Shown here in pieces: positions 1 through 64,000 of a stretch of 64,000 nt of DNA (within the stretch, counting starts at the first letter, position 1; the number at the start of each line of letters is the position of its first letter). Origin of the DNA: Acidimicrobiia bacterium (GTDB lineage: Bacteria > Actinomycetota > Acidimicrobiia > Spongiisociales > UBA11373); contig JAJCYA010000077.1 in the NCBI GenBank assembly GCA_029263095.1, forward strand, positions 2,874 to 66,873, written 5' to 3'. Under the pieces are notes generated by a model. It was not told the origin of the DNA, did not search any database, and was given only the letters and a program-made list of their open reading frames with translations. A program made the translations under genes and the position numbers.

Positions 1-8
1 CGTCGCCG

Positions 9-686
9 TCAGCTCGTGTCGAGCAGCTTCTTCTTGGCCTTCGTGTACTCGGCTGCGGTCAACGCCCCCGACTCGCGTAGGGCGGCGAGCCTCTCCAGGT
101 CTGTGGCGAGTGACGGGGACGGGGTACTCGCTTCGCTCTGCTGCGGGGTGTGGCCTGCGGCTGAGTATTTGCCGCCGGGCTCGCTGTTGACCAGGCCACG
201 TTTGCTGAGGTCGGTGATTGCGGAGCTGACCGCGATCTTTGATAGGCCGGTGGCTTGGGCCAGCTCGGCGTAGTTGCCGCTGCCCAGATTCTTGAGGGCG
301 GCGAGTACCGCCTCAGCGTCCTCACCGGGGTCGGCGGCAGGGTTGCTGACGGGCTTTGGCTTGCTGGCGGGCTTTGGCTTCTTCCGGCTCTCCGGAGCCG
401 GGGCCGGCGGCGGCGGGGGTGGCTCCTCGGTATCGGTGGCGGTTGAAGCGGTCGGCTCCTTGGCGTCCTGTGGCGTTGCGCTGCCGGTTGCGGCCGAGTA
501 TTTGCCGCCGGATTCGCTGGTGACGAGGCCACGTTTGCTGAGGTCGGTGATTGCGGAGCTGACCGCGATCTTTGATAGGCCGGTGGCTTGGGCCAGCGCG
601 GCGTAGTTGCTGCTGCCCAGACTCTTGAGGGCGGCGAGTACCGCCTCGGCGTCATCGCTGGGGGGATTTGGGTTCTTGTCGCTCAT
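9..686 (-). CDS. Protein with two tandem winged-helix HTH-like domains (AEAVLAALKxLGSxNYAxLAQATGLSKIAVSSAITDLSKRGLV), a Pro-rich linker and a C-terminal SHOCT-like motif (LERLAALRESGALTAAEYTKAKKKLL)
   Basis: 225-aa ORF with a clean N-terminus. The two domains are encoded by a near-identical ~180-bp nucleotide duplication (150-335 and 483-668). Domain assignment is by motif recognition only. Confidence 0.6.
   Translation of the reverse strand: MSDKNPNPPSDDAEAVLAALKSLGSSNYAALAQATGLSKIAVSSAITDLSKRGLVTSESGGKYSAATGSATPQDAKEPTASTATDTEEPPPPPPAPAPESRKKPKPASKPKPVSNPAADPGEDAEAVLAALKNLGSGNYAELAQATGLSKIAVSSAITDLSKRGLVNSEPGGKYSAAGHTPQQSEASTPSPSLATDLERLAALRESGALTAAEYTKAKKKLLDTS
150..668. repeat. Intragenic direct duplication of ~180 bp, two copies 333 bp apart, nearly identical
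   Basis: Seen directly: gcggc(t/c)gagtatttgccgccgg...gaggtcggtgattgcggagctgaccgcgatctttgataggccggtggcttgggccagc occurs at ~157 and ~489. Confidence 0.8.
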
Positions 687-850
687 CGGTGTTGCTGCCT
701 TGGTCTCGGTGGCCTTCGAATCGGTCGACTATTGGAGGAACTCGTCCTGTTCCTCAGCGAGCATCCTATCGACGGGACCAATCCAGGGTTCGACCTCCGG
801 CTTCGACGCTGGGCCGAGTCCGGTGGACCATCGGCGATGCCCGGCGGCCC

Positions 851-2347
851 CTACGGCCTGAGGCGCATCTCAAGGCCCTCGACCGTGAGTTCCATCGATT
901 CGATCGCGGTCTCGTTCAGGTTCGGGTTGAAGGTCGGACCCACCCACTTCTTCGGCCACCCCTTCTGGAAGGTCCACTCCACGGCGGGACCCTCGAGGGA
1001 CTCCATGAACAGCGAACCGCCCACTGCATCGTCCTGTGAAGCCGAGCGGATCCAGTTGTAGAACTCGGGGGAATCCGTCATGCCTCTCTTCAGGACGAGG
1101 TTGGTGAACTTCTGAATCGTCGGCGCCCGCATCGTCGTCTCGGGCTCGGCCCCAGTGCGGTAATCGATCGGAGCGGGCTCTGTTTCCAACCCGGAGACCT
1201 CGCTGAAACTCGCCGACATCCCCCGCTCCAACTCGACCCGGAACCGGAAACCGCCGCCACGTTTCGCTTTCTCGGCCCGGTCCTGCAGCCACTTCCATAT
1301 CCCGAACGCTGCCGCACCCGCACCGCCTACCAGCAGTGCGATCAGGAGTGGATTGGCTCCTCCGTCGTCGGTGAGGGGTGCGGCGACGACGCTGGTTGGG
1401 GGAGCGGTCGCCACGGTGGTTGGGGGACTGGTGGTTGGGGGACTGGTCGTCGGCGGAACAGTGGTAGTTGGTGGCGGTGGCGGAGCCAGGGGACCGACAA
1501 CGAACACCGGGAGGTCGGTGAGAGAGACGGGTGCCTGCAGAATGTCCACTCCGCCGAGGGTCGGGTCGAATGACTGCCCTCCCTCAGAGCAAAACGCCCC
1601 GAAGTTGAAATCGACGTTGCCGTCGCTTGCTTGGCGTCCCCGCAAGAAGCTGGGGAAGCCTGCGATCATGGCGTCGCCGGCCGCCCCGAATTCGCTTGCC
1701 GGGATGGCATAGAACAGTTCCTCGCCGATGGCCGCAGCAAACCCGTGAGCAGCTCTCTCCTCCCAGGTTCCGCCCATGAACTCGAGGCCCGCCGCCGAGA
1801 ATCCATCAGGCACGCCCTGTCCGGTGCGTATCACCGTGACATAGTTGGTCCCGTTGAACAGATCGCCGGGGATGCCGCTGAACGCCTCGTGCTCGGGGAC
1901 CTGCCAGGCGAGCGGGTACTCGCAGAACAGATCCGCGGAGTAGTCGACGTCGAGATCGAGCTGGATCTGAGCGATCACGTAGGGCCCGCCGGTATCGAAA
2001 TCAAGACCTTCGGGACTCGACCTGCGGATGCCGTCGGAGTTGAGCGACGAGTCGAAGGGACTCTTGGGAGCCGAGTGCCCCCTTTGCTGGAGATCGGTGG
2101 CCCACACGCCCAATCGGACGCCCCGGATGTCGATGTTCCCACCGGTGTAGCCGGGGGTGCCCGCCGGGTGGTAGATGTCGCCCAGTGAATCCGCCATCTC
2201 CAGCATCTCAGCGGCACCGCCCTGGTCCGTCAAGGCCAGGTCGACGCTGTCGAGCAGCCGGATTGGGAGGGGTGTAGTCCCGGCCCAAGCCGATCCAATA
2301 GAGATGAGGAGCGACGAGGCGACCAGTAGTACGAGCCGGCGGAGCAT
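851..2347 (-). CDS. Bitopic membrane protein: signal peptide, ~330-aa extracellular domain, Pro/Thr-rich linker, TM helix, and a cytoplasmic C-terminal phage tail tube domain (T4 gp19 / TIGR02241 / PF06841-like)
   Basis: Start trimmed to MLRRLVLLVASSLLISIGSAWA (signal-peptide-like). PT linker PPPPPTTTVPPTTSPPTTSPPTT. TM helix LLIALLVGGAGAAAFGIW. C-terminal FRFRVEL..FSEVSGLETE..LVLKRGMTDS..WPKKWVGP..ESMELTVEGLE matches the eCIS/T4 tube-protein pattern. Confidence 0.65.
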   Translation of the reverse strand: MLRRLVLLVASSLLISIGSAWAGTTPLPIRLLDSVDLALTDQGGAAEMLEMADSLGDIYHPAGTPGYTGGNIDIRGVRLGVWATDLQQRGHSAPKSPFDSSLNSDGIRRSSPEGLDFDTGGPYVIAQIQLDLDVDYSADLFCEYPLAWQVPEHEAFSGIPGDLFNGTNYVTVIRTGQGVPDGFSAAGLEFMGGTWEERAAHGFAAAIGEELFYAIPASEFGAAGDAMIAGFPSFLRGRQASDGNVDFNFGAFCSEGGQSFDPTLGGVDILQAPVSLTDLPVFVVGPLAPPPPPTTTVPPTTSPPTTSPPTTVATAPPTSVVAAPLTDDGGANPLLIALLVGGAGAAAFGIWKWLQDRAEKAKRGGGFRFRVELERGMSASFSEVSGLETEPAPIDYRTGAEPETTMRAPTIQKFTNLVLKRGMTDSPEFYNWIRSASQDDAVGGSLFMESLEGPAVEWTFQKGWPKKWVGPTFNPNLNETAIESMELTVEGLEMRLRP

Positions 2348-2384
2348 GCGTCGACCATACCGAGTCCTGGCGCAGAGGCGAGGC

Positions 2385-2915
2385 CTAGCGCGCCGCAGAG
2401 AACCAAGTGTGGGGGCCGAACTGGTTGCGAGGCACCGGTTCTCCCCGCTCGATGTACCACTCGAAGCCTCGGACAACTGACGACAGGTACGACCTGAGCT
2501 GCGGGCGTACTCGCAGCAGATGGGGGATCCAGCGGACCGCTACCGGCACCGACTGGAGAACGTACGGATACACGGCAATGCGCAGCGTGGAGGACCCGTT
2601 GTCGATCGGAGTGATGCGCCAGGAGACGAACGAGGTGTCTTCGCCGCTGCGGCCGATCTCCAAGTCGTAGCCAACCCCCTCGGTCCACTCCACGAAGCGG
2701 CGTTCGAACACCCATCCGCTCAGGTAATGGACCTCGTCGCGGGACCCGACACCGGGCCACTGCTCGACCGGGTTTCTGTCGCAGAACGGATGGCACTGCC
2801 CGAGGTTCCCCGGCGTCGCGATGACGTCCCACACTGCTGCGGCCGGAGCCGCGATGTGCTGGGTGACGGCCACCGGCCACCTGAACCCGGGCCGGGGGTC
2901 GTCGTGCTCTGCCAT
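2385..2915 (-). CDS. SRPBCC (polyketide cyclase/AHSA1-like) family protein
   Basis: 176-aa ORF with Trp/aromatic-rich composition typical of SRPBCC. The overlapping ORF 2230-2982 in another frame was rejected as Arg/Pro-rich. Confidence 0.55.
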   Translation of the reverse strand: MAEHDDPRPGFRWPVAVTQHIAAPAAAVWDVIATPGNLGQCHPFCDRNPVEQWPGVGSRDEVHYLSGWVFERRFVEWTEGVGYDLEIGRSGEDTSFVSWRITPIDNGSSTLRIAVYPYVLQSVPVAVRWIPHLLRVRPQLRSYLSSVVRGFEWYIERGEPVPRNQFGPHTWFSAAR

Positions 2916-3009
2916 GGTCGAACCCTATGCGCGAGACACCGCGACGGTCCATCCGCCTGCGGACCGGGTCTCTACCCTCCACCCCGTGAGCTTCGACCCT
3001 CTCTCGACG

Positions 3010-3603
3010 ATGGCCGCCTCCTACGACGCCTACGCATCCGACCGGGAGGAAGCCGGTGAGCCCGACTGGCGCGACGACATCCGGGATGACTTTGTTTCCC
3101 GGCTCCCCGCCGGGCGCCGCGTCCTGGAGATCGGAGCCGGGGTCGGGTTCACCTCCAAGTGGTTCCTAGATCAGGGGATCGACATCGTCGCCACCGACCT
3201 GTCACCCGCCAACATCGAGTTGTGCCGCGCCAAAGGGGTCCCGGCCGAAGTACGAGACATGGCCGACCTCGGCTTCGCCGACCGGTCCTTTGCCGGGGTA
3301 TGGGCGGCCAGCTGCCTGATGCACGTACCCACCGCCGAACTCGGCTCGGTGTTCGCCGAGGTCAACCGGGTGCTGGTGGACGGTGGGCTGTTTTGGGCGG
3401 GTACCTGGGGTGGACCAACCTCCGAGGGGATCTGGGCCGACGACTGGTACGAGCCGAAGCGGTTCTACTCCATCCGCGACGACGATCTCATGCGGTCCCT
3501 GTACGAGTCTCACTTCGAGGTGCTGTCGTTTAGTTCCTTTAGTCCGATGACCGACTCCGACTGGCACTACCAGTCGGCCCTGCTCCGCGCCGCGGGGGAG
3601 TGA
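3010..3603 (+). CDS. Class I SAM-dependent methyltransferase
   Basis: Motif VLEIGAGVGFTS (SAM-binding motif I) and downstream DLGFADRSFAGVWA. Start placed at MAASYDAY to avoid overlapping the divergent upstream gene; ATG 2914 is an alternative. Confidence 0.6.
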   Translation: MAASYDAYASDREEAGEPDWRDDIRDDFVSRLPAGRRVLEIGAGVGFTSKWFLDQGIDIVATDLSPANIELCRAKGVPAEVRDMADLGFADRSFAGVWAASCLMHVPTAELGSVFAEVNRVLVDGGLFWAGTWGGPTSEGIWADDWYEPKRFYSIRDDDLMRSLYESHFEVLSFSSFSPMTDSDWHYQSALLRAAGE

Positions 3604-3664
3604 GCCGCGCCGGTTCAGTGGGCCAGTGCTCGCGAGGGCCGCGATAACCTTCCAATAACCGGAG

Positions 3665-5980
3665 TCAGTCCCCGAGTGCGATCGGACAGCCATCGCCGGC
3701 GGTGAGGGTGGCGGTCATCAGCCTGAGCCCGTCGGCGGCGATAGTCACGGTGCCCGTCGAGGCGTTGAGCGTTCCAACCAGCCGGCTGCCGTCGTTCTCC
3801 AGGAGCGTGATGCGGCCTCTGCGGAAGACGGCTCCGTCGATCGTGGCGGTGATGGCGCCGCTGTCGGCGAGCATCGCCGGCAGGAACTCGAGGGCTTCGG
3901 TCATGAGCGCAAACCCACCTATGGCCAGCTCTGTGTGTTGATAGCCGAATAGCAGTCCCACCACGCCGCTCATCCCGAACAACCCGAATTCCTCGTCGTA
4001 GGAGGTGAGGGGCGGCGTGGCCGCCCCCGCCGGGTTACCACCAACCGCAGCGAGGATGGCGCCGCCGAGAGCCGCCAGCTGGAAGTAGTCGGCCAGTTGG
4101 AATAGGGCGATACCCCGATACGGCCCGCCGGGCCGCGAAGCGCATGCCGTCACCGCTGCCCCGATGTCGCCTGCGATAGGCACGTCGTCGGAGTCCACCT
4201 GGAACTGGTAGGCGCCGAACAGCACATAGGTGAGGCCGGTCCCGACGCTCGCGGTGCCGAAAGCGGCGAGGGGCTGCCCATCGGCATCGGCGTGCGCCTC
4301 GAAAGTCAGCTCCTCAAGCGAGACATCATCGCCCGGTGTGAAGGTAAAGGAGACGGACCCGTCATCGATGGTTTGCAGCGTGGGTGTCACCGAGTCCGCA
4401 GACCCGGTGATCTCGACGGTCGCCCCCCGATACGGCTCTCCGGCAAGGTCCGTCACCGCGACTAGCCACTCGGTGGCGATGCCCGCTTCGGCGTGAATAG
4501 GCGGCGCCTGAATGCACAGGGCGCTGCGGGCAACCTCGGTGGCGAACGACTCGGCCCAATCCGTCGCGGAACCCTGTGATTCCAGCAGTGCGCCGGCGTC
4601 CCTGTCGGTATTGGGATAGGCGGTCAGGGTGCTCCCGGTCTGGTGCCGCACCCCCGCGATGTACACGTCACCGGCGAATCGGTCTCCCACGCCCCACAAC
4701 GAGACCAGGCTCCCGGGCCGGAGGGGCCACAGCGGGTCGAAGGCGTGTTCGACTATCGCATCGACGTCGGCGAGGGTGATCACGTCGGCCATCGGGAGCC
4801 GGGAGGTCAAGGTCCCGGCAACCAGCTCGGTCAGCCCGGAAGAGTCGGCGCCGTTCTCATCGACGATGCGATTGAGTAGCAGCGTGCGACAGGCGGGCTG
4901 CTCGACGGCGAAGGTGTCGTCGAGCACCGGCGCCTCGAACGCGACCGGTGGGAGCGACGCCGGGGCGGCACCCACCTCGACGGACGCTCCGCACGGGGCG
5001 TCGATCGGAATCGGGCTCAGCGGTGCCGGAGGCTCGCCGTCGAGCCATCCAAACAGCATGTGTGATCCCGGTGGGATAAACAGCGAGAACTCCCCGGTTC
5101 CGGTGATGACGGCGATGCTCCGGTGGCGGCCCGACACCGACACCAGGCGGACGCCCCCCGGACCCCCGATCGACCCCGAGACGAGTGCCGGTTCGTCGCA
5201 TCGGGTCATCGGGACCAGATTCGAGAACAACACGTCGTCGCCGAGGGAGATCAGCTGCACAGCGTCGGCCTCGGCGCCGGAGATGAACAGGTCGCGCCCG
5301 GTTAGCTCGCTCAGCGCGACCGGCTCGAGACCGCCGGATACCAGCAGCCCGGATTCGGTGACTGTCAGCACGCCTGCCGGACCGCTGTCGGCGGCATCCC
5401 CGTCGTCGCTGCCGATCTCATCTCCCAATTCGGCTTCCCACCCGGTGCCGAGTCCGATGAGGATCGGTGTCGCCGGATCAATGCCCGACGAGGTGACCCG
5501 CAGACGCACCACGGCGTCGTCGGCGACGATCAGCCGGTCCGAGTCGAGCCAGAGTCCGGGACCGGCGGCCACCCGGACCGCTCCCAGGCCGATGCCCGGT
5601 CCGTCGGCGTGCAGCACGATCAGATACTCGCCCTCAGCGGTGTCGGGAGGGATCGTCAAGGCGGTCTCTCCGACACCGGCAACGACGGTGGCGACGCTTC
5701 CATCGGGTCCGATCATCTCCAGCGTCCCGGCGAACGGCACCGACACGACGGTTTCGGCTCCGGGTGCGGCGACGGGTGGCTCGACACTCAACGCGGCCAG
5801 CCCTTCACCTCGGGGCCGGGCTTGGGCGAGCGGGGCAGTCGTGTCGCCCCGGGTTGTGGACGTCGGATCGACTTCGAGGGCCGGCTCCTCTGTCGAGGTG
5901 CACGCAGCAGCAGCCAGCATCGCCAGCGCCACCAGGGCTGTGGTGGCGCGCCTTGGCGATGCGATCAGCCGGCGATGCAC
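3665..5980 (-). CDS. Large secreted lipoprotein (~771 aa), function unknown
   Basis: GTG start gives MHRRLIASPRRATTALVALAMLAAAAC (lipobox LAAAC). The upstream 230 codons of the ORF are Arg-rich wrong-frame-like and overlap the upstream gene. Low-complexity Gly/Ala/Asp composition. Confidence 0.5.
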   Translation of the reverse strand: MHRRLIASPRRATTALVALAMLAAAACTSTEEPALEVDPTSTTRGDTTAPLAQARPRGEGLAALSVEPPVAAPGAETVVSVPFAGTLEMIGPDGSVATVVAGVGETALTIPPDTAEGEYLIVLHADGPGIGLGAVRVAAGPGLWLDSDRLIVADDAVVRLRVTSSGIDPATPILIGLGTGWEAELGDEIGSDDGDAADSGPAGVLTVTESGLLVSGGLEPVALSELTGRDLFISGAEADAVQLISLGDDVLFSNLVPMTRCDEPALVSGSIGGPGGVRLVSVSGRHRSIAVITGTGEFSLFIPPGSHMLFGWLDGEPPAPLSPIPIDAPCGASVEVGAAPASLPPVAFEAPVLDDTFAVEQPACRTLLLNRIVDENGADSSGLTELVAGTLTSRLPMADVITLADVDAIVEHAFDPLWPLRPGSLVSLWGVGDRFAGDVYIAGVRHQTGSTLTAYPNTDRDAGALLESQGSATDWAESFATEVARSALCIQAPPIHAEAGIATEWLVAVTDLAGEPYRGATVEITGSADSVTPTLQTIDDGSVSFTFTPGDDVSLEELTFEAHADADGQPLAAFGTASVGTGLTYVLFGAYQFQVDSDDVPIAGDIGAAVTACASRPGGPYRGIALFQLADYFQLAALGGAILAAVGGNPAGAATPPLTSYDEEFGLFGMSGVVGLLFGYQHTELAIGGFALMTEALEFLPAMLADSGAITATIDGAVFRRGRITLLENDGSRLVGTLNASTGTVTIAADGLRLMTATLTAGDGCPIALGD

Positions 5981-6630
5981 GTCAGGTCCGCCCGCACCGT
6001 CCCGTCCACCGCTCCATCGAAGGAGCCTTCCAGATCGATCCTGGCGACGTCGGCGTCCCCCACGCTGTCGATGAAGGCGATCGTGATTTGAGCGACTCCG
6101 GCTGCGTCCTGGAACGTCACACCGATCCCGGTACCGGTCTGGTATTGAGCATCGAAGGGGGTCTCGAAGTCGCCCTGGTCGCGCCAGCCGCGGACGTGGG
6201 CCACCACCCGCACCGTCGGTTCGGTCGGGTCGTCCAGATTCTGATAGCCGAAGGCGATGTTGAGGAACTCCCCATCGGCATCGTTGCGGACGTCGCACAG
6301 CGGGAACGCTTCGAATGCCCCGGCGAGGACACCCCCGGCGGTGATGGTGCCCCCAACCGTCCAGTCGTCGGCCGGCACCGCCGTCGTCGTGGTTGAGGCG
6401 GTCGCCACTGTGATGTCGAGTTCGATCGGTCCCGGTTCGTTCGTACCGGTTGGCGGCGCTGCCGAGAACGGGGAGGTAGCGCTCGGGTCGGCTTCGGAGG
6501 CTCCTCCGCAGGCGGCGGCCACGAGCGCCAAAACGATCGGCGCGATCAGCCGGAGCGCCTCGGCGCGGACACCGGTCGGGGACGGATCGGATCCGTGATC
6601 GTGATGTCGGCTCCAGGTCTTTGGGAGCAT
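5965..6630 (-). CDS. Lipoprotein, unknown function
   Basis: LIAPIVLALVAAACGG lipobox. Its stop overlaps the GTG start of the downstream lipoprotein by 16 nt. Confidence 0.5.
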   Translation of the reverse strand: MLPKTWSRHHDHGSDPSPTGVRAEALRLIAPIVLALVAAACGGASEADPSATSPFSAAPPTGTNEPGPIELDITVATASTTTTAVPADDWTVGGTITAGGVLAGAFEAFPLCDVRNDADGEFLNIAFGYQNLDDPTEPTVRVVAHVRGWRDQGDFETPFDAQYQTGTGIGVTFQDAAGVAQITIAFIDSVGDADVARIDLEGSFDGAVDGTVRADLTCIAG

Positions 6631-7014
6631 CGGTTCCCCCTACGACGGTGTCCAAAAGCCTACCCATCAAGGGTCGTACGCACCGTGGGAGGGTTCCGAC
6701 GCGCCCACTGGGCGCGCCGCGGCGGTGGGCGGGGCTTAGATCCGGTTGAAGATCGTGCCGATCGTAAGAAGTAGGCCACCACCTGCTGCCAACCAGAACG
6801 AAACGTCTACGTCCACGTCGAGCCCAAGCCAGTCGGAGTAGAAGACGATCCCGAGCAACAGTGCTCCTACCGCCGTGGTGAAGGTCCTATTGGTAGGTGG
6901 ACTCAGCCGCAATTTGCCTCCCTGCTTTTGGTTTGGCAACGCTACCGTCCTCGGACTCCGCCGGTGTCGGTGGCCGCAGGGTATGGTTCGGAATCCATGG
7001 TGAATGGGGGCTTG

Positions 7015-7716
7015 ATGCGTTCGAAAACGGTCCTGTCGCGGCTTCTTCTGATCGCATTGGTGGCGGCCGGCTGCTCGGACGACACCGGCCCGACCACGAC
7101 GGCTGCGGCCGCAACCACGCAGACGCCCGCACCGACCCAAGCACCCACCGCCGCTACGCAGGCGCCGCCGAACACGCCTGCCCCTGCGTTGTGTCCCGCG
7201 GCTGGAATGCCCATACCCGGCGCGCAGGAGGGGCTGCCAGACACCGTGGGCGGAATGCGCAACGACATCGTTGGGGCGGCCTCGGAGTGCGACCTCGAAC
7301 GATTCGCCGAGTTGGCACGCGAGGGCCCCGGTGAGTTCGTCTTCTCCGGCGGTGAGATCCTGTTCTTTGTTGGACCGCCGGACGAGGCCGCCAGATTCCT
7401 GAGCGGGCTCGCAGATGACGGTACCGATGTCCTGGCCGACGCCGTTGGGCTTCTCGATCTGCCCTTCGGCTTCATCGAGGACCCCGAACCGTGGGCGCTG
7501 CTCGACGACCCTGCCCTGGCACCCCTGTACGTGTGGCCGGCGGCCGCGGCCTACTCGTCGTGGACGCAGGTGCCGGATCCCGCCCGCGAAGCGATCCGCG
7601 CCTTGCTCGGGGGCGCGGCGCTGCAGTTCTTTGCTGAACAGGACATGTACCTCGGTCCCCGCCTCGGTATCACCGAAGCGGGGGACTGGGTCTTCCAACA
7701 CTTCGGCGATCTGTGA
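7015..7716 (+). CDS. Lipoprotein with Thr/Ala/Pro-rich linker, unknown function
   Basis: MRSKTVLSRLLLIALVAAGCSDD lipobox followed by TTTAAAATTQTPAPTQAPTAATQAPP. Confidence 0.55.
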   Translation: MRSKTVLSRLLLIALVAAGCSDDTGPTTTAAAATTQTPAPTQAPTAATQAPPNTPAPALCPAAGMPIPGAQEGLPDTVGGMRNDIVGAASECDLERFAELAREGPGEFVFSGGEILFFVGPPDEAARFLSGLADDGTDVLADAVGLLDLPFGFIEDPEPWALLDDPALAPLYVWPAAAAYSSWTQVPDPAREAIRALLGGAALQFFAEQDMYLGPRLGITEAGDWVFQHFGDL

Positions 7717-7809
7717 TCGCTGTGATGGCCTCGGTCGAATGATTGGACTCAGGGGATAGCAGCGGTACCTGGGTATCGTCGCGGATTCACAGTGGTAGAG
7801 GGGTCTCCC

Positions 7810-8496
7810 ATGCGTCCAAGGTTCGTACTGCAAATCCTGTTGGTCGTGGCTCTGGTGGCTGCTGCCTGTTCAGATGACACCGCTTCGACAACGGCCGCGA
7901 CAACGGCGCCGGCCACCACGAGCGCTTCTGCCACGACCCAAGCACCAGCAGCAACGACGACCACCACCCAAGCTCCGTTGGTCACGACCGCTCCCGCCAC
8001 GACCGCGGCGGGAACGACCGGACTCCAGATCGTTCAGGTCGGTTTCGACACATCCTTCCAGGAAGGCTGGGTGCTGTTGCAGAACACCGGCAGTACGCCG
8101 GTATCACTTGGCGGCCACTTCTTGTGCCAGCGACCTTCGTACTTCGCACTTCCTGATGTCACGATCGCAGCGGGCGACATCTTCTGGGTCGGCGTCACGG
8201 GACCTGTGGACTCCCAGCCGACTGTCGGCGCCGGCGGGGCCATCGGATCGCTCGATGCCAGCGATGGCGAAATGGGGTTGTACTCGTCGGGTTCGTTCGG
8301 AGATCCGACCTCGATGGTGTCGTACGTCGAATGGGGATCCTCGGGGCACGGCCGGTCGTCGGTAGCTGTCGATGCCGGAATCTGGGGTGCGGGTGACTTT
8401 GTGCCTGTGCTCGGGAGTCTGACGGGAGCGATCAACGTGATCGACCCGGCCGCCGGAGCCGGGACCGCCAATTGGGAAGAGCTCGAAGCGCCGTAG
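7810..8496 (+). CDS. Lipoprotein with Thr/Ala-rich linker and C-terminal lamin-tail-domain (LTD)-like beta domain
   Basis: MRPRFVLQILLVVALVAAACSDD lipobox. LQIVQVGF..EGWVLLQNTGSTPVSLGGHFL..YFALPDVTIAAGDIFWV resembles the LTD pattern. Confidence 0.5.
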   Translation: MRPRFVLQILLVVALVAAACSDDTASTTAATTAPATTSASATTQAPAATTTTTQAPLVTTAPATTAAGTTGLQIVQVGFDTSFQEGWVLLQNTGSTPVSLGGHFLCQRPSYFALPDVTIAAGDIFWVGVTGPVDSQPTVGAGGAIGSLDASDGEMGLYSSGSFGDPTSMVSYVEWGSSGHGRSSVAVDAGIWGAGDFVPVLGSLTGAINVIDPAAGAGTANWEELEAP

Positions 8497-8639
8497 ACCC
8501 ACGAGCGAGGGCGAGTGCTGAGACCACCGAAGACGCGTGGAGCCCAAACACGGGTCGCAGCAATCGCCCGTCCGCCGCCCGGCACGATGCCGGCGAACCC
8601 TGCTACTCCCTGTTCCCGCAATCATCGTCGGCGGCGTGG

Positions 8640-8826
8640 TAGTCGAAGATCGTTAATCGATATACCGGTACGTGCTGTCACCAGAATGAGTTGGCAATTG
8701 CTAGTATAATAGTGATTAAAGCCACATACTCTTGACGGCGATGTCTGGTACCGGTAGTATTAGATCGGTAAACGAGAGTTTCGCCGATAAACAGTCATAA
8801 CACAATGGTTAACTAGGGAAGCTTCC
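8640..8826. promoter_or_regulatory. AT-rich (low-GC) promoter/operator region upstream of hipB
   Basis: Seen directly: a perfect TATAAT, a TTGACG-17nt-TAGTAT sigma70-like promoter, two ACCGGT-core palindromes (ataccggtac, tggtaccggtag), and SD GGGAAG before the ATG at 8827. Confidence 0.45.
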
Positions 8827-9165
8827 ATGAGTATTGAGAGTTGGACTGACGAAGCCATCCTTGCCCAGGTAGGTGAGCGGATTCGGACCGAGCGACTCAA
8901 CCGGAACCTCACCGCCCAGGAAGTCGCCGACTACGCCGGGGTTTCCCTCGCCACTCTCTCCAAGGTCGAGCGAGGTCACAACCACTCGCTCAAGACACTC
9001 CTGAGGATCCTGCGCGCCTTGGGTCTTCTGAACCGTGTTGAGGCACTGCTACCCGACCAGGGACCGAGCCCCATTCAGCTGGCCAGGTTGCGCGGCAAGC
9101 AGCGCCAACGCGCCACCGGAAGCCGGGGACGAGATCGCCCCGCCGACGGTGAACCGCCGTGGTAG
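8827..9165 (+). CDS. hipB: HTH XRE-family antitoxin HipB
   Basis: XRE HTH (LTAQEVADYAGVSLATLSKVERG), placed immediately upstream of and overlapping hipA. Confidence 0.75.
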   Translation: MSIESWTDEAILAQVGERIRTERLNRNLTAQEVADYAGVSLATLSKVERGHNHSLKTLLRILRALGLLNRVEALLPDQGPSPIQLARLRGKQRQRATGSRGRDRPADGEPPW

Positions 9166-10442
9166 GACGCATCGATGTCGCCGAGGTCCACCTGTGGGGG
9201 CGACAGATCGGTGCCGTGGCTTGGAACGACGACCGCTCATTGGCGACGTTTGAGTATTCCCCCGACTTCCTGCGTACCGGGATCGAGCTTACGCCGCTGA
9301 CCATGCCGCTTGGCCCGGGGCTCTTTCGGTTCCCCGAGCTGGCCTTCAGGACCTATCGGGGCCTGCCGGGCATGTTGGCGGACTCCCTACCGGACAACTT
9401 TGGGAACAGCCTGATCGACGCCTGGCTGGCGAGGGAGGGACGCGATCGGTCGTCCTTCTCTCCGGTGGAACGCCTCTGCTACATCGGTACCCGCGGCATG
9501 GGAGCGCTCGAGTATCACCCGGCCACTCGGGGCCGCGATGCCTCGGCCACGGTGCAAGTAGATGAGCTGGCCGACCTCGCCAAGACGATGCTGGCCTCCC
9601 GCCGAGACCTCCAGGTCGGCCTCGACGATGAAGGCCTGGCCGAGCTGCTCCGGGTGGGGACCTCCGCAGGGGGAGCCCGTGCCAAGGCGATCGTGGCGTG
9701 GAACCCGACCACGGGGGAGGTTCGATCGGGTCAGGTCTCGGCTCCCGAAGGATTCCAGTACTGGATCGTCAAGTTTGACGGCGTGGGCAGTTCCGATCAT
9801 GGACTCGCCGACCCCGAGGGCTACGGCCGCATCGAGTACGCCTATCACCTCATGGCCGTTGACGCCGGCATCGACATGACTGCGTCGAGGCTCTTCGTCG
9901 ACAAGGCGGGCCGAGCCCACTTCATGACTCGCCGCTTCGATCGAACCGACGACGGCGGCAAGCTTCACATTCAGACCCTCGCCGCCATGGGGCACCTCGA
10001 CTACAACGAACCCGGGGCCCACAGCTACGAAGAGGCACTCGCCCTGACCCTGCGGATCTGCGGTGCGGCCGACGTTGATCGGCTATTCAGGCGGATGGTC
10101 TTCAACGTCGTGAGCCGCAACCAGGATGACCACACCAAGAACGTCACGTTCGTCATGGGTCGATCAGGACGGTGGCGTCTGTCGCCCGCCTACGACGTCA
10201 CATGGGCATTTAACCCGCAGGGCCAGTGGACCAACCGCCACCAGATGACGATCGCGGGCAAACGCGACGACCTCACCCGCTCCGACCTGGTGGCGGTCGC
10301 CGATGAGTTTGGGATTCGGTCTCCCGAGCAAGTCATCGGCCAGGTCGTTTCGGTGCTCGGCGATTGGAAGCACTACGCGTCGGAAGCCGGAGTCGACGAT
10401 GCCTATCGCGAGCTGATCGCATCCACCCACCGGCTCATCTAG
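9159..10442 (+). CDS. hipA: Type II toxin HipA (Ser/Thr kinase)
   Basis: HipA N-terminal coupling domain plus kinase motifs GGARAK and SRNQDDHTKN. GTG start overlaps the hipB stop (GTGGTAG). Confidence 0.85.
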   Translation: MVGRIDVAEVHLWGRQIGAVAWNDDRSLATFEYSPDFLRTGIELTPLTMPLGPGLFRFPELAFRTYRGLPGMLADSLPDNFGNSLIDAWLAREGRDRSSFSPVERLCYIGTRGMGALEYHPATRGRDASATVQVDELADLAKTMLASRRDLQVGLDDEGLAELLRVGTSAGGARAKAIVAWNPTTGEVRSGQVSAPEGFQYWIVKFDGVGSSDHGLADPEGYGRIEYAYHLMAVDAGIDMTASRLFVDKAGRAHFMTRRFDRTDDGGKLHIQTLAAMGHLDYNEPGAHSYEEALALTLRICGAADVDRLFRRMVFNVVSRNQDDHTKNVTFVMGRSGRWRLSPAYDVTWAFNPQGQWTNRHQMTIAGKRDDLTRSDLVAVADEFGIRSPEQVIGQVVSVLGDWKHYASEAGVDDAYRELIASTHRLI

Positions 10443-10517
10443 GCATTCAGCTGGTTTGGTTGAATCGGTGAACGCCACCGGTGGGGCCGTGTCATGGTGG
10501 ATCCTTAGCTTGATGGC

Positions 10518-10877
10518 GTGGCAGCAAATCGGCGATGGCGGGACTACCGGACCCGGGGCGGAAGACGCCCGGTCAAGGAGTTTTTGGATGGCCTGTCTGA
10601 TTCGGATGCTGCGGCCGTCGTTGCCGGCATGAGAGATGTGCAGGTCAACGGCAATCGCGTGGCTCGTCACCTCGAGGGGGAGATCTACGAGCTGCGGGTT
10701 GCTGGCGACAGGCAGGCCTTCAGAGTGCTCTACGCCACCGAGGGTAAGGGGAATCAGATCCTTCTCGCGCTGGAGGCCTTCTCCAAGAAGACCCAGAAGA
10801 CGCCCAATCAGGCCATCCGGCTTGCCAAGCGGAGATTGACTGATTGGCGCTCCAGAGCGAGGAGCAATCGACCTTGA
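10518..10877 (+). CDS. RelE/ParE-superfamily toxin of the Gp49/HigB-like family
   Basis: 119 aa with VKEFLDGL..YELRV..FRVLYA..ILLALEAFSKKTQKTP, a toxin-first arrangement with a downstream XRE antitoxin. Confidence 0.6.
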   Translation: MAANRRWRDYRTRGGRRPVKEFLDGLSDSDAAAVVAGMRDVQVNGNRVARHLEGEIYELRVAGDRQAFRVLYATEGKGNQILLALEAFSKKTQKTPNQAIRLAKRRLTDWRSRARSNRP

Positions 10878-10942
10878 CATGTCGTTAGAGCGATATCATT
10901 ATTGATATGGCCCGATCGTGCCGAATACTGAGACGAGCTGCA

Positions 10943-11233
10943 ATGAACGAAGACTTCCTTGAAGAACTGATTGCCGAACGAAGCGGAGCCAATGAGCAGT
11001 TCGCCGAAAGGGTCGAAGCCGCGTTCCGGCGGCGCGAGCTCATACGCCAGCTCGCTGAGATTCGTACCTCTCTCTCGATCTCCCAGACTCGGCTCGCCGC
11101 ACTGATGGGTACGTCGCAATCTGCCGTGGCTCGCCTCGAGTCGGGAGATTCGGACGCACGTGCGTCCACTCTCGCCCGTTACGCCGCTGCACTCGGTCGT
11201 CGTATCGAGTTCCAAGTGGTCGAGGGCACCTAG
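10943..11233 (+). CDS. HTH XRE-family antitoxin (HigA-like)
   Basis: LAEIRTSLSISQTRLAALMGTSQSAVARLESG HTH. Start placed at MNEDFLEEL. Confidence 0.6.
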   Translation: MNEDFLEELIAERSGANEQFAERVEAAFRRRELIRQLAEIRTSLSISQTRLAALMGTSQSAVARLESGDSDARASTLARYAAALGRRIEFQVVEGT

Positions 11234-11391
11234 CTGCCGGGTACCAGAAGTGCGAGACGTACCGATCCCAAGCTCGAAGGCGGCTCCCTCCGTTTCGGTC
11301 TTCGCGGCGTAGAGGAACCGGCCCGGCCCAAACAGCAGTACCCTTACCCCTGCAGTCATACCGGACAAGCCGCAAGCCAGGGAGGCATCCA

Positions 11392-11589
11392 TTGGGAATC
11401 TTCGACAAGTTCAAGAAGAAGACCGGCGAACTCGCTGAGGAGCACGGCGACAAGGCAGAAGACGCCATAGACAAGGGCGCTGACTTTGCCGACGACAAGA
11501 CCGGCGGCAAGTACACCGACCAGATCGATACCGGCGCCGAGAAGGCGAAGGACTTTTTCGAGGGTGCCGCGGGCAACGACGACGAGTAG
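11392..11589 (+). CDS. MT0933-like (PF14013) small protein / CsbD-like
   Basis: MGIFDKFKKKTGELAEEHGDKAEDAIDKGADFADDKTGGKYTDQIDTGAEKAKDF matches the mycobacterial Rv0909/MT0933 family pattern. Confidence 0.55.
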   Translation: MGIFDKFKKKTGELAEEHGDKAEDAIDKGADFADDKTGGKYTDQIDTGAEKAKDFFEGAAGNDDE

Positions 11590-11665
11590 AACCGCAACAC
11601 CCGAACCAACGAACTCTGAGAATGATCTCGGGGTGTCGACCTAACAAAGACCCCGGAGGTCAACA

Positions 11666-11863
11666 ATGCAGCAGACCGGAACCGTAAAGTTCTTCAACGA
11701 GCAGAAGGGCTTTGGCTTTATCACCTCTGCCGACGGCGGAGACGTATTCGTTCACATCTCCAACATCGTTGGCGGCGCCACAATCACTGAGGGCCAGGCC
11801 GTGGAATTCGAGACTGGTCCTGGTCGCAAAGGCCCGGAAGCCACCAACGTCAGGCCCGTCTAG
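11666..11863 (+). CDS. cspA: Cold-shock protein, CspA family
   Basis: [34 protein letters not shown] carries the RNP1/RNP2 motifs. SD ggagg lies upstream. Confidence 0.9.
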
Positions 11864-12127
11864 GTGGCCCAACGCGGACGGGAGGCGATGGCGAAGCGTG
11901 CTCGTGAACGCTCCCGCCAGGAGCGCAAAGACGCCAAGCGCGCCCAACGCCTCGCAGCATCCGCGGCTCCCAAGTCCACCGACGCACCCCAAGAGGATGC
12001 ACTCATGGAGGAGTTCCGGGTGCTGAGTGAGGGGCACGCGGCGGGACGGATCTCAGAAGAGGCCTACCGCCAGGAGCGCCATCGGATCTTTGTAGAGCTC
12101 GGTATCGAGACGGACGACGACGTCTAG
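11864..12127 (+). CDS. Hypothetical small charged protein downstream of cspA
   Basis: ORF only; possible internal ATG start at 11888 (MAKRARERS). No recognisable domain. Confidence 0.3.
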   Translation: MAQRGREAMAKRARERSRQERKDAKRAQRLAASAAPKSTDAPQEDALMEEFRVLSEGHAAGRISEEAYRQERHRIFVELGIETDDDV

Positions 12128-12136
12128 GAATGGTCT

Positions 12137-12390
12137 GATCACTCTCCCCTTTGGGGGGTGTCAAACGCCGCAGGCGTTTGGTGGGGGGTCTCTTCGAGCT
12201 TTCCCCCCCACCAGCGCGCGTTGCTCGCTGACTCCCCTTCCGAGGGGGAGTAGTTCCAGATTGGATCACTCTCCCCTTTGGGGGGAGTCGAACGCCGTAG
12301 GCGTATGGTGGGGGGTCTCTCTCTCAGCTTTCCCCCCCACCAGCTCGCTTTGCTCGCTGACTCCCCCTCCAAGGGGGAGTAGTTCAGAGT
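12137..12390. repeat. Two tandem copies (~127 bp each) of a structured G/C-tract-rich repeat element
   Basis: Unit: gatcactctcccctttgggggg.gtc.aacgccg.aggcgt.tggtggggggtctct...agctttcccccccaccagc...ttgctcgctgactcccc.tcc.agggggagtagttc. Three hairpins per unit (aaacgcc/ggcgttt; tggtgggggg/cccccccacca; actcccc/ggggagt). Lies between convergent genes. Confidence 0.75.
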
Positions 12391-12402
12391 GTCGCGGCCG
12401 AT

Positions 12403-12588
12403 CTAGCCCGAATCGGACCCAGAGCCGCCTGAGGAGTCGGAGCCTTCGCCACCAGATCCCGAGGACGGATCACTCTCATCGCCACTGCGGTAGACCGAGG
12501 TCTGCTTCTTGCTGAGGCGGGTGTGCTTGGAGCACGCAACAACCGGGCCCGGCTTCCATTTGCCGTCGCAGAAGTGGCTGGTCGTCAT
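12403..12588 (-). CDS. Small protein (61 aa) with a Ser/Gly/Asp-rich acidic tail
   Basis: Strong SD (GGGAGAccacc-ATG). MTTSHFCDGKWKPGPVVACSKHTRLSKKQTSVYRSGDESDPSSGSGGEGSDSSGGSGSDSG; no family recognised. Confidence 0.4.
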   Translation of the reverse strand: MTTSHFCDGKWKPGPVVACSKHTRLSKKQTSVYRSGDESDPSSGSGGEGSDSSGGSGSDSG

Positions 12589-12742
12589 GGTGGTCTCCCG
12601 TATCAGTGCGTGGTGCTTGGAGAAGAGCCGCCATCGTACTGTCGGCCTCAGAGCTGTGGTGTCGGTCGGCGCCCGGCTTGGTGGGAGGGGAGTATGTTCC
12701 AGGTGGCTTGGGAGGAGAGCGGAGACATGAGTCTTCAGTGCG

Positions 12743-13186
12743 ATGTTCGTGCTCCTGGCGGTGCTCGTTGATGAGCTGCTTGATCTGCCGCTCCTGTTGC
12801 CGGAAGGGAGCAACCTGGCGGTGGGCGTTCCGGTGATTGCAGCAGGAATCCTGATCACTGCCTGGTCGGCGCTCCACTTCCTGAGAAGCAAGGGAACTCC
12901 GGTTCCCTTCAACCCTCCTCCGACTCTGGTGGCGACCGGTCCGTACCGTCTTGTCAGGAATCCGATGCTGACCGGAGTGTCCCTTCTCCTGTTTGGTGTC
13001 GGCTTCGCCATCAGGTCGGTTTCGCTCGTGCTTGTTGTTGCTCCGCTCTACGTACTGATCAATGCTTGGGAGCTGAAGCGGATCGAAGAGCCCGAACTCG
13101 CCAGACGGCTGGGCGACGAATGCCTGGCCTACCTACAACGGACACCCATGTTCGTCCCCGGACTGTGGAGGCGCCATCGGGGTTGA
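12743..13186 (+). CDS. Isoprenylcysteine carboxyl methyltransferase (ICMT/PEMT) family membrane methyltransferase
   Basis: GPYRLVRNPMLTG...YVLINAWELKRIEEPELARRLGDECLAYLQRTP matches the ICMT family C-terminal signature. N-terminal TM segments present. Confidence 0.65.
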   Translation: MFVLLAVLVDELLDLPLLLPEGSNLAVGVPVIAAGILITAWSALHFLRSKGTPVPFNPPPTLVATGPYRLVRNPMLTGVSLLLFGVGFAIRSVSLVLVVAPLYVLINAWELKRIEEPELARRLGDECLAYLQRTPMFVPGLWRRHRG

Positions 13187-13196
13187 GTGACCCTCG

Positions 13197-13943
13197 GTGA
13201 TGACGTGCGCAATGAGCGATCATGGCGACATGGAACACCTCGGCGGGGTCCGTGCCCTGCTCTTTGACGTCTTTGGCACCGTGGTGGATTGGCGCGGCTC
13301 CCTGATCACCGAGATCACCCAAATCACCGACGAGATGGGTATCGACCTGCCCGCCGCCGAACTCGCCGACGACTGGCGGGGCCGCTACGGCCCGAGCATG
13401 GAGCGGGTTCTTGCCGGAAGCGACCCCTATGTGAACTTGGATACTCTCCATCGCGCCTCCCTGCTCCAGCTACTCGACGAGCGAGGAGTCCGACTCTCAG
13501 GCGAGACCATCGAACGCCTGGTCTTCGCCTGGCATCGCCTGGAGCCATGGCCGGATTCGGTCCGGGGTCTTACACGTCTCAAGAGCCGTTACGTCCTCGC
13601 AACGATGTCGAACGGCAACGTGGCTCTTCTCGTCGACATGGCGAAGCACGCCGGGCTGCCGTGGGACGCCATCCTCACTCCGGAATTGATGCAGACCTAC
13701 AAGAAGAACCTGGACAGTTACCGGTACGTCATCTCTCTGCTCGGTCTGCGGCCCGAACAGACGATGATGGTCGCCGCTCACCCCGGCGAGCTCCGAATGG
13801 TCGGCGGGATCGGGATGCGCACCGCCTACGTGCCGCGACTGGCCGAGTTCGGCGACTCCGGCCAACCGGTAGTGGAATTGGACACACCCGTCGATGTGGT
13901 GTGTACCGACCTGGAGAACCTTGCAGACCTGCTCGGCGCCTGA
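13197..13943 (+). CDS. Haloacid dehalogenase type II (HAD superfamily)
   Basis: LLFDVFGTVVDW motif I plus HAD fold motifs; ~245 aa. Confidence 0.7.
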   Translation: MMTCAMSDHGDMEHLGGVRALLFDVFGTVVDWRGSLITEITQITDEMGIDLPAAELADDWRGRYGPSMERVLAGSDPYVNLDTLHRASLLQLLDERGVRLSGETIERLVFAWHRLEPWPDSVRGLTRLKSRYVLATMSNGNVALLVDMAKHAGLPWDAILTPELMQTYKKNLDSYRYVISLLGLRPEQTMMVAAHPGELRMVGGIGMRTAYVPRLAEFGDSGQPVVELDTPVDVVCTDLENLADLLGA

Positions 13944-13951
13944 AGCGGCGT

Positions 13952-14524
13952 CTACGAGCAGCCGAAGGCGACGCTGACTACTTCCTTCATCTCGTTGGGG
14001 ATCCACGGCACGTCCCTGAATGTCTCGCGGTCCTGGGTTGCGTCGAGTTCCGTTTGAGTGGCGAGGCAGAGCTCGATCACACCGTCGAGAGCGGCCAGCG
14101 CAGCAAGGCCCTCCGGGCTATCCCACATCTGGTCGATTTCGGCAGTGGTCTCAAACGTGGCGACGCTGGCCTCCAGAGTCTCCTCGGCTGCATTGAGCGC
14201 GCTGAACCGGTCGAAAGCAGCCTCATGCATCTCGGCGAGTTGCTCAGGGGGTTCGAGGTCCCGCAGATGCTCCAGGAACTCGACGCGTGCCCCGACCCGT
14301 TGCTCCAAATAGGTCTGGGCACCCTCCACCGTCGGCTCCTGCAACTTCCACTCGGCGTCTATCGCATCGATCTCTTCGACCAGATCTGCGACCAGGGCCT
14401 CGGTCCGTTCGCCATACTCCGACAGGGTCAGCCTGCCACCGGCGCAGGCCACCAGCACAACGGCGAGACAAGTGATGCCCCATAGGGTTCGCACAGAAGT
14501 TCCTTCCACCGACGCACCCCTCAT
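13952..14524 (-). CDS. Lipoprotein, unknown function
   Basis: ITCLAVVLVACAGG lipobox. Exact start uncertain. Confidence 0.45.
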   Translation of the reverse strand: MRGASVEGTSVRTLWGITCLAVVLVACAGGRLTLSEYGERTEALVADLVEEIDAIDAEWKLQEPTVEGAQTYLEQRVGARVEFLEHLRDLEPPEQLAEMHEAAFDRFSALNAAEETLEASVATFETTAEIDQMWDSPEGLAALAALDGVIELCLATQTELDATQDRETFRDVPWIPNEMKEVVSVAFGCS

Positions 14525-14639
14525 CTGCGGCAACAGGCTACAGACGCACCGCAAGCCGCTCTGGATCTGGGCGTTCTGCGAACGCCTGCCGATCGACTAC
14601 ACACGGGAGAACTGACCGGAGCCAGCCAGTCCGTCCTGT

Positions 14640-16265
14640 TCAGCCTTCTTTGCCGATCCCCGCAGCGACACCCGTTGCAATCCCCCAGAATGCGGCCAAG
14701 GTTCCCGTCACGATCAACGGGTAGCTGCGGCGGTATTCCCGCATGAGGCCTCTCCCGTGAGACCGCACATTCCGACCGACGCGATAGAGGCGTCGCGGGA
14801 CGTACATCGACAGAGGCAAGGCACGCCGCAGAAGCACTGTGCGGCGACTCCCATGCCGCTCCAGCAGAATCTGCGCCCACGCCCGACCGCGGGTGTAGTG
14901 GTGGGAAGCGAGATCGGAAACGGTCGAGCAGGGCGAAATGTGTATCGCAGCCGCCTCCTGATCCCGGTAGGCCGAGTATCCGATCCGCCACAGGGCCGTG
15001 TTGACCACTGTGTCCTCACCGGCCCGCCGGTCCTCTGGGAACCCCCCTACCTCGTCGAGAAGGAACCTGACATACGAGCACCGCGTCGGAGCATCGGTTA
15101 ACTCTCCCGACGGGCGATCGGGAAGCAGAGTCGAATGGTCCAGGAAGTAGGACGCCCAGCCGGCACGTGTGGCGTTTCCGTTCAGTACCGATCCCGTGAC
15201 CATCGCCCATCCCTCGGCATGAGCATGAACTCGAGCGGCCAGGCTCCCTGTGGGCAGAACGATGTGCGAGGACGGAAAGGCTACGAAATCGCCGCGGGCG
15301 ACCGCGAGGCCGGCGTTGCGGGCCGCCCCCGGTAGAGCCGGCTCTACCAACTCAACCACTTCGACACCCGGGAATCGGTCGCGAATGCGGGCGGCGGCGG
15401 ACTTGCTATCGCTGGTCACGACTACCACTTCATGACCGCCGGGGACGTTTTGGCCGACCACCGAGGCCACAGCGTCATCGATGACGGGCTCGTCACCGCG
15501 TGAGATGACGATTGCCGACAGAACCGGGTGGTCGTCGTCCTCGGTTCGATCGTGCACCCCGAGCACCATCGGCGCCGAGGAATCGTGCGCTTGGAGCGGA
15601 GTCATAGCCTCCGGCCGATCCAGCAGGTGGTCGTAGGATTCCTGCCACCGGTTGTCCGGATCGGCCTCGAGGTACTTGTCGAATCTCGCTCGTCGATCGT
15701 GTTCGGCGGTGGTACCCACGTGGAGAATCCGCACATTGGTTCTCAGCCATTTCCGTCGCGGGATCGAGAGGGGCAACGGAACGAGATGCAGCTGCTTTGC
15801 CGGCAACTCCAGGCCCGGTTCCCAGGCGAACATGCGGTAAACCCATCGACCGGCGGAATCGATCGACGCTAGATCGTCGGTTGCCGCGTGAATCCGGAAC
15901 CCGTAGGCGAACCCGCGCTCCCCCTCCGTGGTGATCTGGCGCAACCAATCGTGGTCGGGAGGCGCCACTCGCTCGTCGGCGTCGAGAAACATCACCCAAC
16001 CCGGGGTGAACTCGCCGGCGGCGCTGAGCAATTGCTGTCGGTTGTCGCGATCGTCCCAACCCTCGAACGTGTGGCGCACCGGTTTGCTGATGACCCGCGA
16101 CACCAGTGGGTGGGAGTCGAGGATCAATCTGGTGCTGTCGGTGCTCCCGTCGTTTAGGGCGACGACGGCGTCGGCCCACTGCGAGGCGGCGTCGAGCCAC
16201 TCCGGCAGCCAGCGCTCTGCATTGCGGACCGGGAGGAGCGCCATCAGCTCCGGTCGGGTCCGCAC
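14640..16265 (-). CDS. Glycosyltransferase with two tandem GT2 (GT-A) domains
   Basis: N-terminal LLPVRNAERWLPEWLDAA..NDGSTDST and a second domain LSAIVISRGDEP..VVVVTSDS..ARNAGLAVARGDFVAF. Probable GTG start directly after the upstream stop. Confidence 0.7.
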   Translation of the reverse strand: MRTRPELMALLPVRNAERWLPEWLDAASQWADAVVALNDGSTDSTRLILDSHPLVSRVISKPVRHTFEGWDDRDNRQQLLSAAGEFTPGWVMFLDADERVAPPDHDWLRQITTEGERGFAYGFRIHAATDDLASIDSAGRWVYRMFAWEPGLELPAKQLHLVPLPLSIPRRKWLRTNVRILHVGTTAEHDRRARFDKYLEADPDNRWQESYDHLLDRPEAMTPLQAHDSSAPMVLGVHDRTEDDDHPVLSAIVISRGDEPVIDDAVASVVGQNVPGGHEVVVVTSDSKSAAARIRDRFPGVEVVELVEPALPGAARNAGLAVARGDFVAFPSSHIVLPTGSLAARVHAHAEGWAMVTGSVLNGNATRAGWASYFLDHSTLLPDRPSGELTDAPTRCSYVRFLLDEVGGFPEDRRAGEDTVVNTALWRIGYSAYRDQEAAAIHISPCSTVSDLASHHYTRGRAWAQILLERHGSRRTVLLRRALPLSMYVPRRLYRVGRNVRSHGRGLMREYRRSYPLIVTGTLAAFWGIATGVAAGIGKEG

Positions 16266-17381
16266 TCAGTCGCCGGAGACGAAGGCCGGTTCGGTCGGCG
16301 GATCTACCAGCGGCTCCGTCGGATCGGCTCCCATCACGTCGCCACCCCGGCTCGCCTCGGAGAAGAATCCGTCGTGGCCGAACGCAGTGACACGGAAGGG
16401 TGCCGGATAGACACCGAACTCGCTCGTCGGTATGAACCACACCACCCACGGACCGTCGATCACCAGACGAACGGCCGATGCCTCACTCGCCTGCGGAAAC
16501 GATCCGTCGGCGGTCAGCTGCGTCAGGTCCACCAACCAGGTGCCGGTGGCGTGGTCGTAGACCGCCTGGTACCAGCGATCAGCGCCCTGGAAGTAGTCCC
16601 ACTCGAACGGAGGATTGAAGACCCAGTCGTTGGCGCCGTCGCCGTCGGAGTCGAAGACGATCGAGTAGATGTAGGAACGCTCGGTAGAGGCGGTTGGAAT
16701 ATCGGTGGCCATCTCGACGGCCACGACCAGCATCTCACCGGCCGGCATTTCGAGCACCTCGTTCGCGCACACGACTAGAGGATTCGTATCTCCGCATGGG
16801 TACACCGTGTTGCCGAACGCGTTGAGCTGGAAGACATGATCCACCTCGAAAAGGATGGCGATCGTTCTCTTGATCTCGACGTCGGCACCCTGATAGGGCG
16901 GAGAGACCCCGAGCAGGCTGTCGATCAGATCCCCTACCAAATCGCTGAGCTCGCGCTTCTCGGTCGAATCGAGACCGCCGAGACCGATAGCTTGTAGCAC
17001 ATCATCGAGAACAGGGTCACCGGTCGTCGGCGGTGGCGTCACCGGTGGTGCCTCGGTGCCCGTGGTCGCGTCGGATCCCGGCGACGACGAACTCGACGAC
17101 GAGCTCGAAGAAGAACTGGCTGAGGTCGGTGGCGGCGAGCCGATGATCTCGGCCTCGCCATCGTTGAACACCACCCAGCAACTCCCCAAGATGATCACAG
17201 CGATGATGATCACTGCGATGAGGCAGCCACCGGCAGGGAACTCATCGCCGCGATGACCTTCGGGGCCGTAGAAGTCAGGGTCTCCGGGGCTGACCATCTG
17301 GCCGGTGGCAAGGGCGATTCGCTTTTTGCGACGACGACGCAACCATCGCGCCACATCGGTTGCAGTCCACCGTTGTCTCAT
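16266..17381 (-). CDS. Bitopic membrane protein with a 13-residue poly-Ser tract and an extracellular domain of unknown function
   Basis: Start trimmed to MRQRWTATDV, which has SD GGGAG upstream. TM LIAVIIIAVIILGSCWVV followed by SASSSSSSSSSSSSS. The upstream 150 codons of the ORF are Arg-rich artefact. Confidence 0.5.
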   Translation of the reverse strand: MRQRWTATDVARWLRRRRKKRIALATGQMVSPGDPDFYGPEGHRGDEFPAGGCLIAVIIIAVIILGSCWVVFNDGEAEIIGSPPPTSASSSSSSSSSSSSPGSDATTGTEAPPVTPPPTTGDPVLDDVLQAIGLGGLDSTEKRELSDLVGDLIDSLLGVSPPYQGADVEIKRTIAILFEVDHVFQLNAFGNTVYPCGDTNPLVVCANEVLEMPAGEMLVVAVEMATDIPTASTERSYIYSIVFDSDGDGANDWVFNPPFEWDYFQGADRWYQAVYDHATGTWLVDLTQLTADGSFPQASEASAVRLVIDGPWVVWFIPTSEFGVYPAPFRVTAFGHDGFFSEASRGGDVMGADPTEPLVDPPTEPAFVSGD

Positions 17382-17485
17382 GCCACTCCCCTCGAGACTG
17401 ATGACAACACTAACGCCGTGCTGGTGTGGAATCTTGAGGATGACACCCCCATCGCGGGTCGGCCTTGCGGGTCGAGTGGGTCCGG

Positions 17486-18505
17486 CTACGGCCGGATGAT
17501 GGGTCGCGCCGGACCGGTTCGGTCCCCGGCGGCGAGGGCGGCCAGTAGTTCGGCGCCGTCTGCCAGGTCTACATCCATGGTTTCGGGGGCGACGACGCTC
17601 CCGTCTGCCAATGCCGCCAGAACCGTTGCGGTGTCGCCGGGGAGGCTCCCGTAGGAGCCCAATAGCGAGTACTCGTTGTTGGACCACAGGACCACCGGGA
17701 GCGACACCACCGGTTCGATCCCTACCCCTACCGCAACCGCCCGACCACCCGGACGGATCGACTTGACCGCGGCATCGACCGCCGACGCCGATCCGACGAA
17801 TTCGATGGCTGCATCCACGCCGCCGTCGCACAGCATCTTGACCTGGCGGCCCACCGAACCTCCCGGTTCCACCAGGACCGTCTCGTCCACCCCCAGGTTT
17901 GCCGCTCGCTCGAGTGCTCGGGCGTTGGTGTCGGCGACGATCACGGCTCCGGCCCCCGCCAATTGGGCGAATTGGATGCCGTAGGTGCCGAGGCCACCGG
18001 CCCCGATCACGAGGACCGATTCCCCTGCCCTGACCTGCGCCCGGCGTTCGACGGCGTGCAGTGCAGTAGCTCCGGCATCGACCGCGGTGGCGGCGGCGGC
18101 CACCGGCACCTCGGGTGGGCGGATCACGATCGAATCGACCGGTACTGCCACCAGATCGGCAAAGCCGCCATCCACGTGGATACCGAGGATGCGGGCTCGT
18201 TCACACAGATTGGGTCGGCCCTCCAAACAGCGGGGGCATGCCAGACAGAAGCGTCCCACCTCGGCCACCACCTCCGTCCCTGGGGCGAAGTCGTCGTTGG
18301 GTGCCGACACGATCCGCCCTGCCACCTCGTGACCCAGCGAGATCGGAACGTGGCCGGTACGGGCCGAACCATCGACGAAGTGCACGTCCGATCCGCATAC
18401 CCCGCAAGCCTCCACCTGGACGACGGCGGTGGCGGCATCGGCTTCGGGTGGTGGTACGTAGTCGAGGCGGACATCTCCCGGACCGTGAAGGCGGAGGGCG
18501 CGCAT
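17486..18505 (-). CDS. Zinc-dependent alcohol dehydrogenase (MDR family)
   Basis: GVCGSDVH, GHEVAGRI, CLACPRCLEGRPNLC (structural Zn site) and GAGGLGTYGIQFA (Rossmann). Start placed at MRALRLHG. Confidence 0.7.
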   Translation of the reverse strand: MRALRLHGPGDVRLDYVPPPEADAATAVVQVEACGVCGSDVHFVDGSARTGHVPISLGHEVAGRIVSAPNDDFAPGTEVVAEVGRFCLACPRCLEGRPNLCERARILGIHVDGGFADLVAVPVDSIVIRPPEVPVAAAATAVDAGATALHAVERRAQVRAGESVLVIGAGGLGTYGIQFAQLAGAGAVIVADTNARALERAANLGVDETVLVEPGGSVGRQVKMLCDGGVDAAIEFVGSASAVDAAVKSIRPGGRAVAVGVGIEPVVSLPVVLWSNNEYSLLGSYGSLPGDTATVLAALADGSVVAPETMDVDLADGAELLAALAAGDRTGPARPIIRP

Positions 18506-18628
18506 GCCGCGGATTGTCGCAGGTCGTTGGGGGGGCTGTCCGGACAAAGTGATTGCCGCGTCGCCAGGGAGGCGGACGATCGCCGCGGGTACGATTACGC
18601 CAACTTCTGAGACAACCGGGGGTTGAGC

Positions 18629-19687
18629 ATGTCCAAGATCGTCCATGTCGTCGGCACCGGAACAATCGGGGAGCCTCTCATCGGGCTACTGGCCGACGAC
18701 GCCGAGGCATTTGGGATCGACGAGGTCACGTTTCACAAGCGGACGCCGCTGATCGAGGAGCGCGCCAAGGTGCGCGACCTGGTGCGGCGGGGAGCATCTC
18801 TTGCAGTCGACGAGGATCGGCAGGCTTCGTTCGAGGAGCTGGGTCACGCTCCCAAGCTCGAGGCGCGGCACGCCGTCGAGCGGGCCTCGGTAGTGATCGA
18901 CTGCACACCGGCCGGCAACGCCAACAAGGGCGAGCTGTACTCAACGGCGCCGGGACCGCTCGGATTCCTGGCGCAGGGCTCGGAGTTCGGCTTTGGCAAG
19001 ATGTACGCCAGGGGTATCAACGATGAGGCCCTGGTGCAAGGCGACGATCGCTTCATCCAAGTTGTGTCGTGCAACACCCACAACATCTCGGTGCTCATCA
19101 AGACGCTGGCCATGGATCCCGACGGAACCTCGCACCTCAATAGTGGGCGGTTCCTGTGCCTGCGGCGTGCCAACGACATCAGCCAGGACGGTTCGTTCAT
19201 CCCAAGCCCGGTAGTCGGCAAGCACGACGATGATCGTTTTGGCACCCATCACGCCCGGGATGCTCACCACCTGTTCGAGACGCTCGACCACGACCTCCCG
19301 GTGTTCTCATCGGCGATCAAGATGAACACGCAGTACATGCACGCCCTCCACTTCAGTCTCGACCTGGATGAGGAGATGACGACGGCACAAGCGATCGAGC
19401 GGATGGCGGCCAATCCGAGGATCGCGCTCACGCACAAGCGTTCGGCCAACCAGATCTTCTCGTTCGGCAGGGATCACGGCTACTTCGGCCGCATCCTCAG
19501 CCAGACGGTGGTTCCGATCGAGACGCTGGCGGTGCGCAACGGGACCGAGTTGATCGGTTTCTGCTTTACCCCCCAGGACGGCAACGCGTTGCTGTCCTCG
19601 ATCGCCGCAACCCTCTGGTACCTCTATCCAGACGGGTTCGATGACCGGCTCGATGTGGTTCGCCGCTACCTGTTCGAAGAGGTGTGA
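18629..19687 (+). CDS. Type II (archaeal-type) glyceraldehyde-3-phosphate dehydrogenase-like oxidoreductase
   Basis: IVHVVGTGTIG (NAD-binding), IDCTPAGNANKG and the catalytic VVSCNTHN motif (compare archaeal GAPDH IDCTPEG / VVSCNTTG). Confidence 0.6.
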   Translation: MSKIVHVVGTGTIGEPLIGLLADDAEAFGIDEVTFHKRTPLIEERAKVRDLVRRGASLAVDEDRQASFEELGHAPKLEARHAVERASVVIDCTPAGNANKGELYSTAPGPLGFLAQGSEFGFGKMYARGINDEALVQGDDRFIQVVSCNTHNISVLIKTLAMDPDGTSHLNSGRFLCLRRANDISQDGSFIPSPVVGKHDDDRFGTHHARDAHHLFETLDHDLPVFSSAIKMNTQYMHALHFSLDLDEEMTTAQAIERMAANPRIALTHKRSANQIFSFGRDHGYFGRILSQTVVPIETLAVRNGTELIGFCFTPQDGNALLSSIAATLWYLYPDGFDDRLDVVRRYLFEEV

Positions 19688-20628
19688 CCGTTTCGGTCCC
19701 CAGCAGGGGAGATATCGAAGCCGCCGCCGCTCGGATCGCAGGGCACATACGAAGGACACCCGTCCTGGAGTTGCTGCACGGGGTGGGGGATGCTCCGGGC
19801 AGGGTCACCTTCAAGCTCGATCTTCTCCAACCCACAGGGTCGTTCAAGGCACGAGGTGCGTTCTCCCGTCTGCTGGCGGCGCACCCGGCACCATCACGAG
19901 TCGTGGCCGCCTCGGGAGGCAACTTCGGACTCGCAGTGGCCTACGCCGCTGCCGAGTTGGGGATGGCTGCGGACATCTTCGTCCCTGAGACCTCACCGTT
20001 GGCCAAGATCGAGCGCCTCCGTCGAATTGGGGCCTCGGTGCACGTTATTGCCGGACATTATGCAGAGGCACTCGAAGCCAGCGAGACGTGGGTCGAGACC
20101 AACGAGGCGCTCTTTGCCCACGCCTATGACCAGCCGGATGTCGTTGCCGGTCAGGGGACCTGTGGACTGGAGATGAGCGCACAGATCCCGGGAGCGGACA
20201 CGGTCCTGGTGGCCGTCGGCGGGGGAGGGCTAATTGGGGGAATCGCCTCGTGGTACCGCGACGACACGCGGGTGATCGGAGTCGAGACCGAGGGGACTCC
20301 GACACTTCACTCAGCCCGCCGGGCCGGTGGCCCAATCGATATCGAGGTGGGGGGTCTGGCGGTCTCGTCGCTCGGATCTCGCCGGCTCGGCGAGATCGCC
20401 TGGGAGGCCTCGCGTCGCTGGATCGATGATTCGATCCTGGTGAGCGACGAGGCCACAGCAGCTGCACAGGGGTGGTTGTGGGACAACTGCCGCCTGGCCG
20501 TCGAACCGGGAGCGGCGACGCCCGTGGCTGCATTGCTGTCGGGGGCCTACGTCCCCGATCCCGATGAGCATGTGGCGGTTCTGGTGTGTGGCGCCAATGT
20601 CGATCCGGGCAGCGTTGTTTCCGGTTGA
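19684..20628 (+). CDS. PLP-dependent threonine/serine dehydratase (fold type II)
   Basis: LQPTGSFKARGA PLP-lysine motif and a GGGGLIGG glycine loop. GTG start overlaps the upstream stop. Confidence 0.75.
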   Translation: MTVSVPSRGDIEAAAARIAGHIRRTPVLELLHGVGDAPGRVTFKLDLLQPTGSFKARGAFSRLLAAHPAPSRVVAASGGNFGLAVAYAAAELGMAADIFVPETSPLAKIERLRRIGASVHVIAGHYAEALEASETWVETNEALFAHAYDQPDVVAGQGTCGLEMSAQIPGADTVLVAVGGGGLIGGIASWYRDDTRVIGVETEGTPTLHSARRAGGPIDIEVGGLAVSSLGSRRLGEIAWEASRRWIDDSILVSDEATAAAQGWLWDNCRLAVEPGAATPVAALLSGAYVPDPDEHVAVLVCGANVDPGSVVSG

Positions 20629-20637
20629 CGCCGGGAG

Positions 20638-21708
20638 CTAGAGCACCTGTGAAATCATCTCGATGGCACGAGCGTTGTCATCTTCGGTTCCAACCGTCAC
20701 TCTGATCCACGGCCCCATCGGGCGCATCATCACACCGGATTGGAGCAATTCTGCGGCCAGCAGCGCCGGGTCCTCGGAGGGTTCCCACAGGACGAAGTTG
20801 GTTTGGCTGTCGATCACGCTCTGATCGAGTTGGCGCAGCTGCTGTGCCAGGAACGTTCGTCCGGCGGCGTTGGATTCGACCCGGCGCGCCACCAGATCCT
20901 GATGCTTTAGGGCTTCGATTGCTGCAACCTGAGCAAGGGTTCCGGTTGCATATGGCGCCTGCGGCCGTCGCAGCGCCCGAATGGTCGCCGGATCACCGAT
21001 CGCATACCCGACCCTCATCCCAGCGAGTCCATACACCTTTGAGAACGTTCGGCTCACAATGACGTTGTCGTGGTCGTTGGTCAGCGGGATTGCGCTGGAG
21101 TAGTCGGCGGCATCCACGTACTCGGCGTACGCCTCGTCGAAGACGATCGTGACCGAGTCGGGTACCAACTCGACCAGCCTGCGAATATCGGCCTCGCTGG
21201 AGTGGGTCCCGGTCGGGTTGTTGGGGTTGCAGTAGTACACCACGGCCGTGTCGGGGCGCACCGCGGCGGCCATGCCCTCCGGGTCGAGCCTCCATGCACC
21301 GTCGAGCGGTATCGCCAGCGGTTCGGCACCTGCAAGCAATGAGGCCATCCGGTAGACGACAAATGACGGGTTGCCGAATACGACGGAGGTTCCCGGACCG
21401 GATGTGGAGAGTGCGATCGAGGTCAGAATCGAAGTGCTGCCCGGACCCACCCAGAACCGATCCGGGGCGATGTCGTACAGATCGGCCAGCGATTCGACCA
21501 GATAGTCGGCGTTGCTGAGCGGATAGCGATTGATCGTCGCCAGGGCCGCTGCGACGGCCGCCTGAACCTCGGGGAAGGGCGGGGAGGGACACTCGTTGGC
21601 GGCGAGTTCGATGATCCGGTCCAGCCCGAGATCGGATGCCAGTTCGGCGGTGGGGCGCCCCGGATCGTATGCCGGGATGTCCTCCAAATCTGGTCGGTAT
21701 CTGGGCAG
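20638..21708 (-). CDS. hisC: Histidinol-phosphate aminotransferase family (class II aminotransferase)
   Basis: YYCNPNNPTGT and SRTFSKVYGLAGMRVGY motifs. Start uncertain: a perfect SD AAGGAGG precedes a CTG at 21708, a TTG at 21687 is an alternative, and the ATG-containing upstream part of the ORF is Arg-rich and overlaps the tetR promoter. Not in a his-operon context. Confidence 0.7.
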   Translation of the reverse strand: MPRYRPDLEDIPAYDPGRPTAELASDLGLDRIIELAANECPSPPFPEVQAAVAAALATINRYPLSNADYLVESLADLYDIAPDRFWVGPGSTSILTSIALSTSGPGTSVVFGNPSFVVYRMASLLAGAEPLAIPLDGAWRLDPEGMAAAVRPDTAVVYYCNPNNPTGTHSSEADIRRLVELVPDSVTIVFDEAYAEYVDAADYSSAIPLTNDHDNVIVSRTFSKVYGLAGMRVGYAIGDPATIRALRRPQAPYATGTLAQVAAIEALKHQDLVARRVESNAAGRTFLAQQLRQLDQSVIDSQTNFVLWEPSEDPALLAAELLQSGVMMRPMGPWIRVTVGTEDDNARAIEMISQVL

Positions 21709-21807
21709 CGGAACCCTCCTTGTTGCTCCTCGGCGACCGCGGTGGCCGGGCCGGGGGAGGGGAGAGAGTCTACCAATCCACCCGCGACGGCCATCGGCCG
21801 GACCCTC

Positions 21808-21862
21808 TTGACACCTTGAATGTGGTGACATAGAGTTCTACCGACCGACTGACCGGTCGGTC
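21808..21862. promoter_or_regulatory. Consensus-like promoter (TTGACA-17nt-TAGAGT) plus a 7-bp inverted repeat (GACCGAC-n6-GTCGGTC), candidate TetR operator upstream of the tetR-bcr operon
   Basis: Seen directly at 21808-21836 and 21843-21862, about 20 nt before the SD/GTG of tetR. Confidence 0.45.
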
Positions 21863-21882
21863 ACAGTGAGCACGGAGGAAAC

Positions 21883-22542
21883 GTGACCGGGAACAGGACC
21901 GGGGACGAGGCCAAGGGTGGAGACGGGTTCGGCAACAGGTCCGAGACCAGGGCAGAGGCAACGGCGGCTCGGATTGTCGGCGCTGCCCGCGGTCTGTTTC
22001 TTGCCAAGAGCTACGCCGAGGTGACGACCGACCTCATCGCACGAGCCGCTGATGTGACCAAGGGTGGCTTGTATCACCACTTTCCGAGCAAGGAATCGTT
22101 GTACCTCTCGATGATGCTGGAGGAGCTGGACCGCAAGCGGCTCCTCTTCGAGAAGGCCGTCGCCATGGCGGGCGACTCCCGTGAACGGCTGGCCCGGCTG
22201 ACCAGAGACTTCCTCGACCTCCCGACCGACGAGCGCGAGTTGATGCGCCTCGTGCGGCGTGACATCAACATCTTCGATGGCGTCGAGCGCGACCAGTTGG
22301 TGCGCGCCTATCAGCGGGCCCTTCCCGAGCAGGTCGAAGCGATCCTGCGCGACGGGATCCGAGATGGCGAGCTGAGCGTCGCCGACCCCCGACTGCTCTC
22401 CTGGTCGTTTGTGGCATTGGTCGAGATCGTGATCGGGGACTACGCGCATCGGGCCCTGGGTGATACCGGAGCTCGTCTCGATCATGTGTTGGAGCTGTTC
22501 TTCGGCGGAGCCGCCGCCCGCAGGGTCGGGGCGGCTGTATGA
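21883..22542 (+). CDS. TetR-family transcriptional regulator, first gene of the bcr-like operon
   Basis: ARGLFLAKSYAEVTTDLIARAADVTKGGLYHHFPSKESL HTH. Its stop overlaps the next gene's start (ATGA). Confidence 0.7.
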   Translation: MTGNRTGDEAKGGDGFGNRSETRAEATAARIVGAARGLFLAKSYAEVTTDLIARAADVTKGGLYHHFPSKESLYLSMMLEELDRKRLLFEKAVAMAGDSRERLARLTRDFLDLPTDERELMRLVRRDINIFDGVERDQLVRAYQRALPEQVEAILRDGIRDGELSVADPRLLSWSFVALVEIVIGDYAHRALGDTGARLDHVLELFFGGAAARRVGAAV

Positions 22543-23714
22543 CAACGATGACGACTCGGGTGTTTCCGGAGTGGCGCGACAAGTCCCTCGACGACTCCTT
22601 GCTGGAGTGCCGCGACCTGGTGGAGTCGGCAGAGTTCGAGACGGTTGCTAGATGGCGCGAGGGTGGGGGTTTGGTCGCCGGCCATTTTCAGGTGTACTTC
22701 CCCGAGGAGATTGTGGAGGCCGCAGGGATGCTCGCCTTCAAGATGCGGGGAGCACCGCTCGAACCCGATCAAGCGGACTCTCATTTCGGCTCCTACCTGT
22801 GCTCGATCCTCAAGACGTCTCTAGAGCTGTCGCTGAGCGGGACGGCCGAGTTGGACGTGTTCTTCTCGCACCCGATTTGCGATGCCGCCCGCAACCTGGC
22901 GGCGATCTGGGGCCGCAACTTCGACTACCCGAGCCAGATTGTGTACCTACCGCAGAACCCCAACTCATCGGGGAGCGTCGAGTACCTGCGTCACGAGTAC
23001 GACCGGGTGCGTCGGGTGGTGGAGGAGGTGTCGGGTCGTGAGATCACCGACGACGATCTGCGCAGATCGATCGAGGTGTTCAACGAGAATCGCCGGCTTC
23101 TTCGTGAGCTGTACGACATCAAGTCGGAGACCCCTTGGCTGATCACCGCCGAGGATGCATACGCGCTGGTGGCGCTGGCCGGGATGATGCCGCGCCGAGA
23201 GCACAACGAGCTGCTGGCGACACTGCTCCCACAGATCAGGGAGCGCACCGCCAAGAAGGAGGACCGAATTCGGTTGGTGTTCGAGGGGGGCTTCTGCGAG
23301 CAGCCGCCGTTCGACCTGATCCGGATGCTGGGTCGGACCAGCTACGTCGTCGACGATGACTTCCTGATCGGGTTGCGTTGGATCACATCGGACGTGCCCA
23401 CCGAAGGAGACCCACTCACCAACCTGGCCGAGGCGTATATCGAGCAGTCGAGCTACAGCCCGGTGCAGCACGATCTGCGCAAGCCGAAGGAGAAGATGCT
23501 GCTGGAGCGGATTCGAGAGTCGGGGGCCGAGGCCGCCGTTCTCGCCGCCGCCAAGATGTGCGAGCCGGGGCTCGAAGAGCAGGTGGCCTACACCCACGCG
23601 CTCGACGAGGCTGGCATTTCCTACTTCGTGTCGGAATTCGAGGAGAACATGAGCTCGTTCGACCAGCTGGAGATGCAGCTCGAGACCTTTGTAGAGAACC
23701 TGCTCTTTGCATGA
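22539..23714 (+). CDS. bcrC: Benzoyl-CoA reductase subunit C / BzdN / HgdB-like (2-hydroxyacyl-CoA dehydratase family, PF06050)
   Basis: 391-aa HGD-D family member, first of a C-B-ATPase-ATPase cluster in the same order as bcrCBAD. Assignment to BCR rather than dehydratase rests on context. Confidence 0.65.
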   Translation: MTTMTTRVFPEWRDKSLDDSLLECRDLVESAEFETVARWREGGGLVAGHFQVYFPEEIVEAAGMLAFKMRGAPLEPDQADSHFGSYLCSILKTSLELSLSGTAELDVFFSHPICDAARNLAAIWGRNFDYPSQIVYLPQNPNSSGSVEYLRHEYDRVRRVVEEVSGREITDDDLRRSIEVFNENRRLLRELYDIKSETPWLITAEDAYALVALAGMMPRREHNELLATLLPQIRERTAKKEDRIRLVFEGGFCEQPPFDLIRMLGRTSYVVDDDFLIGLRWITSDVPTEGDPLTNLAEAYIEQSSYSPVQHDLRKPKEKMLLERIRESGAEAAVLAAAKMCEPGLEEQVAYTHALDEAGISYFVSEFEENMSSFDQLEMQLETFVENLLFA

Positions 23715-25021
23715 TGGAGGAAGGCATGAACAGTGAGGCTGCGGTGGATCTGGTGGGCAGGGGCAACCGGGAGGGTGCCGCGCTGTTTCGCGACTGGTTC
23801 GACGAGCTGAACACGACTGCCACCAGCGGTGGGCAGGCCGCCTACGTGTTCGTCATGGGGAGCATCAACGAGATCCTGAAGTCGTTCGATCTGCCGGTCG
23901 TGTTCCCTGAGATCAACTCTTTGCAGACTGCGGTGCGGCGCGTCGCCCACGAGTACCTGGAGGAAGCCGAGGACTACGGCTATTCGCCCGATATCTGCGG
24001 CTACGTCAAGGCCGACGTCGCCACCCAGTTACGCGGTGGCGAACACCCGATGGGTCAGATTCCACCCCCGACGCTCTCGGTGCTCACCAATGCCTGCAAC
24101 ACCTACATCAAGTGGGCCGAGATCTGGGAGCGGATGTACGACTGCCCCACATTTACTCTCGACGTGCCGGGTACTCGCCAGTCGGGTCGGCAGACCTGGC
24201 GGGGCGACTCCGATTTCGAGGCAGATCGCAAGTACGTCGAGGTACAGCTGCGTGAGCTGATCACCGTCTGCGAGGCGGTGACTGGCCGCAAGTTCGACAT
24301 CGACAAGTTTCGCGAAGTCCTCACCCACGCCAACACGATGAGCCGATCCTGGAATCGGATACTCGAACTCAATCAGTCCAAGCCGGCCCTGTTCAGTGCT
24401 CTCACCGACGGCACGATCTTCCTTGGGGTAGCCAACGGGTTCAGGGGAACGGAGGCCGGTGCTCGCTACTTCGAGCGGCTGGTCGAGGAGATGGAGTACA
24501 AGGCAGCCAACGGGATAGGGACCACCATCGAGGAGGAGTACCGCCTCCTGTTCGTGGGAGTGCCCTGCTACCCGATCTTTCGCCGGTTCAATGAGCTGTT
24601 TACCGACTGGGGAGGCACGTTCGTCAACTCCACCTACCTGTGGTTCGCCTCGGGCGGGACCAACCGCGGTTTCGAGTACGACCTCAAAGACCCGATTGCC
24701 AGCCTGGCCGAGGGGGTATTGGTGAGCGTGCGGGATGCCATGGACGCCATGTTCCATCAGGACGTCGTGCTGGCAGACATGGTCGACGACTTTGGGGCGG
24801 ACGGGGTGATCTACCACCCGATCAAGAGCTGTCGGACCGTCTCCACCGGGCTGGCAGACGGGCGCCGCTATCTGACCAAGGAGCGCGACATCCCCACCCT
24901 GTTCATCGAGTCGGACATGATGGATCGCAGGGTGGTCTCGGAAGCACAGATGAAGAACCGCATCGACGCCTTCTTCGAAGGCTTGGCGTCGCGTCGCCAG
25001 ATGGCTGGAACGAAAGGATGA
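23711..25021 (+). CDS. bcrB: Benzoyl-CoA reductase subunit B / BzdO / HgdA-like (PF06050)
   Basis: 437 aa after trimming the 111 Arg-rich leading codons. Start [10 protein letters not shown] overlaps the upstream stop (ATGA). Confidence 0.65.
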
Positions 25022-25031
25022 GGTGCCACCC

Positions 25032-25853
25032 ATGGCTTATGCAGCCGGAGTAGATGTCGGCTCCACCCAGACGAAGGCCGTGATCATCGGCGAGGACCGC
25101 CGTATCGCGGGGCGTTCACTGCTGGACACGGGGGCCAACGTCATAAAGGCGGCGGAATCCGCCTATATGGCCGCGCTCGAACAAGGGGGGATCGAGGAGA
25201 GAGAGGTCGAGTACGTCGTCGGGACCGGATACGGACGATATCGGGTCACCTTCGGAAACACCCAGGTCACCGAGATCAGCTGCCACGGCCGGGGAGCAGT
25301 CCATCTGTTTCCCAACACCAGGACCGTTGTCGACATGGGGGGACAGGACACCAAGGCGATCAGCGTCAGTCCCCAGGGTGAGATCACCGACTTCTGTATG
25401 AATGACAAGTGTGCCGCCGGAACCGGCCGCTTTCTAGGAGCCGCAGCAGCGGCTCTCGACATTCCCCTCGACGATCTGGGATCGATCTCGCTGAAGTCGG
25501 ACAGACCCATCAAGATCAGCACCACTTGTACGGTCTTCGCCGAATCCGAGGTGCTCGCCTGGATCGGCAAGGGCAAGAAGATCGAGGACATCCTGTCTGG
25601 GGTGCACAAGTCGATTGCCTCCAGATCGGCCGCTCTGATGCGGAGGGTGGGGATCGACGATGAAGTGACCTTTACCGGCGGCGTTTCGCGCAACGAAGGC
25701 ATGGTGAAGGCACTCGAGGACAGGCTCGGTACTCGACTCAACATCAGCGACGATTGCCACTACATGGGGGCACTCGGCGCCGCCCTGTTTGCACTCGATC
25801 ACGTTGTTGCCGGCCGGGCTCCGGCCGCCGAGGGAGCGGGGGTCTCGGCGTGA
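25032..25853 (+). CDS. BadF/BadG/BcrA/BcrD/HgdC-type ATPase (activase) subunit
   Basis: [12 protein letters not shown] (actin-fold phosphate-1) and [11 protein letters not shown] (cluster-binding Cys motif). Confidence 0.75.
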
Positions 25854-26662
25854 TGGTCACAGCAGGGCTCGATGTCGGATCGACGTATACGAAGGTCGTG
25901 ATCCAGGCCGGTGACGGTTCGATCCTCGGCAATGCTGCGGCTCCCACGGGTTTTCGACTGCGGGAGCAGGCCAGGGACACCTACGACAGGGCACTCGCCG
26001 AGGCAGGAATCTCCGAATCCGATGTCGACTACGTGGTGGCCACCGGGATCGGTCGTCACCAGGTCGACTTCAAGGATCTCCACGTGACCGACCTCACCGC
26101 CAGCGCCAGGGGAGCGCACTTCCTGTTCCCGGAGACCCGGACCATTCTCGATATCGGCGGTCAGACGATGAAGGCCAGCCGGATCGACGGTGTTGCCAAG
26201 GTTCTCTCATTCCGCCTCAACGACAAGTGTGCCGCCGGGACCGGCGCCTTCCTGGAGAAGACCGCTCGCTACATGGGGTACACGACCAGCGAGATCGGTC
26301 CGCTGATGTCGACTTCGAAGGATCCGGTGCCGATATCGGGGGTTTGTGCGGTGTTTGCCGAGTCCGAGGTGATCAACCACCTATCTCTGGGGACTGCACC
26401 CGCCGACATCATGCAGGGTGCGATCGAATCGCTGACCAATCGGGCGGTTCAACTGATGAAGCGCGTCAGGGCCGAACCCGAACACACGCTTGTCGGGGGC
26501 ATCCTCAGGTTCGAGACCATGGGTCGCTCCGTGAGTGAGACTCTGGGGGCAGATGTCAATGTCCCTGATCCCGAAATGGTTCAGTTCGTCTCGGCCCTGG
26601 GGTGCGCCATCCTCGCCCGACTCCGGTTGGAGAAGCTGGCGGCGACGGGAGCAGCGGTGTGA
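25853..26662 (+). CDS. Second BadF/BadG/BcrA/BcrD/HgdC-type ATPase subunit
   Basis: AGLDVGSTYTKV and [11 protein letters not shown] motifs. TGATG overlap with the upstream gene. Two ATPase genes is the BCR signature; dehydratases have one. Confidence 0.75.
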   Translation: MVTAGLDVGSTYTKVVIQAGDGSILGNAAAPTGFRLREQARDTYDRALAEAGISESDVDYVVATGIGRHQVDFKDLHVTDLTASARGAHFLFPETRTILDIGGQTMKASRIDGVAKVLSFRLNDKCAAGTGAFLEKTARYMGYTTSEIGPLMSTSKDPVPISGVCAVFAESEVINHLSLGTAPADIMQGAIESLTNRAVQLMKRVRAEPEHTLVGGILRFETMGRSVSETLGADVNVPDPEMVQFVSALGCAILARLRLEKLAATGAAV

Positions 26663-26910
26663 GCACGCCGGTCCGTATCACCGGATTGACTATCGGCGAT
26701 GCCCCCGAGCTGGCTGCGGGCGGTTGGGTCCGGCGCGCCGTGACCGATGCCCAACGAGCCGAGGAGCAGGGACAGCTCTATTCGGAGATCGGCTTCGAAG
26801 TGATGCTGCGTCCCCTCGATGACTCGAGTTACGCCGAAGACTGCACCGGTTGCGCCGCGGGGCCGACTTCGGTCATTGTCTACACCCGTAGGCCCCAAGC
26901 CGCCTCCTAA
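26659..26910 (+). CDS. Hypothetical small protein with a single CxxC, translationally coupled to the ATPase gene
   Basis: GTG start overlaps the upstream TGA (GTGA). Not a canonical 2x[4Fe-4S] ferredoxin. Confidence 0.3.
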   Translation: MSTPVRITGLTIGDAPELAAGGWVRRAVTDAQRAEEQGQLYSEIGFEVMLRPLDDSSYAEDCTGCAAGPTSVIVYTRRPQAAS

Positions 26911-26936
26911 TCGCTCCTCTCTCGGGAGGGGATTCT

Positions 26937-27120
26937 GATCACTCTCCCCTTTGGGTGTCGGGTTGCGCGACAGGGCCGAAGATCGTTGGCTTCTTCTGGA
27001 CTACTCCCCCTCGGAGGGGGAGACAGCGAGCGAAGCGAGCTGGTGGGGGGGAAAGCTCAAGAACCCCCCATCCCCCTCGTCGCTGCGCTCCTCACGGACT
27101 TCCCCCACAAGGGGGGAAAG
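26937..27120. repeat. Third, rearranged copy of the 12.1-kb repeat family
   Basis: Shares the 5' end tgatcactctcccctttggg, then carries the reverse complement of the unit's 3' half (ctactccccctcggagggggag..gctggtgggggggaaagct). Flanked by gattct on both sides; between convergent genes. Confidence 0.65.
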
Positions 27121-27139
27121 ATTCTCCTTCTTGTGCCCG

Positions 27140-27844
27140 CTACAGGTATTGGCCGCCGTCTACTCGGATCACCTGGCCCGTGATGTGGCGGGCGGCATCG
27201 GACACCAAGAAGGCGATCACGTCGGCGACGTCTTCGGGCTCACCGAGGCGCCCCAGACTGCTGTCTTTGCGAGCCGCCTCTTGGATCTCATCGGGTAATG
27301 ACACCGTCATTGGGGTGCGGATCATGCCGGGGGCGACGACGTTTACCCGAATCCCAAAGTGGCCGAGCTCTCGGGCCAGCGATTTGGCCAACCCGTGGAG
27401 ACCGGCCTTGGAGGCGGCATAGTTGGCCTGGCCGAACTTGCCACGTTCTCCGTTGATCGAAGACACGAAGACGATGGCGCCGCCGCCTGCTTGCCGCATC
27501 AGGGGTGTCGCCGCTCGGCTGAGATAGAAGCCCGAATCGAGGTTGACGGCCAGCACAGATTTCCAGTCGGAGTCGTCCATCTTCCACGACACACCATCTC
27601 TGGTGATACCGGCAGCATGGACCAGGACGTCCAGGCCTCCAAACGCCTCGGCGGCGGCACTCACCGCATCGGCGCATGCAGCGGGGTCGGCCAGGTCGCA
27701 AGCGAACATCTCGTCGGCACCGGGTGGTGGGTCGTTTGTCTGAATGTCGGCGACGGCCACTAGGTGGTCCGTCTGTGCCAACGCCGCCACCGTTGCGCGG
27801 CCGATTCCTCCGCTCCCGCCACTGACCAGTGCTCTGACACTCAT
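27140..27844 (-). CDS. SDR-family oxidoreductase (3-oxoacyl/3-hydroxyacyl reductase-like)
   Basis: SGGSGGIGRA glycine motif, the NYAASKAG catalytic YxxxK, and the C-terminal ITGQVIRVDGG. Confidence 0.7.
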   Translation of the reverse strand: MSVRALVSGGSGGIGRATVAALAQTDHLVAVADIQTNDPPPGADEMFACDLADPAACADAVSAAAEAFGGLDVLVHAAGITRDGVSWKMDDSDWKSVLAVNLDSGFYLSRAATPLMRQAGGGAIVFVSSINGERGKFGQANYAASKAGLHGLAKSLARELGHFGIRVNVVAPGMIRTPMTVSLPDEIQEAARKDSSLGRLGEPEDVADVIAFLVSDAARHITGQVIRVDGGQYL

Positions 27845-28599
27845 GCATTTCTCCACTCTGGGTTGCGCTTGTCGAGAAACGCTTGGATTCCCTCGACTCC
27901 GTCGTGGAGCTCGAGAAGCTCCTCGAGGTAGATGCGCTCGGCATTGCTGAGGCGGTCCTCGATTGCCTTGCGCTGTGGCTCCCGTACCGCTCGGGTGGCC
28001 AAGCGCAGCGAAGCGGCCGAGCGAGGTGCGAAGTGCTCGGCTATGAACCCGTCCACCGTCTCATCGAGGCTGTTCGATGGGGCGAGCGCGTTGACGATCC
28101 CGAGTCTGAAGGCCTCGGTTGCGGTCAAGTCTCGACCGGTGAGGAGCACGTCCTCGGCGGCGCGTCCTGTCAAGAGGGCGGTCGCCGCCGGGGCGAGCAC
28201 CCCGAGGCGAATCTCGGGCGAGGCGAGCACGGCGTCTTCCTCGGCAATGACGATGCCGCACGCTAGGGCCAATTCCAGCCCTCCGCCCAAGCACCGGCCC
28301 TGGACCCCGGCCAGCGTCGGGTATGGGAAGCCGACCAGGTCGCGTACCACGCCGCCGATCGCCTCCAACATCTGCGGTGCTTGCTCGGGCAGGTGCTCCT
28401 CGACGCTGGCGCCGAACGAGAAGTGCTTCCCGGCCCCCCGCAGCACCAGCACCTTGCCGCGCTCATCGGCTGCTGCTGTCGCGATGGCGGGTCGTAGCTC
28501 GGCACATAGAGCCAGGTCGATCACATTGCCGGGCGGTGAGTCCATCGTGATCGTCTGGACACCGCCGTCGGGTGACGCAGTGTGGAGCACGATGGCCAT
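27841..28599 (-). CDS. dch: Enoyl-CoA hydratase (crotonase fold), candidate cyclohexa-1,5-diene-1-carbonyl-CoA hydratase (Dch)
   Basis: Crotonase motifs (GAGKHFSFGASV, GGGLELALACG) in a ~28-kDa protein placed between oah and an SDR. Dch identity is contextual. Confidence 0.6.
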   Translation of the reverse strand: MAIVLHTASPDGGVQTITMDSPPGNVIDLALCAELRPAIATAAADERGKVLVLRGAGKHFSFGASVEEHLPEQAPQMLEAIGGVVRDLVGFPYPTLAGVQGRCLGGGLELALACGIVIAEEDAVLASPEIRLGVLAPAATALLTGRAAEDVLLTGRDLTATEAFRLGIVNALAPSNSLDETVDGFIAEHFAPRSAASLRLATRAVREPQRKAIEDRLSNAERIYLEELLELHDGVEGIQAFLDKRNPEWRNA

Positions 28600-29696
28600 C
28601 AGGATTGCGGGGAAATGGCGGCGGTCAGATCATCGCCCCAAGTCTCGCCACCGGCGAGGCGGAGGCGGAGATCGACGAAGTCGACCTCGCGGCCAACCTC
28701 CCTGTCGCCGCGGTGAAACGCCTGGAAGCCGGCCTTGGCTTCGGTCATCATGTTCAACGAGAGCCAAGCTCGGTTGGTCTCCTTGTTCTGATCCCAATGC
28801 TCCAGCTTCTTCTTTCGCATCGACTCGACGGTCTTGATGGTGCAGTCGGGCATGGTGTAGAGGATCTTGGTGACAAGCGCCTCGACTCCGGCGTCGAGTA
28901 GAGAGAAGTCGGTCTCGCCGGCCTTCAGCATTGCCTTGCCGTCGGCGAGGTCATCACCTTCCTTCATCTTCCCGTGGACGATCCGACCCCAATCGTCGAG
29001 GTAGCGATCCGTGATCACCAATGGGTTGGGGACGAACTCCCCATCCACTTTGAGTACAGGGAAGATGTCATTGACCAGGCCCAGACGGAGTGCCTCGTGG
29101 GCGCTCCACGCCTCGCACAGCACACAGGAGGCCATGGCCTCGCCGAAGCCGACGTATAGGTGCAGAAAGTCGGTGGAGCCACCATCGGGCGCCGAGCCGT
29201 GCTTGGGTCCTGCCTGGCCGAAGCGGGCCAGATCGCTGGCGACGGTGAAGTCACACGCCATCCCGATCTCCTGGCCGCCGCCGATCCGCATGCCGTTGAC
29301 TCGGTTGATCACCGGCTTGTCGCAGGCAAGGATCGTCGAGACCATGTCGTTGAAGAGCCGCATGTATTGGCGGTACTCACCAGGTCGGCCGGCGTAGTAC
29401 TCGGAGTACTCCTCGGTGTTGCCCCCGGTGCAGAAGGAGCGATCTCCGGCGCCCGTAAAGACGACTGCCACCGCGGCCCGATCTACCGAGGCGCGCCGGA
29501 AGGCGAGGATCGTGTCCTTGACGGTTTCGGTCGTATAGGAGTTGAGCTGCTCGGGGTTGTCGAGCGTAATCCACACCGAATGCAGACCGTCCACCGGTTG
29601 TCCGGAGGAGTCGAGGACCGGCTTCTCCTCGTAACGGACCTCGGTGAGTTCCCGGTCGGGTACCAGATCGTGGTTCTTGAACTCCATGGGCTCCAT
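28599..29696 (-). CDS. bamA: 6-oxocyclohex-1-ene-1-carbonyl-CoA hydrolase (ring-cleaving crotonase; BamA/Oah)
   Basis: 366 aa after trimming 110 Arg-rich leading codons; SD AAAGGA upstream. Contains LNSYTT and QEIGM, the peptide motifs targeted by the bamA primers SP9/ASP1, with 19/22 and 17/18 nt identity to the primer sequences. Confidence 0.8.
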   Translation of the reverse strand: MEPMEFKNHDLVPDRELTEVRYEEKPVLDSSGQPVDGLHSVWITLDNPEQLNSYTTETVKDTILAFRRASVDRAAVAVVFTGAGDRSFCTGGNTEEYSEYYAGRPGEYRQYMRLFNDMVSTILACDKPVINRVNGMRIGGGQEIGMACDFTVASDLARFGQAGPKHGSAPDGGSTDFLHLYVGFGEAMASCVLCEAWSAHEALRLGLVNDIFPVLKVDGEFVPNPLVITDRYLDDWGRIVHGKMKEGDDLADGKAMLKAGETDFSLLDAGVEALVTKILYTMPDCTIKTVESMRKKKLEHWDQNKETNRAWLSLNMMTEAKAGFQAFHRGDREVGREVDFVDLRLRLAGGETWGDDLTAAISPQS

Positions 29697-29701
29697 TCCT
29701 T

Positions 29702-30760
29702 TCACGGTATGAGAATCGAACGGCGGGGGTCGGATCCGGAACGAGCAGCTGCCAGCGCCGCTTCGGCCTCCGCCATCGGGACCTTGCGGGTAAACGGGAG
29801 AAGATCGATGCGCCCTGCGGTGACCAGTTCCACAGCCTCTGGATAACGCTCCGGCGGACAGCCCCATGAGCCGAAGGCGGCGGCGTCGAAGGCCATGAGG
29901 TTGGAGAGGCGAATCGAAACCTTGTCCATGGTGAATCCGACCACCGCCAGCGTGCCGGCGGGACCCAGCATCCCGAAGGCCGTCTCCTGGCCGGGGGCGG
30001 TGCCGGAGCACTCGAATATCTTCCACCCGGTCGATGGGGCGTTGAGGTCACGGGCCTGCTCCCGAGCGGCGTCACGCACCTGGCGTGGTGATAGGCCGTC
30101 GGCATTGACGGTGGTGGATGCACCGTGGTCGAGTAGTGGGGTCAAACGGGCTTCGTCGACATCGACTGCGATCACGGTGGCTCCCGAGGCTGCTGCGATC
30201 TGGACCGCGTAGGTGCCGACACCTCCGGTGCCTATCACGACGGCCAGGTCACCTTCGGCGACACCGGCACGTCGTATCGCCTGGAGCGGCGTTGTGACGG
30301 CGTCGGCGACCACTGCGAAATCGGCCAGTTCGTACCCGTTGGGGAGGGAATCGATCGCGGCCAAACCCACCGCCGGCACGGTGACGTGGGTGGCGAATCC
30401 GCCGTCGAGATCGTTCCCCGGCATCTTCTGCCGTTTACATACGTTGCCGCGGCCCGACGTACACAGGCCGCACTCGCCGCACGGGATGACGGCGGGCACC
30501 AGCACATCTTTGCCCAACCAAGCCTCGGCGCCGGTTCCGGTCGCGATGATCGTTCCGACGATCTCATGTCCCAGTACCAGAGGGAGGGACGCCCTGGTGG
30601 CGACGTGACCGTCGGCAAAGCCGAGGTCGGTGTGGCATACCCCACATCCGGCGATTTCGATCAGCACCTCGCCAGCCTCGGGGTCCCTCCCGGCGTCTTC
30701 CACCCGTTCCAGGGTCTTGCCCGGCTCCACCAGGCGCCAGGAGTAGCGGTCGGCGCTCAT
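29702..30760 (-). CDS. had: Zinc-dependent alcohol dehydrogenase family, candidate 6-hydroxycyclohex-1-ene-1-carbonyl-CoA dehydrogenase (Had)
   Basis: GCGVCHTDL, GHEIVG, CGECGLCTSGRGNVC and GTGGVGTYAVQIA motifs. Lies directly upstream of bamA; SD GGAGAGGAG. Confidence 0.65.
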   Translation of the reverse strand: MSADRYSWRLVEPGKTLERVEDAGRDPEAGEVLIEIAGCGVCHTDLGFADGHVATRASLPLVLGHEIVGTIIATGTGAEAWLGKDVLVPAVIPCGECGLCTSGRGNVCKRQKMPGNDLDGGFATHVTVPAVGLAAIDSLPNGYELADFAVVADAVTTPLQAIRRAGVAEGDLAVVIGTGGVGTYAVQIAAASGATVIAVDVDEARLTPLLDHGASTTVNADGLSPRQVRDAAREQARDLNAPSTGWKIFECSGTAPGQETAFGMLGPAGTLAVVGFTMDKVSIRLSNLMAFDAAAFGSWGCPPERYPEAVELVTAGRIDLLPFTRKVPMAEAEAALAAARSGSDPRRSILIP

Positions 30761-30864
30761 CTTGACTTGGGCTCCTCTCCTGGGCCGGACCATGTTGGCA
30801 CAAGCTCCTGGGGATCCGATCGGCTGCCGACCAGCGATGGGACCGCTCCGGGTACTGTGCCCAG

Positions 30865-31416
30865 ATGAGCGACACCGCAACCGGAATCTTGCGAGCGGAA
30901 CACCGGCTCATCCTGGAAGTGGCTTCGGTGCTGGAGAGGGCTCTGGACACCGGGGAGGGTGATCACGACACGCTGGGCGACTGCATTGCTTTCTTTCGCC
31001 TCTTTGCCGACGCCTGCCATCACGGGAAGGAGGAGGACCTTCTGTTTCCCGCTCTGGAGGACGAGGGAATGCCCACCGACGCCGGGCCGATCGCCGTCAT
31101 GCTTCATGAGCACCGCATCGGGCGTGAGTTCATCCGCCGCATGGCCGACGCATTGCCCCGCTCCGGTGAGGGTGACTCCACCGCCGCCACCGAGGTCGCC
31201 GATGCCGGTCGGGGCTACATCGAGCTGATCAGGGCGCACATAGCCAAAGAGGACGGGGTTCTTTTCGAAATGGCCGACGGGATGGTCACCGGCCCCGCCT
31301 GCAGGGACTTGTGCTCGGCGTACGACGAGGGTTGTGCCCGCCGCTTCGAGGGCAAGACGCTGCAGGATCTGGAGGATTTGGCCGAGTCGCTGCGAGGTCG
31401 CTACCCCGCAGTCTGA
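30865..31416 (+). CDS. Hemerythrin HHE cation-binding domain protein
   Basis: H..E/H...H spacing (ILRAEHRLI, CHHGKEEDLLFP, MLHEHRIGREF, RAHIAKED). Confidence 0.6.
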   Translation: MSDTATGILRAEHRLILEVASVLERALDTGEGDHDTLGDCIAFFRLFADACHHGKEEDLLFPALEDEGMPTDAGPIAVMLHEHRIGREFIRRMADALPRSGEGDSTAATEVADAGRGYIELIRAHIAKEDGVLFEMADGMVTGPACRDLCSAYDEGCARRFEGKTLQDLEDLAESLRGRYPAV

Positions 31417-31907
31417 GAGTCGAGCAGCGCCAGGATTCCTCCTGCCGCCAGGATGTCGCGCATTTCGGGAGGAAGTGGCTCTCCCTGGAGGCGACGGTCG
31501 CCGTCACCGGAGGTGATAGTGCCCGCCGCCAGGTCAACCGCCACCTCGTCTCCATCGGCGAAGGCCTCGTGGACTCCTGCACAGATGAGTACCGGGAGCC
31601 CGATGGCAACCGCGTTGCGCATGAACAGGCGAGACAACGACTCGGCGACAACGCAGGCAACTCCGAGGGCCTTTAGGTTCTCGGCCGCGGTTTCGCGGCT
31701 CGACCCGCATCCAAAGTTCCTGCCTGCGATCACCAGATCGCCGGTTCGCACGTCGGAGGCAAACCCAGGGCTGATCGACTCCAGAGTGTGGATCATCCGT
31801 ACCTCGACGGGATCCACCGCGTACGTGCCGGGAGACAGCAGGTCGGTGCTGACATCGTGATCGAACTTCCAGGCTCGGCCCTGCATCATTGCGCCGGTCT
31901 CAGACAT
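31401..31907 (-). CDS. leuD: Aconitase-family small subunit (LeuD-like, short archaeal/HACN type)
   Basis: 168 aa with a swivel domain (GRNFGCGSSRE). SD GAGGAGG 6 nt before the ATG. Confidence 0.7.
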   Translation of the reverse strand: MSETGAMMQGRAWKFDHDVSTDLLSPGTYAVDPVEVRMIHTLESISPGFASDVRTGDLVIAGRNFGCGSSRETAAENLKALGVACVVAESLSRLFMRNAVAIGLPVLICAGVHEAFADGDEVAVDLAAGTITSGDGDRRLQGEPLPPEMRDILAAGGILALLDSQTAG

Positions 31908-33168
31908 TTGCTGCCTCCTCCCTCGGGTCGGCGATTCGGCCAGCCAGCGCGGATGCGGCGACGGTTTCGGGTGACGCCAGGTAGATCTCAGCCTGGGGGC
32001 TGCCCATCCGGCCAATGAAATTCCGGTTGTGAGTGCCGATGCAACGCTCTCCCGGCGCAAGCAAGCCGCCGTGGCCGCCAAAGCACGGACCGCATCCGGA
32101 TGGCAGCACCGAAGCGCCGGCTTCGACCAACGTGGCGACTATGCCCTCATCGATGGCCTGGGAAAGGACGCCGCGTGAGGCGGGTGCCACCAGCAGGCGG
32201 ACACCTGCGGCGATTTTGCGACCATCGAGGATGGCGGCTGCCGCCCGAAGATCTTCGATGCGGCCGTTGGTGCATGAGCCGAGGAAGGCCTGTTGGATCG
32301 TGATGTCGGTCAGGTCATCCACCGCCTCCACGTTGTCCACCTCGTGGGGGAGGGCTACTTGCGGCGCCAGGGCGGAGAGGTCCATCTCGTGCTCGGCCTC
32401 GTAGGAGGCGTCGCCATCGGGTTCGAGTGGTGCGACGTCTTCGATGCCCCGGTCCGCAAGGTAGGCGGCGGTGACGGCATCCGACGGGAAGAGAGCAAAC
32501 TTGGCGCCCATCTCGAGGCCCATGTTGGAGACCGTGAGGCGGCTGGACATTCCGGCCGCGGCAACGGCCGGTCCGCCAAACTCCATCGACCGGTACTGGG
32601 CACCGTCGGAGCCAAAGCGACCGGCCAGCGCCAAGATGACGTCCTTCCAAGATACGCCGCGGGTCAGGGATCCGCGAAGCTCGTAGCGGATGGTCTCGGG
32701 AACCCGGAACCACAACCGTCCCGTGGCCATGACGTATGCCATCTCCGAGGTTCCGATCCCGGTGGAGGCCGCCGCGAGTGCTCCGTGGGTTGTGGTGTGG
32801 GAGTCGGTTCCCACAACCATCATTCCGGGCCGGATGTGGCCCTTCTCAGGGAGCAACTGGTGGCTTATTCCCTCGCCGGAATCGTAGAAGGCGTCTATGC
32901 CGAGACGGGCCACATGGTCGCGGATCCGATGATGGACGGCAGCAGCCTCGGCAGAAGGAGCAGGTACCAGGTGGTCGATGACGACGACGGCCTTGTCGGG
33001 ATCGAACACTTTTCCTCCGCCCACTTCGGCCAGCATGTCGAAGACAGAAGCGGCAAAGATGTCGTGCACCATGGCGAGGTCGATGTCGGCGACGATGAAC
33101 TCGCCCGCGGTGACGGTGTCGCGCCCCGCCGCTCTCGCCATGATCTTTTCGGCCAGTGTTGAACCCAT
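31900..33168 (-). CDS. leuC: Aconitase-family large subunit (LeuC-like, short type) with 3 cluster Cys
   Basis: GTDSHTTTHGA, GSCTNGR and SGCGPCFG motifs. ~420 aa, the small-subunit-type architecture. Confidence 0.75.
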   Translation of the reverse strand: MGSTLAEKIMARAAGRDTVTAGEFIVADIDLAMVHDIFAASVFDMLAEVGGGKVFDPDKAVVVIDHLVPAPSAEAAAVHHRIRDHVARLGIDAFYDSGEGISHQLLPEKGHIRPGMMVVGTDSHTTTHGALAAASTGIGTSEMAYVMATGRLWFRVPETIRYELRGSLTRGVSWKDVILALAGRFGSDGAQYRSMEFGGPAVAAAGMSSRLTVSNMGLEMGAKFALFPSDAVTAAYLADRGIEDVAPLEPDGDASYEAEHEMDLSALAPQVALPHEVDNVEAVDDLTDITIQQAFLGSCTNGRIEDLRAAAAILDGRKIAAGVRLLVAPASRGVLSQAIDEGIVATLVEAGASVLPSGCGPCFGGHGGLLAPGERCIGTHNRNFIGRMGSPQAEIYLASPETVAASALAGRIADPREEAANV

Positions 33169-33182
33169 GCCCCTCCCTCCGT

Positions 33183-33929
33183 TCAGCTCGCGCCCAGGCT
33201 GCGCCCGCCGCATACGTACAGCACCTGACCGGTGACGTATGAGGCCTCATCGGAAGCCAGATACAGCACCGCATTGCCGATGTCATCGGGGGTCCCCACC
33301 CGTCGTAGCGGGATGGTCTTGACGAGACGTTCCTTGACCTCATCGTCGAGTCCCTGGAACAGCGGGGTATCGACCAATGCTGGGGCGATGCAGTTGGCGG
33401 TGATCTGGTATCGAGCCATCTCCAGCGCCAGGGTGCGAGTAAGGCTGATCACCGCTCCCTTGGATGCGGCGTAATTGGCCTGGCCGGGACCTCCGAGCCA
33501 TGCCCGCGATGAGATGTTGACGATGCGTCCGTGCTCCTGCTCCATCATGTGGGGAGCGGCGGCGCGGCAGGTGAGGAACTGCGACTTGGTGTTGACGCGC
33601 AGCACCTCGTCCCAGTTCTCTTCGCTCATCTTGGCGAGCCAACCGTCGCGGGCGATGCCGGCATTGTTGACGAGGATGTCCACCCGGTCGTGAGCGTCCA
33701 TCGCTCCGGCAATCAATGCCGCCGCACCGTCGGCAGTGCCGACATCTGAGGCGATACCCGTGGCGTCGATCCCCGCGCCGTGGAGACCGTCCACTGAATC
33801 CTGGACCCGATCCTCCACGAGGTCGTTGACGACGACCTTGGCCCCTGCAGCGCCCAAGACCCGGGCGATCCCCGCTCCGATGCCCTGGCCGGCACCGGTG
33901 ATGACCGCCACCCGATCCATTACGTTCAT
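33183..33929 (-). CDS. SDR-family oxidoreductase (FabG-like)
   Basis: TGAGQGIGAGIA, NNAGI and YAASKGAV motifs. Confidence 0.7.
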   Translation of the reverse strand: MNVMDRVAVITGAGQGIGAGIARVLGAAGAKVVVNDLVEDRVQDSVDGLHGAGIDATGIASDVGTADGAAALIAGAMDAHDRVDILVNNAGIARDGWLAKMSEENWDEVLRVNTKSQFLTCRAAAPHMMEQEHGRIVNISSRAWLGGPGQANYAASKGAVISLTRTLALEMARYQITANCIAPALVDTPLFQGLDDEVKERLVKTIPLRRVGTPDDIGNAVLYLASDEASYVTGQVLYVCGGRSLGAS

Positions 33930-33957
33930 GATTGCTACCTCCCTAGGTCCGACACCA

Positions 33958-34758
33958 CTAGCGGCCCTTGAACTCGGGGCTTCTCTTGTCGATGAATGCC
34001 TGGATGCCCTCTTGGCGGTCCTCGCTCGCCCGCAGGACGGCGTGGCTGGTCGACTCGAAGTCGAGTCCGGCCTCGATGTCGGTGTCGGCGGCGCGGTTGA
34101 TGAGCACCTTGATCCGATCCAGCGAGAGCGGCGCCTTGGCGGCGATTCCCTGAGCCATCGTCATGGCCTCGGCGAGAAGGTCGGCGTCCGGTACAACCCG
34201 ATTGACCAGACCCATCCGGTGCGCCTCGGCGGCGCTGTATCGCTCGGCCGTGAACATCATCTCCTTGGCGTATCCCGGTCCGACGAGGCGGGTGAGACGC
34301 TGGGTCCCCCCGGCACCGGGGAGACTTCCCACCTTGGCTTCGGGGAACCCGAGCTGGGCGCTCTCGGCGGCGATGCGGATGTCGCACGCGAGAGCCATCT
34401 CCATCCCGCCGCCCAGCGCATAGCCTTGGATCGCCACCACGACCGGGACATTCAGATTCTCGAAGCGCCCAAACACACTGCGCACCAGGATTCCCAACGG
34501 ATCGTGCACGGCGCCCGCCTCGTACTCGGCCGCCCGACTTTTGAGGTCGGCGCCCACACAGAACGCCTTTTCTCCGGCGGCGGCCAATACCACGGCTCGA
34601 ATGTCAGGATCGGCCTCGATCTCGTCGAGTAGACGGCCCATCGTGTGCAGCATGTCGGTCGTCATTGCATTCAGCGCTTGGGGTCTGTTGAGCGTCATCA
34701 CCGCAACTGCTCCGTCGCGCTCGAACAGGACCAGCTCTTCGAGGGTCTCTTCTGCCAC
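33958..34758 (-). CDS. Enoyl-CoA hydratase/isomerase (crotonase family)
   Basis: [24 protein letters not shown] and [18 protein letters not shown] motifs. Confidence 0.75.
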
Positions 34759-34766
34759 TTCTGCTC

Positions 34767-35969
34767 CTATCTCTCCGGGCCGGCGACGACGGCGCGGCCC
34801 ATCAGGTCTTCGATCTCGTCGTTGGTGAACTCGAACTCGACGAGTACTTCACGTGTGTGCTCACCCGGAATCGGCGGAGCCGAGAGGTTCGGGGGCCCAT
34901 CGTTGGCTGAGAGGCGCGCAGGAATGCGCGGCGATCGGACGGCTCCCGAGACCGGATGCTCAGTAGTGACAATCATCCCTCCCGACTCCACCTGTTCGGA
35001 TGTGATCAGTTCGGGGTAGGCGAGGATGGGGCCACACAGAATGTCGGCGGCCTCCAGGGTCTCGATCCACTCTGCGGTTGTGCGGGTGGCAAAGATGGGA
35101 GCCAGCACCGCGTTGAGGTCGGCTCGGGCCTCCACCCGCTTCCCGTTGTCTTCAAAGCGCGGGTCCTGCGCGAGATCGGGTAGTCCCAGAGCCTCACAGA
35201 GCGCCGGCCACCGCTTAGCGGTATAGGCAGCCACCATCACGTGTCCATCGGCGGTGGCATAGGCCTCGTTGGGTGCGGCGTATGGGGCGGCGCTGCCCAA
35301 ACGACGAGGTGTCTCCCCGCTGGCTAGGAACATGGAGAGTGGGACTACCTGGAACGCCAGTAGAGCGTCGAGGAGTGACACATCCACCCGCTGCCCCTTG
35401 CCGGTGCGCTCTCTGTCTAACAGGGCGGCAAGGATCGCCTGGGTCATAAACGCTCCGCCGGCCATATCGGCGGCGGGTACTCCCACCTTCACCGGCCCCG
35501 CGTCATCGGTGCCGGTCACGCTCATAATGCCGCCCATCGCCTGCGCGACGCCATCCACGCCGGGACGATCTCGCCAGGGGCCCTCCCGGCCGAAAGCCGA
35601 GATGGCTGCATAGATCAGGCCAGGGTTGCGGGCCGCCATGGAGTCGTATCCGATGCCGAGGCGGTCGGCTACACCGGGACGGAAACTTTCGAGCGCCACG
35701 TCGCATCGAGCGGCGAGGCGCAAGATCACCTCGCTCCCACCGTCTTGCTTGAGATCGGCCACGACGCTGCGCTTGTTGCGGTTCATCCCCAGGAACGCGG
35801 CGGCGGCACCTGCGACGAACGGTGGTCCCAGATTGCGACCCCACTCGCCTCCCGGCGGCTCGACCTTTATCACCTCGGCCCCGAGGTCGGCGAGGTGCAT
35901 GGCGCAGGTGGGGCCTGCCGCTCCCTGTGATAGATCGAGGATTCTCAACCCGGCGAGTGCCCTGCTCAA
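34767..35969 (-). CDS. Family III CoA-transferase (CaiB/BaiF)
   Basis: [33 protein letters not shown] at the N-terminus, conserved Asp region; ~400 aa. Confidence 0.75.
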
Positions 35970-36595
35970 CGCGTGACCTCCCCGGCTGCGGCCCGTTCGG
36001 TGTCTCGCGCTCCGAGTCCGCGCACTGCGGTGTCGGCGAATGTTGCTGCTATCTCGTCGGGGGCGTACTCCCCGGTGGGTCGGTAGCGACGGATGACGCT
36101 GTCACACATACCGAGAAGGGCCATCGTTGCCAACCCAGAGTCCTGCTCCAGGAACTCGCCGCGGTCGATACCTTCCTCGATCACCTTCTGGAAGAGCGAC
36201 TCGTATTCGCCCTTCTTTTTGCGGTGAGTCTCCATGAAGGTGGGGGAGAGGTACCGACTCTCCTCCGAGAAGCAGGCTACGTAATCCCTCTCTCTGATCG
36301 ACTCGACGGTGTGGAGCGTCAGAGCCCTATGGAGTCGCCCGGTGGCCGGGAGGTCCGACTGGGCGATCTCTCGCACGAGGGGGGTGACTCGGCTCATCGT
36401 CACTTCGATGATTTCGGCGAGCAAGGCCTGCTTGCTGGGGTAGTGGTGATACAGGCTCGATTTGGTGATACCGACGGCAGTTGCCAATGCCTGCATGCTC
36501 GTTCCGTTGAACCCCTTCTGGCGAAACAGGGTTGCGGCAGAGTCCCGGATCCGTTCCGCTGTTCCCGGCTCCTGCGCTGACTCCCGATTGATCAC
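35966..36595 (-). CDS. TetR-family transcriptional regulator
   Basis: IRDSAATLFRQKGFNGTSMQALATAVGITKSSLYHHYPSK HTH. GTG start overlaps the upstream stop (GTGA). The upstream 207 codons of the ORF were rejected. Confidence 0.6.
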   Translation of the reverse strand: MINRESAQEPGTAERIRDSAATLFRQKGFNGTSMQALATAVGITKSSLYHHYPSKQALLAEIIEVTMSRVTPLVREIAQSDLPATGRLHRALTLHTVESIRERDYVACFSEESRYLSPTFMETHRKKKGEYESLFQKVIEEGIDRGEFLEQDSGLATMALLGMCDSVIRRYRPTGEYAPDEIAATFADTAVRGLGARDTERAAAGEVTR

Positions 36596-37833
36596 GCAGA
36601 TCCGCCCAAGAGGGCGTGGATCTCTGGGTCGGCGAGCACATGGTCGCCCTTCTTGGCGACATCGAGGATGCTCTCCACCATCTGCTGTGTGCACTCGATC
36701 TGTCGCTTGGAGAGCCAGGCGACGACGTTGGCCTCGCCGCTCATCGGTCCCACTGTTATCTCTTGCTCCCGCCCGAGCATCTCGGAGGGCACGCCGCTGT
36801 AAATGCGATTGGCGAGCCAGGGGTCGCCGGTGCGCATGGCCTTTAGGACCGCGGCGGCATGGACCCCTGTGCTGGTCTCGAAGGCATCCTTCCCGATGGC
36901 AGGCGTGTTTCCCGGTATCGGGGTATCGGTGGCACGGGAGGCGGCAGAGGAGTAGCGGGGGAGAGTTGTGAGATCGTTGTCGATCCATCCCAAGAGCCGG
37001 AGATTGACCAACAGGGGCTCCATGGGCGTGTTGCCGACCCTCTCGCCGATGCCGATGGCGCAACCGTGAACCCGGTCTGCGCCGGCCGAGAGTGCGGTGA
37101 GCGAGTTGATGACGCTCAAGTGGCGATCGCGATGGCCGTGGTAGTCGATCTTGACGTCCTCGCCGGTGTCGGCCACCAACTCTTTGGCGAATTGAACCAG
37201 GCTGCGGACTCCCCATGGGCTGGCGTGACCGACAGTGTCCGAGAGGCAGATGCGGCGCGCCCCGGCCCCGATGGCCGCTGTGTACACACGTCGCAACACG
37301 TCGGGATGGGCACGGGTCGTATCTTCGGTGACGTACATCACAGTGAGGTCGTTCTCGCGAGCGAGGTGGACGGCCTTTTCGGTCGTCTCGAGTAGCCAGT
37401 CGACATCCCAGCCCTCGACGAACTGACGGATCGGGCTGGATCCGATGAAAACCGAAGCTTCTATTGGGAACCCTGCCCGCTGCTGAGCCTCGGCGATGGG
37501 GAGGATGTCGGCGGGATGGGTCCGACCGGCGCAGTTGGCCTCGATCGCCAGATCGGCGCGATCGATTTCCTCGGCCAAGCCCACCACATCGTTGAGCATC
37601 TGGTCGCCTGCACCCGGGTAGCCGATGTCGGCAAAGCGGATGCCGAGGGCGGCGATCTCATGGAGGATCTCGATCTTCTCGGGCAGAGAGGGTTGGCGCA
37701 CCGACGGGCTCTGCAGGCCGTCACGCAGGGTCTCGTCATCGAGTTCTACCTGAGTCGGTGCCGGGAGGTCTGCTTCGCCGATGAGATTCCAGTCGTGGAG
37801 AAGCTCCTGTTCCCGGTCCAGATCGTCCGCCAT
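36592..37833 (-). CDS. HMGL-like DRE-TIM synthase (2-isopropylmalate / citramalate / homocitrate synthase family)
   Basis: LRDGLQSP, HGHRDRHLSV and a (b/a)8 pyruvate-carboxyltransferase-like pattern. 413 aa short form without a LeuA regulatory domain. Confidence 0.65.
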   Translation of the reverse strand: MADDLDREQELLHDWNLIGEADLPAPTQVELDDETLRDGLQSPSVRQPSLPEKIEILHEIAALGIRFADIGYPGAGDQMLNDVVGLAEEIDRADLAIEANCAGRTHPADILPIAEAQQRAGFPIEASVFIGSSPIRQFVEGWDVDWLLETTEKAVHLARENDLTVMYVTEDTTRAHPDVLRRVYTAAIGAGARRICLSDTVGHASPWGVRSLVQFAKELVADTGEDVKIDYHGHRDRHLSVINSLTALSAGADRVHGCAIGIGERVGNTPMEPLLVNLRLLGWIDNDLTTLPRYSSAASRATDTPIPGNTPAIGKDAFETSTGVHAAAVLKAMRTGDPWLANRIYSGVPSEMLGREQEITVGPMSGEANVVAWLSKRQIECTQQMVESILDVAKKGDHVLADPEIHALLGGSA

Positions 37834-38015
37834 GGCGTCCTCCTTCGATCATTCCGTATCGGACCGACGCAGGACGACTCTGGTGGTACCCGTGCTGCGG
37901 GCGGCTTCTCCATGACGCCCGACCCCTCGATACTTCAGCGGCCGGGTGGCACGGCGAGTAGTCTACCGAACGGTCGGACGGCGCGTAGCTGGAGGCAACT
38001 GATGGAGGTTCGACG

Positions 38016-38444
38016 GTGACGACGGCGCAACCGGAGACGGTCCCGAAATCGTTCCGCCCCGTGGAATTCGAGGTCACGGCAGGGGGTGAGGGGTTCTTGC
38101 TGGGCAGTCGCTGCAGCAACTGTGGAGCTCACTTCTTTCCGGTACGGCAGGCGTGTTCCGGGTGTCTACACGCCGATCTGGAGACAGTCCGATTCTCGAC
38201 AACGGCGACGCTCTACACCTTCTCTGTAGTCCGCCAATCCACGCCGGACTTCGCCGTGCCCTATGCCCTCGGCTATGTCGATCTGCCGGAAGGGGTGCGG
38301 GTCATGGCACAGCTCACCGGCCGCGACCCTGAGGATTACCAAATCGGGATGGAGATGGAATTGGTGGTGGAGCCTTTTGGCGCAGATGAGGACGGCAACG
38401 AGATGACCGGCTACCGCTTCCAGCCCAAGGAGGGGTCCCAATGA
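38016..38444 (+). CDS. DUF35 Zn-ribbon/OB-fold protein (thiolase-associated)
   Basis: CSNCGAHFFPVRQACSGC Zn ribbon followed by an OB fold. Immediately upstream of and overlapping an SCP-x-type thiolase. Confidence 0.7.
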   Translation: MTTAQPETVPKSFRPVEFEVTAGGEGFLLGSRCSNCGAHFFPVRQACSGCLHADLETVRFSTTATLYTFSVVRQSTPDFAVPYALGYVDLPEGVRVMAQLTGRDPEDYQIGMEMELVVEPFGADEDGNEMTGYRFQPKEGSQ

Positions 38445-39583
38445 CCGGCGTATACGTTCTGGGGGTGGGGATGACCCGGTTCGGAAAGCACCCCGACAAG
38501 GATGCGGCCGACCTCGGTTCGGCTGCCTTCCAGGAGGCCGTGACCGATGCCGGCATAGAGCCTCGACAGATCGAAGCGGCCTACTGCGGGCATGTGTTCC
38601 AGGGGATGGTCACCGGACAGCGCATTCTTGCTCAAGTGGGTCTGGCAGGGCTTCCCCTATCGAATGTCGAGAATGCCTGCAGCAGCGGAGCCACCGCAAT
38701 TCGCGAAGCTTCGCTTGCCATCCGCGCCGGGGAACACGACGTGGTGATGGCGGTGGGTACCGAGCACCTGACGACCAAGTTCCGAGGCGCCCTGACTCCC
38801 GACCCCAGCGACCCCGAGGCCGCCGTCGGCGCCACCATGCCGAGCGTGTATGCAATGCGGGCGCGTCGCTACATGGAGGAGTTCGGCATGACCAGACGTC
38901 AATTGGCGCTGGTGGCCGTCAAGAACAAGCGAAATGCTGCGGCCAACCCGCTGGCCCACTTTCGCAAGGAGATCACGGTTGAGGATGTGTTGGAGTCCCG
39001 TCCGATTGCCGACCCGCTACGGCTCCACGACTGTTCGCCCGTTACCGACGGAGCGGCCGCTGTCGTCCTAGTCAGCGACCGGGCTGTCAAGAAGCTGGGC
39101 AACGGTCGGGCGATCCGTCTGGCCGCATCGACCCTGTTCACCGGAACGGTCGATGTGGAGCCGACGACGATGACATTCGAGCCGCTGACCCACAAGACGG
39201 CTCTTGCTGCCTACGAAAGGGCTGGCATCGGACCAGAGGATGTAGATTTCGCCGAGGTTCACGACTGCTTCAGCATCGCTGAAGTGCTGCGGGTAGAGGG
39301 TCTCGGGCTGTTCGAGCGGGGGGCTTACCCCGGGGCGGTTGAGCGAGGAGAGGCCGACATCGGCGGCCGACTTCCCATCAACCCCAGCGGTGGTCTACTC
39401 GGGAAGGGCCATCCGCTGGGAGGCACCGGCGTCGCTCAGGTCGTGGAGCTGGTGCGACAGCTGCGCGGAGAGGCCGGCGACCGACAGATCGAAGGAGCCA
39501 AGGTGGGTCTGGCCCACTGCCGTGGTGGCAAGGCCGTAGGTATCGAAGGTGCCGCCTGCACGGTGCAGGTGCTGGTGAAGTGA
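38441..39583 (+). CDS. Thiolase-like protein, SCP-x/nonspecific lipid-transfer-protein type
   Basis: NVENACSSGATAI (active-site Cys region) and C-terminal thiolase motifs; ~380 aa. Confidence 0.75.
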   Translation: MTGVYVLGVGMTRFGKHPDKDAADLGSAAFQEAVTDAGIEPRQIEAAYCGHVFQGMVTGQRILAQVGLAGLPLSNVENACSSGATAIREASLAIRAGEHDVVMAVGTEHLTTKFRGALTPDPSDPEAAVGATMPSVYAMRARRYMEEFGMTRRQLALVAVKNKRNAAANPLAHFRKEITVEDVLESRPIADPLRLHDCSPVTDGAAAVVLVSDRAVKKLGNGRAIRLAASTLFTGTVDVEPTTMTFEPLTHKTALAAYERAGIGPEDVDFAEVHDCFSIAEVLRVEGLGLFERGAYPGAVERGEADIGGRLPINPSGGLLGKGHPLGGTGVAQVVELVRQLRGEAGDRQIEGAKVGLAHCRGGKAVGIEGAACTVQVLVK

Positions 39584-40722
39584 GCGGCGAGCAGGTTGCG
39601 CTGCCCTTCACGCTGATGCGGGGAGGAACATCGAAGGCGGTGTTTCTGCGCGGTGCCGACCTGCCTCCATCAGGTGCTCTACGCGACCGTATGATCTTGG
39701 CGTTGTTCGGCAGTCCCGATCCCCGGCAGATAGATGGTCTGGGAGGCGCGGACATCCTCACCAGCAAGCTGGCCATCATCGATCCCCCCTCTCGACCCGA
39801 TGTGGACCTGAACTACACCTTTGCGCAGGTGAGTGTCTCGGAACCGGTAGTGGATTACGACATCATCTGCGGAAACATCTCGGCCGCCGTCGGTGCCTAC
39901 GCAGTGGATGAGGGCTTGGTGTCGCCCGAAGAATCCGAGGCGACGGTGCGGATCTACAACACGAACACGGATCGCGTCTTCCGGGCGATGGTTCCGGTGC
40001 AGCGTGGCCGGGCCGCCATCGACGGTGACTGCGTGATCGATGGTGTCCCCGGTAGCGGGGCACCCATTGCCCTGGACCTCAGCGGCACGTACGGCAGCGA
40101 AACCGGAGCACTGCTCCCGACGGGCAATCCACTCGACGTGCTGGAAACCGGGATCGGATCCGTGGAGGTGTCGATCGTGGATCTCGCCAGCCTGTGTGTC
40201 TTCTTTCACGCTTCGGCGGTGGGGCTCGACGGAACTGAAGGACCGGATGCGGTGAGCGGTGATCATGTGGCTGCCGTAGTCGCCGTGAAGGAGGCGACTT
40301 CCAAGCTCCTCGGCCTGGCTCCCGATGCATTGACTCCAATACCGGCGGCGGTTGCGGCGCCGACCGACTACGTCGGCTTCGGGAACGGCGACCCCGTCGC
40401 CACAGCCGACGTCGATCTGGTGGCGCGAGTCATCGGGGGAAGGCCCCCGATGCTGCACAAGGCGTATCCCGGCGCTTCGGCAGCCTGCACAGCCGTGGCT
40501 GCTCGCATTCCCGGCACTGTTGTGGCTCAAGTCGTTCAGCAGCTCGAGCCCGGCACGCTGCGTATCGGCCACACCAGTGGCGTCATGAGCGTTGGCGTTG
40601 CCGTCGCACCCGATGGAGACACCTGGCAGGTGCAGCGCGCCTCCTACGACCGGACGGCTCGACGTTTGGCCGAGGGCACAGCGTTTGTTCGCCGGGCCGA
40701 AGCCGGCGCGGACGGCCGATGA
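39580..40722 (+). CDS. PrpF/AcnD-accessory (DUF453) family isomerase
   Basis: MRGGTSKAVF N-terminal signature of the PrpF/Mii/GalD family. GTG start overlaps the thiolase stop. Confidence 0.65.
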   Translation: MSGEQVALPFTLMRGGTSKAVFLRGADLPPSGALRDRMILALFGSPDPRQIDGLGGADILTSKLAIIDPPSRPDVDLNYTFAQVSVSEPVVDYDIICGNISAAVGAYAVDEGLVSPEESEATVRIYNTNTDRVFRAMVPVQRGRAAIDGDCVIDGVPGSGAPIALDLSGTYGSETGALLPTGNPLDVLETGIGSVEVSIVDLASLCVFFHASAVGLDGTEGPDAVSGDHVAAVVAVKEATSKLLGLAPDALTPIPAAVAAPTDYVGFGNGDPVATADVDLVARVIGGRPPMLHKAYPGASAACTAVAARIPGTVVAQVVQQLEPGTLRIGHTSGVMSVGVAVAPDGDTWQVQRASYDRTARRLAEGTAFVRRAEAGADGR

Positions 40723-41189
40723 CCGACGGCATCCTCACCCTCACGGTGAACGGCGAAGCCCGTCGTCTTGTCGCTGAGGGGCAGCGCACTCTTCTCGAGT
40801 TGCTGCGCGACGATCTGGGTCTGACGGGGACCAAGCACGGGTGCGACCTGGGTGAGTGCGGCACCTGCACCGTTCTGGTCGACGGTAAGCCGGTGCTCTC
40901 CTGCCTGACTCTGGCGACGCAGACGCGGGGGAGCGAAGTGACCACCGTCGAGGGGTTGGCCGATGGATTGGTTCCCCATCCGTTGCAGAAGGCATTCGCC
41001 GAACTGGGGGCGGCCCAGTGCGGGTACTGCACGCCGGGGATGCTGGTCACGGCGGCGGCGTTGCTCGAGCGCAATCCGCAACCCGACACCGACGAGATCA
41101 GGCAAGCCCTGGCCGGGAATCTCTGTCGCTGCACCGGGTACATCAAGATCCTCGATGCAGTGAAACTCGCCGCGGGTGCGGTCCGGTGA
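40719..41189 (+). CDS. hcrC: [2Fe-2S]-binding small subunit of the xanthine dehydrogenase/CO dehydrogenase family, HcrC-like
   Basis: CDLGECGTCTV (plant-type cluster) and CGYCTPGM...CRCTGY (second cluster). Confidence 0.75.
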   Translation: MTDGILTLTVNGEARRLVAEGQRTLLELLRDDLGLTGTKHGCDLGECGTCTVLVDGKPVLSCLTLATQTRGSEVTTVEGLADGLVPHPLQKAFAELGAAQCGYCTPGMLVTAAALLERNPQPDTDEIRQALAGNLCRCTGYIKILDAVKLAAGAVR

Positions 41190-43546
41190 CGGGCAACGTA
41201 GTGGTCGGTCGTCCGGGTCCGCGAGTCGATGCCGCCGATCAGGTAACCGGCCGGACCACCTTCGCAGGCGACATCGATCGTTCAGGGATGCTGATCGGCG
41301 GCCTCCTCGAGTCGTCGCAGGCGCACGCCCGGATTCTCAGCGTCGATACTTCGGCTGCCGAGGCACTTCCAGGTGTCCGTGCTGTACTCACAGGAGCGGA
41401 TCTTCCGGTTCCTTACGGGATCCTTCCCGTAAGCCAAGACGAGCACGCGCTCGCGGTGGACAAGGTTCGATATGTGGGGGAGCCGGTGGCGGCCGTTGCT
41501 GCCGTGGATGCCGATTCGGTGGAAGAGGCCTTGTCTCGGATCGTGGTCGAATACGAGCCGCTCGACGCGGTTGCGACCATCGAAGAGGCCCTGGCTTCGG
41601 GAACCCGAATCCACGGCGAAGGCGAAGGCGACAACGTGCACCGCCGCGCTGCCCTCGAGTTTGGAGACGTCGGTTCGGGTTTCGATGCCGCCCATCTGGT
41701 GCGAGAGGATGTCTACTTCTTCGGCGGCAACACTCACGCCGCACTGGAACAGCACGCGGCGGTGGCGTCCGCCGGACTCGACGGGCGGGTGACGCTGTGG
41801 TCTTCCACGCAGGTGCCGCATTATCTGCATCGCACTCTCGAGAAGGTGCTCGAAATGCCCGCCGGTCGGATCCGGGTGATCGCCGCCCCCGTCGGCGGTG
41901 GATTCGGCGGCAAGACCGATCCCTTCAGTCATGAGATCGTTGCCGCCAAGCTGGCGATGGTCACCGGACGCCCGGTCAAGATCGTTCTGTCGCGCCAGCA
42001 GGTCTTCTACGCCCACAGGGGCAGGCATCCGGTGCTGATGTGGGTCAAGACCGGATTCGATCCTGAGGGCCGGATCACAGCCATGCACTTCAAGTCATTC
42101 CTCGACGGGGGTGCCTACGGCTCCTATGGGGCCGCCTCCCTCCTCTACACCGGGTCGCTCCAAACCTCCACTTACCGGATCCCCAACTACAAGTTCGAAG
42201 GCGTGCGGGTGTTCACCAACAAGCCACCTTGTGGGCCCAAGCGGGGGCACGGAACTCCCCAGCCCCGGTTTGCACTCGAATGCCAGCTGGACGAGGCGGC
42301 GGCCGATCTGGGTCTCGATCCGGTGACCATTCGGCGCCGCAATCTGGTGGAACCCTTCTCGATGACGGTCAATCACCTTCGGATCACCAGCTGCGGCATC
42401 GAGGAGTGCCTGGATCGTGCCGTTGAAGCCTCCGACTTCTCCGCCAAGCACGGCAACCTCCCGGAGGGCAAGGGGATCGGCCTCGCTGCCGGCGCCTACC
42501 TGTCTGGAGCCGGTCTCCCCATCTACTGGAACGATATGCCGCAGTCCGAGGTGGAGATCAAGGTGGATCGAGGTGGGGGGGTCACGGTGTTCTCGATGGC
42601 TACCGACGTGGGCCAGGGCTCGACGTCGGTGCTGGCGACGATCGTCGCCGAAGTACTGGGCCTCGAACCGAGCGACCTAGCGATGGTCACTGCCGATACC
42701 GATCTGACACCGGTGGACCTCGGGTCATATTCGAGTCGGGTCACCTTTATGGCGGGAAACGCCGCCAAGGAAGCCGCGGAAGGGATCCGAGACCGGGTGA
42801 TTGCGGCTGTAGCCGACGAATTGGGGCTTTCAGCAGACGTCGTGGTGGTGGCGGGAGGAAGGGTCGGCTCAGCGAACGACGAAGACAAGACTCTCTCGTG
42901 GGCCGACGCGGTCCGGGCTGCCATCGTCCGGGGCGGGTCCCTGACGGGCTCAGGCTCCTACCGGGCGCCAGATCTCGCCGGTCCGTATCGGGGATCCGGA
43001 GTTGGTATTTCACCCGCATACTCGTACTCGGTGGCGGTGGTAGAGGTCGACTGCGATTCTGAGACCGGTGAGGTGCGAGTGGCAAAGGTGTGGCTGGCCC
43101 ACGACATCGGCCGGGCACTAAACCCCCTCCTGGTCGAGGGCCAGATGGAAGGCGGGGTCTACATGGGGCTGGGGGAGGCACTATTCGAGGAGCAGGCGTT
43201 CCGGCACACCCTCCACCGGGGCCCGTCACTGCTCGACTACAAGCTGCCGACCTTTCTCGAGATGCCACCGGTGCAGTCGATTCTGGTCGAAACCGACGAT
43301 CCTGAGGGGCCGTTTGGTGCCAAGGAGGTCGGTCAGGGTCCACTGCTGCCGGTCATACCGGCACTGGCCAATGCGGTCCACGACGCCCTGGGTGTTCGCG
43401 TCGCTGAGGTGCCGATCACCCCCGACAAGGTGGTCGCCGCCCAGCGAGACATCAAACGGGGAGGGGATGGCCGCTTTGGGCCCCGATCCGTGCCCGACTA
43501 CGACTTCGGGCGACTCACCCGAGTCGATCCCCCTGGGGAGTTCTAG
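41186..43546 (+). CDS. hcrA: Molybdopterin-cofactor large subunit (XDH/CODH family), HcrA-like 4-hydroxybenzoyl-CoA reductase alpha
   Basis: 787 aa from a GTG overlapping the hcrC stop. Typical MoCo-subunit motifs (GGGFGGK, etc.). Confidence 0.7.
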   Translation: MTGNVVVGRPGPRVDAADQVTGRTTFAGDIDRSGMLIGGLLESSQAHARILSVDTSAAEALPGVRAVLTGADLPVPYGILPVSQDEHALAVDKVRYVGEPVAAVAAVDADSVEEALSRIVVEYEPLDAVATIEEALASGTRIHGEGEGDNVHRRAALEFGDVGSGFDAAHLVREDVYFFGGNTHAALEQHAAVASAGLDGRVTLWSSTQVPHYLHRTLEKVLEMPAGRIRVIAAPVGGGFGGKTDPFSHEIVAAKLAMVTGRPVKIVLSRQQVFYAHRGRHPVLMWVKTGFDPEGRITAMHFKSFLDGGAYGSYGAASLLYTGSLQTSTYRIPNYKFEGVRVFTNKPPCGPKRGHGTPQPRFALECQLDEAAADLGLDPVTIRRRNLVEPFSMTVNHLRITSCGIEECLDRAVEASDFSAKHGNLPEGKGIGLAAGAYLSGAGLPIYWNDMPQSEVEIKVDRGGGVTVFSMATDVGQGSTSVLATIVAEVLGLEPSDLAMVTADTDLTPVDLGSYSSRVTFMAGNAAKEAAEGIRDRVIAAVADELGLSADVVVVAGGRVGSANDEDKTLSWADAVRAAIVRGGSLTGSGSYRAPDLAGPYRGSGVGISPAYSYSVAVVEVDCDSETGEVRVAKVWLAHDIGRALNPLLVEGQMEGGVYMGLGEALFEEQAFRHTLHRGPSLLDYKLPTFLEMPPVQSILVETDDPEGPFGAKEVGQGPLLPVIPALANAVHDALGVRVAEVPITPDKVVAAQRDIKRGGDGRFGPRSVPDYDFGRLTRVDPPGEF

Positions 43547-44511
43547 TGCGCCTCCCGGCCTTCGGCTACTTGGAACCCTCCACCGTTGAGGACGCGGTCG
43601 AGTTGCTGGCGATCAATCCGGGGGCCGAGATCATTGCCGGGGGGACCGACCTGATCCCGAACATGAAGCGTCGCCAGATCAGTCCGTCGACGGTGATAGC
43701 GCTAGGCACGATCGATGGGATGAGCGGGATCCAAGTCGATGACGATGGTGGCGTGACGATCGGGGCGCTGACCCTGCTGCACGACTTGGCTGCTTCGTCG
43801 GAGGTTCCGGCCGCACTTGCATCGGCTGCTGCCGAGATCGGGTCGCCTCAGATACGGAACGTGGCAACGGTCGGTGGCAATCTCTGTCTGGACACGCGGT
43901 GCGGCTTCATCAATCAGACAGAGTCGTGGCGTCTGGCATCGGGTCTTTGCCTCAAGGCGGATGGCGACGTGTGCTGGGTGGCTCCCAAGGGAGAAGAGTG
44001 CGTTGCAGTCTCATCCTCCGATCTGGCACCGGTTACGGTCGCTCTCGATGCCGAGGTGGGCCTAGTCGGACCAGATGGATCACGCACCCTGGCCGCCTCC
44101 GATCTGTATCGCTCCGACGGTATCGATCACCTCGGGAAGTCGGCGGATGAGATTGTCACAGCTCTCACGGTGCCGCCTCGCCCGCGGTGGCGGACGGGCT
44201 ACCGCAAACTGCGCCGCAGGGGGACGATCGACTTCCCGATTCTCGGCGTCGCCGTGGCCGTCGAGGTGGCGGACGACGGCAGGGTCAAGGATGCGCGAAT
44301 CGTTCTCGGTGCGATAGCGCCTGCACCTATGCGAATGCGTCAGGCCGAGGAGGCCCTGGTGGGGAGCCGACTCGACGCCGAGGCGATAGAGCGCGCTGCC
44401 GAACTGGCTGCCAAGCCGGTACGCCCCTACGACAACGTGGACCTGGGGTCTCGCTACCGCAAGTGGATGGCACCGGTGTTCATCACAAGGGCGTTGCAGG
44501 ACCTCCGGTAG
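43546..44511 (+). CDS. hcrB: FAD-binding medium subunit with a Cys-rich insertion (HcrB-like)
   Basis: CoxM-like FAD domain plus the inserted NLCLDTRCGFINQTESWRLASGLCLKADGDVCWVAPKGEEC (5 Cys in 42 aa), consistent with the extra [4Fe-4S] loop characteristic of 4-hydroxybenzoyl-CoA reductase beta subunits. Confidence 0.7.
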   Translation: MRLPAFGYLEPSTVEDAVELLAINPGAEIIAGGTDLIPNMKRRQISPSTVIALGTIDGMSGIQVDDDGGVTIGALTLLHDLAASSEVPAALASAAAEIGSPQIRNVATVGGNLCLDTRCGFINQTESWRLASGLCLKADGDVCWVAPKGEECVAVSSSDLAPVTVALDAEVGLVGPDGSRTLAASDLYRSDGIDHLGKSADEIVTALTVPPRPRWRTGYRKLRRRGTIDFPILGVAVAVEVADDGRVKDARIVLGAIAPAPMRMRQAEEALVGSRLDAEAIERAAELAAKPVRPYDNVDLGSRYRKWMAPVFITRALQDLR

Positions 44512-44563
44512 GTTCGCTCAAGCGACCGACTCTCCTTCATCCGGGCAATCGACCCGGCCGCCG

Positions 44564-45883
44564 TCAAGCCCTCTTTACGCACCGTGCCGAGTACTCGGCA
44601 GTCGCGCTCTTGCGCACCCACCCTCCATCCTCGTCGAGAAGGATCGGGCTGCCCCCTCCGGCAGGGTTCTCGAATAGGACGCACTTGCAGTCCTCACATG
44701 CTTCGCCGCGAGGCTGTGCCCTAACCATTACCCGGCGACCGTCGGTGTCGGTGACGGACTGCTGATCTACCCGACAAGCCCTCGCCTCGCAGTACTCCCA
44801 GTCGTTGCCCTGATCGTCGGTGAATGTCCCGCTGCCTGCCGCGGTCCCACCGAGATCGGAGGCTAGGTAGATACCGCCCCCGACGAGGATCAGTCCGAGC
44901 AGCACGAGGAAGAAGACAACCCAGGGGAACCCATCGCCGCCGGTGTCGATTCGAGTGTCGTTTCCGAGGTCGGTGGGCGCAGCAGTTGCCGCCGTGGTTG
45001 CCGCCGCGGTCGTGGTCGTCGTCGTAGTGCTCGTTGTGGTGGAACTCGTGGTGGTTGTCGCCGCCACCATGGGACCGAGGACGGGCCGGGTGTCGAGACT
45101 CTTCAGCGGCTCACCGACCCGCGGATAGGTCTGAGCGGCCACGGTGTCGGGACTGCTCGGATTGGAGGCCATCGTCTTGAAGATTCCACCCCGAACTCCC
45201 TCATAGTCCACCATGCCGGTGAAGGCGAACACGGTTGCGTGCGGGAAGTGGGCTACTCGCGAACCGGCGACATCCCCATCGAAGCCTTCGGGGGTCCAGT
45301 GAACGAGGTCCTGCCACTTGCCCTGGTTCCATCCCAAGATGAGGGCGTCGCCCAGGCCGTCGAAGAGGTCGGCCTCGACGAAACCGACGAAGCCACCGTT
45401 GCCACCCAGGAATATCTCAAAGTTGTACATATCGTTCGGCTCATCGGGGAACGGGGCGTCATACCCCAAAACGAACATGTCAAAGCCGTTTGCGTAGGCA
45501 TCGCCGCTGCCGTCGTCATTGGCTCCACAGCGCACGGTGTACCCGTCGTGGTCGCCGCACGAGAATGAACCACCTGATCCGAACGCGCCGCCGACACCTC
45601 CGTCGAGCGCTTCGGGGGCGACCCAGCTGAATCCGAAATGGTTGATGGACACCGGCAGATCGACCGTACCGGGTCCGCCGAACGGACTAAACGGATCGGC
45701 CGGCGGGACGTCCGTGGCCCCGCCGTTCTCGTCGATGCGGTTCCACAGACCCGGTGTTCCCAGAGACCGGTCGACGGCATCTCCTATCGCGATATCTCCC
45801 GCCGCAGCAATAGCGGGGATGAACCCGGCAACGAGACCGACGGCCAACACCAACGCAAGCTTTCGCAAACGTGAAATATGCAC
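44564..45883 (-). CDS. Bitopic membrane protein: signal peptide, extracellular Gly/Asp-rich domain, poly-Thr linker, TM helix, Cys-rich cytoplasmic tail
   Basis: Start near (V/I)HISRLRKLALVLAVGLVAGFIPAIAAAG with SD AGGAGGG. TTTTSSTTTSTTTTTTT linker and FPWVVFFLVLLGLILVGGGIYLA TM. Start codon uncertain. Confidence 0.45.
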   Translation of the reverse strand: MHISRLRKLALVLAVGLVAGFIPAIAAAGDIAIGDAVDRSLGTPGLWNRIDENGGATDVPPADPFSPFGGPGTVDLPVSINHFGFSWVAPEALDGGVGGAFGSGGSFSCGDHDGYTVRCGANDDGSGDAYANGFDMFVLGYDAPFPDEPNDMYNFEIFLGGNGGFVGFVEADLFDGLGDALILGWNQGKWQDLVHWTPEGFDGDVAGSRVAHFPHATVFAFTGMVDYEGVRGGIFKTMASNPSSPDTVAAQTYPRVGEPLKSLDTRPVLGPMVAATTTTSSTTTSTTTTTTTAAATTAATAAPTDLGNDTRIDTGGDGFPWVVFFLVLLGLILVGGGIYLASDLGGTAAGSGTFTDDQGNDWEYCEARACRVDQQSVTDTDGRRVMVRAQPRGEACEDCKCVLFENPAGGGSPILLDEDGGWVRKSATAEYSARCVKRA

Positions 45884-46007
45884 CCCTCCTGAATTGGAGG
45901 AAACTCTATAGGGGTTGCTCGTACTACCCACGGCCGTTTGGTCGGTCGACGGTCGACGGTCGACGGTCGAGTCTCCTACGCGACGGATCGAGAGCCGTCG
46001 AACGAAT

Positions 46008-46469
46008 CTAGGAAGGTGTCGGGTCGAGACCACCAACCGCCTGGGCGTTGTCCAGGTTCTGCAGCCGGACCTGACCGCGCGCCGCAAGCTTGCCGTCGGA
46101 ATCCCGCGTGACGGTCACCTGCCACAACTGCTGGCGACGACCGCGATGGATCGGCGTCGCCTCGATCGAGAGTCGATCGGAACGCACCGGCCGGAGAAAA
46201 TCGGTCGTGTTGGAGACGCCGACCGCCCCCACGAGTCCTTGGGTGATCGCCCAGTAGGCCGCTCCGACGGATGCGGTGGCTTCGATCACGGTGCAGTAGA
46301 CGCCCCCGTGGACGAGTCCGTACGGCTGCTGATGCTTGGACGTGATTCCCAGCGAGGCCACTACCAGGTCGGGGGCGATCTCCTCGAACTCCAATCCGAC
46401 TTCACCGTTGAAGCCGTAGTTGAGGTCCTGCTCGAGTTCTGGTGGTTGTTGGTGCGCGATAGAGCGCAA
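46008..46469 (-). CDS. PaaI/hotdog-fold acyl-CoA thioesterase family protein
   Basis: GLVHGGVYCTVIEATASVGA hotdog motif; 153 aa. Confidence 0.6.
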   Translation of the reverse strand: MRSIAHQQPPELEQDLNYGFNGEVGLEFEEIAPDLVVASLGITSKHQQPYGLVHGGVYCTVIEATASVGAAYWAITQGLVGAVGVSNTTDFLRPVRSDRLSIEATPIHRGRRQQLWQVTVTRDSDGKLAARGQVRLQNLDNAQAVGGLDPTPS

Positions 46470-46516
46470 CGCTAGACGGGTGGGCGGCCGGATCGCTCGC
46501 GGCGCTCTAGACGCGG

Positions 46517-46840
46517 CTATCCGCGACTGCTGCAGGTGACGCAGCGCGAGGTAGCGGGGAGTGCCTCTTGTCGGGGTTCGCCTATGCGTTCTCCGCAGTC
46601 GTCACAGGTTCCGTATGACCCGTCGGCGAGCTTGTCCAGGGCCCTGTCGATGTCGGCAATCGATCCAGCGATGGATCGGGCGGTGGCGGTGGTGGACAGT
46701 CGTTCCACGGCCTCCGAGGTTCCATCGCCGATTCGTTTGCCAAACGCCACCGTCGATCCCGGCGGCGGTGGTTCGGTCAGCCGCTCGAGTTCGGCGGCCA
46801 GTTCGGCGCGCCGGACTTGGAGGCGCTCGGCGATCGACAT
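46517..46840 (-). CDS. DksA/TraR-family C4-type zinc-finger protein
   Basis: C-terminal GSYGTCDDCGERIGEPRQEALPATSRCVTCSS (CxxC-n17-CxxC). Start trimmed to MSIAERL. Confidence 0.6.
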   Translation of the reverse strand: MSIAERLQVRRAELAAELERLTEPPPPGSTVAFGKRIGDGTSEAVERLSTTATARSIAGSIADIDRALDKLADGSYGTCDDCGERIGEPRQEALPATSRCVTCSSRG

Positions 46841-46939
46841 CTGGTGAGCGTACGCATCATCTGGGATCACCACAGCTGTTGCGACCGAACGGCTCCGCGG
46901 CGTGAGATAACGCGGGGTCTTGGTACCGTCGGACGCGAC

Positions 46940-48319
46940 ATGCTGATTCGCCGGATGTTTGCTGTTCTCACGGCGCTCGCTGTCGTCTCGACGGCTTGTG
47001 CCGATGCTGCAACGGACCCATCCACCTCGGCACCGGTTGCGACGACGACCAGCACTACCTCTCAGGCCGCGGGGGGAGACACGACGGCAGTGTCGTCGCA
47101 GTCGTTCGTCAGCGGTGAGGTGGTGCAACTCGACCTCCCGCGATCTGATGCATTGGTCACCGACGCCGACATTGCTGCGGTTGTCGCCGCCGACACCGCC
47201 TTGGGTCTCGATCTGCTCAGGGTCGCCATAGGGTCGCAGAACGTGATGGTTTCACCGTATTCGGTCGCTACCGCGCTCAGCATGCTGTATCCCGGGGCCA
47301 GGGGTCAGACGGCGTCGGAAATCGCTCGGGTGTTGCACCTCGAGGTGGAGGATTCGACGCTCCATGAGGTCCGGAACCACATCGATTCTGTTCTGAATGC
47401 ACCTCCGCCACCGTTGGGTGACGATGACGCACGCGTGCCCTTTGCGATCCGACCGGCTAATTCGGCTTGGGGTCAGGGTGGCTACCCGTTCTTGGACGGC
47501 TACCTAGAGGTCCTCGCCAGCCACTATGGAGCCGGCCTTCACTTGCTCGACTTCGTCGGGGATCCCGACGGTGCCACCGAGACGATCAATCGCTGGGTCG
47601 AGGAAGTCACCGAAGACCGCATTCAGGATCTGATCCCGAGTGACGCGATCGACGTTCTGACCCGCCTCATCCTGGTGAATGCCATCTGGTTCAAGGCGAA
47701 TTGGGCCACGATGTTCGACCCCGCTGCGACCGCAAACGGACGCTTTGCGCTGTTGGACGGCAACGAGGTGTCGGTGCCCCTGATGCACTCCTCCATCCGT
47801 ACCGGTTTTGCGGACAACGGGTTATTCGAGGCGGTGCTACTTCCTTATGCCGGTGATGCGGCGATGGTCGTTGCGCTTCCGCGATCCGGGTCTCCCTCCG
47901 ACCTGTTGGAGCAACTCGACGCTGAGGATTTCCAGATCGAGTGGGGTGACTTTCAAGTAGATCTGACCCTCCCGCGCTTTGAGTTCGAGGCTGAGTTGGC
48001 TCTCAAGGAAACGCTGCAGTCTCTCGGAATGTTGGCAGCGTTTGTGCCACCCGGTAGTGGATCCGAGCGCGAAGCCGATCTGACCGGTATCACCGCCGTC
48101 AGGGAGCTCTATGTATCGGACGCCTTCCACAGGACGTTTATCGCGGTCGATGAGAACGGTACCGAGGCGGCCGCAGCCACCGCGCTCATCTCTGGCGTGA
48201 CATCGCTGCCGATGCCGGCGACCTTTGCTGCTGACCGCCCCTTCCTGTTCTGGATCGAACACGCCAGTACCGGTGAGGTTCTCTTCTTGGGGCAGGTCAC
48301 CAATCCCCTCGAGAACTGA
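46940..48319 (+). CDS. Serpin (serine protease inhibitor), lipoprotein
   Basis: MLIRRMFAVLTALAVVSTAC lipobox. Serpin motifs NAIWFKANW and the hinge GTEAAAATA followed by ADRPFLFWI. Confidence 0.8.
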   Translation: MLIRRMFAVLTALAVVSTACADAATDPSTSAPVATTTSTTSQAAGGDTTAVSSQSFVSGEVVQLDLPRSDALVTDADIAAVVAADTALGLDLLRVAIGSQNVMVSPYSVATALSMLYPGARGQTASEIARVLHLEVEDSTLHEVRNHIDSVLNAPPPPLGDDDARVPFAIRPANSAWGQGGYPFLDGYLEVLASHYGAGLHLLDFVGDPDGATETINRWVEEVTEDRIQDLIPSDAIDVLTRLILVNAIWFKANWATMFDPAATANGRFALLDGNEVSVPLMHSSIRTGFADNGLFEAVLLPYAGDAAMVVALPRSGSPSDLLEQLDAEDFQIEWGDFQVDLTLPRFEFEAELALKETLQSLGMLAAFVPPGSGSEREADLTGITAVRELYVSDAFHRTFIAVDENGTEAAAATALISGVTSLPMPATFAADRPFLFWIEHASTGEVLFLGQVTNPLEN

Positions 48320-48379
48320 GCCTCCCCGGCGTTGGGTCCCTACCTCGATAGCCTGCCCTCCTCCTGCCGGTGAGAAGCC

Positions 48380-49096
48380 ATGACCAGCACCCCACATCGA
48401 CCGTTGAGAATCCTGTCGGCCAATCTCTGCGGAGACCGCGCCGATAGTGCTGCCTTCGCCGAGCTTCTCGCCCGAAGCGGCGCCGATATTGCGGCCCTTC
48501 AAGAACTGGCACCGGACACGGCGGAAGCAGTGGCCGAGGTGCTTCCGTTCGGGCACCTGGAACCAGCACCCGGGGCCACAGGCATGGGCATTGCCATGCG
48601 GCACAAGGGCCAAGTCAGAGCGGTATCGCTGCCTAAACGCAACGCCCAAATGGTCGTACTCGACCCGTCGGACTGGACCACCATCGACCGCAGCTTGGAG
48701 GTCATGAATGTCCACTTCAGCAACCCACTGCGTCAGCCGCCTTGGCGTACCTGGACTCAGAGAACGGCACAGAGTCGGGTAGTTGGGACGTGGCTGGCGG
48801 ACGCCGGAGGGCCCCGCGTGGTGGTGGGGGACTTGAATTCCTCGCCGCTTTGGCCTCTCTATCGGCATCTCAGGCGTTGGGGTGATGACTTGATGCTGAC
48901 GGTCGCCGGGCGGGATGGAACGAGACCGGGGCGAACCTGGAGCCCCCTTTGGAGTGGTCGGCGACGCCTGCTTCGGATCGACCACGCTCTGGGTGCCGGC
49001 ATCGTCGCTCGGACCGCGGAGGTGCTATACGTGGAAGGTTCTGACCACTCCGCAATCGTGCTCGACATTGATGCGGCTACAGGTTCGGATGGCTAG
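48380..49096 (+). CDS. Endonuclease/exonuclease/phosphatase (EEP) family protein
   Basis: LRILSANL...ALQEL N-terminal and GSDHSAIVLD C-terminal motifs. Confidence 0.65.
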   Translation: MTSTPHRPLRILSANLCGDRADSAAFAELLARSGADIAALQELAPDTAEAVAEVLPFGHLEPAPGATGMGIAMRHKGQVRAVSLPKRNAQMVVLDPSDWTTIDRSLEVMNVHFSNPLRQPPWRTWTQRTAQSRVVGTWLADAGGPRVVVGDLNSSPLWPLYRHLRRWGDDLMLTVAGRDGTRPGRTWSPLWSGRRRLLRIDHALGAGIVARTAEVLYVEGSDHSAIVLDIDAATGSDG

Positions 49097-49129
49097 AACA
49101 CCGACATCCCGCCGACGATTCGAAACGAG

Positions 49130-49357
49130 CTAGTTCTTGTAGCGCCAGACGATGCGGCCACGACTCGGGTCGTAGACCGATAGGTCCAAGTCGACCTTGT
49201 CGCCGGGGAGGATGCGGATGTAGCGACCACGGCGCATCTTGCCCGCAGCACGCGCCAGGACCTCCATGCCTCCCTCGATCTCCACTTTGAACATCGCGTT
49301 GGGGAGGGTCTCCTTGACGGTGCCTTGTACCCGTACGACGTCGTCTTGCTTTGCCAC
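49130..49357 (-). CDS. infA: Translation initiation factor IF-1
   Basis: [65 protein letters not shown]; a GTG start gives ~75 aa. Confidence 0.85.
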
Positions 49358-49436
49358 GTTCCGGTGTGCTCTCGGGTCGGGGACGGATGAGAACCAGGTT
49401 CTCGCCGGGTCACTCAACCAGGGTGGTGCCTCTAGG

Positions 49437-49910
49437 TCAAACCTCTCCGAGAGAATCCAGATCGTCGAGCCTGGCCGCCTCGGTCGCGATCTCGGCCGCC
49501 GTCCGTCCGTTCGTAGCTATGACGGCGACCTCGCTGATCGATCTCTCGAAGCCTCTGGAGGCTCCTGCCACCCGGTGATCTTCGAGCCAGATCACCCGCG
49601 TCAGAGAGGCGTCGGTGAGAGCCGACGCCCAAGCGGTGATCGTCTCTGCCGGAGAAGCGCTGAACGAACGCTCGCGAGCATCGAACGCCGCCTCCGGGAT
49701 CACGACTGCCGAGAAACACCCCGCAGCGGCACCTGCAATGTGTGAGCCGTCCGAAACGTCGCCGACGGCCACTTTGACCCCACCATCACGCAGTCTCTTT
49801 GCAACAGAAGGGTCGGAAACGAAGGCACGAACCTCACCCCGGTTCGCCGTCAGCGCGGCAACGACGACCTCGCCCAGGGCGGTGTCGGCTCCTATGACAA
49901 TTGCGGGCAT
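49437..49910 (-). CDS. Hypothetical protein with an N-terminal Rossmann-like motif ([13 protein letters not shown])
   Basis: ORF with a plausible NAD(P)-binding start. No further support. Confidence 0.35.
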
Positions 49911-50177
49911 TGGCCGAGCCTACGAGACCGTGGCGGCGGGGAACACTCGGCAGCCAGAGAGACAAGAAAAATGGAACGCATAGCGCCGCTGCCGTGTTGT
50001 AATGCGTGAAGCGGAGGTGCCGGACACGGGTCGGTCTTCCCCCACTCCCCCATCCCGGTCCGGCAGCCTCCGCTTTACCGCCTCCCGCCATTCGTTGTCC
50101 CCGCGCTGCCCCTTGTCTCGGAACCGGACGTCAATACAATCTGGCGTACACGGGTTCCAGAGGAGTTGAACGTCTCA

Positions 50178-51584
50178 ATGGCCACAGTTGACATCGATCT
50201 GAGCAAGTATCAGCTCGGCTGGCACGACACCGAGGACGATTACGTCTTCAAGCCGAAGAAGGGCTTGAACGAAGGAATCATCCGCGAGATGTCGTCGATG
50301 AAGGACGAGCCGGAGTGGATGCTCGCCTTCCGCCTCAAGGCCTATCGACGCTATCTACGCAAGCCGGTGCCGACGTGGGGCGGAGGTGGGCTCCTCCAAG
50401 AGATCGACTTCGACGACATCTACTACTACATCAAGCCGACCGAGGGTCAGGCCAAGGACTGGGATATGGTCCCCGACTCGATCAAGGAGACCTACGAGAA
50501 ACTGGGTATTCCTGAAGCGGAACGCAAGTATCTGGCCGGGGTCACCGCGCAGTATGAGAGCGAGGTGGTCTACCACCGCAATCGCGAGGATCTGGAGGAA
50601 CTGGGAGTCCTCTTCTGCGACATGGACACTGCAGTGCGAGAGTATCCCGAGATCGTCCAGGAGTACTTCGGGACGATCATTCCTCCGAACGACAACAAGT
50701 TTGCGGCACTGAATTCTGCCGTGTGGTCGGGTGGCTCCTTCATCTACGTGCCGCCGGGCGTGCACGTGGACCAACCCCTCCAGGCCTACTTCCGGATCAA
50801 TGCCGAGAACATGGGCCAATTCGAGCGAACCCTCATCATCATTGACGAGGGTGCATATGTGCACTACGTGGAGGGATGCTCGGCACCCACCTACTCCAGC
50901 GACTCGCTGCATTCGGCCGTCGTGGAGATTGTCGTCAAAGAGGGCGGCCGCTGCCGCTACACGACCATCCAGAACTGGTCGAACAATGTCTACAACCTCG
51001 TCACCAAGCGTGCCGCCGCCTACCGCAACGCCACCATGGAGTGGGTAGATGGGAACCTGGGCTCGAAGCTCACGATGAAGTACCCGGCCGTTTGGCTCAT
51101 GGAGGAGGGTGCCCACGGCGAAGTGCTGTCGATCGCCTTTGCCGGCGAAGGTCAGCACCTGGATGCCGGGGCAAAGATCGTGCATGCCGCCCCCAATACG
51201 ACCTCGCTCATCACTTCGAAGTCGATTTCGAAGGACGGCGGGCGCGCCGGGTATCGGGGCCTGATTCGGGTGGAAGACGGGGCAGAGGATGCCAAGTCAT
51301 TCGTACGGTGTGATGCGCTCATCCTCGACGAGGACAGCCGCTCCGACACGTATCCGTATATGGAGATCGAAGAGTCGAACGCCCAGATCGGGCACGAGGC
51401 GACGATCTCCAAAGTCGGCGATGATCAACTCTTCTACCTCATGAGTAGGGGCCTGTCGGAGGAGGAGGCCACTGCGATGATTGTGGCCGGCTTCATCGAG
51501 CCGGTTGTCAAGGAGCTGCCGATGGAATACGCAGTCGAACTCAACCGGCTCATCGAACTACAGATGGAGGGAAGCGTCGGTTAG
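50178..51584 (+). CDS. sufB: Fe-S cluster assembly protein SufB
   Basis: High similarity across its length to SufB (YGWHD.., [27 protein letters not shown]-terminal [14 protein letters not shown]). Confidence 0.85.
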
Positions 51585-51594
51585 GCGCTGGTCG

Positions 51595-53370
51595 CTAAGC
51601 CGCGGAGCTTTCCATCAGGTCATTGCCGCTTGTGACCGGCAGGGTCACGACGAAACGGGCACCCGTGTCGCTCTGGCGATCTTCGGCCCATACCCTTCCT
51701 CCGTGCGTCTCGACCAGGGCTCGAACCAGGTAGAGCCCGATTCCCGTTCCAGAGAGATCATGACCCTGTCCTCTCCAGAAGCGCTGGAAGATCGCTTGCT
51801 TCTCCTCGTCGGGGATCCCAGGGCCCTCGTCGGAGACCACTACGCGGACGATCTGGTGCTCGTCGACCTGGGCGGATATCTCGATAGGGGAGTCGGCGGG
51901 GCTGTATTTGGCGGCGTTTTCGACGAGATTGATGAACACCTGGCGCAGACGATCGGCATCAGCACTCTGGAGCGTTAGATTCTCGCCCATCTCGAGGGAG
52001 ATCCTCCGGTCGGGATAGAGCCTGCCGATGAGATCGGCTGCTTCGGTAACGATCGACGCAAGATCCACCTCCCGGTAGCGGAGGTCCAGCATGCCGGCCT
52101 CCATCTGGGAGGTGACGAGGAGGTTGGAGATCAGGGCCTCGAGGTGTGCCGATTCGCGGCGGATGAGGTCGATAAACTCTGCCGTTTCCGGGTCGCTGGC
52201 GCTGTCGGCCAGTACATCACCGAACCCGATGATCGTCGTCAGCGGAGTGCGTAGCTCATGGGAGACGGCTGCCACGAATGTAGATTTGAGCTGATCGATC
52301 TCTCGCAAACGAGCGGCCGCCTCGCGTTCTGTGGCGAGGGAACGGGTGAGGCCGATAGCGGCGGCGCCTTGGGCTGCCACCCCTTTGGCCATTCGCATCT
52401 GTTGCGCGCTGATCGTGCCCCCGTACCGTCGGTCGAGCACGAGGATCCCAAACTTCTGGTCCCATGCCGTCAACGGCAGGAAGATCATTGACTCGATGCC
52501 GAAGGGCTCGTGCCATGACGGGGGTATCAGGTCGGGGTGCTTTCCGGGATCGGAGAACGCGGCCGGCTCACCGGACTGGAGTACCTGCCAGCCGATGGGT
52601 AGGTCATCGTCCGACCTGGTGAATTGGTTCCAGGCCTCGAGATCGGCATGCCCGTCGGCGAACTGACTCATGACGGGTTTGAGGCGGCCCGAGATTTCGT
52701 CGATCAGAAGCACCGAGCACCGTTCGAACCCGGTGACTCTGGCGCAGTTCTGTGCCACCGATGCCAGCACGGGGATGAGTTCGGTGGTTCGTGTCAGTAC
52801 GTCTCCTACATCCAGCAGTGCCTGTGCGTCACTGGCGCGCTGCTTCTCGGCTTCGAACGCCCGAGCATTGGCCAGGGCCATGGCCACGTATTGGCTGAAC
52901 TCTGCGGCTTCGTCGTGCCGGGCCCGCAGGATCTCGGGCTCGCCCTCGATCATCAGCACGCCCTGTAGGCGTCCTTCGCTGCGGAGAGCGAACCCAGTGA
53001 AGGCCTTGAGAGAGAACCTTTCCACGACATCCCGGGGGAGACCACCCGGATCTAGAGGGTTGTCGATCGAAATCGTCGTCTCGCCGGCTCGGATTCGGGT
53101 GACGAGCTCGAAGCGTTCTGGGTCCACGGACTGCCAGTCTTCGAACATTGCCTCGTCCGGTGCACCCGACGCAAACTCCGACACATATGGCTGGAGGCGG
53201 CCGTGGTCCTCGGAGGCGAGGAAGAGACTGACCCTGTCCACTCCGAAATTGCTGGCGATGAATTGGAACATCTCCGCAACCAGACGCTGAGTGGAGCGTT
53301 CGGTCCCGGACCTTCTGAGGAAATCGAGGATGGCATCCGAGACATGCCTGTCTCGCGGCGGCAGCTGCAT
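51595..53370 (-). CDS. Cytoplasmic sensor histidine kinase with GAF-GAF-HisKA-HATPase domains
   Basis: Two GAF-like regions, the H-box AAVSHELRTPL, and the N/G1/G2 boxes (NLVENAAKY, DEGPGI, GTGIGL). No TM segment and no adjacent response regulator. Confidence 0.75.
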   Translation of the reverse strand: MQLPPRDRHVSDAILDFLRRSGTERSTQRLVAEMFQFIASNFGVDRVSLFLASEDHGRLQPYVSEFASGAPDEAMFEDWQSVDPERFELVTRIRAGETTISIDNPLDPGGLPRDVVERFSLKAFTGFALRSEGRLQGVLMIEGEPEILRARHDEAAEFSQYVAMALANARAFEAEKQRASDAQALLDVGDVLTRTTELIPVLASVAQNCARVTGFERCSVLLIDEISGRLKPVMSQFADGHADLEAWNQFTRSDDDLPIGWQVLQSGEPAAFSDPGKHPDLIPPSWHEPFGIESMIFLPLTAWDQKFGILVLDRRYGGTISAQQMRMAKGVAAQGAAAIGLTRSLATEREAAARLREIDQLKSTFVAAVSHELRTPLTTIIGFGDVLADSASDPETAEFIDLIRRESAHLEALISNLLVTSQMEAGMLDLRYREVDLASIVTEAADLIGRLYPDRRISLEMGENLTLQSADADRLRQVFINLVENAAKYSPADSPIEISAQVDEHQIVRVVVSDEGPGIPDEEKQAIFQRFWRGQGHDLSGTGIGLYLVRALVETHGGRVWAEDRQSDTGARFVVTLPVTSGNDLMESSAA

Positions 53371-53435
53371 GGTTGACTATCGGTCGGCTTGGCGTCGGAA
53401 TTGAGGTTTGCCCGATGCTTGTGACGACGAGGTTT

Positions 53436-53933
53436 CTACATCTTGAAATCGCGGTCCGCAATTGTCTCGCCGGGGACCCACTCTCGCTCGCCGCTGAGGT
53501 CCATGAAGGTCTCGATATGGCCGAGGACATCGAATCCGGCGTCACGGAAGAACTGAATCGCCGAGGTGTTGCGACCCACCGGCCGCACGGAGAGCAGCCG
53601 AACGCCAAGGGAGGCCGCTTCGTCGACCACCTTGGACACGAGCGCTCGCCCGATACCGGCTCCTCGTCGGAGTTCTGTGACCACAACCGGCTCCACCTCT
53701 CCGGAGGTACCGTCGATGATGAGTCCAGCTAGGCCAACGATGGCGCCCTCGAGTTCTGCCACCCAGACCCTCTCGGGACCTACAGCCATCAGATGCTCGT
53801 CGAACTGGCTCCCCGGATCTTCACCGCCGATCGTGTCGACGCCGTAGATCCGACGGTGGTGCAGAGTCAGCTCCACCCAGAGATCCCGGCATGCTTCGCG
53901 ATCGGCTGCCTCGTAGCATCTGATCAGCACCAT
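53436..53933 (-). CDS. GNAT-family N-acetyltransferase
   Basis: GLAGLII..VVTELRRGAGIGRALV (acetyl-CoA-binding motif A). Start trimmed to MVLIRCYEAAD. Confidence 0.6.
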   Translation of the reverse strand: MVLIRCYEAADREACRDLWVELTLHHRRIYGVDTIGGEDPGSQFDEHLMAVGPERVWVAELEGAIVGLAGLIIDGTSGEVEPVVVTELRRGAGIGRALVSKVVDEAASLGVRLLSVRPVGRNTSAIQFFRDAGFDVLGHIETFMDLSGEREWVPGETIADRDFKM

Positions 53934-53969
53934 CCCGAGACGGTAACCCAGAATGAGTAGCCTCGACTG

Positions 53970-54455
53970 ATGATCACCGACCTGCTCTCGCGCGGCTTTC
54001 GCCGCAATCAGCGACTGATTCATGCTCACGCAGATGGGATAACGCATCAGGAGTCACTTGCTCAGACCGAGTACAACGTCAACTGCTTCAACTGGACGCT
54101 CGGGCACATCATCAGCAGCCGAGGGGGCATCCTCGAACTTCTGGGTGCGGATCGGGTGATGAGTTCTGAGGACGCCGAGAGGTATCTGAGGGAGTCGGAT
54201 CCGATAACCGAAGATGGTCCCGGAGTGCTCAAGTTCGGCGATCTGCTCTCCCTTCTCGATGCCACTGAGGAATCGCTAGAAGCGGCATTGAACGCCATGG
54301 ACGACGAGTCCATGGCCGAGGAACTCTCGGTGGAAGGCGATCGCACCGCATCCCGCGCCGCCCAGGTGATGTTTGGCTACTTTCACGACACATATCACGT
54401 CGGACAGACGGACATCCTGCGTCAGCTCTCAGGCCGGAGCGACAAGATCGTTTAG
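53970..54455 (+). CDS. DinB/YfiT-like (DinB_2) family protein
   Basis: NWTLGHI...YHVGQ His-containing helices typical of the DinB superfamily. Modest confidence. Confidence 0.45.
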   Translation: MITDLLSRGFRRNQRLIHAHADGITHQESLAQTEYNVNCFNWTLGHIISSRGGILELLGADRVMSSEDAERYLRESDPITEDGPGVLKFGDLLSLLDATEESLEAALNAMDDESMAEELSVEGDRTASRAAQVMFGYFHDTYHVGQTDILRQLSGRSDKIV

Positions 54456-54532
54456 GGATCGGCGGCCGCCGCCGCCTCCCGCAATTGGCAAGAGGGAACG
54501 AGAGTCGGTTGCTGATCGCCGATCGCTGATCG

Positions 54533-55351
54533 CTACGCCTCGGTTTCGAGCATCCGGTCTAGTGCCCGGCGGAACTGCTCGGCGAGGTCGGGTCGCGACA
54601 AACCCACCGCGGCGGTGGCCTCCAGAAGCCCGGCCGGGATGCCGGTGTCGAAAAGGTCGTCCCCAACGACCACCCCGACGGCTTGGTCGCGTCGTGCGAG
54701 AGCATCGATGGCGTCGGTGAGTTGGATCTCGCCGCCGTGGCCCGGTTCTTGGGAGGACAGCAGTTCGAAGATTTCGGATGTAAACACGTACCGGCCCGGC
54801 AGGCCGAGATTGGATGGAGCATCTGGTCCGGGCTTTTCGACTGCGCCTGTCACTTCGACGATCCCGTCTGCGGGATCCCCGCCTGTGGCGACGAATCCCC
54901 ATCGGACGAAGTATTCGTCGGGCATTGGCTGCACTGCGAGAACAGTTCTGCCATCGAATGCCTCTACCAGGCGGTGGGCGTAGGAACGGCCCGGGCGAGG
55001 GAACATGTCGGAGAGCATGCAGAGGAATGGTCGATCGCCCACGGCTTCGGCGGCACAGAGCACGGCATCGCCTAGACCGCGGGGCGCATCCTGAACCGCT
55101 CTAGTAAACGTGATGTCCTCGAGTCCGGGCACCGGCTCACCATCCGTGAAGTGGGACATCACCGGATCCCCCGGTCGTTCGTCGACCACCAGCACGATCT
55201 CGGTGATCCCAGCGCTCACTGCCTCTTCGGCAACGTATTGGATGACCGGACGATCAATGACGGGAATCAGCGGCTTGGGCACGATTCGCGTCGCGGGGCG
55301 CATGCGGGTTCCGGCACCGGCGCAGGGGATTACGGCGACGTCGATGTTCAC
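54533..55351 (-). CDS. galU: UTP--glucose-1-phosphate uridylyltransferase-like sugar nucleotidyltransferase
   Basis: [23 protein letters not shown] (G-loop) and a GT-A nucleotidyltransferase fold. GTG start at VNIDVAVIP chosen so the divergent nucS start is not overlapped. Confidence 0.65.
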
Positions 55352-55391
55352 GGACCCGACGGTAGCGCCGATCTGGCTACGCTCGCCGCTC

Positions 55392-56057
55392 ATGCGTCTC
55401 GTTGTCGCTCGCTGTTCGGTCGACTACTCGGGCCGTTTGTCGTCCCATCTGCCATCGGCCGTCAGGCTTCTCATGATCAAGGCCGACGGCTGCGTGGCCA
55501 TCCACGCCGACGGTGGCGCCTACAAGCCCCTCAACTGGATGAATGCTCCGAACCATCTCGTCGAGTCGGACAATCAGTGGGTCGTAACAAATGCCAAGGG
55601 CGAGACGCTCACGATCTCTCTCGAACAGGTACTGGCAGACGTGTCGCATGAGCTGGGGGAGGATCCGGGATTATCCAAGGATGGCGTTGAGCGAAACCTC
55701 CAAGAGGTTCTGGCCGAGCGGCCGTGGGCCATCGAGGACGGATTGGAGATGCTCGAGCGTGAGTACATGACGGATCTGGGTCCGGTGGACCTCTTGTGCA
55801 GGGATCGAGACGGACAGGTCGTAGCGGTCGAAATCAAGAGGAAGGGAGAGATCGCCGGTGTAGAACAGCTGACCCGATATCTCGACTTCCTCAACAAGGA
55901 CTCGACACTCTCGCCGGTACGCGGGATCCTGGCAGCTCAGTCGATTGTCCCTCAGGCGAGGACGCTCGCCTCCGATCGTGGCATTGGCTGCATCGAGGTC
56001 GACTACGACGTTCTTCGAGGGGTGGAGGGGATGGCCCCGCGACTATTCAATATCTGA
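55392..56057 (+). CDS. nucS: Endonuclease NucS (EndoMS, mismatch-specific)
   Basis: [23 protein letters not shown]...[13 protein letters not shown]...[35 protein letters not shown], collinear with mycobacterial NucS. Confidence 0.85.
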
Positions 56058-56111
56058 GACAAGTAGGCGTCTGTCGCAGGTCTGTTGCAGGTCTGTTGCG
56101 ATGGCTCGGCG

Positions 56112-57212
56112 CTAGAGCATCGACTCCAAATCGAACCCACATGAGGGATGACGAAGCTTGGCCAATGCCCGCCCCTCTATCTGCCGGATGCGTTCCCTGG
56201 TGAGATCAAAGCGATCGCCCACATCGGAGAGGGTCCGGGGACTCGTGCCATCGAGACCGTAGCGAAGGACGATGATCTCTCTCTCCCGGTCATCGAGTAG
56301 GCACATCGCCTGCTCGAGATGGCGGCGAGCCGAGGCCTTCGCCGCGATCTCGAACGGGTCTGGGGCGTCGGTGTCCTCGACGAAATCGCCGAGTTGGGCG
56401 TCTCCCTCGAAACCGACGGGTCGGTCGAGTGAGACGGTATCGCTGGGAGCTGTGAGGGCGAGCTCGACTCGCTCCAGATCTAGCCCGCTGGCCTGAGAGA
56501 TCTCTTCGAAGGTCGGACTGCGACGCAGCTTCTCGTTGAGGTTGAGCGCCGTTTCCTGGACCGTTCGCACGACATCGACCATGTGAACCGGGAGACGGAT
56601 CGTCCTTCCCTGGTTCCCCAGCCCCCTTGTGATCGCCTGTCTGATCCACCATGTGGCGTAGGTGGAGAACTTGAAGCCTTTTCGCCAGTCGAATTTCTCG
56701 ACGGCTCGTATGAGTCCAAGGTTTCCTTCCTGCACCAGGTCGAGTAGATCGAGGCCGCGACCCGAGTACCGCTTGGCGATCGAGATCACGAGTCGAAGAT
56801 TGGAGCGGATGAAGGCCGCCTTTGCCTCATCGGCCTGGTGGATGGCCCGAAAGACCCTGGCCCGTTCGGTGGGGGTCAATCTGGCGCCGTCGTCGAGCTT
56901 GCGCTGTGCCTTGCGACCGGTCTCCATGGCCCTAGCGAGGCGAACCTCGTCCTCGGCCGTGAGCAATTCATGCTTTGCGACCGAATCGAGGTAGAGGCCG
57001 ACGCTGTCAGACAGCGGCGGCGTGTCGCGCAAACGCTTGGCCAACCCGCGCACCCCCTTTCGTCCCGGTGGGCGGGCGAGAACGGTATCACCCGGATCGG
57101 GTGCGCCGCAAAGAGGATCCACAGGCCCTGTGGAGAAGTGGAGCCGATGGAACCCCTTGCGAGCTGGGCATGTCTGACGAATGCGGAGCAGGCTGTGGAG
57201 AGTTGTCCACAA
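56112..57212 (-). CDS. Sigma-70 family RNA polymerase sigma factor (group 1/2-like, no long region 1.1)
   Basis: Regions 1.2 (LYLDSVAKHELLTAEDEVRLA), 2 (LRLVISIAKRY..FSTYATWWIRQAITR), 3 and 4 (RTLSDVGDRFDLTRERIRQIE). Exact start uncertain. Confidence 0.75.
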   Translation of the reverse strand: MWTTLHSLLRIRQTCPARKGFHRLHFSTGPVDPLCGAPDPGDTVLARPPGRKGVRGLAKRLRDTPPLSDSVGLYLDSVAKHELLTAEDEVRLARAMETGRKAQRKLDDGARLTPTERARVFRAIHQADEAKAAFIRSNLRLVISIAKRYSGRGLDLLDLVQEGNLGLIRAVEKFDWRKGFKFSTYATWWIRQAITRGLGNQGRTIRLPVHMVDVVRTVQETALNLNEKLRRSPTFEEISQASGLDLERVELALTAPSDTVSLDRPVGFEGDAQLGDFVEDTDAPDPFEIAAKASARRHLEQAMCLLDDREREIIVLRYGLDGTSPRTLSDVGDRFDLTRERIRQIEGRALAKLRHPSCGFDLESML

Positions 57213-57256
57213 CCTGCGCTTCGACTACTCCACAAGGAGGGTGTGGGTGCAAGCCG

Positions 57257-57961
57257 ATGCGGTCCTATGGTGCCGGAGTGATCGCGATCGGAAAGCTCGA
57301 GGAGGAGATAGTCGAATGTCGGCGCTGTCCTCGGCTCGTCGAGTGGCGTGAGAGGGTCGCTCGGATGAAACGAGCCTCCTATGCCGACGAGGTCTACTGG
57401 GGTAGGCCGGTCCCGGGGTTTGGCGACCCCGCGGCGCGACTCGTTGTCGTAGGGCTGGCGCCGGCGGCCCATGGAGCAAATCGGACCGGGCGGATGTTTA
57501 CTGGTGATCGATCGGGGGACTGGCTGTTTCGCGCTCTACATCGTGCCGGGTTCGCATCGCAACCGGAGTCGGTGAATCGGGGTGACGGACTCCGTTTGCG
57601 CGACGCCTGGGTCACAGCTGCCGTGCGGTGTGCGCCTCCGGCCAACAAGCCGACGACCGAGGAGCGCGACAACTGTGTTCCGTGGCTCGAGGCCGAGATG
57701 GAGCTGTTGGCCAACGCCCCGATCGTGGTCTGCCTCGGGGGATTCTCTTGGGGTGTGGTTCATCGGGTGCTGTCGGATGCCGGGACGATGGTGCCCCGGC
57801 CCCGCCCGGCGTTCGGTCACGGGGTCGAATCGGAGACAGCGGGGCCTGTGCTCATCGCCTCCTACCACCCCAGTCAGCAGAACACGTTCACCGGGCGCCT
57901 CACGGAGGAGATGTTCGACTCGGTATTCGCTCGGGCCCGACGCCGCCTGGATCTTGGATAG
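57257..57961 (+). CDS. Uracil-DNA glycosylase, family 5 (UdgB)-like
   Basis: ECRRCPRL and the GLAPAAHGANRTGRMFTG motif (the family-5 GLAPA variant of the GEGPG motif). Start placed at MRSYGAG. Confidence 0.65.
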   Translation: MRSYGAGVIAIGKLEEEIVECRRCPRLVEWRERVARMKRASYADEVYWGRPVPGFGDPAARLVVVGLAPAAHGANRTGRMFTGDRSGDWLFRALHRAGFASQPESVNRGDGLRLRDAWVTAAVRCAPPANKPTTEERDNCVPWLEAEMELLANAPIVVCLGGFSWGVVHRVLSDAGTMVPRPRPAFGHGVESETAGPVLIASYHPSQQNTFTGRLTEEMFDSVFARARRRLDLG

Positions 57962-58013
57962 CGACACCCCCCTCAATAGAGTCGCGTCTGCCGTCTCACA
58001 CGGACTTCGACGC

Positions 58014-59246
58014 GTGCTCGCACTAGACCGAAATACACACCAACGCCTCACAGCGGATCTTCCCAAGCCGCTTCGCGACGCCGCGTCTTCTTCCTTCGAG
58101 GCCTTTGAGTCGATGTCGATGCCGAGCCCGGCAGAAGAGGATTGGCGCTACGTCGCAGTGCCGGGGAGCCTCTCGAATCTGCAGATTCCAAGAAGTCCGG
58201 GGGCTGACCCCACCCGCAGCACCTACGAGTCGCTCCTCGGAGAGACCACCGGCCGCGCCGATATCGTCGATGGCCACGTCAGCGGGGTCGCGGGGAGCAA
58301 CATCGCTCAACTCGCCGAATCTGATGTTTCTTGGTACGAGCCGGCCGCACCGGTAGACAGGTTCGCAGCTGCCGCCTCCGCTTTTGGAGGGTCGGGGGTG
58401 GTCGTGTCGGCAGACGCAGGAGAGATCGTGTCGCAGCCGCTGTTTGTCTCGATCGAGGCCGCCACTCCGGGGGTCGTGTCGATTCCGCGTCTGCTCGTCG
58501 TCGGAGCAGAGGCCTCTGCGGTCGACGTGGTGGTGGAGCAGCGATCGCCTGACGGGTTCGAATCTCTAGTGCTCCCCGATGTGGAGGTCGTCGCCGGAAG
58601 AGCGGCTCGAGTGTCGGTAACGGTTGTGCAGAACTGGGGGGACCAAACCACCGCAGTCGGACGGCATCGATTGCGGGCGGACGGCGGCGCATCCGTCGGG
58701 TTCGCTGAGGCTGGTCTCGGAGCACGCTTCTCGCGGCTGCATCTCACCGTCGATCTGGTCGGCAGGGGTGCCGATGCCCGTATCTCGGGCACCTATTTCG
58801 GGGATGCGGACCAGACGCTCGACTATCGCTATTTCATGAATCATCTCGGACCCAATACGACGTCCGAGATGTTCCTAAAAGGAGCCGTCGCCGGCGCGGC
58901 CCGGTCGGTGTTTACCGGTCTCATTCGCGTCGATCCTGATGGCCAAGGGACAAACGCTCATCAGACCAATCGAAATCTGGTGCTATCGGATTCTGCAGAG
59001 GCCCACTCGGTGCCCAATCTCGAGATTCTTGCGAACGACGTTCGTTGCGGACACGGATCGGCAGTCGGCCCACTCGATGAGGAGCAGCGCTACTACCTCA
59101 TGAGCCGTGGCCTCCCCGCCCCGAGGGCGGATCGACTCCAGGTGCTCGGGTTCTTCGAGGAGTCACTGCAACGTTTTCCCAACCAGAAGCTCGAGCCGAT
59201 GCTGCGCGCAGCAGCCATGGCAAAGTACGACCGGGTGGCCTCATGA
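58014..59246 (+). CDS. sufD: Fe-S cluster assembly protein SufD
   Basis: SufBD beta-helix domain and C-terminal YYLMSRGLP. Start uncertain (GTG 58014 or ATG 58110); the upstream 144 codons of the ORF overlap udgB and were rejected. Confidence 0.7.
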   Translation: MLALDRNTHQRLTADLPKPLRDAASSSFEAFESMSMPSPAEEDWRYVAVPGSLSNLQIPRSPGADPTRSTYESLLGETTGRADIVDGHVSGVAGSNIAQLAESDVSWYEPAAPVDRFAAAASAFGGSGVVVSADAGEIVSQPLFVSIEAATPGVVSIPRLLVVGAEASAVDVVVEQRSPDGFESLVLPDVEVVAGRAARVSVTVVQNWGDQTTAVGRHRLRADGGASVGFAEAGLGARFSRLHLTVDLVGRGADARISGTYFGDADQTLDYRYFMNHLGPNTTSEMFLKGAVAGAARSVFTGLIRVDPDGQGTNAHQTNRNLVLSDSAEAHSVPNLEILANDVRCGHGSAVGPLDEEQRYYLMSRGLPAPRADRLQVLGFFEESLQRFPNQKLEPMLRAAAMAKYDRVAS

Positions 59247-59575
59247 TTGAGCGTCATCGTGTGGCAGCATTCGATCAGCTTGCCGAGTCTGCCGGTCTTC
59301 GCGTCGATGTCGCCGGGCATCGGATCGCCCTATTCCGGCTCGGTGACGATGTGTACGCCATTGGGGATCGTTGCAGCCACGCGGAGGCATCGTTGGCCGA
59401 AGGCGAGGTGTTCGATGGTGCGGTCGAGTGCCCGAGGCACGGCTCCGAATTCGATCTTCGTACCGGCAGATCCGAATCGTTGCCGGCTACGCGTCCCGTG
59501 CCGACGTACACGGTCGAAGTCGAAGGAACAGACGTGTTCGTCACCGTGGAGTCGAGCGAAGGCGGCGAGGCATGA
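59243..59575 (+). CDS. Rieske [2Fe-2S] domain protein (suf-associated)
   Basis: CSHAEASL...CPRHGSEF (CxH...CxxH Rieske motif). Overlaps the sufD stop and the sufC start. Confidence 0.7.
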   Translation: MIERHRVAAFDQLAESAGLRVDVAGHRIALFRLGDDVYAIGDRCSHAEASLAEGEVFDGAVECPRHGSEFDLRTGRSESLPATRPVPTYTVEVEGTDVFVTVESSEGGEA

Positions 59576-60342
59576 GCACTTCGGCGTTGACGATCACCGA
59601 TCTCACGGTGCGGCTCGGAGATCTCCAGATCCTGCGGGGTGTCGATCTCGAGGTTCCCTTCGGCGAGGTACACGCTCTCATGGGCCCAAACGGCTCCGGC
59701 AAATCGACTCTTTGTCACGCTCTCATGGGGAAGCCGGGATATGAGGCTGCGGGATCAGCCCGGGTCGACGGCGCCGAGCTGCTCGGCCTGCCGGTCGATG
59801 AGCGCGCCCGGCTTGGCTTGTTTGAAGGGTTCCAATACCCCGTGGAGGTGCCGGGCGTGGCGCTGCGCGAACTGCTCGACGAGATGGCTGCTGTTGGCGG
59901 TTCGGAGATCAGTGATAGGGGGGCGGCGTCGGCTGCGCGACTCGACATGGAACGGTTCCTGGACCGCCCTGTGAATGCCGGGTTGTCTGGAGGCGAGAAG
60001 AAGCGCTCTGAGATGCTCCAGCTTGGCGCCCTTGCCCCCCGGGTGGCGATCCTCGATGAGATCGACTCCGGTCTCGACATTGATGCCGTTCGAGATGTGG
60101 CCGAAGCCGTCGAAGGGATGCGCGGACCGGATCTCGGAGTGCTGGTGATCACCCACTACAGCCGGATACTGAGGTATCTGACTGTGGACAGGGTCCACGT
60201 GATGGTGGCGGGTCGGATAGTCGCGTCGGGCAGTTCAGAATTGGCCGAGGATCTCGAAGCCTCCGGGTACGACGCTCTTGTCGGCGAACACGACGCCGGA
60301 TCTGAAGCGGTCGTGTCCGAATCCTTTCTCGACGGCTTGTAG
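59572..60342 (+). CDS. sufC: Fe-S cluster assembly ATPase SufC
   Basis: GPNGSGKST (Walker A), LSGGEKKR (ABC signature), ILDEIDSGLD (Walker B); ~256 aa. Confidence 0.85.
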   Translation: MSTSALTITDLTVRLGDLQILRGVDLEVPFGEVHALMGPNGSGKSTLCHALMGKPGYEAAGSARVDGAELLGLPVDERARLGLFEGFQYPVEVPGVALRELLDEMAAVGGSEISDRGAASAARLDMERFLDRPVNAGLSGGEKKRSEMLQLGALAPRVAILDEIDSGLDIDAVRDVAEAVEGMRGPDLGVLVITHYSRILRYLTVDRVHVMVAGRIVASGSSELAEDLEASGYDALVGEHDAGSEAVVSESFLDGL

Positions 60343-60355
60343 GCCGGAACGCCTC

Positions 60356-61120
60356 ATGTCGGTGCCTCTCCACACGACTTCATGGGGAGGCCATGCCGAG
60401 AGGCGCATCCTGCTTCTTCACGGCATAACTTCGAGCGTCGCCGGGTGGTGGCGGGTCGGCCCCGATCTGGCGGAGATGGGTTGGGAGGTCGTCGCAGCCG
60501 ATCTGCGTGGCCACGGGGACAGTCCTCATCCAGGCTCCTACAGATTCTCAGAGCACGTTGCAGACGTGATAGCGCTCGGCTCGGGTTGGGATGCCGTTCT
60601 GGGTCACTCCATGGGGGGGACGATCTCGGTGCTCGCCGCCACCGCCGCTCCTTCGTGGGCGAGGGGAATCGTCCTCCAGGATCCAGCCCTGATGCTGCCC
60701 GAACCGATGTCTGAGGTCCTCGGGTGGCTGCTGGAGGAGTACCACGCGGATTCCGATGCGGATCGAATTGCCGAGATGAGCCCGAGGTGGCACCCGATCG
60801 ACGTGGCGGCAAAGGTCGAGGCGCTCGGAAAGTCGTCTTCGGAGGTCGTGACCCAAACGGTCGAGGTGAATTGGCCATGGATGGTGCTGGACGAGGCGAG
60901 CAATCTCCCGGTGCCGACTGCAGTACTCGGGTCGGATCCAGGGGCAGGGGGGATCCTTCCGGTAGCGTTCGGTGAGTGGCTCGCAGGCTCGCCGTTGATC
61001 GAATACGAGATGATCCCCAACTCGTCGCACTCAGCCCACAGGGACGATGACCAATACAACACCTATCTATCGGCCCTGGCCGGGGCCCTGGATCGCCTGC
61101 CTACGCTGGGTGGGCAATAG
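60356..61120 (+). CDS. Alpha/beta-hydrolase fold protein
   Basis: GHSMGG nucleophile elbow, and LLLHG N-terminal to it. Confidence 0.6.
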   Translation: MSVPLHTTSWGGHAERRILLLHGITSSVAGWWRVGPDLAEMGWEVVAADLRGHGDSPHPGSYRFSEHVADVIALGSGWDAVLGHSMGGTISVLAATAAPSWARGIVLQDPALMLPEPMSEVLGWLLEEYHADSDADRIAEMSPRWHPIDVAAKVEALGKSSSEVVTQTVEVNWPWMVLDEASNLPVPTAVLGSDPGAGGILPVAFGEWLAGSPLIEYEMIPNSSHSAHRDDDQYNTYLSALAGALDRLPTLGGQ

Positions 61121-61193
61121 ATCGCCACGATTCCGCGGGGTCCCGAATTCAACTGTGTACGGCGGATCCCGGTCGAACAGAGGAGCGTTTCGC

Positions 61194-62582
61194 ATGCGAA
61201 TCGAAAAGGACTCGATGGGAGAGGTCCAGGTTCCCGACGACGCCTACTACGGCGCTTCGACCCAGAGGGCGGTCGACAACTTCCCAATCTCCGACCTCCG
61301 GTTCGCCCGGCGGATGATCGAAGCTCTCGGCTTGATCAAGGGGAGCGCAGCCGTCACCAACCTTGGGCTGGGGATCCTCACTGAGGAGGAAGCAGAGGCG
61401 ATCGGGCGCGCCGCCGAAGAGGTGATCGAGGGGGTTCACGATGATCAGTTCGTAGTGGACATCTTCCAAACCGGATCCGGGACCTCTTCGAACATGAACG
61501 CCAACGAGGTCATCGCCAATCGGGCCACCGAGCTTCTGGGCGGCGAGCGCGGCGAGAAGCTGGTGCATCCGAACGACCATGTCAACGCCAGTCAGTCGTC
61601 GAACGACGTCATTCCGACCGCTATCCACATTGCTGTGGTCGCCACCCTGCGCGAGGCGACGATCCCATCACTCGAACGACTCGCGGCAGCGCTCGAGGCC
61701 AAGGCAATCGAGTTCGATCCGATCGTGAAGTCCGGTCGAACCCATTTGATGGATGCGACTCCGGTGCGGCTTGGCCAGGAATTCGCCGGGTACGCGGCTC
61801 AGGTCCGAAAGGGTATCGAACGGATCGAAGCCACCTTGCCCGGTCTCGAGGAGCTTGCCTTGGGAGGCACCGCCGTCGGTACCGGTATCAATGCTCCCGA
61901 GGGCTTTGCCGGCGACACGATCGCCAGGATGGCGGAGAAGACCGGGTACGGCTTCCGCGAGGCGAGAGACCACTTCGAGGCTCAGGGAGCCAAGGATGCC
62001 GCCGTGTTTGCGTCCGGGGCACTGAAGACGGTCGCGACCGCGCTGTTCAAGATCGCCAACGACATCCGCTGGCTCGGATCGGGACCCCGCACCGCGATTG
62101 GTGAGCTGGCCCTTCCCGCTACCCAGCCCGGTTCATCGATCATGCCGGGGAAGGTCAACCCAGTCATGGCCGAGTCCGTCATGCAGGTCGTGGCCCAGGT
62201 GATCGGCAACGATGCCGCAGTGGCTTGGTCGAACGCCAATGGCAACTTCGAGCTGAACGTGATGATGCCGGTGTTGGCTCACAATCTCCTGGAGTCGGCC
62301 GAGTTGATCGGCGCGGTGTGCGATGCGTTCAGAGAGAAGTGCATCGAGGGCATCGAAGCCAACGAGGAGCGGGCCACCGAGTTGCTCTCCAAGAACATCA
62401 TCATCATCACCGCTCTAGCCCCGAAGGTCGGTTACGACAAGGCGGCCGCAATAGCGAAGCAGGCATTTGCCACAGGAAAGGGAGTCAAGGAGGTGGCACT
62501 CGAGATGGAGGTGCTCCCGGAGGACGAACTCGACCGTGCGCTCGATCTGTATTCGATGACCGAGGGCGGAATCGCCGGGTAA
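61194..62582 (+). CDS. fumC: Class II fumarate hydratase
   Basis: MRIEKDSMGEVQVPDDAYYGASTQRA N-terminus and the GSSIMPGKVNP signature. The upstream 49 codons of the ORF were rejected. Confidence 0.85.
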   Translation: MRIEKDSMGEVQVPDDAYYGASTQRAVDNFPISDLRFARRMIEALGLIKGSAAVTNLGLGILTEEEAEAIGRAAEEVIEGVHDDQFVVDIFQTGSGTSSNMNANEVIANRATELLGGERGEKLVHPNDHVNASQSSNDVIPTAIHIAVVATLREATIPSLERLAAALEAKAIEFDPIVKSGRTHLMDATPVRLGQEFAGYAAQVRKGIERIEATLPGLEELALGGTAVGTGINAPEGFAGDTIARMAEKTGYGFREARDHFEAQGAKDAAVFASGALKTVATALFKIANDIRWLGSGPRTAIGELALPATQPGSSIMPGKVNPVMAESVMQVVAQVIGNDAAVAWSNANGNFELNVMMPVLAHNLLESAELIGAVCDAFREKCIEGIEANEERATELLSKNIIIITALAPKVGYDKAAAIAKQAFATGKGVKEVALEMEVLPEDELDRALDLYSMTEGGIAG

Positions 62583-62620
62583 GACCCTGCGATCTCGCCC
62601 TCGGTCACAATCGCAGGTTG

Positions 62621-63259
62621 CTATCCCGTCATCGTCAACGGCCCGGGGATCGTCGTTCCGTCGGTAAACGTTACGCCGGAGAGCACCGCTTCGAATCCGT
62701 CGGCGTCGGCTTGGACGATCTCGATGTCGCCGCTCGCCAGGAAGTCAGCTCCCAGGTCACCGATCGGACCGGTCCCATCAGGGTCGAAGTGCACGCAGAT
62801 ACCACTACCGCCTGGAGAGCAATCGATCGTGGACATGCCCAGTTCTCCGGCCCAAGCCGTCCCGTACCCGGTCGTGTAGGCCTCGATCGAGAGGAAGAAG
62901 CCGTCGGTGTCTGGGTTGTTGTGCACGTGGAAGAACGGATCGGTTGAACCCGACGCCGGCGGGATGAAGAAGACCCCCTCCAGCGCGGCCCAGTCGATGG
63001 TCACTTCGCCGTCGGCGGTGATCTCGAACACTGCCATCGGGGCCGCAACGGTGGTCGCAGGTGCCGCCGTTGTCGTTGGCGCAATCGTGGTAGCGGCCGC
63101 TGCGGTGGTCGTGGTTTCGGCTGGGGCGGTCGATGTGGTCGCCACAGGGGCAGTGGTCGCCGGAGTGGTGCCGGAGCCTGCCGAGTCGTCGTCGCCGCAT
63201 GCGACGGCAACGAGTCCTATTGCCAGTGCGAACGCGATCAACTGCTTGAACTTGCCCAT
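62621..63259 (-). CDS. Lipoprotein with Thr/Ala-rich linker, unknown function
   Basis: MGKFKQLIAFALAIGLVAVACGDDD lipobox, followed by a TTAPVATTSTAPAETTTTAAAATT linker. Confidence 0.5.
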   Translation of the reverse strand: MGKFKQLIAFALAIGLVAVACGDDDSAGSGTTPATTAPVATTSTAPAETTTTAAAATTIAPTTTAAPATTVAAPMAVFEITADGEVTIDWAALEGVFFIPPASGSTDPFFHVHNNPDTDGFFLSIEAYTTGYGTAWAGELGMSTIDCSPGGSGICVHFDPDGTGPIGDLGADFLASGDIEIVQADADGFEAVLSGVTFTDGTTIPGPLTMTG

Positions 63260-63372
63260 TCGGGAACCCCTCGATAGGTGAGCCAGGAAGAGTACCCCGC
63301 CATCGTGAGTTACTCAGCCGGTTCTCAGGCCGGCCTTACATGTGCATAACCTGAGCCGTCGACGTTCAATAC

Positions 63373-64000
63373 ATGAAGAACAAGCTGAACCCACCGTTGC
63401 TTGCATTGGCGATTGTTGCCGCCGCCTGTGGTGGCGGTGGACCGACCAGCGTCACTGCGTCCGTCCAAGCCACGACGGAAGCGTTCACTCCTGACTCCAC
63501 TCTCTCGGACAGGAGATCGGACTCTGGTCCGCTCTACATCGGGGTGTCGATCCATGTCGAAGGATGGAAGGACGAGGACCGCAACGAGGCCGTGTTCGAC
63601 CGCCACGTCGCGGGGCTTCTGACGATGGCCGAGGTCGCAGGCGACTTCGGTGCCGTCTTCACATTCGAATTCTCTGAGGTGTTCATGGACGGCGTGATCC
63701 GTTGGGAGAGCGATGTGATCGATCGTCTCGACGCGTTCGGCCATGCCACCGGAATCCATGCCGATGTCGGCGGAAGAGGCGATTCCAGCTTCGAGAGCCT
63801 GGTTGCGCCGCTGGTGCGAATGCGCAACAAGGCGGCCTCGATCGGAGTCGACACCCGCCACGTCTCGGGGATCTGCTCGCGGGGCCCCTGGGTCGAGGCG
63901 GCGTTGGAGGCAGGGTTTCAGTCGACGAATGGAGCGGTCGAGTACTGCGCTACTTCGCTCGATCCGGAGGTTGTCCCGGATGCATGGGATCTGTCGGGCT
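63373..64000 (+). CDS. Lipoprotein, 3'-truncated by the window edge
   Basis: My own translation from the ATG at ~63373: MKNKLNPPLLALAIVAAACGGGG..., open to the end of the window. Not in the supplied ORF track because it has no stop codon. Confidence 0.4.
   Translation, partial: MKNKLNPPLLALAIVAAACGGGGPTSVTASVQATTEAFTPDSTLSDRRSDSGPLYIGVSIHVEGWKDEDRNEAVFDRHVAGLLTMAEVAGDFGAVFTFEFSEVFMDGVIRWESDVIDRLDAFGHATGIHADVGGRGDSSFESLVAPLVRMRNKAASIGVDTRHVSGICSRGPWVEAALEAGFQSTNGAVEYCATSLDPEVVPDAWDLSG

What the first reader, a model, noticed from the sequence alone, without database searches (positions are those of the whole stretch)
851..2347. Phage tail-tube (gp19/TIGR02241-like) domain fused as the cytoplasmic tail of a secreted-domain membrane protein, with no other contractile-injection genes
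The C-terminal ~130 aa (FRFRVEL..FSEVSGLETE..LVLKRGMTDS..WPKKWVGP..ELTVEGLE) follow the conserved pattern of T4 gp19 and eCIS inner-tube proteins. The same polypeptide starts with a signal peptide, has a ~330-aa extracellular domain, a PT linker and one TM helix. Tube proteins normally polymerise inside a sheath. A single membrane-tethered tube domain with no sheath, baseplate or spike genes within 60 kb suggests either a membrane anchor or nucleator for a contractile-injection particle encoded elsewhere, or a tube fold repurposed for another role such as a receptor.
Basis: partly seen in the sequence, partly recalled or inferred. Interest (0 to 1): 0.75.

Follow-up and report, generated by a model that had tools for sequence, protein, structure and literature searches.

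The report
Membrane-tethered injection-tube domain protein
A rare surface protein of an uncultured Acidimicrobiia bacterium carries on its cytoplasmic end a complete copy of the building block of phage-tail-like injection tubes, with no other injection-machine genes nearby; I found no description of this layout, and its role is still unknown.

Summary
Window 2347..851 (- strand) encodes a 498-aa protein. It has a cleavable-type signal peptide, a ~263-aa extracellular beta-sandwich, a ~44-aa Pro/Thr stalk and one TM helix. About 14 residues after the helix comes a complete CIS inner-tube domain (PF06841 E=1e-30; TIGR02241 above its cutoff). The best solved relatives are the AlgoCIS and Anabaena tube proteins.

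The fusion is real. Seven other proteins from independent assemblies share the whole layout. No sheath, baseplate or spike gene lies in the 64-kb window or in six other contigs carrying family members.

Three results are new:
- The ectodomain family is tiny: 11 hits among 1.84 billion representatives.
- Two sister proteins keep the same signal peptide, ectodomain, stalk and TM but carry an unrelated Cys-rich tail.
- Most fused tube domains score well below free CIS tubes on the Pfam model (39-83 versus 106-144 bits).

This leans towards a tube fold co-opted as a swappable cytoplasmic module of a stalked surface protein. A dock for a CIS encoded elsewhere is not excluded, because the rest of the genome could not be searched. 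Host: Acidimicrobiia. Verdict: new variant of a known kind, function unresolved.

The parts
851..2347 (-). Whole gene (498 codons plus stop): type I single-pass membrane protein with a C-terminal CIS tube domain.
   Evidence: ORF and translation. It is identical to database protein P0001, and 7 full-length homologues exist. GC is 64.6% and GC3 78.5%, like the other window genes.
2282..2347 (-). Signal peptide, residues 1-22 (MLRRLVLLVASSLLISIGSAWA|G).
   Evidence: A hydrophobic peak is present in seven of the eight members; P0003 has its N-terminus cut in the gene call. A small-x-small motif (AWA, AFA, AVA, AAA, ARA, ALA) precedes the mature end. Cleavage itself is inferred, not shown.
1493..2281 (-). 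Extracellular globular domain, residues 23-285: a beta-sandwich with distant DOMON/CBM9-type similarity and two invariant Cys (C142, C253).
1361..1492 (-). Pro/Thr-rich stalk, residues 286-329.
   Evidence: Read directly from the sequence. Low pLDDT. Present in all members with variable length.
1292..1360 (-). Transmembrane helix, residues ~330-352 (GANPLLIALLVGGAGAAAFGIWK), with conserved Gly/Ala positions.
   Evidence: Hydropathy peak in all members. Helix 333-360 in the AF2 model. It is the most conserved segment: 64% mean identity, 8 of 23 positions invariant.
1250..1291 (-). Basic juxtamembrane segment, residues 353-366 (WLQDRAEKAKRGGG), linking the TM to the first tube strand.
   Evidence: 3-5 Lys/Arg lie within 15 residues after the TM in all members, which fits the positive-inside rule. 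Poorly conserved: 22% identity.
869..1249 (-). Complete CIS inner-tube (gp19/Cis1-type) domain, residues 367-493, predicted cytoplasmic.
   Evidence: PF06841 E=1.2e-30, profile 3-134/134. TIGR02241 85.8 bits, above the 62.4 cutoff. PDB sequence hits: 7adz_1a 1.3e-18, 9r9h_B 3.1e-17, 7b5h_AN 5.6e-16. Top Foldseek hits are CIS tube proteins, followed by Hcp. 42% identical to a free tube protein of a canonical CIS locus.

Best explanation
This is a stand-alone, lineage-restricted (Acidimicrobiia) type I surface protein. A contractile-injection-system inner-tube domain has been co-opted as its cytoplasmic module.

Shown:
- The domain order is signal peptide, conserved beta-sandwich ectodomain, Pro/Thr stalk, conserved TM helix, ~14-residue basic linker, complete tube domain.
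- The fusion is conserved in 8 proteins.
- No CIS gene lies near any of them.
- A sister group uses the same ectodomain-stalk-TM chassis with an unrelated Cys-rich tail.

Inferred mechanism:
- The protein is exported by Sec and cleaved after AWA.
- The stalk carries the ectodomain through the wall, where it binds a ligand. DOMON/CBM9-type sandwiches bind sugars or haem.
- Under the membrane, the tube domains and the Gly/Ala-rich TM helices self-associate, probably into tube-like rings.
- Those rings act as a platform that holds or recruits a cytoplasmic partner.
- The tube fold therefore serves as an oligomerisation or docking module, not as part of a firing tube.
For: Architecture and tube identity:
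- Shown: - The fusion is found in 8 independent sequences with 92-100% coverage.
- Ectodomain and tube identities co-vary between members (r=0.79), as expected for one ancestral fusion.
- Both halves have host-like GC and GC3.

No CIS genes nearby:
- None in the window.
- None in the six other contigs: L001, L002, L003, L090, L091 and a JGI contig. Together with the window they form three different synteny groups.
- By contrast, the closest free tube protein (P0009) sits in a full CIS cluster.

Swappable tail:
- P0014 and P0016 match the ectodomain profile at 3e-26 and 1.5e-22.
- They align from the signal peptide through the TM with hhalign probability 99.9%, E=3e-37.
- They end in a Cys-rich tail with no Pfam family.

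Drift of the tube domain:
- PF06841 scores of the other six members scored are 39-83 bits, against 106-144 bits for four free CIS tubes.
- Mean identity within the family is 39% for the tube domain and 51% for the ectodomain.
Against: - The window's own tube domain is still canonical: 106.5 bits, the full profile, and 42% identity to a working-type Cis1-like tube protein. Stacking on a real tube is therefore plausible.
- Only 850 bases are available downstream of the gene in the window, five of the other six contigs are under 10 kb (L001 is 11.7 kb), and no complete genome could be searched. A distant CIS locus is not excluded.
- Ring formation, topology, ligand and partner are all inferred.
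- No cytoplasmic partner has been identified, and no neighbouring gene is conserved across all contexts.
Confidence: 0.5

Rival explanations
1. It is a membrane dock, or a distal-end tether or nucleator, for a cytoplasmic CIS encoded elsewhere in the genome. The tethered tube domains would form a ring, or join one, that stacks on a Cis1 tube end. This would hold the particle at the membrane and perhaps couple an extracellular signal to assembly or firing.
For: - The tube domain is complete and clears the curated cutoffs of PF06841 and TIGR02241.
- The best solved relatives are main tube proteins: 7adz_1a, 7b5h_AN and S. coelicolor Cis1a 9gts_1a.
- It is 42% identical to a tube protein of a canonical CIS locus.
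- The link to the TM is only ~14 residues, which would put a ring flush against the membrane.
- There is precedent that intracellular CIS need dedicated membrane proteins: CisA in Streptomyces (PMC12237407) and Cis13/Cis12 in Anabaena (PMC8894136).
Against: - Known CIS membrane adaptors are encoded in or next to the CIS cluster and act through the baseplate or fibres, not the tube. Here, none of 7 contexts has a CIS gene.
- Sister proteins replace the tube domain with a Cys-rich tail.
- Most fused tube domains have drifted far from the canonical profile.
- From general knowledge of CIS architecture, an N-terminal tether on each subunit would clash with a surrounding sheath anywhere except at a tube end. 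This is inference.
Confidence: 0.25
2. It is an anti-phage or anti-CIS decoy. Membrane-tethered tube subunits would co-assemble with the tube proteins of an infecting contractile-tailed phage and poison tail assembly, or serve as bait for a sensor.
For: - The gene is rare, patchy and sits in variable contexts, as is common for defence genes.
- Tail tube proteins are known defence triggers. The DSR2-SPR tube complex 8ygc appears among the weak fold matches (rank 26). The biology of DSR2 is from my own knowledge.
- A HipBA toxin-antitoxin pair lies 6.5 kb away.
Against: - No PADLOC hit for the protein or its neighbours.
- A conserved, disulfide-type extracellular domain on a stalk is unexplained by a cytoplasmic decoy role.
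- The best relatives are CIS tubes, not phage tubes.
- The composition is host-like.
Confidence: 0.08
3. It is an artefact or relic: two genes joined by an assembly or frame error, or a decaying remnant of a lost CIS locus with no function.
For: The tube domain evolves faster than the ectodomain.
Against: - Eight independent assemblies give the same uninterrupted architecture.
- Every member examined keeps the whole PF06841 profile above the cutoff.
- Identities of the two halves co-vary.
- GC3 is high in frame through both halves.
- No neighbouring CIS remnants were found.
Confidence: 0.03

Closest known systems
CIS/eCIS inner tube proteins (Cis1 / Afp1 / Pvc1 / Alg1; Pfam PF06841 Phage_T4_gp19, TIGR02241)
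   Same: The C-terminal 127 residues are a full-length member of this domain family by sequence and by predicted fold. They are 42% identical to a tube protein in a canonical CIS locus.
   Different: - Canonical tube proteins are free ~140-165-aa soluble proteins encoded beside sheath and baseplate genes.
- Here the domain is the cytoplasmic tail of a 498-aa exported membrane protein, with no CIS genes around.
- In most family members it scores much lower on the family model.
CisA (SCO4242), the membrane protein needed for Streptomyces coelicolor CIS function and firing (PMC12237407)
   Same: It is a bitopic actinobacterial membrane protein with a folded extracytoplasmic domain and a link to the CIS world, which makes it a possible functional analogue as a membrane adaptor.
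   Different: - CisA has the opposite topology: a disordered cytoplasmic N-terminus, a TM, and a periplasmic substrate-binding-like C-terminal domain.
- The paper describes no tube domain in CisA, and reports it as conserved with the CIS gene clusters.
- Sequence relatedness to CisA was not tested.
Thylakoid-anchored CIS of Anabaena: TM-bearing tail-fibre-like Cis13 and the extended baseplate protein Cis12 (PMC8894136)
   Same: A core CIS-type protein is covalently equipped with a TM helix to fix the machine to a membrane.
   Different: There the anchoring goes through fibre and baseplate components encoded in the cluster. Here the tethered part is a tube domain, and no cluster is present.
Extended ('evolved') Hcp proteins of type VI secretion (Hcp fused to toxin domains; own knowledge, cf. 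PMC8262886 listed)
   Same: A tube-fold subunit is fused to another domain in one polypeptide.
   Different: Those extensions are C-terminal toxins delivered with the tube, with no signal peptide or TM. Here the extension is N-terminal, exported by a signal peptide and separated from the tube domain by a membrane span.
DOMON / CBM9 / ethylbenzene-dehydrogenase-gamma type beta-sandwiches (extracellular haem- or sugar-binding modules)
   Different: - No Pfam match and no PDB sequence match.
- Foldseek found nothing significant.
- Only ~150 of 268 residues align, at 7-12% identity.
- Ligand residues were not identified.

Membership tests
PF06841 / TIGR02241 CIS inner-tube domain family | Sequence match above the curated family cutoffs over the whole domain | tested here: met
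   PF06841: 106.5 bits (cutoff 28.2), profile positions 3-134 of 134. TIGR02241: 85.8 bits (cutoff 62.4). The 6 other members scored also pass PF06841, at 39-83 bits.
PF06841 / TIGR02241 CIS inner-tube domain family | Tube-protein fold | tested here: met
   The top 14 Foldseek hits of the full-length model are CIS tube or tube-adaptor chains (7adz_1a, 7b5h_AN, Pvc1, Afp1, Cis1a), followed by Hcp, at probability 0.99-1.0. The model of this part is only moderately confident, and the hairpin at 388-412 is disordered.
Functional CIS inner tube (Cis1-type component of a contractile injection system) | Encoded in a cluster with sheath, baseplate (gp25, gp6-like), spike and cap genes | tested here: not met
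   No such gene in the 64-kb window (Pfam; tblastn with 15 CIS proteins). None on the 6 other contigs either.
Functional CIS inner tube (Cis1-type component of a contractile injection system) | Free soluble subunit of ~140-165 aa that can be enclosed by a sheath | tested here: not met
   The domain is fused behind a signal peptide, ectodomain and TM helix in all 8 members.
Functional CIS inner tube (Cis1-type component of a contractile injection system) | Assembles into stacked hexameric rings | not testable with these tools
   Only single-chain prediction was available. This needs multimer modelling or biochemistry.
NCBIfam CIS1_fam / CIS5_fam equivalogs | Score above the equivalog cutoff | tested here: not met
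   CIS5_fam: 62.7 bits against a cutoff of 260. CIS1_fam: 15.1 bits against a cutoff of 220.
CIS membrane adaptors (CisA type) | Bitopic protein with N-in/C-out topology and a periplasmic substrate-binding-like C-terminal domain, conserved with the CIS cluster | tested here: not met
   The predicted topology here is the reverse: N-out after cleavage, C-in. There is no CIS cluster nearby. The CisA features are taken from PMC12237407. No direct sequence comparison with CisA was made.
DOMON / CBM9-like superfamily (ectodomain) | Significant sequence or profile match to a member family | tested here: not met
   No Pfam family at E<=0.1. The profile search against PDB sequences gave only E=0.15, to an unrelated DUF35 protein.
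DOMON / CBM9-like superfamily (ectodomain) | Fold similarity to members | tested here: inconclusive
DOMON / CBM9-like superfamily (ectodomain) | Haem-ligating or sugar-binding residues | not tested
   Invariant Tyr59-His60, Cys142 and Cys253 are noted. They were not mapped onto a ligand site.

The most novel reading that the evidence does not exclude
The tethered tube domain is the membrane receptor or gate of a cytoplasmic contractile injection system in Acidimicrobiia. A ring of tube domains, held under the membrane by six TM helices and wired to an extracellular ligand-binding domain, would dock or nucleate the tube. This would be anchoring through the tube rather than the baseplate, and it could couple an outside signal directly to assembly or firing.
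Probability: 0.2. Interest if true: 0.85.

Novelty: new variant of a known kind. Interest (0 to 1): 0.55.

Why it matters
Tube proteins of phage tails, eCIS and T6SS are known as free subunits that polymerise inside a sheath. All CIS membrane anchors I found described (the T6SS membrane complex, Anabaena Cis12/Cis13, Streptomyces CisA) act through the baseplate, fibres or accessory proteins.

A tube domain covalently tied to the membrane, and to an extracellular domain, could mean one of two things:
- It is the first example of the tube fold being recruited for a job outside injection machines, as a ring-forming cytoplasmic module of a surface receptor.
- It is a new way of anchoring or regulating an intracellular CIS in a poorly studied, uncultured actinobacterial class.

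Either outcome is informative about how phage-tail parts are re-used. The family is small and well defined, which makes it easy to test.

Tried and rejected
Searches that found nothing or failed:
- Pattern scans for family members in genome contigs, metagenome contigs and viral contigs found none. Named genomes carrying the gene, and genome-wide CIS co-occurrence, could therefore not be examined.
- Exact look-ups of the window's own proteins (fusion, P0001, P0018) failed, so the source record was not identified.
- The tube-domain-only word search returned just 4 free tube proteins, so no survey of other tube fusions was possible.
- The afdb50 fold library was unavailable.
- Foldseek of the ectodomain against PDB gave nothing significant.
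- A PDB sequence search with the ectodomain profile, and with the Cys-rich tail, gave nothing.
- Literature searches for a TM-tethered tube protein, PF06841 plus transmembrane, or Acidimicrobiia CIS found nothing relevant.
- No tRNA or Rfam family is present in the window, and no convincing promoter or terminator lies near the gene.

Ideas tested and rejected:
- Conserved operon partners. Neighbours are shared only within closely related contigs (LiaFSR-like/flavodoxin group; Macro-domain group), and none is shared with the window.
- A defence-system link. There are no PADLOC hits apart from generic wHTH matches.
- Homology of the window ORF 44564..45850 to the fusion's ectodomain. This was not supported (hhalign E=0.045). 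Its Cys-rich tail resembles the P0014/P0016 tail only weakly (E=9e-4 and 3.6e-3, probability 22% and 9%).
- The deep-search hits P0013 (6407 aa) and P0015 (1982 aa). These are repeat-driven matches to a 43-residue stretch, not relatives.

Full report
**1. What is in the sequence**

On the - strand an ORF runs from 2476 (TTG) to 851. The ATG at 2347 gives a 498-aa product. That product is identical to a database protein, P0001, from an 88-kb NCBI contig, and its N-terminus aligns with those of seven homologues. The upstream gene, an SRPBCC/polyketide-cyclase-like protein, stops at 2385, leaving 37 bases before the ATG.

The C-terminal domain was checked as follows:
- PF06841 (Phage_T4_gp19) matches residues 367-493 at E=1.2e-30 and 106.5 bits, covering profile positions 3-134 of 134.
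- TIGR02241 scores 85.8 bits, above its 62.4 cutoff.
- The narrow NCBIfam equivalogs CIS5_fam and CIS1_fam are far below their cutoffs.
- Among solved structures, the best sequence matches are the tube proteins of the Algoriphagus eCIS (7adz_1a, 1.3e-18) and the Anabaena thylakoid CIS (7b5h_AN, 5.6e-16), plus 9r9h_B (3.1e-17), a chain labelled only "Phage tail protein". These are ahead of the adaptor layers, Pvc1, Afp1 and Afp5.
- A full-length AF2 model (pLDDT 66) gives Foldseek hits exclusively to CIS tube chains, including S. coelicolor Cis1a, followed by Hcp.

The tube identity is therefore solid.

**2. Topology**

There are two hydrophobic segments: residues 1-22, ending AWA|G, and residues ~330-352. 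Both are present in seven of the eight family members; P0003 has its N-terminus cut in the gene call and shows only the TM segment. The first segment is followed by a small-x-small motif in all eight. The second is preceded by acidic residues and followed by 3-5 Lys/Arg.

The AF2 model makes residues 333-360 a single long helix. Only about 14 residues separate the membrane from the first tube strand, FRFRVEL.

By the positive-inside rule and signal-peptidase motifs (established knowledge; not tested experimentally), the mature protein is type I. That places the ectodomain outside on a 44-residue Pro/Thr stalk and the tube domain inside, directly under the membrane.

Two Cys are invariant in the ectodomain (C142, C253). 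In the sister protein P0014, the motifs that hold them (FCEYP and NFGAFCS) read YSEFM and NFGSYAS in my reading, so both appear to be lost together. That would fit an extracytoplasmic disulfide; it is an inference.

**3. The fusion is real and conserved, but very rare**

- A search of 5.8 billion clusters found 8 proteins with the whole architecture, at 38-49% identity and 92-100% coverage, all carrying PF06841.
- A full HMMER pass of an ectodomain profile over 1.84 billion representatives found only 11 hits.
- Identities of the ectodomain and the tube domain co-vary across members (r=0.79), as expected for a single ancestral fusion evolving as one unit.
- GC (64.6%) and in-frame GC3 (78.5%; tube part 85.6%) match the other genes of the window.

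An assembly or frame artefact is therefore excluded.

**4. The ectodomain**

It has no Pfam family and no sequence relative in the PDB. An AF2 model built from the 8-sequence alignment is reasonably confident (pLDDT 80.5, pTM 0.85) and mostly beta.

To my knowledge these all belong to the DOMON/CBM9-type haem- or sugar-binding sandwiches. However, only ~150 of 268 residues align, and Foldseek finds nothing significant. I treat the assignment as tentative.

**5. Surroundings**

Window genes near the fusion:
- Upstream: an SRPBCC protein, a methyltransferase on the other strand, and two overlapping lipoprotein genes.
- Downstream: a protein with two winged-helix domains and a SHOCT domain.

Pfam scans of the 29 largest or nearest other ORFs gave only metabolic and housekeeping families. 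These include HipA, glycosyltransferase, dehydrogenases, hydroxyacyl-CoA dehydratase and its activators, aconitase-type enzymes, thiolase, a molybdopterin oxidoreductase, serpin, a GAF histidine kinase and SufD. Fumarase and SufB were identified by eye only; the SufB ORF was confirmed by its 93% match to Acidimicrobiia SufB loci.

The closest free tube protein is P0009 (41% identity). It sits in a textbook CIS cluster, L004, with Pvc16_N, two sheath genes, two tube genes, CIS_tube, Phage_base_V, PAAR and gp25. tblastn with 15 proteins of that cluster against the window and seven other loci (L001-L003, and the sister-protein contigs L086-L089) hit only the tube domains of the fusion genes.

Six other contigs carry family members, and none has a CIS gene. 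Their neighbours fall into two synteny groups that share nothing with the window. The first group has a LiaFSR-like PspC kinase and regulator, a flavodoxin and a large AAA_16 ATPase. The second has a Macro-domain protein.

There is no PADLOC hit. The host is an Acidimicrobiia bacterium: its SufB is 93% identical to that of an Acidimicrobiia MAG, and the next-best loci are mostly Acidimicrobiia or Acidimicrobiaceae MAGs.

**6. Two observations that bear on function**

First, the deep search found two sister proteins, P0014 (492 aa) and P0016 (443 aa). They align with the family from the signal peptide through the ectodomain, stalk and TM helix (hhalign probability 99.9%, E=3e-37). They end in an ~80-residue Cys-rich tail with no known family instead of a tube domain. 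Their contexts also lack CIS genes. The ectodomain-stalk-TM unit is thus a chassis on which the cytoplasmic module has been exchanged.

Second, the fused tube domains are less constrained than working tubes:
- PF06841 scores are 106.5 bits for the window copy but 83, 69, 58, 51, 45 and 39 bits for the others. Four free CIS tube proteins score 106-144 bits.
- Within the family, mean identity is 39% for the tube domain, 51% for the ectodomain and 64% for the TM helix.

The unusually conserved, Gly/Ala-rich TM helix suggests helix-helix packing, meaning oligomerisation in the membrane. This is an inference.

**7. Interpretation**

The most economical reading (about 0.5) is a stand-alone stalked surface protein whose tube domain has been co-opted as a cytoplasmic self-assembling or partner-docking module. 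The main rival (about 0.25) is a membrane dock for a CIS encoded elsewhere. In its favour:
- The window's copy is still fully canonical.
- The tether is short.
- There is precedent in CisA (PMC12237407) and in Cis13/Cis12 (PMC8894136).

Against the rival:
- Those known adaptors are cluster-encoded and act through the baseplate or fibres.
- None of 7 contexts here shows a cluster.

A decoy or defence role (about 0.08) and an artefact or relic (about 0.03) are unlikely. None of these could be settled, because no complete genome carrying the gene was reachable.

**8. Comparison with known systems, and novelty**

At domain level this is a member of the PF06841/TIGR02241 tube family. As a protein it fails the features that define a working CIS tube subunit, namely a free subunit encoded in a cluster. 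It differs in topology and domain content from every CIS membrane adaptor I could find described. Literature searches found no report of a membrane-tethered tube protein.

I rate it a new variant of a known kind, with moderate-to-good interest. A CIS specialist would find the architecture surprising. However, the family is tiny and the function is unresolved.

Noticed in passing
window 44564..45850 (-) (ORF open to 46087): A second stalked type I membrane protein (P0018, 428 aa). It has a signal peptide, an unassigned ectodomain, a Thr-rich stalk, a TM helix and a strongly conserved ~90-aa Cys-rich cytoplasmic tail. The same tail occurs on a different ectodomain in P0021 and P0022. It weakly resembles the tail of P0014/P0016, the sister group of the tube fusions (hhalign E=9e-4 and 3.6e-3), so homology is not established. 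This hints at a set of Acidimicrobiia surface proteins with swappable outer and inner modules.
   Followed up: partly
window 9..686 (-): The gene directly downstream of the fusion, on the same strand after a 164-base gap, encodes two near-identical winged-helix (MarR/TrmB-like) domains separated by a Pro/Lys-rich linker, plus a C-terminal SHOCT domain. It is not conserved next to other family members.
   Followed up: partly
window 3665..6630 (-): Two overlapping genes (overlap 5965-5980) encode lipobox-type secreted proteins of 221 and 771 aa with no family assignment. The listed 1001-aa ORF is an over-extension. Further Thr/Ala-rich lipoprotein-like genes lie at 6928..7716, 7792..8496, 62621..63259 and 63373..end.
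   Followed up: partly
L001:1-2346; JGI contig Cp40d7DT 2-2953; L090:14-499: In three family contexts a large AAA_16-type ATPase with helical repeats lies upstream of the fusion on the same strand. In two of these a conserved ~233-aa Cys-containing protein of unknown family lies in between; the same small protein is also upstream in L091. None of them is present in the window, and there is no PADLOC hit.
   Followed up: partly
L087:8001-11404 (also L088, L089): The gene for the Cys-tail sister protein P0016, together with an FG-GAP repeat protein, sits inside the conserved ribosomal-protein cluster, between rpsM and map-adk-secY.
   Followed up: no
window 8827..10877: A HipB-like HTH gene (by eye) followed by a HipA-family kinase (Pfam HipA_C E=9e-47), then a small ORF that looks RelE/Gp49-like by eye. 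This is a toxin-antitoxin patch about 6.5 kb from the fusion gene.
   Followed up: partly
window 46817..48319 (+): A bacterial serpin with an N-terminal lipoprotein-type signal sequence (Pfam Serpin E=3e-91).
   Followed up: no
window 22539..26662 (+): A 2-hydroxyacyl-CoA dehydratase D-component gene, followed about 1.3 kb downstream by two BcrAD/BadFG-type activator ATPase genes, next to CoA-transferase, enoyl-CoA hydratase and thiolase genes.
   Followed up: no
proteins P0013 (6407 aa) and P0015 (1982 aa): These giant repeat proteins (Calx-beta and fn3-like repeats) reached E=3e-43 and 6.5e-24 against the ectodomain profile. They did so only through 11-28 repeated matches to one 43-residue stretch (profile 144-187; the motif '..SLEF...W.E..'). 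This is a repeat-summed local similarity, not homology of the domain.
   Followed up: yes

Follow-up and report, generated by a model that had tools for sequence, protein, structure and literature searches.

REP, BIME and REPIN elements are short (21-65 nt), imperfectly palindromic extragenic sequences, which are present in multiple copies as singles, as inverted dimers forming long hairpins and in mosaic clusters. Their dimers combine two subtypes (in BIMEs, a Y unit with a Z unit), a short conserved motif marks the 5' foot of the hairpin, and the elements persist at orthologous intergenic sites, lack target-site duplications and are targets of IS3/IS481-like and IS110-family insertion sequences (ISs). 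In E. coli, REPs are insertion targets of IS1397 and IS621. The repeats described here, which we call arms, resemble these elements in each of the respects listed for the whole group. REPs are further defined by a tetranucleotide, GTAG or GTGG, on the 5' side of the hairpin foot and at most 2 nt (0-2 nt) away from it (PMC6006769). In contrast, the foot motif of the arms is GAWCA instead of GT[AG]G, each unit comprises two hairpins and a G-tract rather than one hairpin, a GNA triloop is conserved, and the host is a high-GC bacterium, probably of the Acidimicrobiia, whereas REP and REPIN elements are best known from Proteobacteria. Unlike RAYT-associated REPs, the arms were accompanied by no RAYT or Y1 gene in 954 kb of repeat-bearing sequence. 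The arms are thus REP-like, but since the 5' GT[AG]G is absent, and with RAYT assessed only within these 954 kb, they should not be filed as RAYT-REPs.

Some further mobile or repetitive elements invite comparison. Palindrome-associated elements derived from IS200/IS605 have subterminal hairpins, require no inverted ends, cause no target-site duplication, are strand-specific relative to replication and share their genome with TnpA/TnpB. The hairpins of the arms, the lack of a duplication and the orientation along the G-rich strand, which coincides with a bias in gene strand, would be consistent with such elements, but the 954 kb contained no ORF resembling TnpA. BOX elements of Streptococcus pneumoniae are modular, with variable number and order of modules, fold strongly, are intergenic and have no transposase of their own. 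Their modules are arranged as A-B(n)-C in one orientation, and their sequence and host are unrelated to those of the arms, which in contrast to BOX occur in both orientations and nested within one another.

Within Rfam, the closest family is whalefall-1 (RF01762), which is known only from uncultured marine material; arms score 15.3, 16.6 and 13.2 bits, against a gathering threshold of 37. Members of this family are about 55 nt long and are built like the arms, with a CUCCCC/GGGGAG hairpin, a CA linker, a covarying second hairpin and a G-rich 3' tail (compare GGGUGAGG with GGUGGGGGG), and, again like the arms, they come in two subtypes that are paired in inverted orientation within a contig, tens of nucleotides apart. 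They differ in having tetraloops (UCGG, UUGG, CUUG) where the arms have TTT and GNA, in their 5' motif GU[AG]U, in the arrangement of their pairs, which is '< >' whereas that of the arms is mostly '> <', and in base composition, the flanks given for one seed contig (wf1_Contig538) being AT-rich. In addition, whalefall-1 is annotated as a small RNA and not as a DNA repeat. Its 16 seed sequences, however, comprise two subtypes and form inverted pairs 33-50 nt apart with GU[AG]U beside the hairpin foot, which suggests that whalefall-1 may also be a REP-type DNA repeat.

The window, i.e. the whole stretch of 64,000 nt analyzed here, contains repeats at two loci (Table 1). In a reading of the sequence alone (the sequence-only reading), a repeat of about 127 bp had been recognized, with two tandem copies at locus 1 and a distant third copy at locus 2. 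The repetition is real: positions 12134-12390 comprise a 127-nt unit and an adjacent 130-nt unit with 88-93% identity, and their 19-mer signature is found a third time at position 26937. The repeat unit proper, in contrast, is a 53-nt arm with two hairpins, as shown by 75 19-mer matches extracted in register, and each block of about 127 bp is an inverted pair of arms, resolved by a covariance model into two arms separated by a spacer of 15-17 nt. This model (R1), which was built from 120 distinct arms and run unfiltered over the whole 64-kb window, detects exactly six arms in it and none beyond. A CRISPR array had been ruled out earlier, and rightly so, as the units are inverted pairs 6 nt apart and their cores of 15-17 nt are related to each other.

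Each arm begins with the motif (TYK)GAWCA, followed by hairpin A, hairpin B and a TGGTGGGGGG tail. In the 5' flank, T-Y-K-G-A-N-C-A, the positions -4, -2 and -1 are occupied by A, C and A in 100%, 85% and 99% of the arms, respectively. Hairpin A (CTCTCCCC-TTT-GGGGGGAG) has a 9-bp stem including one T.G pair and is joined by TCA to hairpin B, which consists of a 6-8-bp stem, free to vary provided that pairing is kept, and a 3-nt GNA loop closed by C-G. At the 3' end the G-tract is followed by T/C-rich sequence without a T-run; a GGTGG is present as well, but 3' of hairpin B, opposite to the position of a REP motif. There are at least three types of arms. In the L-type, hairpin B is palindromic, e.g. 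AATCGGCC-GCA-GGCCGATT; the R-type has CAGC-GA-GCGAAGC-GA-GCTG in the position of hairpin B, a region that in arm 2 is a variant of GCGAGCGAAGCGAGC; and the third type carries the hairpin CTTCCCCCC-TTGT-GGGGGAAG. The hairpin B of the R-type contains the classic GCGAAGC. In an inverted pair, an L-type arm is separated by a spacer from an R-type arm, and the pair folds as a long branched hairpin, in which, according to fold predictions for locus 1, the C-tract of arm 2 pairs with the G-tract of arm 1. The three hairpins per unit that had been proposed before thus correspond to hairpin B, to the pairing of G-tract and C-tract across the spacer and to hairpin A of the partner arm, while hairpin A of the first arm had been missed. 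The G/C-tract hairpins are far more frequent than expected by chance (4 found against 0.11 expected; 2 against 0). Folding of both strands, as had been proposed, showed that both units of locus 1 are stable whichever strand is folded and whether it is treated as RNA or DNA (z-scores of -4.5 to -5.5).

The second locus harbors a third arm pair, whose orientation is opposite to that of locus 1. It had been described as a rearranged copy with an inverted 3' half. The inversion was correctly perceived, as positions 26995-27069 and the 3' halves of the tandem units show 86-94% complementarity, but instead of a rearrangement the locus shows an arm pair pointing the other way, with a split half-hairpin and an IS-derived module in front of it. 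Arm 6 belongs to the third subtype, and copies with 94-98% identity are found at the loci L056, L127, L097, L004 and L009; this conserved subtype is separate, and an interpretation of arm 6 as a decayed L-type arm was therefore rejected. The hexamer GATTCT, previously reported on both sides of this copy, is indeed present at 26931-26936 and 27120-27125, but it belongs to the terminal motif of the arms themselves (TTCTGAWC) and is no target-site duplication.

Many loci contain a composite element of about 360 nt, whose conserved core of about 170 nt is framed by an L-type arm on one side and an R-type arm on the other, with an outer module at each end. The left and right inverted ends of the IS at locus L074 can be aligned with these outer modules (about 80% identity over approximately 31 nt, by visual count), and the left/right asymmetry of these IS ends is preserved in the modules; the composite is thus best read as a MITE derived from this IS. 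Like IS-derived MITEs (e.g. Correia or ERIC-like elements), the composite has IS-homologous inverted ends, is non-coding and multi-copy, and has a core (of about 170 nt). The arms and the 127-bp pairs differ from such MITEs in that the arms have neither IS-derived ends nor a target duplication. Terminal inverted repeats, a feature of MITEs, are present in the arm pairs, to which the composite adds the outer inverted modules. By our own count, the right end of the composite abuts the 3' half of hairpin A of another arm in 14 of 27 cases. Locus L138, which is syntenic with locus 2 (flanks 78-80% identical), contains the full composite at the same site and in the same orientation. Judging from this arrangement, locus 2 is best read as a shortened composite MITE that would have inserted into the apex of hairpin A of an arm, which is now split.

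Table 1. Features at the two repeat loci of the 64-kb window (R1, arm covariance model)
Feature	Position	Strand	Remarks
Cold-shock protein gene	11666-11863		Precedes the 87-aa ORF
Upstream flanking ORF, 87 aa	11864-12127	+	GC3 0.74; no Pfam match; stop 8 nt before arm 1
Arm 1, L-type	12136-12188	+	R1 74.4 bits, E 5e-16
Arm 1, hairpin A	12141-12161
Arm 1, hairpin B	12163-12179		Loop GCA at 12170-12172
Arm 1, G-tract	12180-12188
Spacer (core) of unit 1, 15 nt	12189-12203	.
Arm 2, R-type	12204-12256	-	Inverted relative to arm 1; R1 43.0 bits, E 2e-8
Linker between units, 6 nt	12257-12262	.
Arm 3, L-type	12263-12315	+	Hairpin B loop GTA; R1 71.5 bits, E 2.5e-15
Spacer of unit 2, 17 nt	12316-12332	.
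Arm 4, R-type	12333-12385	-	Inverted partner of arm 3; R1 52.6 bits, E 9e-11
Probable ORF, 61 aa	12403-12588	-	Converges on the repeats; called only from GC3 0.77 and a plausible ribosome-binding site
orf102, conserved small gene	26602-26910	+	69% amino acid identity to the syntenic ORF of L138; ends 26 nt before the repeat
Split arm, 5' portion	26937-26955	+	GATCA, 5' strand of hairpin A, loop and GGG; equals the 19-mer signature
Outer module, GGGTGTCGGGTTGCGCGACAGGGCC...	26953-26997	+	Homologous to the terminal inverted repeat of the IS481-like element at L074; the ~360-nt composites have homologous outer ends
Arm 5, R-type	26998-27050	+	R1 43.8 bits, E 1.3e-8; the "inverted 3' half" of the sequence-only reading
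Spacer replacing the core, 13 nt	27051-27063	.	~170-nt core here in the orthologous element of L138
Arm 6, third subtype	27064-27124	-	R1 20.6 bits, E 0.005
Short-chain dehydrogenase gene	27140-27856	-	Converges on the repeat

The arms are not confined to the window. The 19-mer GATCACTCTCCCCTTTGGG is found in the window at positions 12137, 12264 and 26937, with 0.03 matches expected by chance. Whether the signature might occur in the two window loci only, without conserved secondary structure, had been raised in the sequence-only reading; instead, in exact-word scans the 19-mer recurred in four metagenome-assembled genomes (MAGs), with single matches only elsewhere (one genome per species), the 22-mer was present in at least 120 metagenome contigs, and the structure of hairpin B is conserved among the copies. 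An nhmmer profile of the arm detected 379 arms in 890 kb of fetched loci; as these loci were picked by exact consensus words, the density and the uniformity of the arms are upper bounds. Single matches in Bacteroidales (three, all within one conserved rpoB/rpoC-type gene region) and in Stieleria lack the rest of the arm and were taken as chance matches. Viral contigs yielded no exact word match, and a phage origin is thus unsupported.

The four MAGs are titled Acidobacteria, Kiloniellaceae and, in two cases, Acidimicrobiia, i.e. with conflicting phylum labels. In an all-against-all BLAST comparison, however, the MAGs and the window share syntenic coding DNA with 75-90% nucleotide identity, which indicates that the MAGs represent one clade and that their titles are unreliable; a horizontal transfer across phyla was rejected on the same grounds. 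The hosts are uncultured high-GC bacteria, probably of an Acidimicrobiia lineage. No Rfam family reached its gathering threshold in the window or in 15 loci, and the searchable literature on the arm consensus, on REP and RAYT in Actinobacteria and on repeats of Acidimicrobiia contained nothing relevant to the arms. To judge from Rfam and this literature, the arm family is undescribed, while the kind of element is familiar.

Sequence conservation differs markedly between the two hairpins. Hairpin A is invariant among the 120 distinct arms, with the T.G pair kept in 119 of them, and such an invariant sequence provides no evidence for or against covariation. Hairpin B, in contrast, is under selection for pairing: it is 98% paired across the 120 distinct arms, and five of its eight pairs show compensatory two-sided changes (101 cells). 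The observed values were reached by none of 500 shuffles, and sliding the partner columns abolished the signal. The hairpin B loop conforms to GNA in 105 of 120 arms (GCA 41, GGA 24, GTA 23, GAA 17). Loops of the d(GNA) type closed by C-G form exceptionally stable DNA minihairpins (PMC3201870, PMC13037366). The invariance of hairpin A, together with a loop in which G and A are fixed and the middle base is free, points to sequence-specific recognition rather than to generic stem stability. In addition, 24 G.T pairs were counted in hairpin B, as opposed to only 4 A.C mismatches (numbers that are not phylogenetically independent), and one strand, which we refer to as the top strand, thus seems to be the folding strand.

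With respect to neighboring genes, the sequence-only reading had placed the repeats always between convergent genes. This is true for both loci of the window, for which the evidence is solid at locus 2 and depends on the 61-aa ORF at locus 1 (no homologue of this ORF was found in the fetched loci or in Pfam), but it does not extend to the entire family. Based on gene calls by a crude, purpose-written codon-usage gene finder that under-calls small genes, 50 of 107 classifiable arm clusters (47%) are located between convergent genes, 52 (49%) between co-directional and 5 (5%) between divergent genes, compared with 22%, 54% and 24%, respectively, of intergenic gaps in general. Convergent gaps are thus enriched twofold and divergent gaps depleted fivefold, and about 95% of the classifiable clusters are situated downstream of at least one gene. 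Arms are nearer to the upstream stop codon (median 44 nt) than to the next start codon (median 98 nt). Of 112 clusters, only 5 overlap a gene call; weak calls account for three of these, and the one strong call (at L107) is a spurious N-terminal extension that translates arms. Neither window locus contains T-tailed terminator-like sites (i.e. there are no U-tails) or canonical promoters within its repeats.

In co-directional gaps, the facing of the arms is unrelated to the direction of transcription (52 versus 45 overall, 12 versus 12 for single arms). The net orientation of the arms follows the G-rich strand of the contig at 38-39 loci versus 12 (p ~3e-4; 400 nt around the arms masked and homologous loci counted once), a bias that is confounded with the majority gene strand. 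The arms may respect the direction of replication, subject to this confounding with gene strand. Taken together, the avoidance of promoter-only regions, the disregard of transcription direction and the possible replication-direction bias fit a DNA-level element better than an RNA gene.

Clusters of arms take many forms: 95 consist of one arm, 33 are '><' pairs, 25 are '<<' and 13 '<>' pairs, and the largest arrays have nine arms. Orthologous intergenic sites differ in the number and type of arms, which have been gained, lost and swapped. For example, four arms at L013 are opposed by none at the orthologous site of L054, and at the site shared by L024 and L054 the subtypes of hairpin B differ. 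Precise pairs of empty and filled sites were not recovered, the orthologous flanks being too diverged to fix the element boundaries. A search for target-site duplications had been suggested earlier; at 74 pair boundaries, however, flanking direct repeats were no longer than in shuffled controls. A regular-expression search in six frames of 175 sequences (954 kb) detected no ORF with the HUH...Y (Y1) motif. Of ten scanned genes that are located between two arms, seven are housekeeping genes and three encode IS transposases, but none is a Y1 gene. Clustering of 844 predicted proteins revealed housekeeping families only as recurrent neighbors.

Two different IS481-like (rve) elements, at L074 and L150, interrupt hairpin A precisely at its apex (...CTCCCCCC-ANA-GGG / IS / CCC-TTT-GGGGGGAG...). 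Their transposases are only 25% identical, yet they occupy the same position in hairpin A; at both loci the arms face away from the IS ('< IS >'), which has its own, unrelated TGT... ends. As two distinct ISs share this position and the arms face outward, the arm is the target of these ISs and not an IS end. At L115, an IS110-family element is found in the core of a '> <' pair. No autonomous IS with arms as its termini was found.

Of the possibilities listed in the sequence-only reading, a REP/BIME- or MITE-like element is the one favored by these findings: the arms are multi-copy, extragenic and palindromic, occur as singles, pairs and arrays, and are IS targets. We consider it likely that they constitute a lineage-specific family of extragenic palindromes that behaves like REP, BIME and REPIN elements, probably being read as ssDNA hairpins by an enzyme. 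The arms would then be non-autonomous elements copied by this enzyme, encoded elsewhere, which would read the top strand as ssDNA hairpins, similar to RAYT and IS200-type Y1 enzymes. Copies would survive only where they are harmless, that is at the 3' ends of genes, and there the hairpins may secondarily stabilize or end transcripts. Near-identical arms across genomes could, alternatively, reflect host selection instead of copying. One rival explanation assumes that the arms act mainly as bidirectional terminators or stabilizers of mRNA 3' ends and were spread by host selection. REP elements have been reported to influence mRNA stability and termination (PMC6006769), and the location of about 95% of the clusters downstream of a gene, the enrichment in convergent and depletion in divergent gaps, the proximity to the upstream stop codon and the stability of the hairpins on both strands would all be in accordance with such a role. 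However, any inserted element subject to purifying selection should show the same positional bias, the hairpins are not followed by a T/U tract, a finding that already speaks against the bidirectional terminator suggested earlier as a primary function, and single arms are asymmetric but randomly oriented with respect to transcription. Arrays of up to nine and nested arms would be unexpected for terminators, and the invariant hairpin A and the fixed G and A of the loop indicate sequence-specific recognition. We therefore regard this explanation as unlikely.

It is distinctly unlikely, in our view, that the 127-bp units are classical MITEs and the arms the ends of a DDE-transposase IS, moved by cut-and-paste with target-site duplication. 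The inverted arms of about 53 nt with distinguishable left and right types, the genes for rve-family (IS481-like) transposases between arms at L074 and L150, and the larger composite with its ends homologous to the L074 IS are what one would expect under this assumption. On the other hand, target-site duplications are not in excess over shuffled flanks at the 74 pair boundaries, single arms and head-to-tail arrays outnumber inverted pairs, and the GATTCT flanks of locus 2 are internal to the arms; furthermore, the '< IS >' orientation of the arms, the unrelated IS ends and the shared position in hairpin A mark the arm as a target. We deem it very unlikely that the arms encode small structured RNAs, a family related to whalefall-1 whose hairpins would act in the transcript. 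Although the strong covariation of hairpin B and the tolerance of G.T pairs on one strand only are compatible with this possibility, and full-length matches to RF01762, always on the top strand and with a shared architecture, recur on the arms, these matches remain at 13-17 bits, below the threshold of 37, and sequence likeness is confined to hairpin 1. Whalefall-1 was rated as certainly an RNA (Weinberg et al. 2010, PMC2864571), but its seeds are themselves inverted pairs of two subtypes and in this respect resemble DNA repeats. The RNA option put forward in the sequence-only reading is further weakened by the random orientation of the arms relative to neighboring genes, by the absence of any Rfam family at threshold and by both strands folding equally well; the copies in the window are not flanked by promoter-like or terminator-like signals, and arrays, inverted pairs, arms nested within arms and ISs inside arms at recurrent positions likewise argue against RNA genes.

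Accepting the arms as a REP-like family of DNA repeats, one may go further and propose that arms and whalefall-1 are both members of a broader class, hitherto undescribed, of G-tailed DNA repeats with a bipartite hairpin in unrelated marine bacteria, recognized as ssDNA via GNA-triloop minihairpins and one-strand wobble by a mobilizing or processing enzyme other than a canonical RAYT that reads GT[AG]G. We offer this proposal tentatively and consider it rather doubtful. If it were true, REPIN-like replicators would extend to Actinobacteria, and an Rfam RNA family would have to be reclassified as a DNA element. The likeness to whalefall-1 suggests that at least one "sRNA" of Rfam may be a DNA repeat. 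The arm family leaves major paradigms unaffected. In practical terms, the 19- to 22-mers are a useful marker, by which contigs of one clade can be retrieved across metagenomes and which exposed inconsistent phylum labels of MAGs. Many arms are located at the ends of contigs; the arms break assemblies and give rise to spurious N-terminal extensions of ORFs. With their clear covariation, GNA triloop and strand bias, the arms represent a tractable case in which to ask what copies REP-type repeats that do not carry the GT[AG]G/RAYT signature.

Two distinct IS481-like insertion sequences were found at an identical site, the apex of hairpin A (the invariant hairpin of the 53-nt repeat unit, or arm), in two arm-bearing loci (L074, L150), and in L115 two paired arms enclose an IS110-family element in their core. 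Both IS481-like elements are flanked by inverted, not direct, repeats, with AAA or ATA on one side and TTT on the other, an arrangement for which a simple duplication does not readily account. The loop of hairpin B, the covarying hairpin, holds in otherwise normal arms of L032, L039, L040, L015 and L037 a conserved and exactly positioned module of ~95 nt (…GGTACGAGACAGCGCCGCCGTAGGCGGCTCGAACATGCGGAGGCACTTCGGGGCCGAGTAGGACCCGAAGTGTCGGAGCTAGACACG…), which matches no Rfam family at the gathering threshold and may be a nested element.

In the composite element, a MITE combining outer modules with an arm pair, the ~170-nt core is kept across copies (L001, L022, L030, L031, L047, L050, L138); it contains repeated CGTCTTGTRKG motifs and has no match in Rfam. 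Directly past the second unit of locus 1, the four-arm locus of the window, lies a stretch (AGTGTCGCGGCCGATCTAGCCCGAATCGG) with loose likeness to the IS481-like outer module (GGTGATCTGTCGCGGTTAGTGCCCGACGG), which overlaps the stop codon of a 61-aa ORF. This likeness is either a possible relic or due to chance.

The candidate sRNA whalefall-1 (RF01762) shares its architecture with the arms. Its seed alignment (PMC2864571, supplementary file 175) comprises two subtypes, which are found on shared contigs as oppositely oriented partners separated by 33-50 nt; GU[AG]U stands at the foot of the hairpin. This 'sRNA' looks like a DNA repeat of the REP/BIME type.

Several further features were recorded in the window. 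A 175-nt direct repeat (family D1; two copies, 93% identity, 333 nt spacing) is unrelated to the arm family. Upstream of locus 1, a toxin-antitoxin pair (Gp49-like toxin, HTH antitoxin), with a homologue in the arm-carrying L109 (74% nucleotide identity), is accompanied by an MT0933-like antitoxin gene. Two neighbouring BcrAD/BadFG-type ATPase genes, the second confirmed by Pfam and the first assigned from its sequence, have a conserved 44-nt stretch (D16) in common. After them come orf102, a small conserved gene, and, just downstream, the shortened composite of locus 2.

Coordinates of sequence features in the window and in arm-bearing loci
Feature	Sequence	Coordinates	Strand
IS481-like insertion sequence	L074	593-1564	+
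IS481-like insertion sequence	L150	3341-4492	-
IS110-family element	L115	501-1616	+
Hairpin B loop module	L032	~1075-1170	
Hairpin B loop module	L039, L040, L015, L037		
Outer-module-like stretch	window	12386-12420	
Arm region compared with whalefall-1	window	12314-12382	-
Arm region compared with whalefall-1	L138	1874-1925	-
Arm region compared with whalefall-1	L022	1768-1820	+
D1 direct repeat	window	156-663	
Toxin and antitoxin genes	window	10518-11589	
ATPase gene pair	window	25023-26662	
Heptamer repeats	L011	~110-230	
Heptamer repeats	L025	~1000-1180	
Heptamer repeats	L010	~4310-4350	
Heptamer repeats	L028		
Heptamer repeats	L040	3' flank	
Arm read-through	L107	366-1973	-

Among the record titles of loci L001-L054, four public MAGs go under different names: JACZWZ01 as Acidobacteria, CAXMOL01 as Kiloniellaceae, and both JAZGIX01 and JAZGCP01 as Acidimicrobiia. 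Because these differently titled MAGs have long syntenic coding regions in common at 75-90% nucleotide identity, at least two of the labels must be wrong, or the bins mixed.

Short tandem heptamer repeats (ACTGGCT/ACTGGTT, CAGTCGY, GGGAAAC) directly adjoin arms in several loci. In L107, arms are read through in frame, which results in spurious N-terminal ORF extensions (…FWITLPFGGSQSAVGRLVGG…). Such read-through is a likely cause of mis-annotated start sites in these arm-bearing genomes.

Follow-up and report, generated by a model that had tools for sequence, protein, structure and literature searches.

Sequence comparison points, with a probability that we put at roughly 85%, to a repressor-controlled operon (tetR-N-O-Q-P-small ORF) for a class I, ATP-dependent dearomatising aryl-CoA reductase of the 3-methylbenzoyl-CoA reductase (MBR) type, located on an Acidimicrobiia chromosome within a larger region for anaerobic aromatic catabolism. 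The operon occupies positions 21808-26910 of the 64-kb stretch of DNA that was analysed as a whole (the window) and consists of a promoter, a palindromic operator, tetR, two HGD-D-type genes, two BcrAD-type ATPase genes and an 83-aa open reading frame (ORF). Copies that are 74-92% identical are held by at least 583 species-representative genomes from eight or more phyla; the locus counts given below use the best 80 of these relatives, all of them metagenome-assembled genomes (MAGs).

Operon layout and probable identity of the reductase

21808..21836, +, sigma-70-type promoter TTGACA-17-TAGAGT
21840..21861, no strand, 22-nt palindromic operator ACCGACCGACTGACCGGTCGGT, spanning the predicted transcription start
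21883..22542, +, TetR-family repressor, first operon gene (Pfam TetR_N and TetR_C_24)
22539..23714, +, putative reductase gamma subunit, MbdN/BcrC-like, 391 aa, HGD-D gene 1 (matches MbdN, PDB 9g87_B)
23726..25021, +, putative reductase beta (active-site) subunit, MbdO/BcrB-like, 431 aa, HGD-D gene 2 (matches MbdO, PDB 9g87_A)
23711, +, alternative start of the beta subunit gene
25032..25853, +, putative ATPase alpha subunit, MbdQ/BcrA-like, 273 aa, ATPase 1 (matches MbdQ, PDB 9gai_D)
25023, +, alternative GTG start of the alpha subunit gene
25853..26662, +, putative ATPase delta subunit, MbdP/BcrD-like, 269 aa, ATPase 2 (matches MbdP, PDB 9gai_C)
26659..26910, +, fifth operon gene, conserved 83-aa CxxC protein

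Checks of genes, domains (HGD-D, PF06050, and BcrAD_BadFG, PF01869, two of each), promoter and operator found all features where the first-pass annotation had placed them. It had also described overlaps of 1-4 nt throughout. These are present at tetR/N (ATGA), Q/P (TGATG) and P/small ORF (GTGA), but the N/O and O/Q junctions overlap only with the upstream-most starts. With the starts at 23726 and 25032, which are backed by a Shine-Dalgarno sequence, database entry P0001 and the MbdQ alignment, the genes are instead separated by 11 and 10 nt, and the overlap claim is therefore right only in part. The N-O-Q-P order is kept in every related locus of sufficient length (about 75 of 80), and tetR lies 5' of the reductase genes in 42.

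For each of the four subunits the best solved relative is a 3-methylbenzoyl-CoA reductase subunit, one to one. The gamma subunit matches MbdN with 515 bits (58% identity, all five Cys kept), beta matches MbdO with 551 bits (55%), alpha matches MbdQ with 413 bits (69%, Cys127 and Cys166 conserved) and delta matches MbdP with 298 bits (55%, Cys126 and Cys165 conserved). The three cluster Cys of beta that align with Cys95/128/380 of BzdO are conserved as well (ligand assignment: PMC11971306), and the Fe-S cysteines are kept in all four subunits. HadBC and HadI score 116-223 bits; the MBR subunits stand far above these, BzdNO and the double-cubane protein. Because the one-to-one identity to MbdN/O/Q/P is 55-69%, against about 26% to 2-hydroxyisocaproyl-CoA dehydratase and BzdNO, the assignment of these genes to an MBR-type class I benzoyl-CoA reductase is supported at the sequence level, and the ATP-dependent class proposed in the first pass is borne out. 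The NCBIfam equivalog models for BcrC/B/A/D describe the Thauera BCR type rather than the MBR type, and none of their cut-offs is reached (248, 212, 211 and 150 bits against 421, 487, 578 and 313; the gamma score is that of TIGR02263). The alpha ATPase scores 269 bits with TIGR00241.

An alternative reading is a 2-hydroxyacyl-CoA dehydratase whose activator has been duplicated, serving amino-acid fermentation without ring reduction. It would share the HGD-D domain and agree with the NCBI name of the relatives ('2-hydroxyacyl-CoA dehydratase family protein') and with matches to the HadB and HadC models at 137 and 166 bits. We regard it as very improbable. Identity to HadBC is about 26%, against 55-58% to MbdO and MbdN; two distinct ATPase genes are present, one matching MbdQ and the other MbdP; and the adjoining genes are dch, had, oah and hcr. 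In a simple neighbour-joining tree, the phylogeny that had been proposed as a check, the beta subunit groups with MbdO of T. chlorobenzoica and outside the dehydratase-like branch, with moderate support (71/100 bootstraps). HadBC with HadI and HgdAB with HgdC resemble the present system in combining HGD-D subunits with a BcrAD-type activator for ATP-driven electron injection, but their activator is a single homodimeric gene product used catalytically, at about 26-30% identity and in another genomic context.

MbdONQP, the MBR-type enzyme of Thauera chlorobenzoica 3CB-1 and of Azoarcus/Aromatoleum sp. CIB (PDB 9G87, 9GAI, 9GAL, 9GBA), shares four one-to-one subunits with identical cysteines, short ATPase subunits (about 270 aa) without BcrA's long N-terminal extension, a TetR-family regulator with an operator over the transcription start, and accompanying dch, had and oah-type genes. 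It differs in its host (Betaproteobacteria, here Actinomycetota) and in its operon, which in Azoarcus begins with mbdO and has mbdR apart, whereas the present one begins with tetR followed by N, has no ferredoxin gene nearby and carries the additional 83-aa gene. The window sequence moreover belongs to a separate, highly conserved environmental clade. BcrCBAD (Thauera aromatica) and BadDEFG (Rhodopseudomonas palustris) have the same gamma, beta, alpha, delta gene order, belong to the same family with presumably the same mechanism and give the top NCBIfam match for the catalytic subunits; however, canonical BcrB representatives are only about 33% identical to the beta subunit, and the BcrA model is matched by its C-terminal half only. 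BzdNOPQ (Aromatoleum sp. CIB; PDB 8S02) shares the superfamily and the three-Cys active-site [4Fe-4S] motif of beta, with scores of 92-98 bits at roughly 26% identity. BzdN holds an [8Fe-9S] double cubane via six Cys (PMC11971306), whereas the present N subunit contains just five Cys, each of them also found in MbdN.

Neighbouring genes and predicted pathway

27140..27856, -, SDR (FabG-like), candidate 3-hydroxypimelyl-CoA dehydrogenase (function from position only), last gene of the convergent operon
27841..28599, -, dch, cyclohexa-1,5-diene-1-carbonyl-CoA hydratase-like enoyl-CoA hydratase (TIGR03189)
28599..29690, -, oah/bamA, 6-oxocyclohex-1-ene-1-carbonyl-CoA hydrolase (TIGR03200)
29702..30760, -, had, 6-hydroxycyclohex-1-ene-1-carbonyl-CoA dehydrogenase (TIGR03201)
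30865..31416, +, hemerythrin HHE-domain protein, possibly associated (Pfam PF01814)
40719-41189, +, hcrC, 4-hydroxybenzoyl-CoA reductase-like
41186-43546, +, hcrA, 4-hydroxybenzoyl-CoA reductase-like
43546-44511, +, hcrB, 4-hydroxybenzoyl-CoA reductase-like (best matches of the three hcr genes: TIGR03193/TIGR03194/TIGR03195 set)

The best functional evidence comes from the dch-oah-had and hcrCAB-like genes. The former run is convergent to the reductase operon and its members lie within 10 kb of the reductase genes in 22-24 of the 80 loci. Both oah (556 bits, cut-off 464) and had (435 bits, cut-off 339) exceed their equivalog cut-offs; for dch TIGR03189 is the best match at 213 bits, under its cut-off of 292. 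The hcr-like genes, 14 kb downstream of the reductase operon, also stay under their cut-offs (190 against 258 for TIGR03193, 863 against 995 for TIGR03194 and 277 against 405 for TIGR03195). In the comparison with PDB 1RM6, the three-subunit HcrCAB of Thauera aromatica, the alpha subunit reaches 629 bits, against 302 for the PDB entry ranked after it, and the beta subunit aligns across the diagnostic Cys-rich loop, an insertion that binds an extra [4Fe-4S] cluster. Both gene sets had been overlooked in the first pass.

By analogy with characterised homologues (class I mechanism and typing as in PMC11971306), the Q/P heterodimer would bear a bridging [4Fe-4S] cluster and accept single electrons from a low-potential donor in its reduced form, whose gene would lie elsewhere. 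Driven by ATP hydrolysis, each electron would pass to the [4Fe-4S] clusters in N and O, and O would convert benzoyl-CoA to cyclohexa-1,5-diene-1-carbonyl-CoA. Dch would hydrate the diene, after which oxidation by Had and ring opening by Oah would give 3-hydroxypimelyl-CoA, while the Hcr-like enzyme may supply benzoyl-CoA from 4-hydroxybenzoyl-CoA.

It is possible, though rather unlikely, that benzoyl-CoA is a side substrate and another aryl-CoA (3- or 4-methylbenzoyl-CoA, halobenzoyl-CoA or another substituted benzoyl-CoA) the main one. The nearest characterised enzyme carries the name of 3-methylbenzoyl-CoA reductase, dch remains under its cut-off, and BzdO His131 is replaced by Tyr here and by Phe in MbdO; the active-site pocket therefore varies between types. 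On the other hand, the cut-offs passed by oah and had derive from the unsubstituted pathway, and an hcrCAB-like enzyme would yield unsubstituted benzoyl-CoA. Identity to MbdO is just 55%, against 74-92% inside the environmental clade, and specificity therefore need not match that in Thauera.

Motif and domain searches of the 64-kb window found no ferredoxin motif or gene, no AMP-ligase/benzoate-CoA ligase and no 2-oxoacid:ferredoxin oxidoreductase, in agreement with the earlier remark that ferredoxin and KorAB genes are not adjacent. No ferredoxin gene occurs near any of the 80 related loci either, an observation that is new here.

Also new is that the 83-aa CxxC ORF is a conserved fifth operon gene, which the first pass had missed. 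In 45 of the 80 loci, from six or more phyla, it comes after the second ATPase gene, and it occupies this slot again in loci retrieved with family member P0193. The family comprises 947 clusters, all unnamed, and the protein gave no Pfam match and no fold match. Ten of the 80 loci have a hemerythrin gene no more than 10 kb from the reductase genes, and in L071 hemerythrin is fused to the small CxxC protein.

Promoter, operator and predicted TetR regulation

The promoter and operator reported ahead of tetR are present, and equivalents recur in related loci. TTGACA-17-TAGAGT is the sole sigma-70-like site within 21500-27300 (5.8 kb), a count that is not significant by itself because shuffled sequence yields 0.8 such sites. 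TTGAC[AG]-N16-18-TAnnnT is found at the equivalent position in 32 of the 42 related loci having tetR. The palindrome begins 3 nt past the -10 hexamer and is the reverse complement of the 22-nt element ACCGACCGGTCAGTCGGTCGGT. The motif ACCGAY...RTCGGT precedes tetR in 28 of 40 loci, 13 of which have the exact element, and occurs just 41 times across 1.2 Mb of loci. This conservation of promoter and operator across phyla is new here.

The tetR gene is presumably autoregulated. Its product would repress its own operon until freed by an aryl-CoA, for which MbdR offers a precedent: a TetR repressor of an MBR-type operon (PDB 4UDS) with 3-methylbenzoyl-CoA as inducer and a palindromic operator over the -10/+1 region (PMC4424350). 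The short operator ATACCGACCAGTCGGTAT of planctomycete and gammaproteobacterial relatives fits the ATAC-N10-GTAT of MbdR, whereas the acidimicrobial operator is the longer 22-nt element. The similarity of the TetR protein to MbdR is generic (38.9 bits, no better than other TetR proteins).

Host and distribution

Judged by SufB and synteny, the contig is placed in the Acidimicrobiia, in line with the actinobacterial origin proposed before: the best named SufB matches are all from Acidimicrobiia or Actinomycetota (87-93% identity), and synteny is closest with a locus from an Acidimicrobiia MAG. A check of sequence composition gave no sign of a recent island.

Relatives occur in lineages usually held to be aerobic (for example marine Acidimicrobiia, Planctomycetota and Blastocatellia, with Tara Oceans among the sources). 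Together with the adjoining hemerythrin gene and the absence of a nearby ferredoxin gene, this might suggest an essentially aerobic host that uses the cluster mainly to metabolise alicyclic acids (such as cyclohexanecarboxylate, joining the pathway as a dienoyl-CoA), the reductase being a little-used or reverse-acting relic. This seems quite unlikely to us: all four subunits are intact, keep their cluster ligands and are very strongly conserved between phyla, which indicates purifying selection; translational coupling is tight, the regulated promoter is conserved, and hcr-like genes make sense only ahead of a benzoyl-CoA reductase.

The suggestion of an undescribed lineage does not stand. The MBR type has been characterised biochemically and structurally in Thauera (PDB 9G87/9GAI; PMC11971306) and is abundantly represented among MAGs from many phyla, JGI names related proteins BCR subunit B, and bcrBC has been noted in the Acidimicrobiia order UBA5794 (PMC12008989). 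Since this type of enzyme has previously been characterised from proteobacteria, what is found here is a new host and not a new enzyme. Read as an MBR-type operon, the locus would provide an uncultured actinobacterium with a complete gene set for oxygen-free breakdown of aromatic rings, with one extra small gene.

Operon structure and enzyme type

Six co-directional genes occupy positions 21808-26910 of the window. They were read in the first-pass annotation as a tetR-led four-subunit operon, and the genes indeed lie where they had been placed. We name the four reductase genes N, O, Q and P after MbdN, MbdO, MbdQ and MbdP, the chains of the 3-methylbenzoyl-CoA reductase (MBR) of Thauera chlorobenzoica.

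21883-22542, + strand: tetR (Pfam TetR_N/TetR_C_24)
22539-23714, + strand: N, HGD-D-type gene, 391 aa (Pfam HGD-D, PF06050)
23726-25021 (alternative start 23711), + strand: O, second HGD-D-type gene (Pfam HGD-D, PF06050)
25032-25853 (alternative GTG start 25023), + strand: Q, BcrAD-type ATPase gene (Pfam BcrAD_BadFG, PF01869)
25853-26662, + strand: P, second ATPase gene (Pfam BcrAD_BadFG, PF01869)
26659-26910, + strand: 83-aa ORF for a small CxxC protein (no Pfam assignment)

The genes had also been described as joined throughout by start/stop overlaps. Genuine overlaps are present at three junctions: ATGA (tetR/N), TGATG (Q/P) and GTGA (P/small ORF). With the preferred starts, N/O and O/Q are separated by gaps of 11 and 10 nt, and overlaps at these junctions need the upstream-most starts. 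The preferred starts of O and Q are backed by a Shine-Dalgarno sequence, by database entry P0001 and by the alignment to MbdQ. Downstream, the intergenic stretch 26900-27145 does not fold better than its shuffles (z = -0.26) and the terminator scan gave no relevant match; no RNA family was found in the window using Rfam.

Pfam recovers the complete four-gene set (PF06050 twice, PF01869 twice), and a search of solved structures pairs the subunits one to one with the chains of MBR (PDB 9G87/9GAI): N with MbdN (gamma; 515 bits, 58% identity), O with MbdO (beta; 551 bits, 55%), Q with MbdQ (alpha; 413 bits, 69%, against 171 bits for MbdP) and P with MbdP (delta; 298 bits, 55%, against 183 bits for MbdQ). 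Scores are lower for HadB/HadC (116-126 bits), the dehydratase activators HadI/HgdC (141-223 bits), BzdN/BzdO (92-98 bits) and double-cubane protein (DCCP) entries (45 to at most 139 bits), so that each subunit is closer to its Mbd counterpart than to other characterised family members. We consider these sequence matches decisive for the identity of the enzyme. They also bear out the earlier argument from two ATPase genes, as in benzoyl-CoA reductase: Q and P are distinct and match MbdQ and MbdP.

Conservation of the cysteine ligands points the same way in all four subunits. The gamma subunit has five cysteines, all common to MbdN, and both ATPases keep a pair (Cys127 and Cys166 in Q, Cys126 and Cys165 in P) which, by analogy with HgdC, we take to be the ligands of the bridging cluster. 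In the beta subunit Cys91, Cys124 and Cys369 align with cysteines of MbdO and with BzdO Cys95/128/380, the ligands of the active-site [4Fe-4S] cluster (PMC11971306). The proposed acid/base residue of BzdO, His131, aligns with a Tyr (residue 132 of the 436-aa reading, 23711-25021) and with a Phe in MbdO; proton delivery in MBR-type enzymes must therefore differ.

In the scheme of Fuchs et al., class I reductases comprise the BCR, MBR and BZD types, of which the BCR and MBR types are permanent heterotetramers (PMC11971306). The best NCBIfam matches are the Thauera-type BcrC, BcrB, BcrA and BcrD, with bzd-type and HadBC models scoring lower. All four scores are far under their cut-offs, however (TIGR02263 248 against 421 bits, TIGR02260 212 against 487, TIGR02259 211 against 578, TIGR02261 150 against 313), and the window enzyme is therefore not filed as BCR type. 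For the BZD type the scores are 96 against 454 bits (TIGR03190), 96 against 449 (TIGR03191) and 184 against 380 (TIGR03192); moreover the [8Fe-9S] cluster of BzdN needs six cysteines, and N has only five. A 2-hydroxyacyl-CoA dehydratase, which is the name that NCBI gives to relatives ('2-hydroxyacyl-CoA dehydratase family protein'; JGI uses 'benzoyl-CoA reductase subunit B'), fits poorly: the HadBC models, with cut-offs of 750 and 700 bits, give only 137 and 166, identity is about 26%, and there are two distinct ATPase genes, not one activator.

Searching exhaustively through 1.84 billion cluster representatives returned 166 proteins at E <= 1e-30. Two of them, P0395 and P0400, score 815 and 630 bits on TIGR02260 and are canonical BcrB; a further six are HadB-like. 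The window beta subunit shares 33% identity with canonical BcrB. A neighbour-joining tree, built by a fast distance method whose bootstrap count is conservative and whose values are only moderate, unites the window beta subunit with MbdO of T. chlorobenzoica (71 of 100 bootstraps) and leaves dehydratase-like sequences outside; the branching inside dehydratases that would have contradicted the initial reading does not occur.

Judged by sequence, the locus is an MBR-type class I ATP-dependent benzoyl-CoA reductase, with a predicted activity of ATP-dependent two-electron reduction of an aryl-CoA to the cyclic 1,5-dienoyl-CoA. The first-pass annotation was correct in its core interpretation as a class I reductase, which is better supported than its reader knew.

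Promoter, operator and regulator

The promoter assigned to tetR, TTGACA-17-TAGAGT, is present at 21808-21836 and is the sole sigma-70-like site in 5.8 kb. As shuffled sequence gives 0.8 such sites, finding one is no proof in itself; the promoter is credible because it is conserved among related loci, where TTGAC[AG]-N16-18-TAnnnT occurs at the same position in 32 of 42 tetR-bearing loci (among the 80 best of at least 583). The operator proposed as GACCGAC/GTCGGTC also stands. Here it forms part of the palindrome ACCGACCGACTGACCGGTCGGT (21840-21861), the reverse complement of a 22-nt element, ACCGACCGGTCAGTCGGTCGGT, carried by most Acidimicrobiia relatives. Of 40 loci (among the same 80), 28 have its core, ACCGAY...RTCGGT, ahead of tetR, and the core has just 41 occurrences across 1.2 Mb of related loci. 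In the relatives with the promoter site a palindrome begins approximately 31-39 nt past the start of the first hexamer. Since the 22-nt element starts 3 nt past the -10 hexamer, it covers the expected transcription start, which is the position of a repressor operator; we predict that it serves as one.

A comparable system is known from Azoarcus sp. CIB, in which the mbd cluster is repressed by the TetR-family protein MbdR, 3-methylbenzoyl-CoA releases MbdR, and the operator ATAC-N10-GTAT covers the -10 as well as the start of transcription (PMC4424350). The window operon has this regulatory architecture in common with the MbdR system, whereas the likeness of the regulators is only generic: the window TetR scores 38.9 bits against MbdR (rank seventh among PDB TetR proteins), does not resemble it as an orthologue would, and has a different 22-mer as operator. 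A short operator form, ATACCGACCAGTCGGTAT, does fit ATAC-N10-GTAT in planctomycete, gammaproteobacterial and other relatives. It lies upstream of tetR in L060, L068, L075, L077 and L080 (all among the 80 related loci), whose regulators are generically similar to MbdR. Given the shared architecture and this fit among relatives, an aryl-CoA is, by analogy, a reasonable candidate for the inducer of the window TetR.

Neighbouring pathway genes and the fifth gene

Convergent with the reductase operon are genes for a hydratase (dch), a ring hydrolase (oah/bamA) and a dehydrogenase (had), together with a short-chain dehydrogenase (SDR) gene. Further on lies a set of hcr-like genes.

27140-27856, - strand: SDR, plausible 3-hydroxypimelyl-CoA dehydrogenase
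27841-28599, - strand: dch-like hydratase (best match TIGR03189, 213 bits, under cut-off)
28599-29690, - strand: oah/bamA (TIGR03200, 556 bits, cut-off 464)
29702-30760, - strand: had (TIGR03201, 435 bits, cut-off 339)
40719-44511: hcrC-, hcrA- and hcrB-like genes (best NCBIfam matches are the three 4-hydroxybenzoyl-CoA reductase subunits)

The predicted products of dch, had and oah account for the three steps after ring reduction. Adjoining the operon here, these genes are associated with it in 22-24 of the 80 related loci (the best 80 of at least 583). The hcr-like genes do not reach the NCBIfam equivalog cut-offs. Their alpha subunit scores 629 bits against 4-hydroxybenzoyl-CoA reductase (PDB 1RM6; next entry 302), and the FAD (beta) subunit aligns gap-free, with all five cysteines conserved, across the Cys-rich [4Fe-4S] loop of 1RM6_B, which is peculiar to the FAD subunit of that enzyme. 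The predicted product of 40719-44511 thus has the make-up of a three-subunit molybdenum hydroxylase with an extra [4Fe-4S] loop in its FAD subunit. Neither this nor the dch-oah-had context had been recorded in the first-pass annotation. The neighbourhood would support a route from 4-hydroxybenzoyl-CoA via benzoyl-CoA and the dienoyl-CoA to 3-hydroxypimelyl-CoA.

Between these groups, 31401-40722 holds a second catabolic cluster, syntenic in L001 (an Acidimicrobiia relative): large and small subunits of a LeuCD-like hydratase, an SDR, an enoyl-CoA hydratase, a family III CoA-transferase, a TetR, an HMGL/isopropylmalate-synthase-like enzyme, PrpF and an SCP-x-type thiolase (BbsB-like, 316 bits). 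Elsewhere the window contains a T4 gp19-like tail-tube-domain ORF (851-2476), a HipA-family kinase gene (9159-10442) and a serpin gene (46817-48319), none of which bears on the reductase locus.

The earlier remark that ferredoxin and KorAB genes are not adjacent extends to the full 64 kb: searches of the window turned up neither a ferredoxin nor a 2-oxoacid:ferredoxin oxidoreductase, and no AMP-forming ligase either. Similarly, none of the 80 loci (the best of at least 583) has a ferredoxin with the 2[4Fe-4S]-type motif CxxCxxCxxxCP in the 10 kb on either side of the reductase genes, the only two matches being single motifs inside a 360-aa (L070) and an 899-aa (L064) ORF. In this respect the window and related loci differ from the Thauera and Azoarcus clusters, which we take to be linked to ferredoxin genes.

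In 45 of the 80 loci (the best 80 of at least 583), covering at least six phyla, a homologue of the 83-aa ORF comes directly after the second ATPase gene; these loci fall in the range L001-L077, and the small gene is also present in L081-L083. A search that starts from family member P0193 returns the order HGD-D, HGD-D, BcrAD, BcrAD, small gene. Translational coupling of the small gene to the ATPase gene before it is seen in lineages from Acidimicrobiia to Planctomycetota and Chloroflexota. On sequence conservation it is a real, conserved fifth gene of MBR-type reductase operons. The family comprises 947 clusters, none with a functional name (any label is 'hypothetical protein'); no Pfam domain was found in the small protein at E up to 1 or in the 947 clusters, and no fold match was found for it. 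Invariant residues are G22, W23, R26, E36, Y41, G45, C62, C65, T76 and R77. Most members have a third cysteine four residues past the CxxC, which the window copy lacks. An AlphaFold model based on an alignment of database proteins (pLDDT 75) shows the order helix, strand, helix, strand, strand; the CxxC falls in a loop modelled with low confidence.

In L071 (Caldilineaceae MAG, 13020-13862) the small CxxC protein is fused to a hemerythrin domain, and 10 of the 80 loci (best of at least 583), the window among them (30865-31416), have a separate hemerythrin gene no more than 10 kb from the reductase genes. L045, L056, L061, L063 and L076 are among the loci with an HHE-domain hemerythrin gene beside the operon. 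The recurrent gene may serve in oxygen sensing or protection, or in Fe-S repair. For the small protein, conceivable roles are those of an accessory subunit, of a factor in cluster maturation or protection, or of an adaptor to an electron donor other than ferredoxin; that it is a previously unrecognised fifth component specific to the environmental MBR-type clade we regard as a rather unlikely reading. If true, the small protein, taken with the hemerythrin and the absence of a linked ferredoxin, might explain how a dearomatising enzyme that is sensitive to oxygen can work in lineages that are largely aerobic or microaerobic.

Host, distribution and meaning

The taxonomy of the contig, based on SufB matches and synteny, agrees with the actinobacterial host proposed at first. 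The best named relatives of the window SufB are exclusively Acidimicrobiia, Actinobacteria or Actinomycetota MAGs (87-93% identity), and the closest locus among the species-representative matches listed, L001 (Acidimicrobiia bacterium SCS3bin.8), keeps the gene order of the window between the aminotransferase that precedes tetR and the CoA-transferase 9 kb downstream (69-93% protein identity). A horizontal acquisition had been suggested as well. In GC, GC3 and codon usage the operon stays within the spread of other genes, among them those for SufB, fumarase and the sigma factor, and so gives no pointer to a recent acquisition, which we reject.

Relatives of the beta subunit number 4067 at cluster level (E <= 1e-10), the best 120 of which are each at least 76% identical. 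When each species is represented by a single genome, relatives are encoded at no fewer than 583 loci. The best 80 of these are 74-92% identical, all from MAGs, and belong to Acidimicrobiia, Planctomycetota, Chloroflexota, Acidobacteriota, Gemmatimonadota, Zixibacteria, Ignavibacteriales and several gammaproteobacterial orders. Such identity across phyla implies that the genes have at some time spread horizontally, in older transfers, and that they are strongly constrained.

Some labels clash with near-identity and synteny to Acidimicrobiia: L002 (Kiloniellaceae), L026 (Armatimonadetes) and L023 (Proteobacteria) are likely mis-binned, most clearly L002 (89% identity, with the aminotransferase-tetR context as in Acidimicrobiia). 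On JASMMN010000024.1 (Phycisphaerales MAG) L050 and L051 lie 32-54 kb apart in opposite orientation, apparently as two inverted N-O-Q-P-small operons with identical percent identities to the window proteins, which may reflect duplication or an assembly artefact.

The genes bcrBC are reported from sediment Acidimicrobiia of order UBA5794 (PMC12008989), and our literature search brought up no study devoted to the environmental clade, either biochemical or genomic.

As far as we are aware, the biochemistry of class I benzoyl-CoA reductases has been studied in only a few denitrifying or phototrophic Proteobacteria. The enzyme subtype is already characterised and the window locus leaves the understanding of its chemistry unchanged; the residual novelty is the breadth of the clade, the electron donor and the fifth gene, the last two being testable leads. 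The significance of the locus is that the MBR subtype, together with ring-opening enzymes, is chromosomally established in uncultured Acidimicrobiia, and that marine and sediment metagenomes contain near-identical operons from eight or more phyla. The generic dehydratase annotation used by NCBI hides this aromatic-reducing capacity, and estimates of the degradation of lignin-derived or pollutant aromatics at low oxygen should count these lineages.
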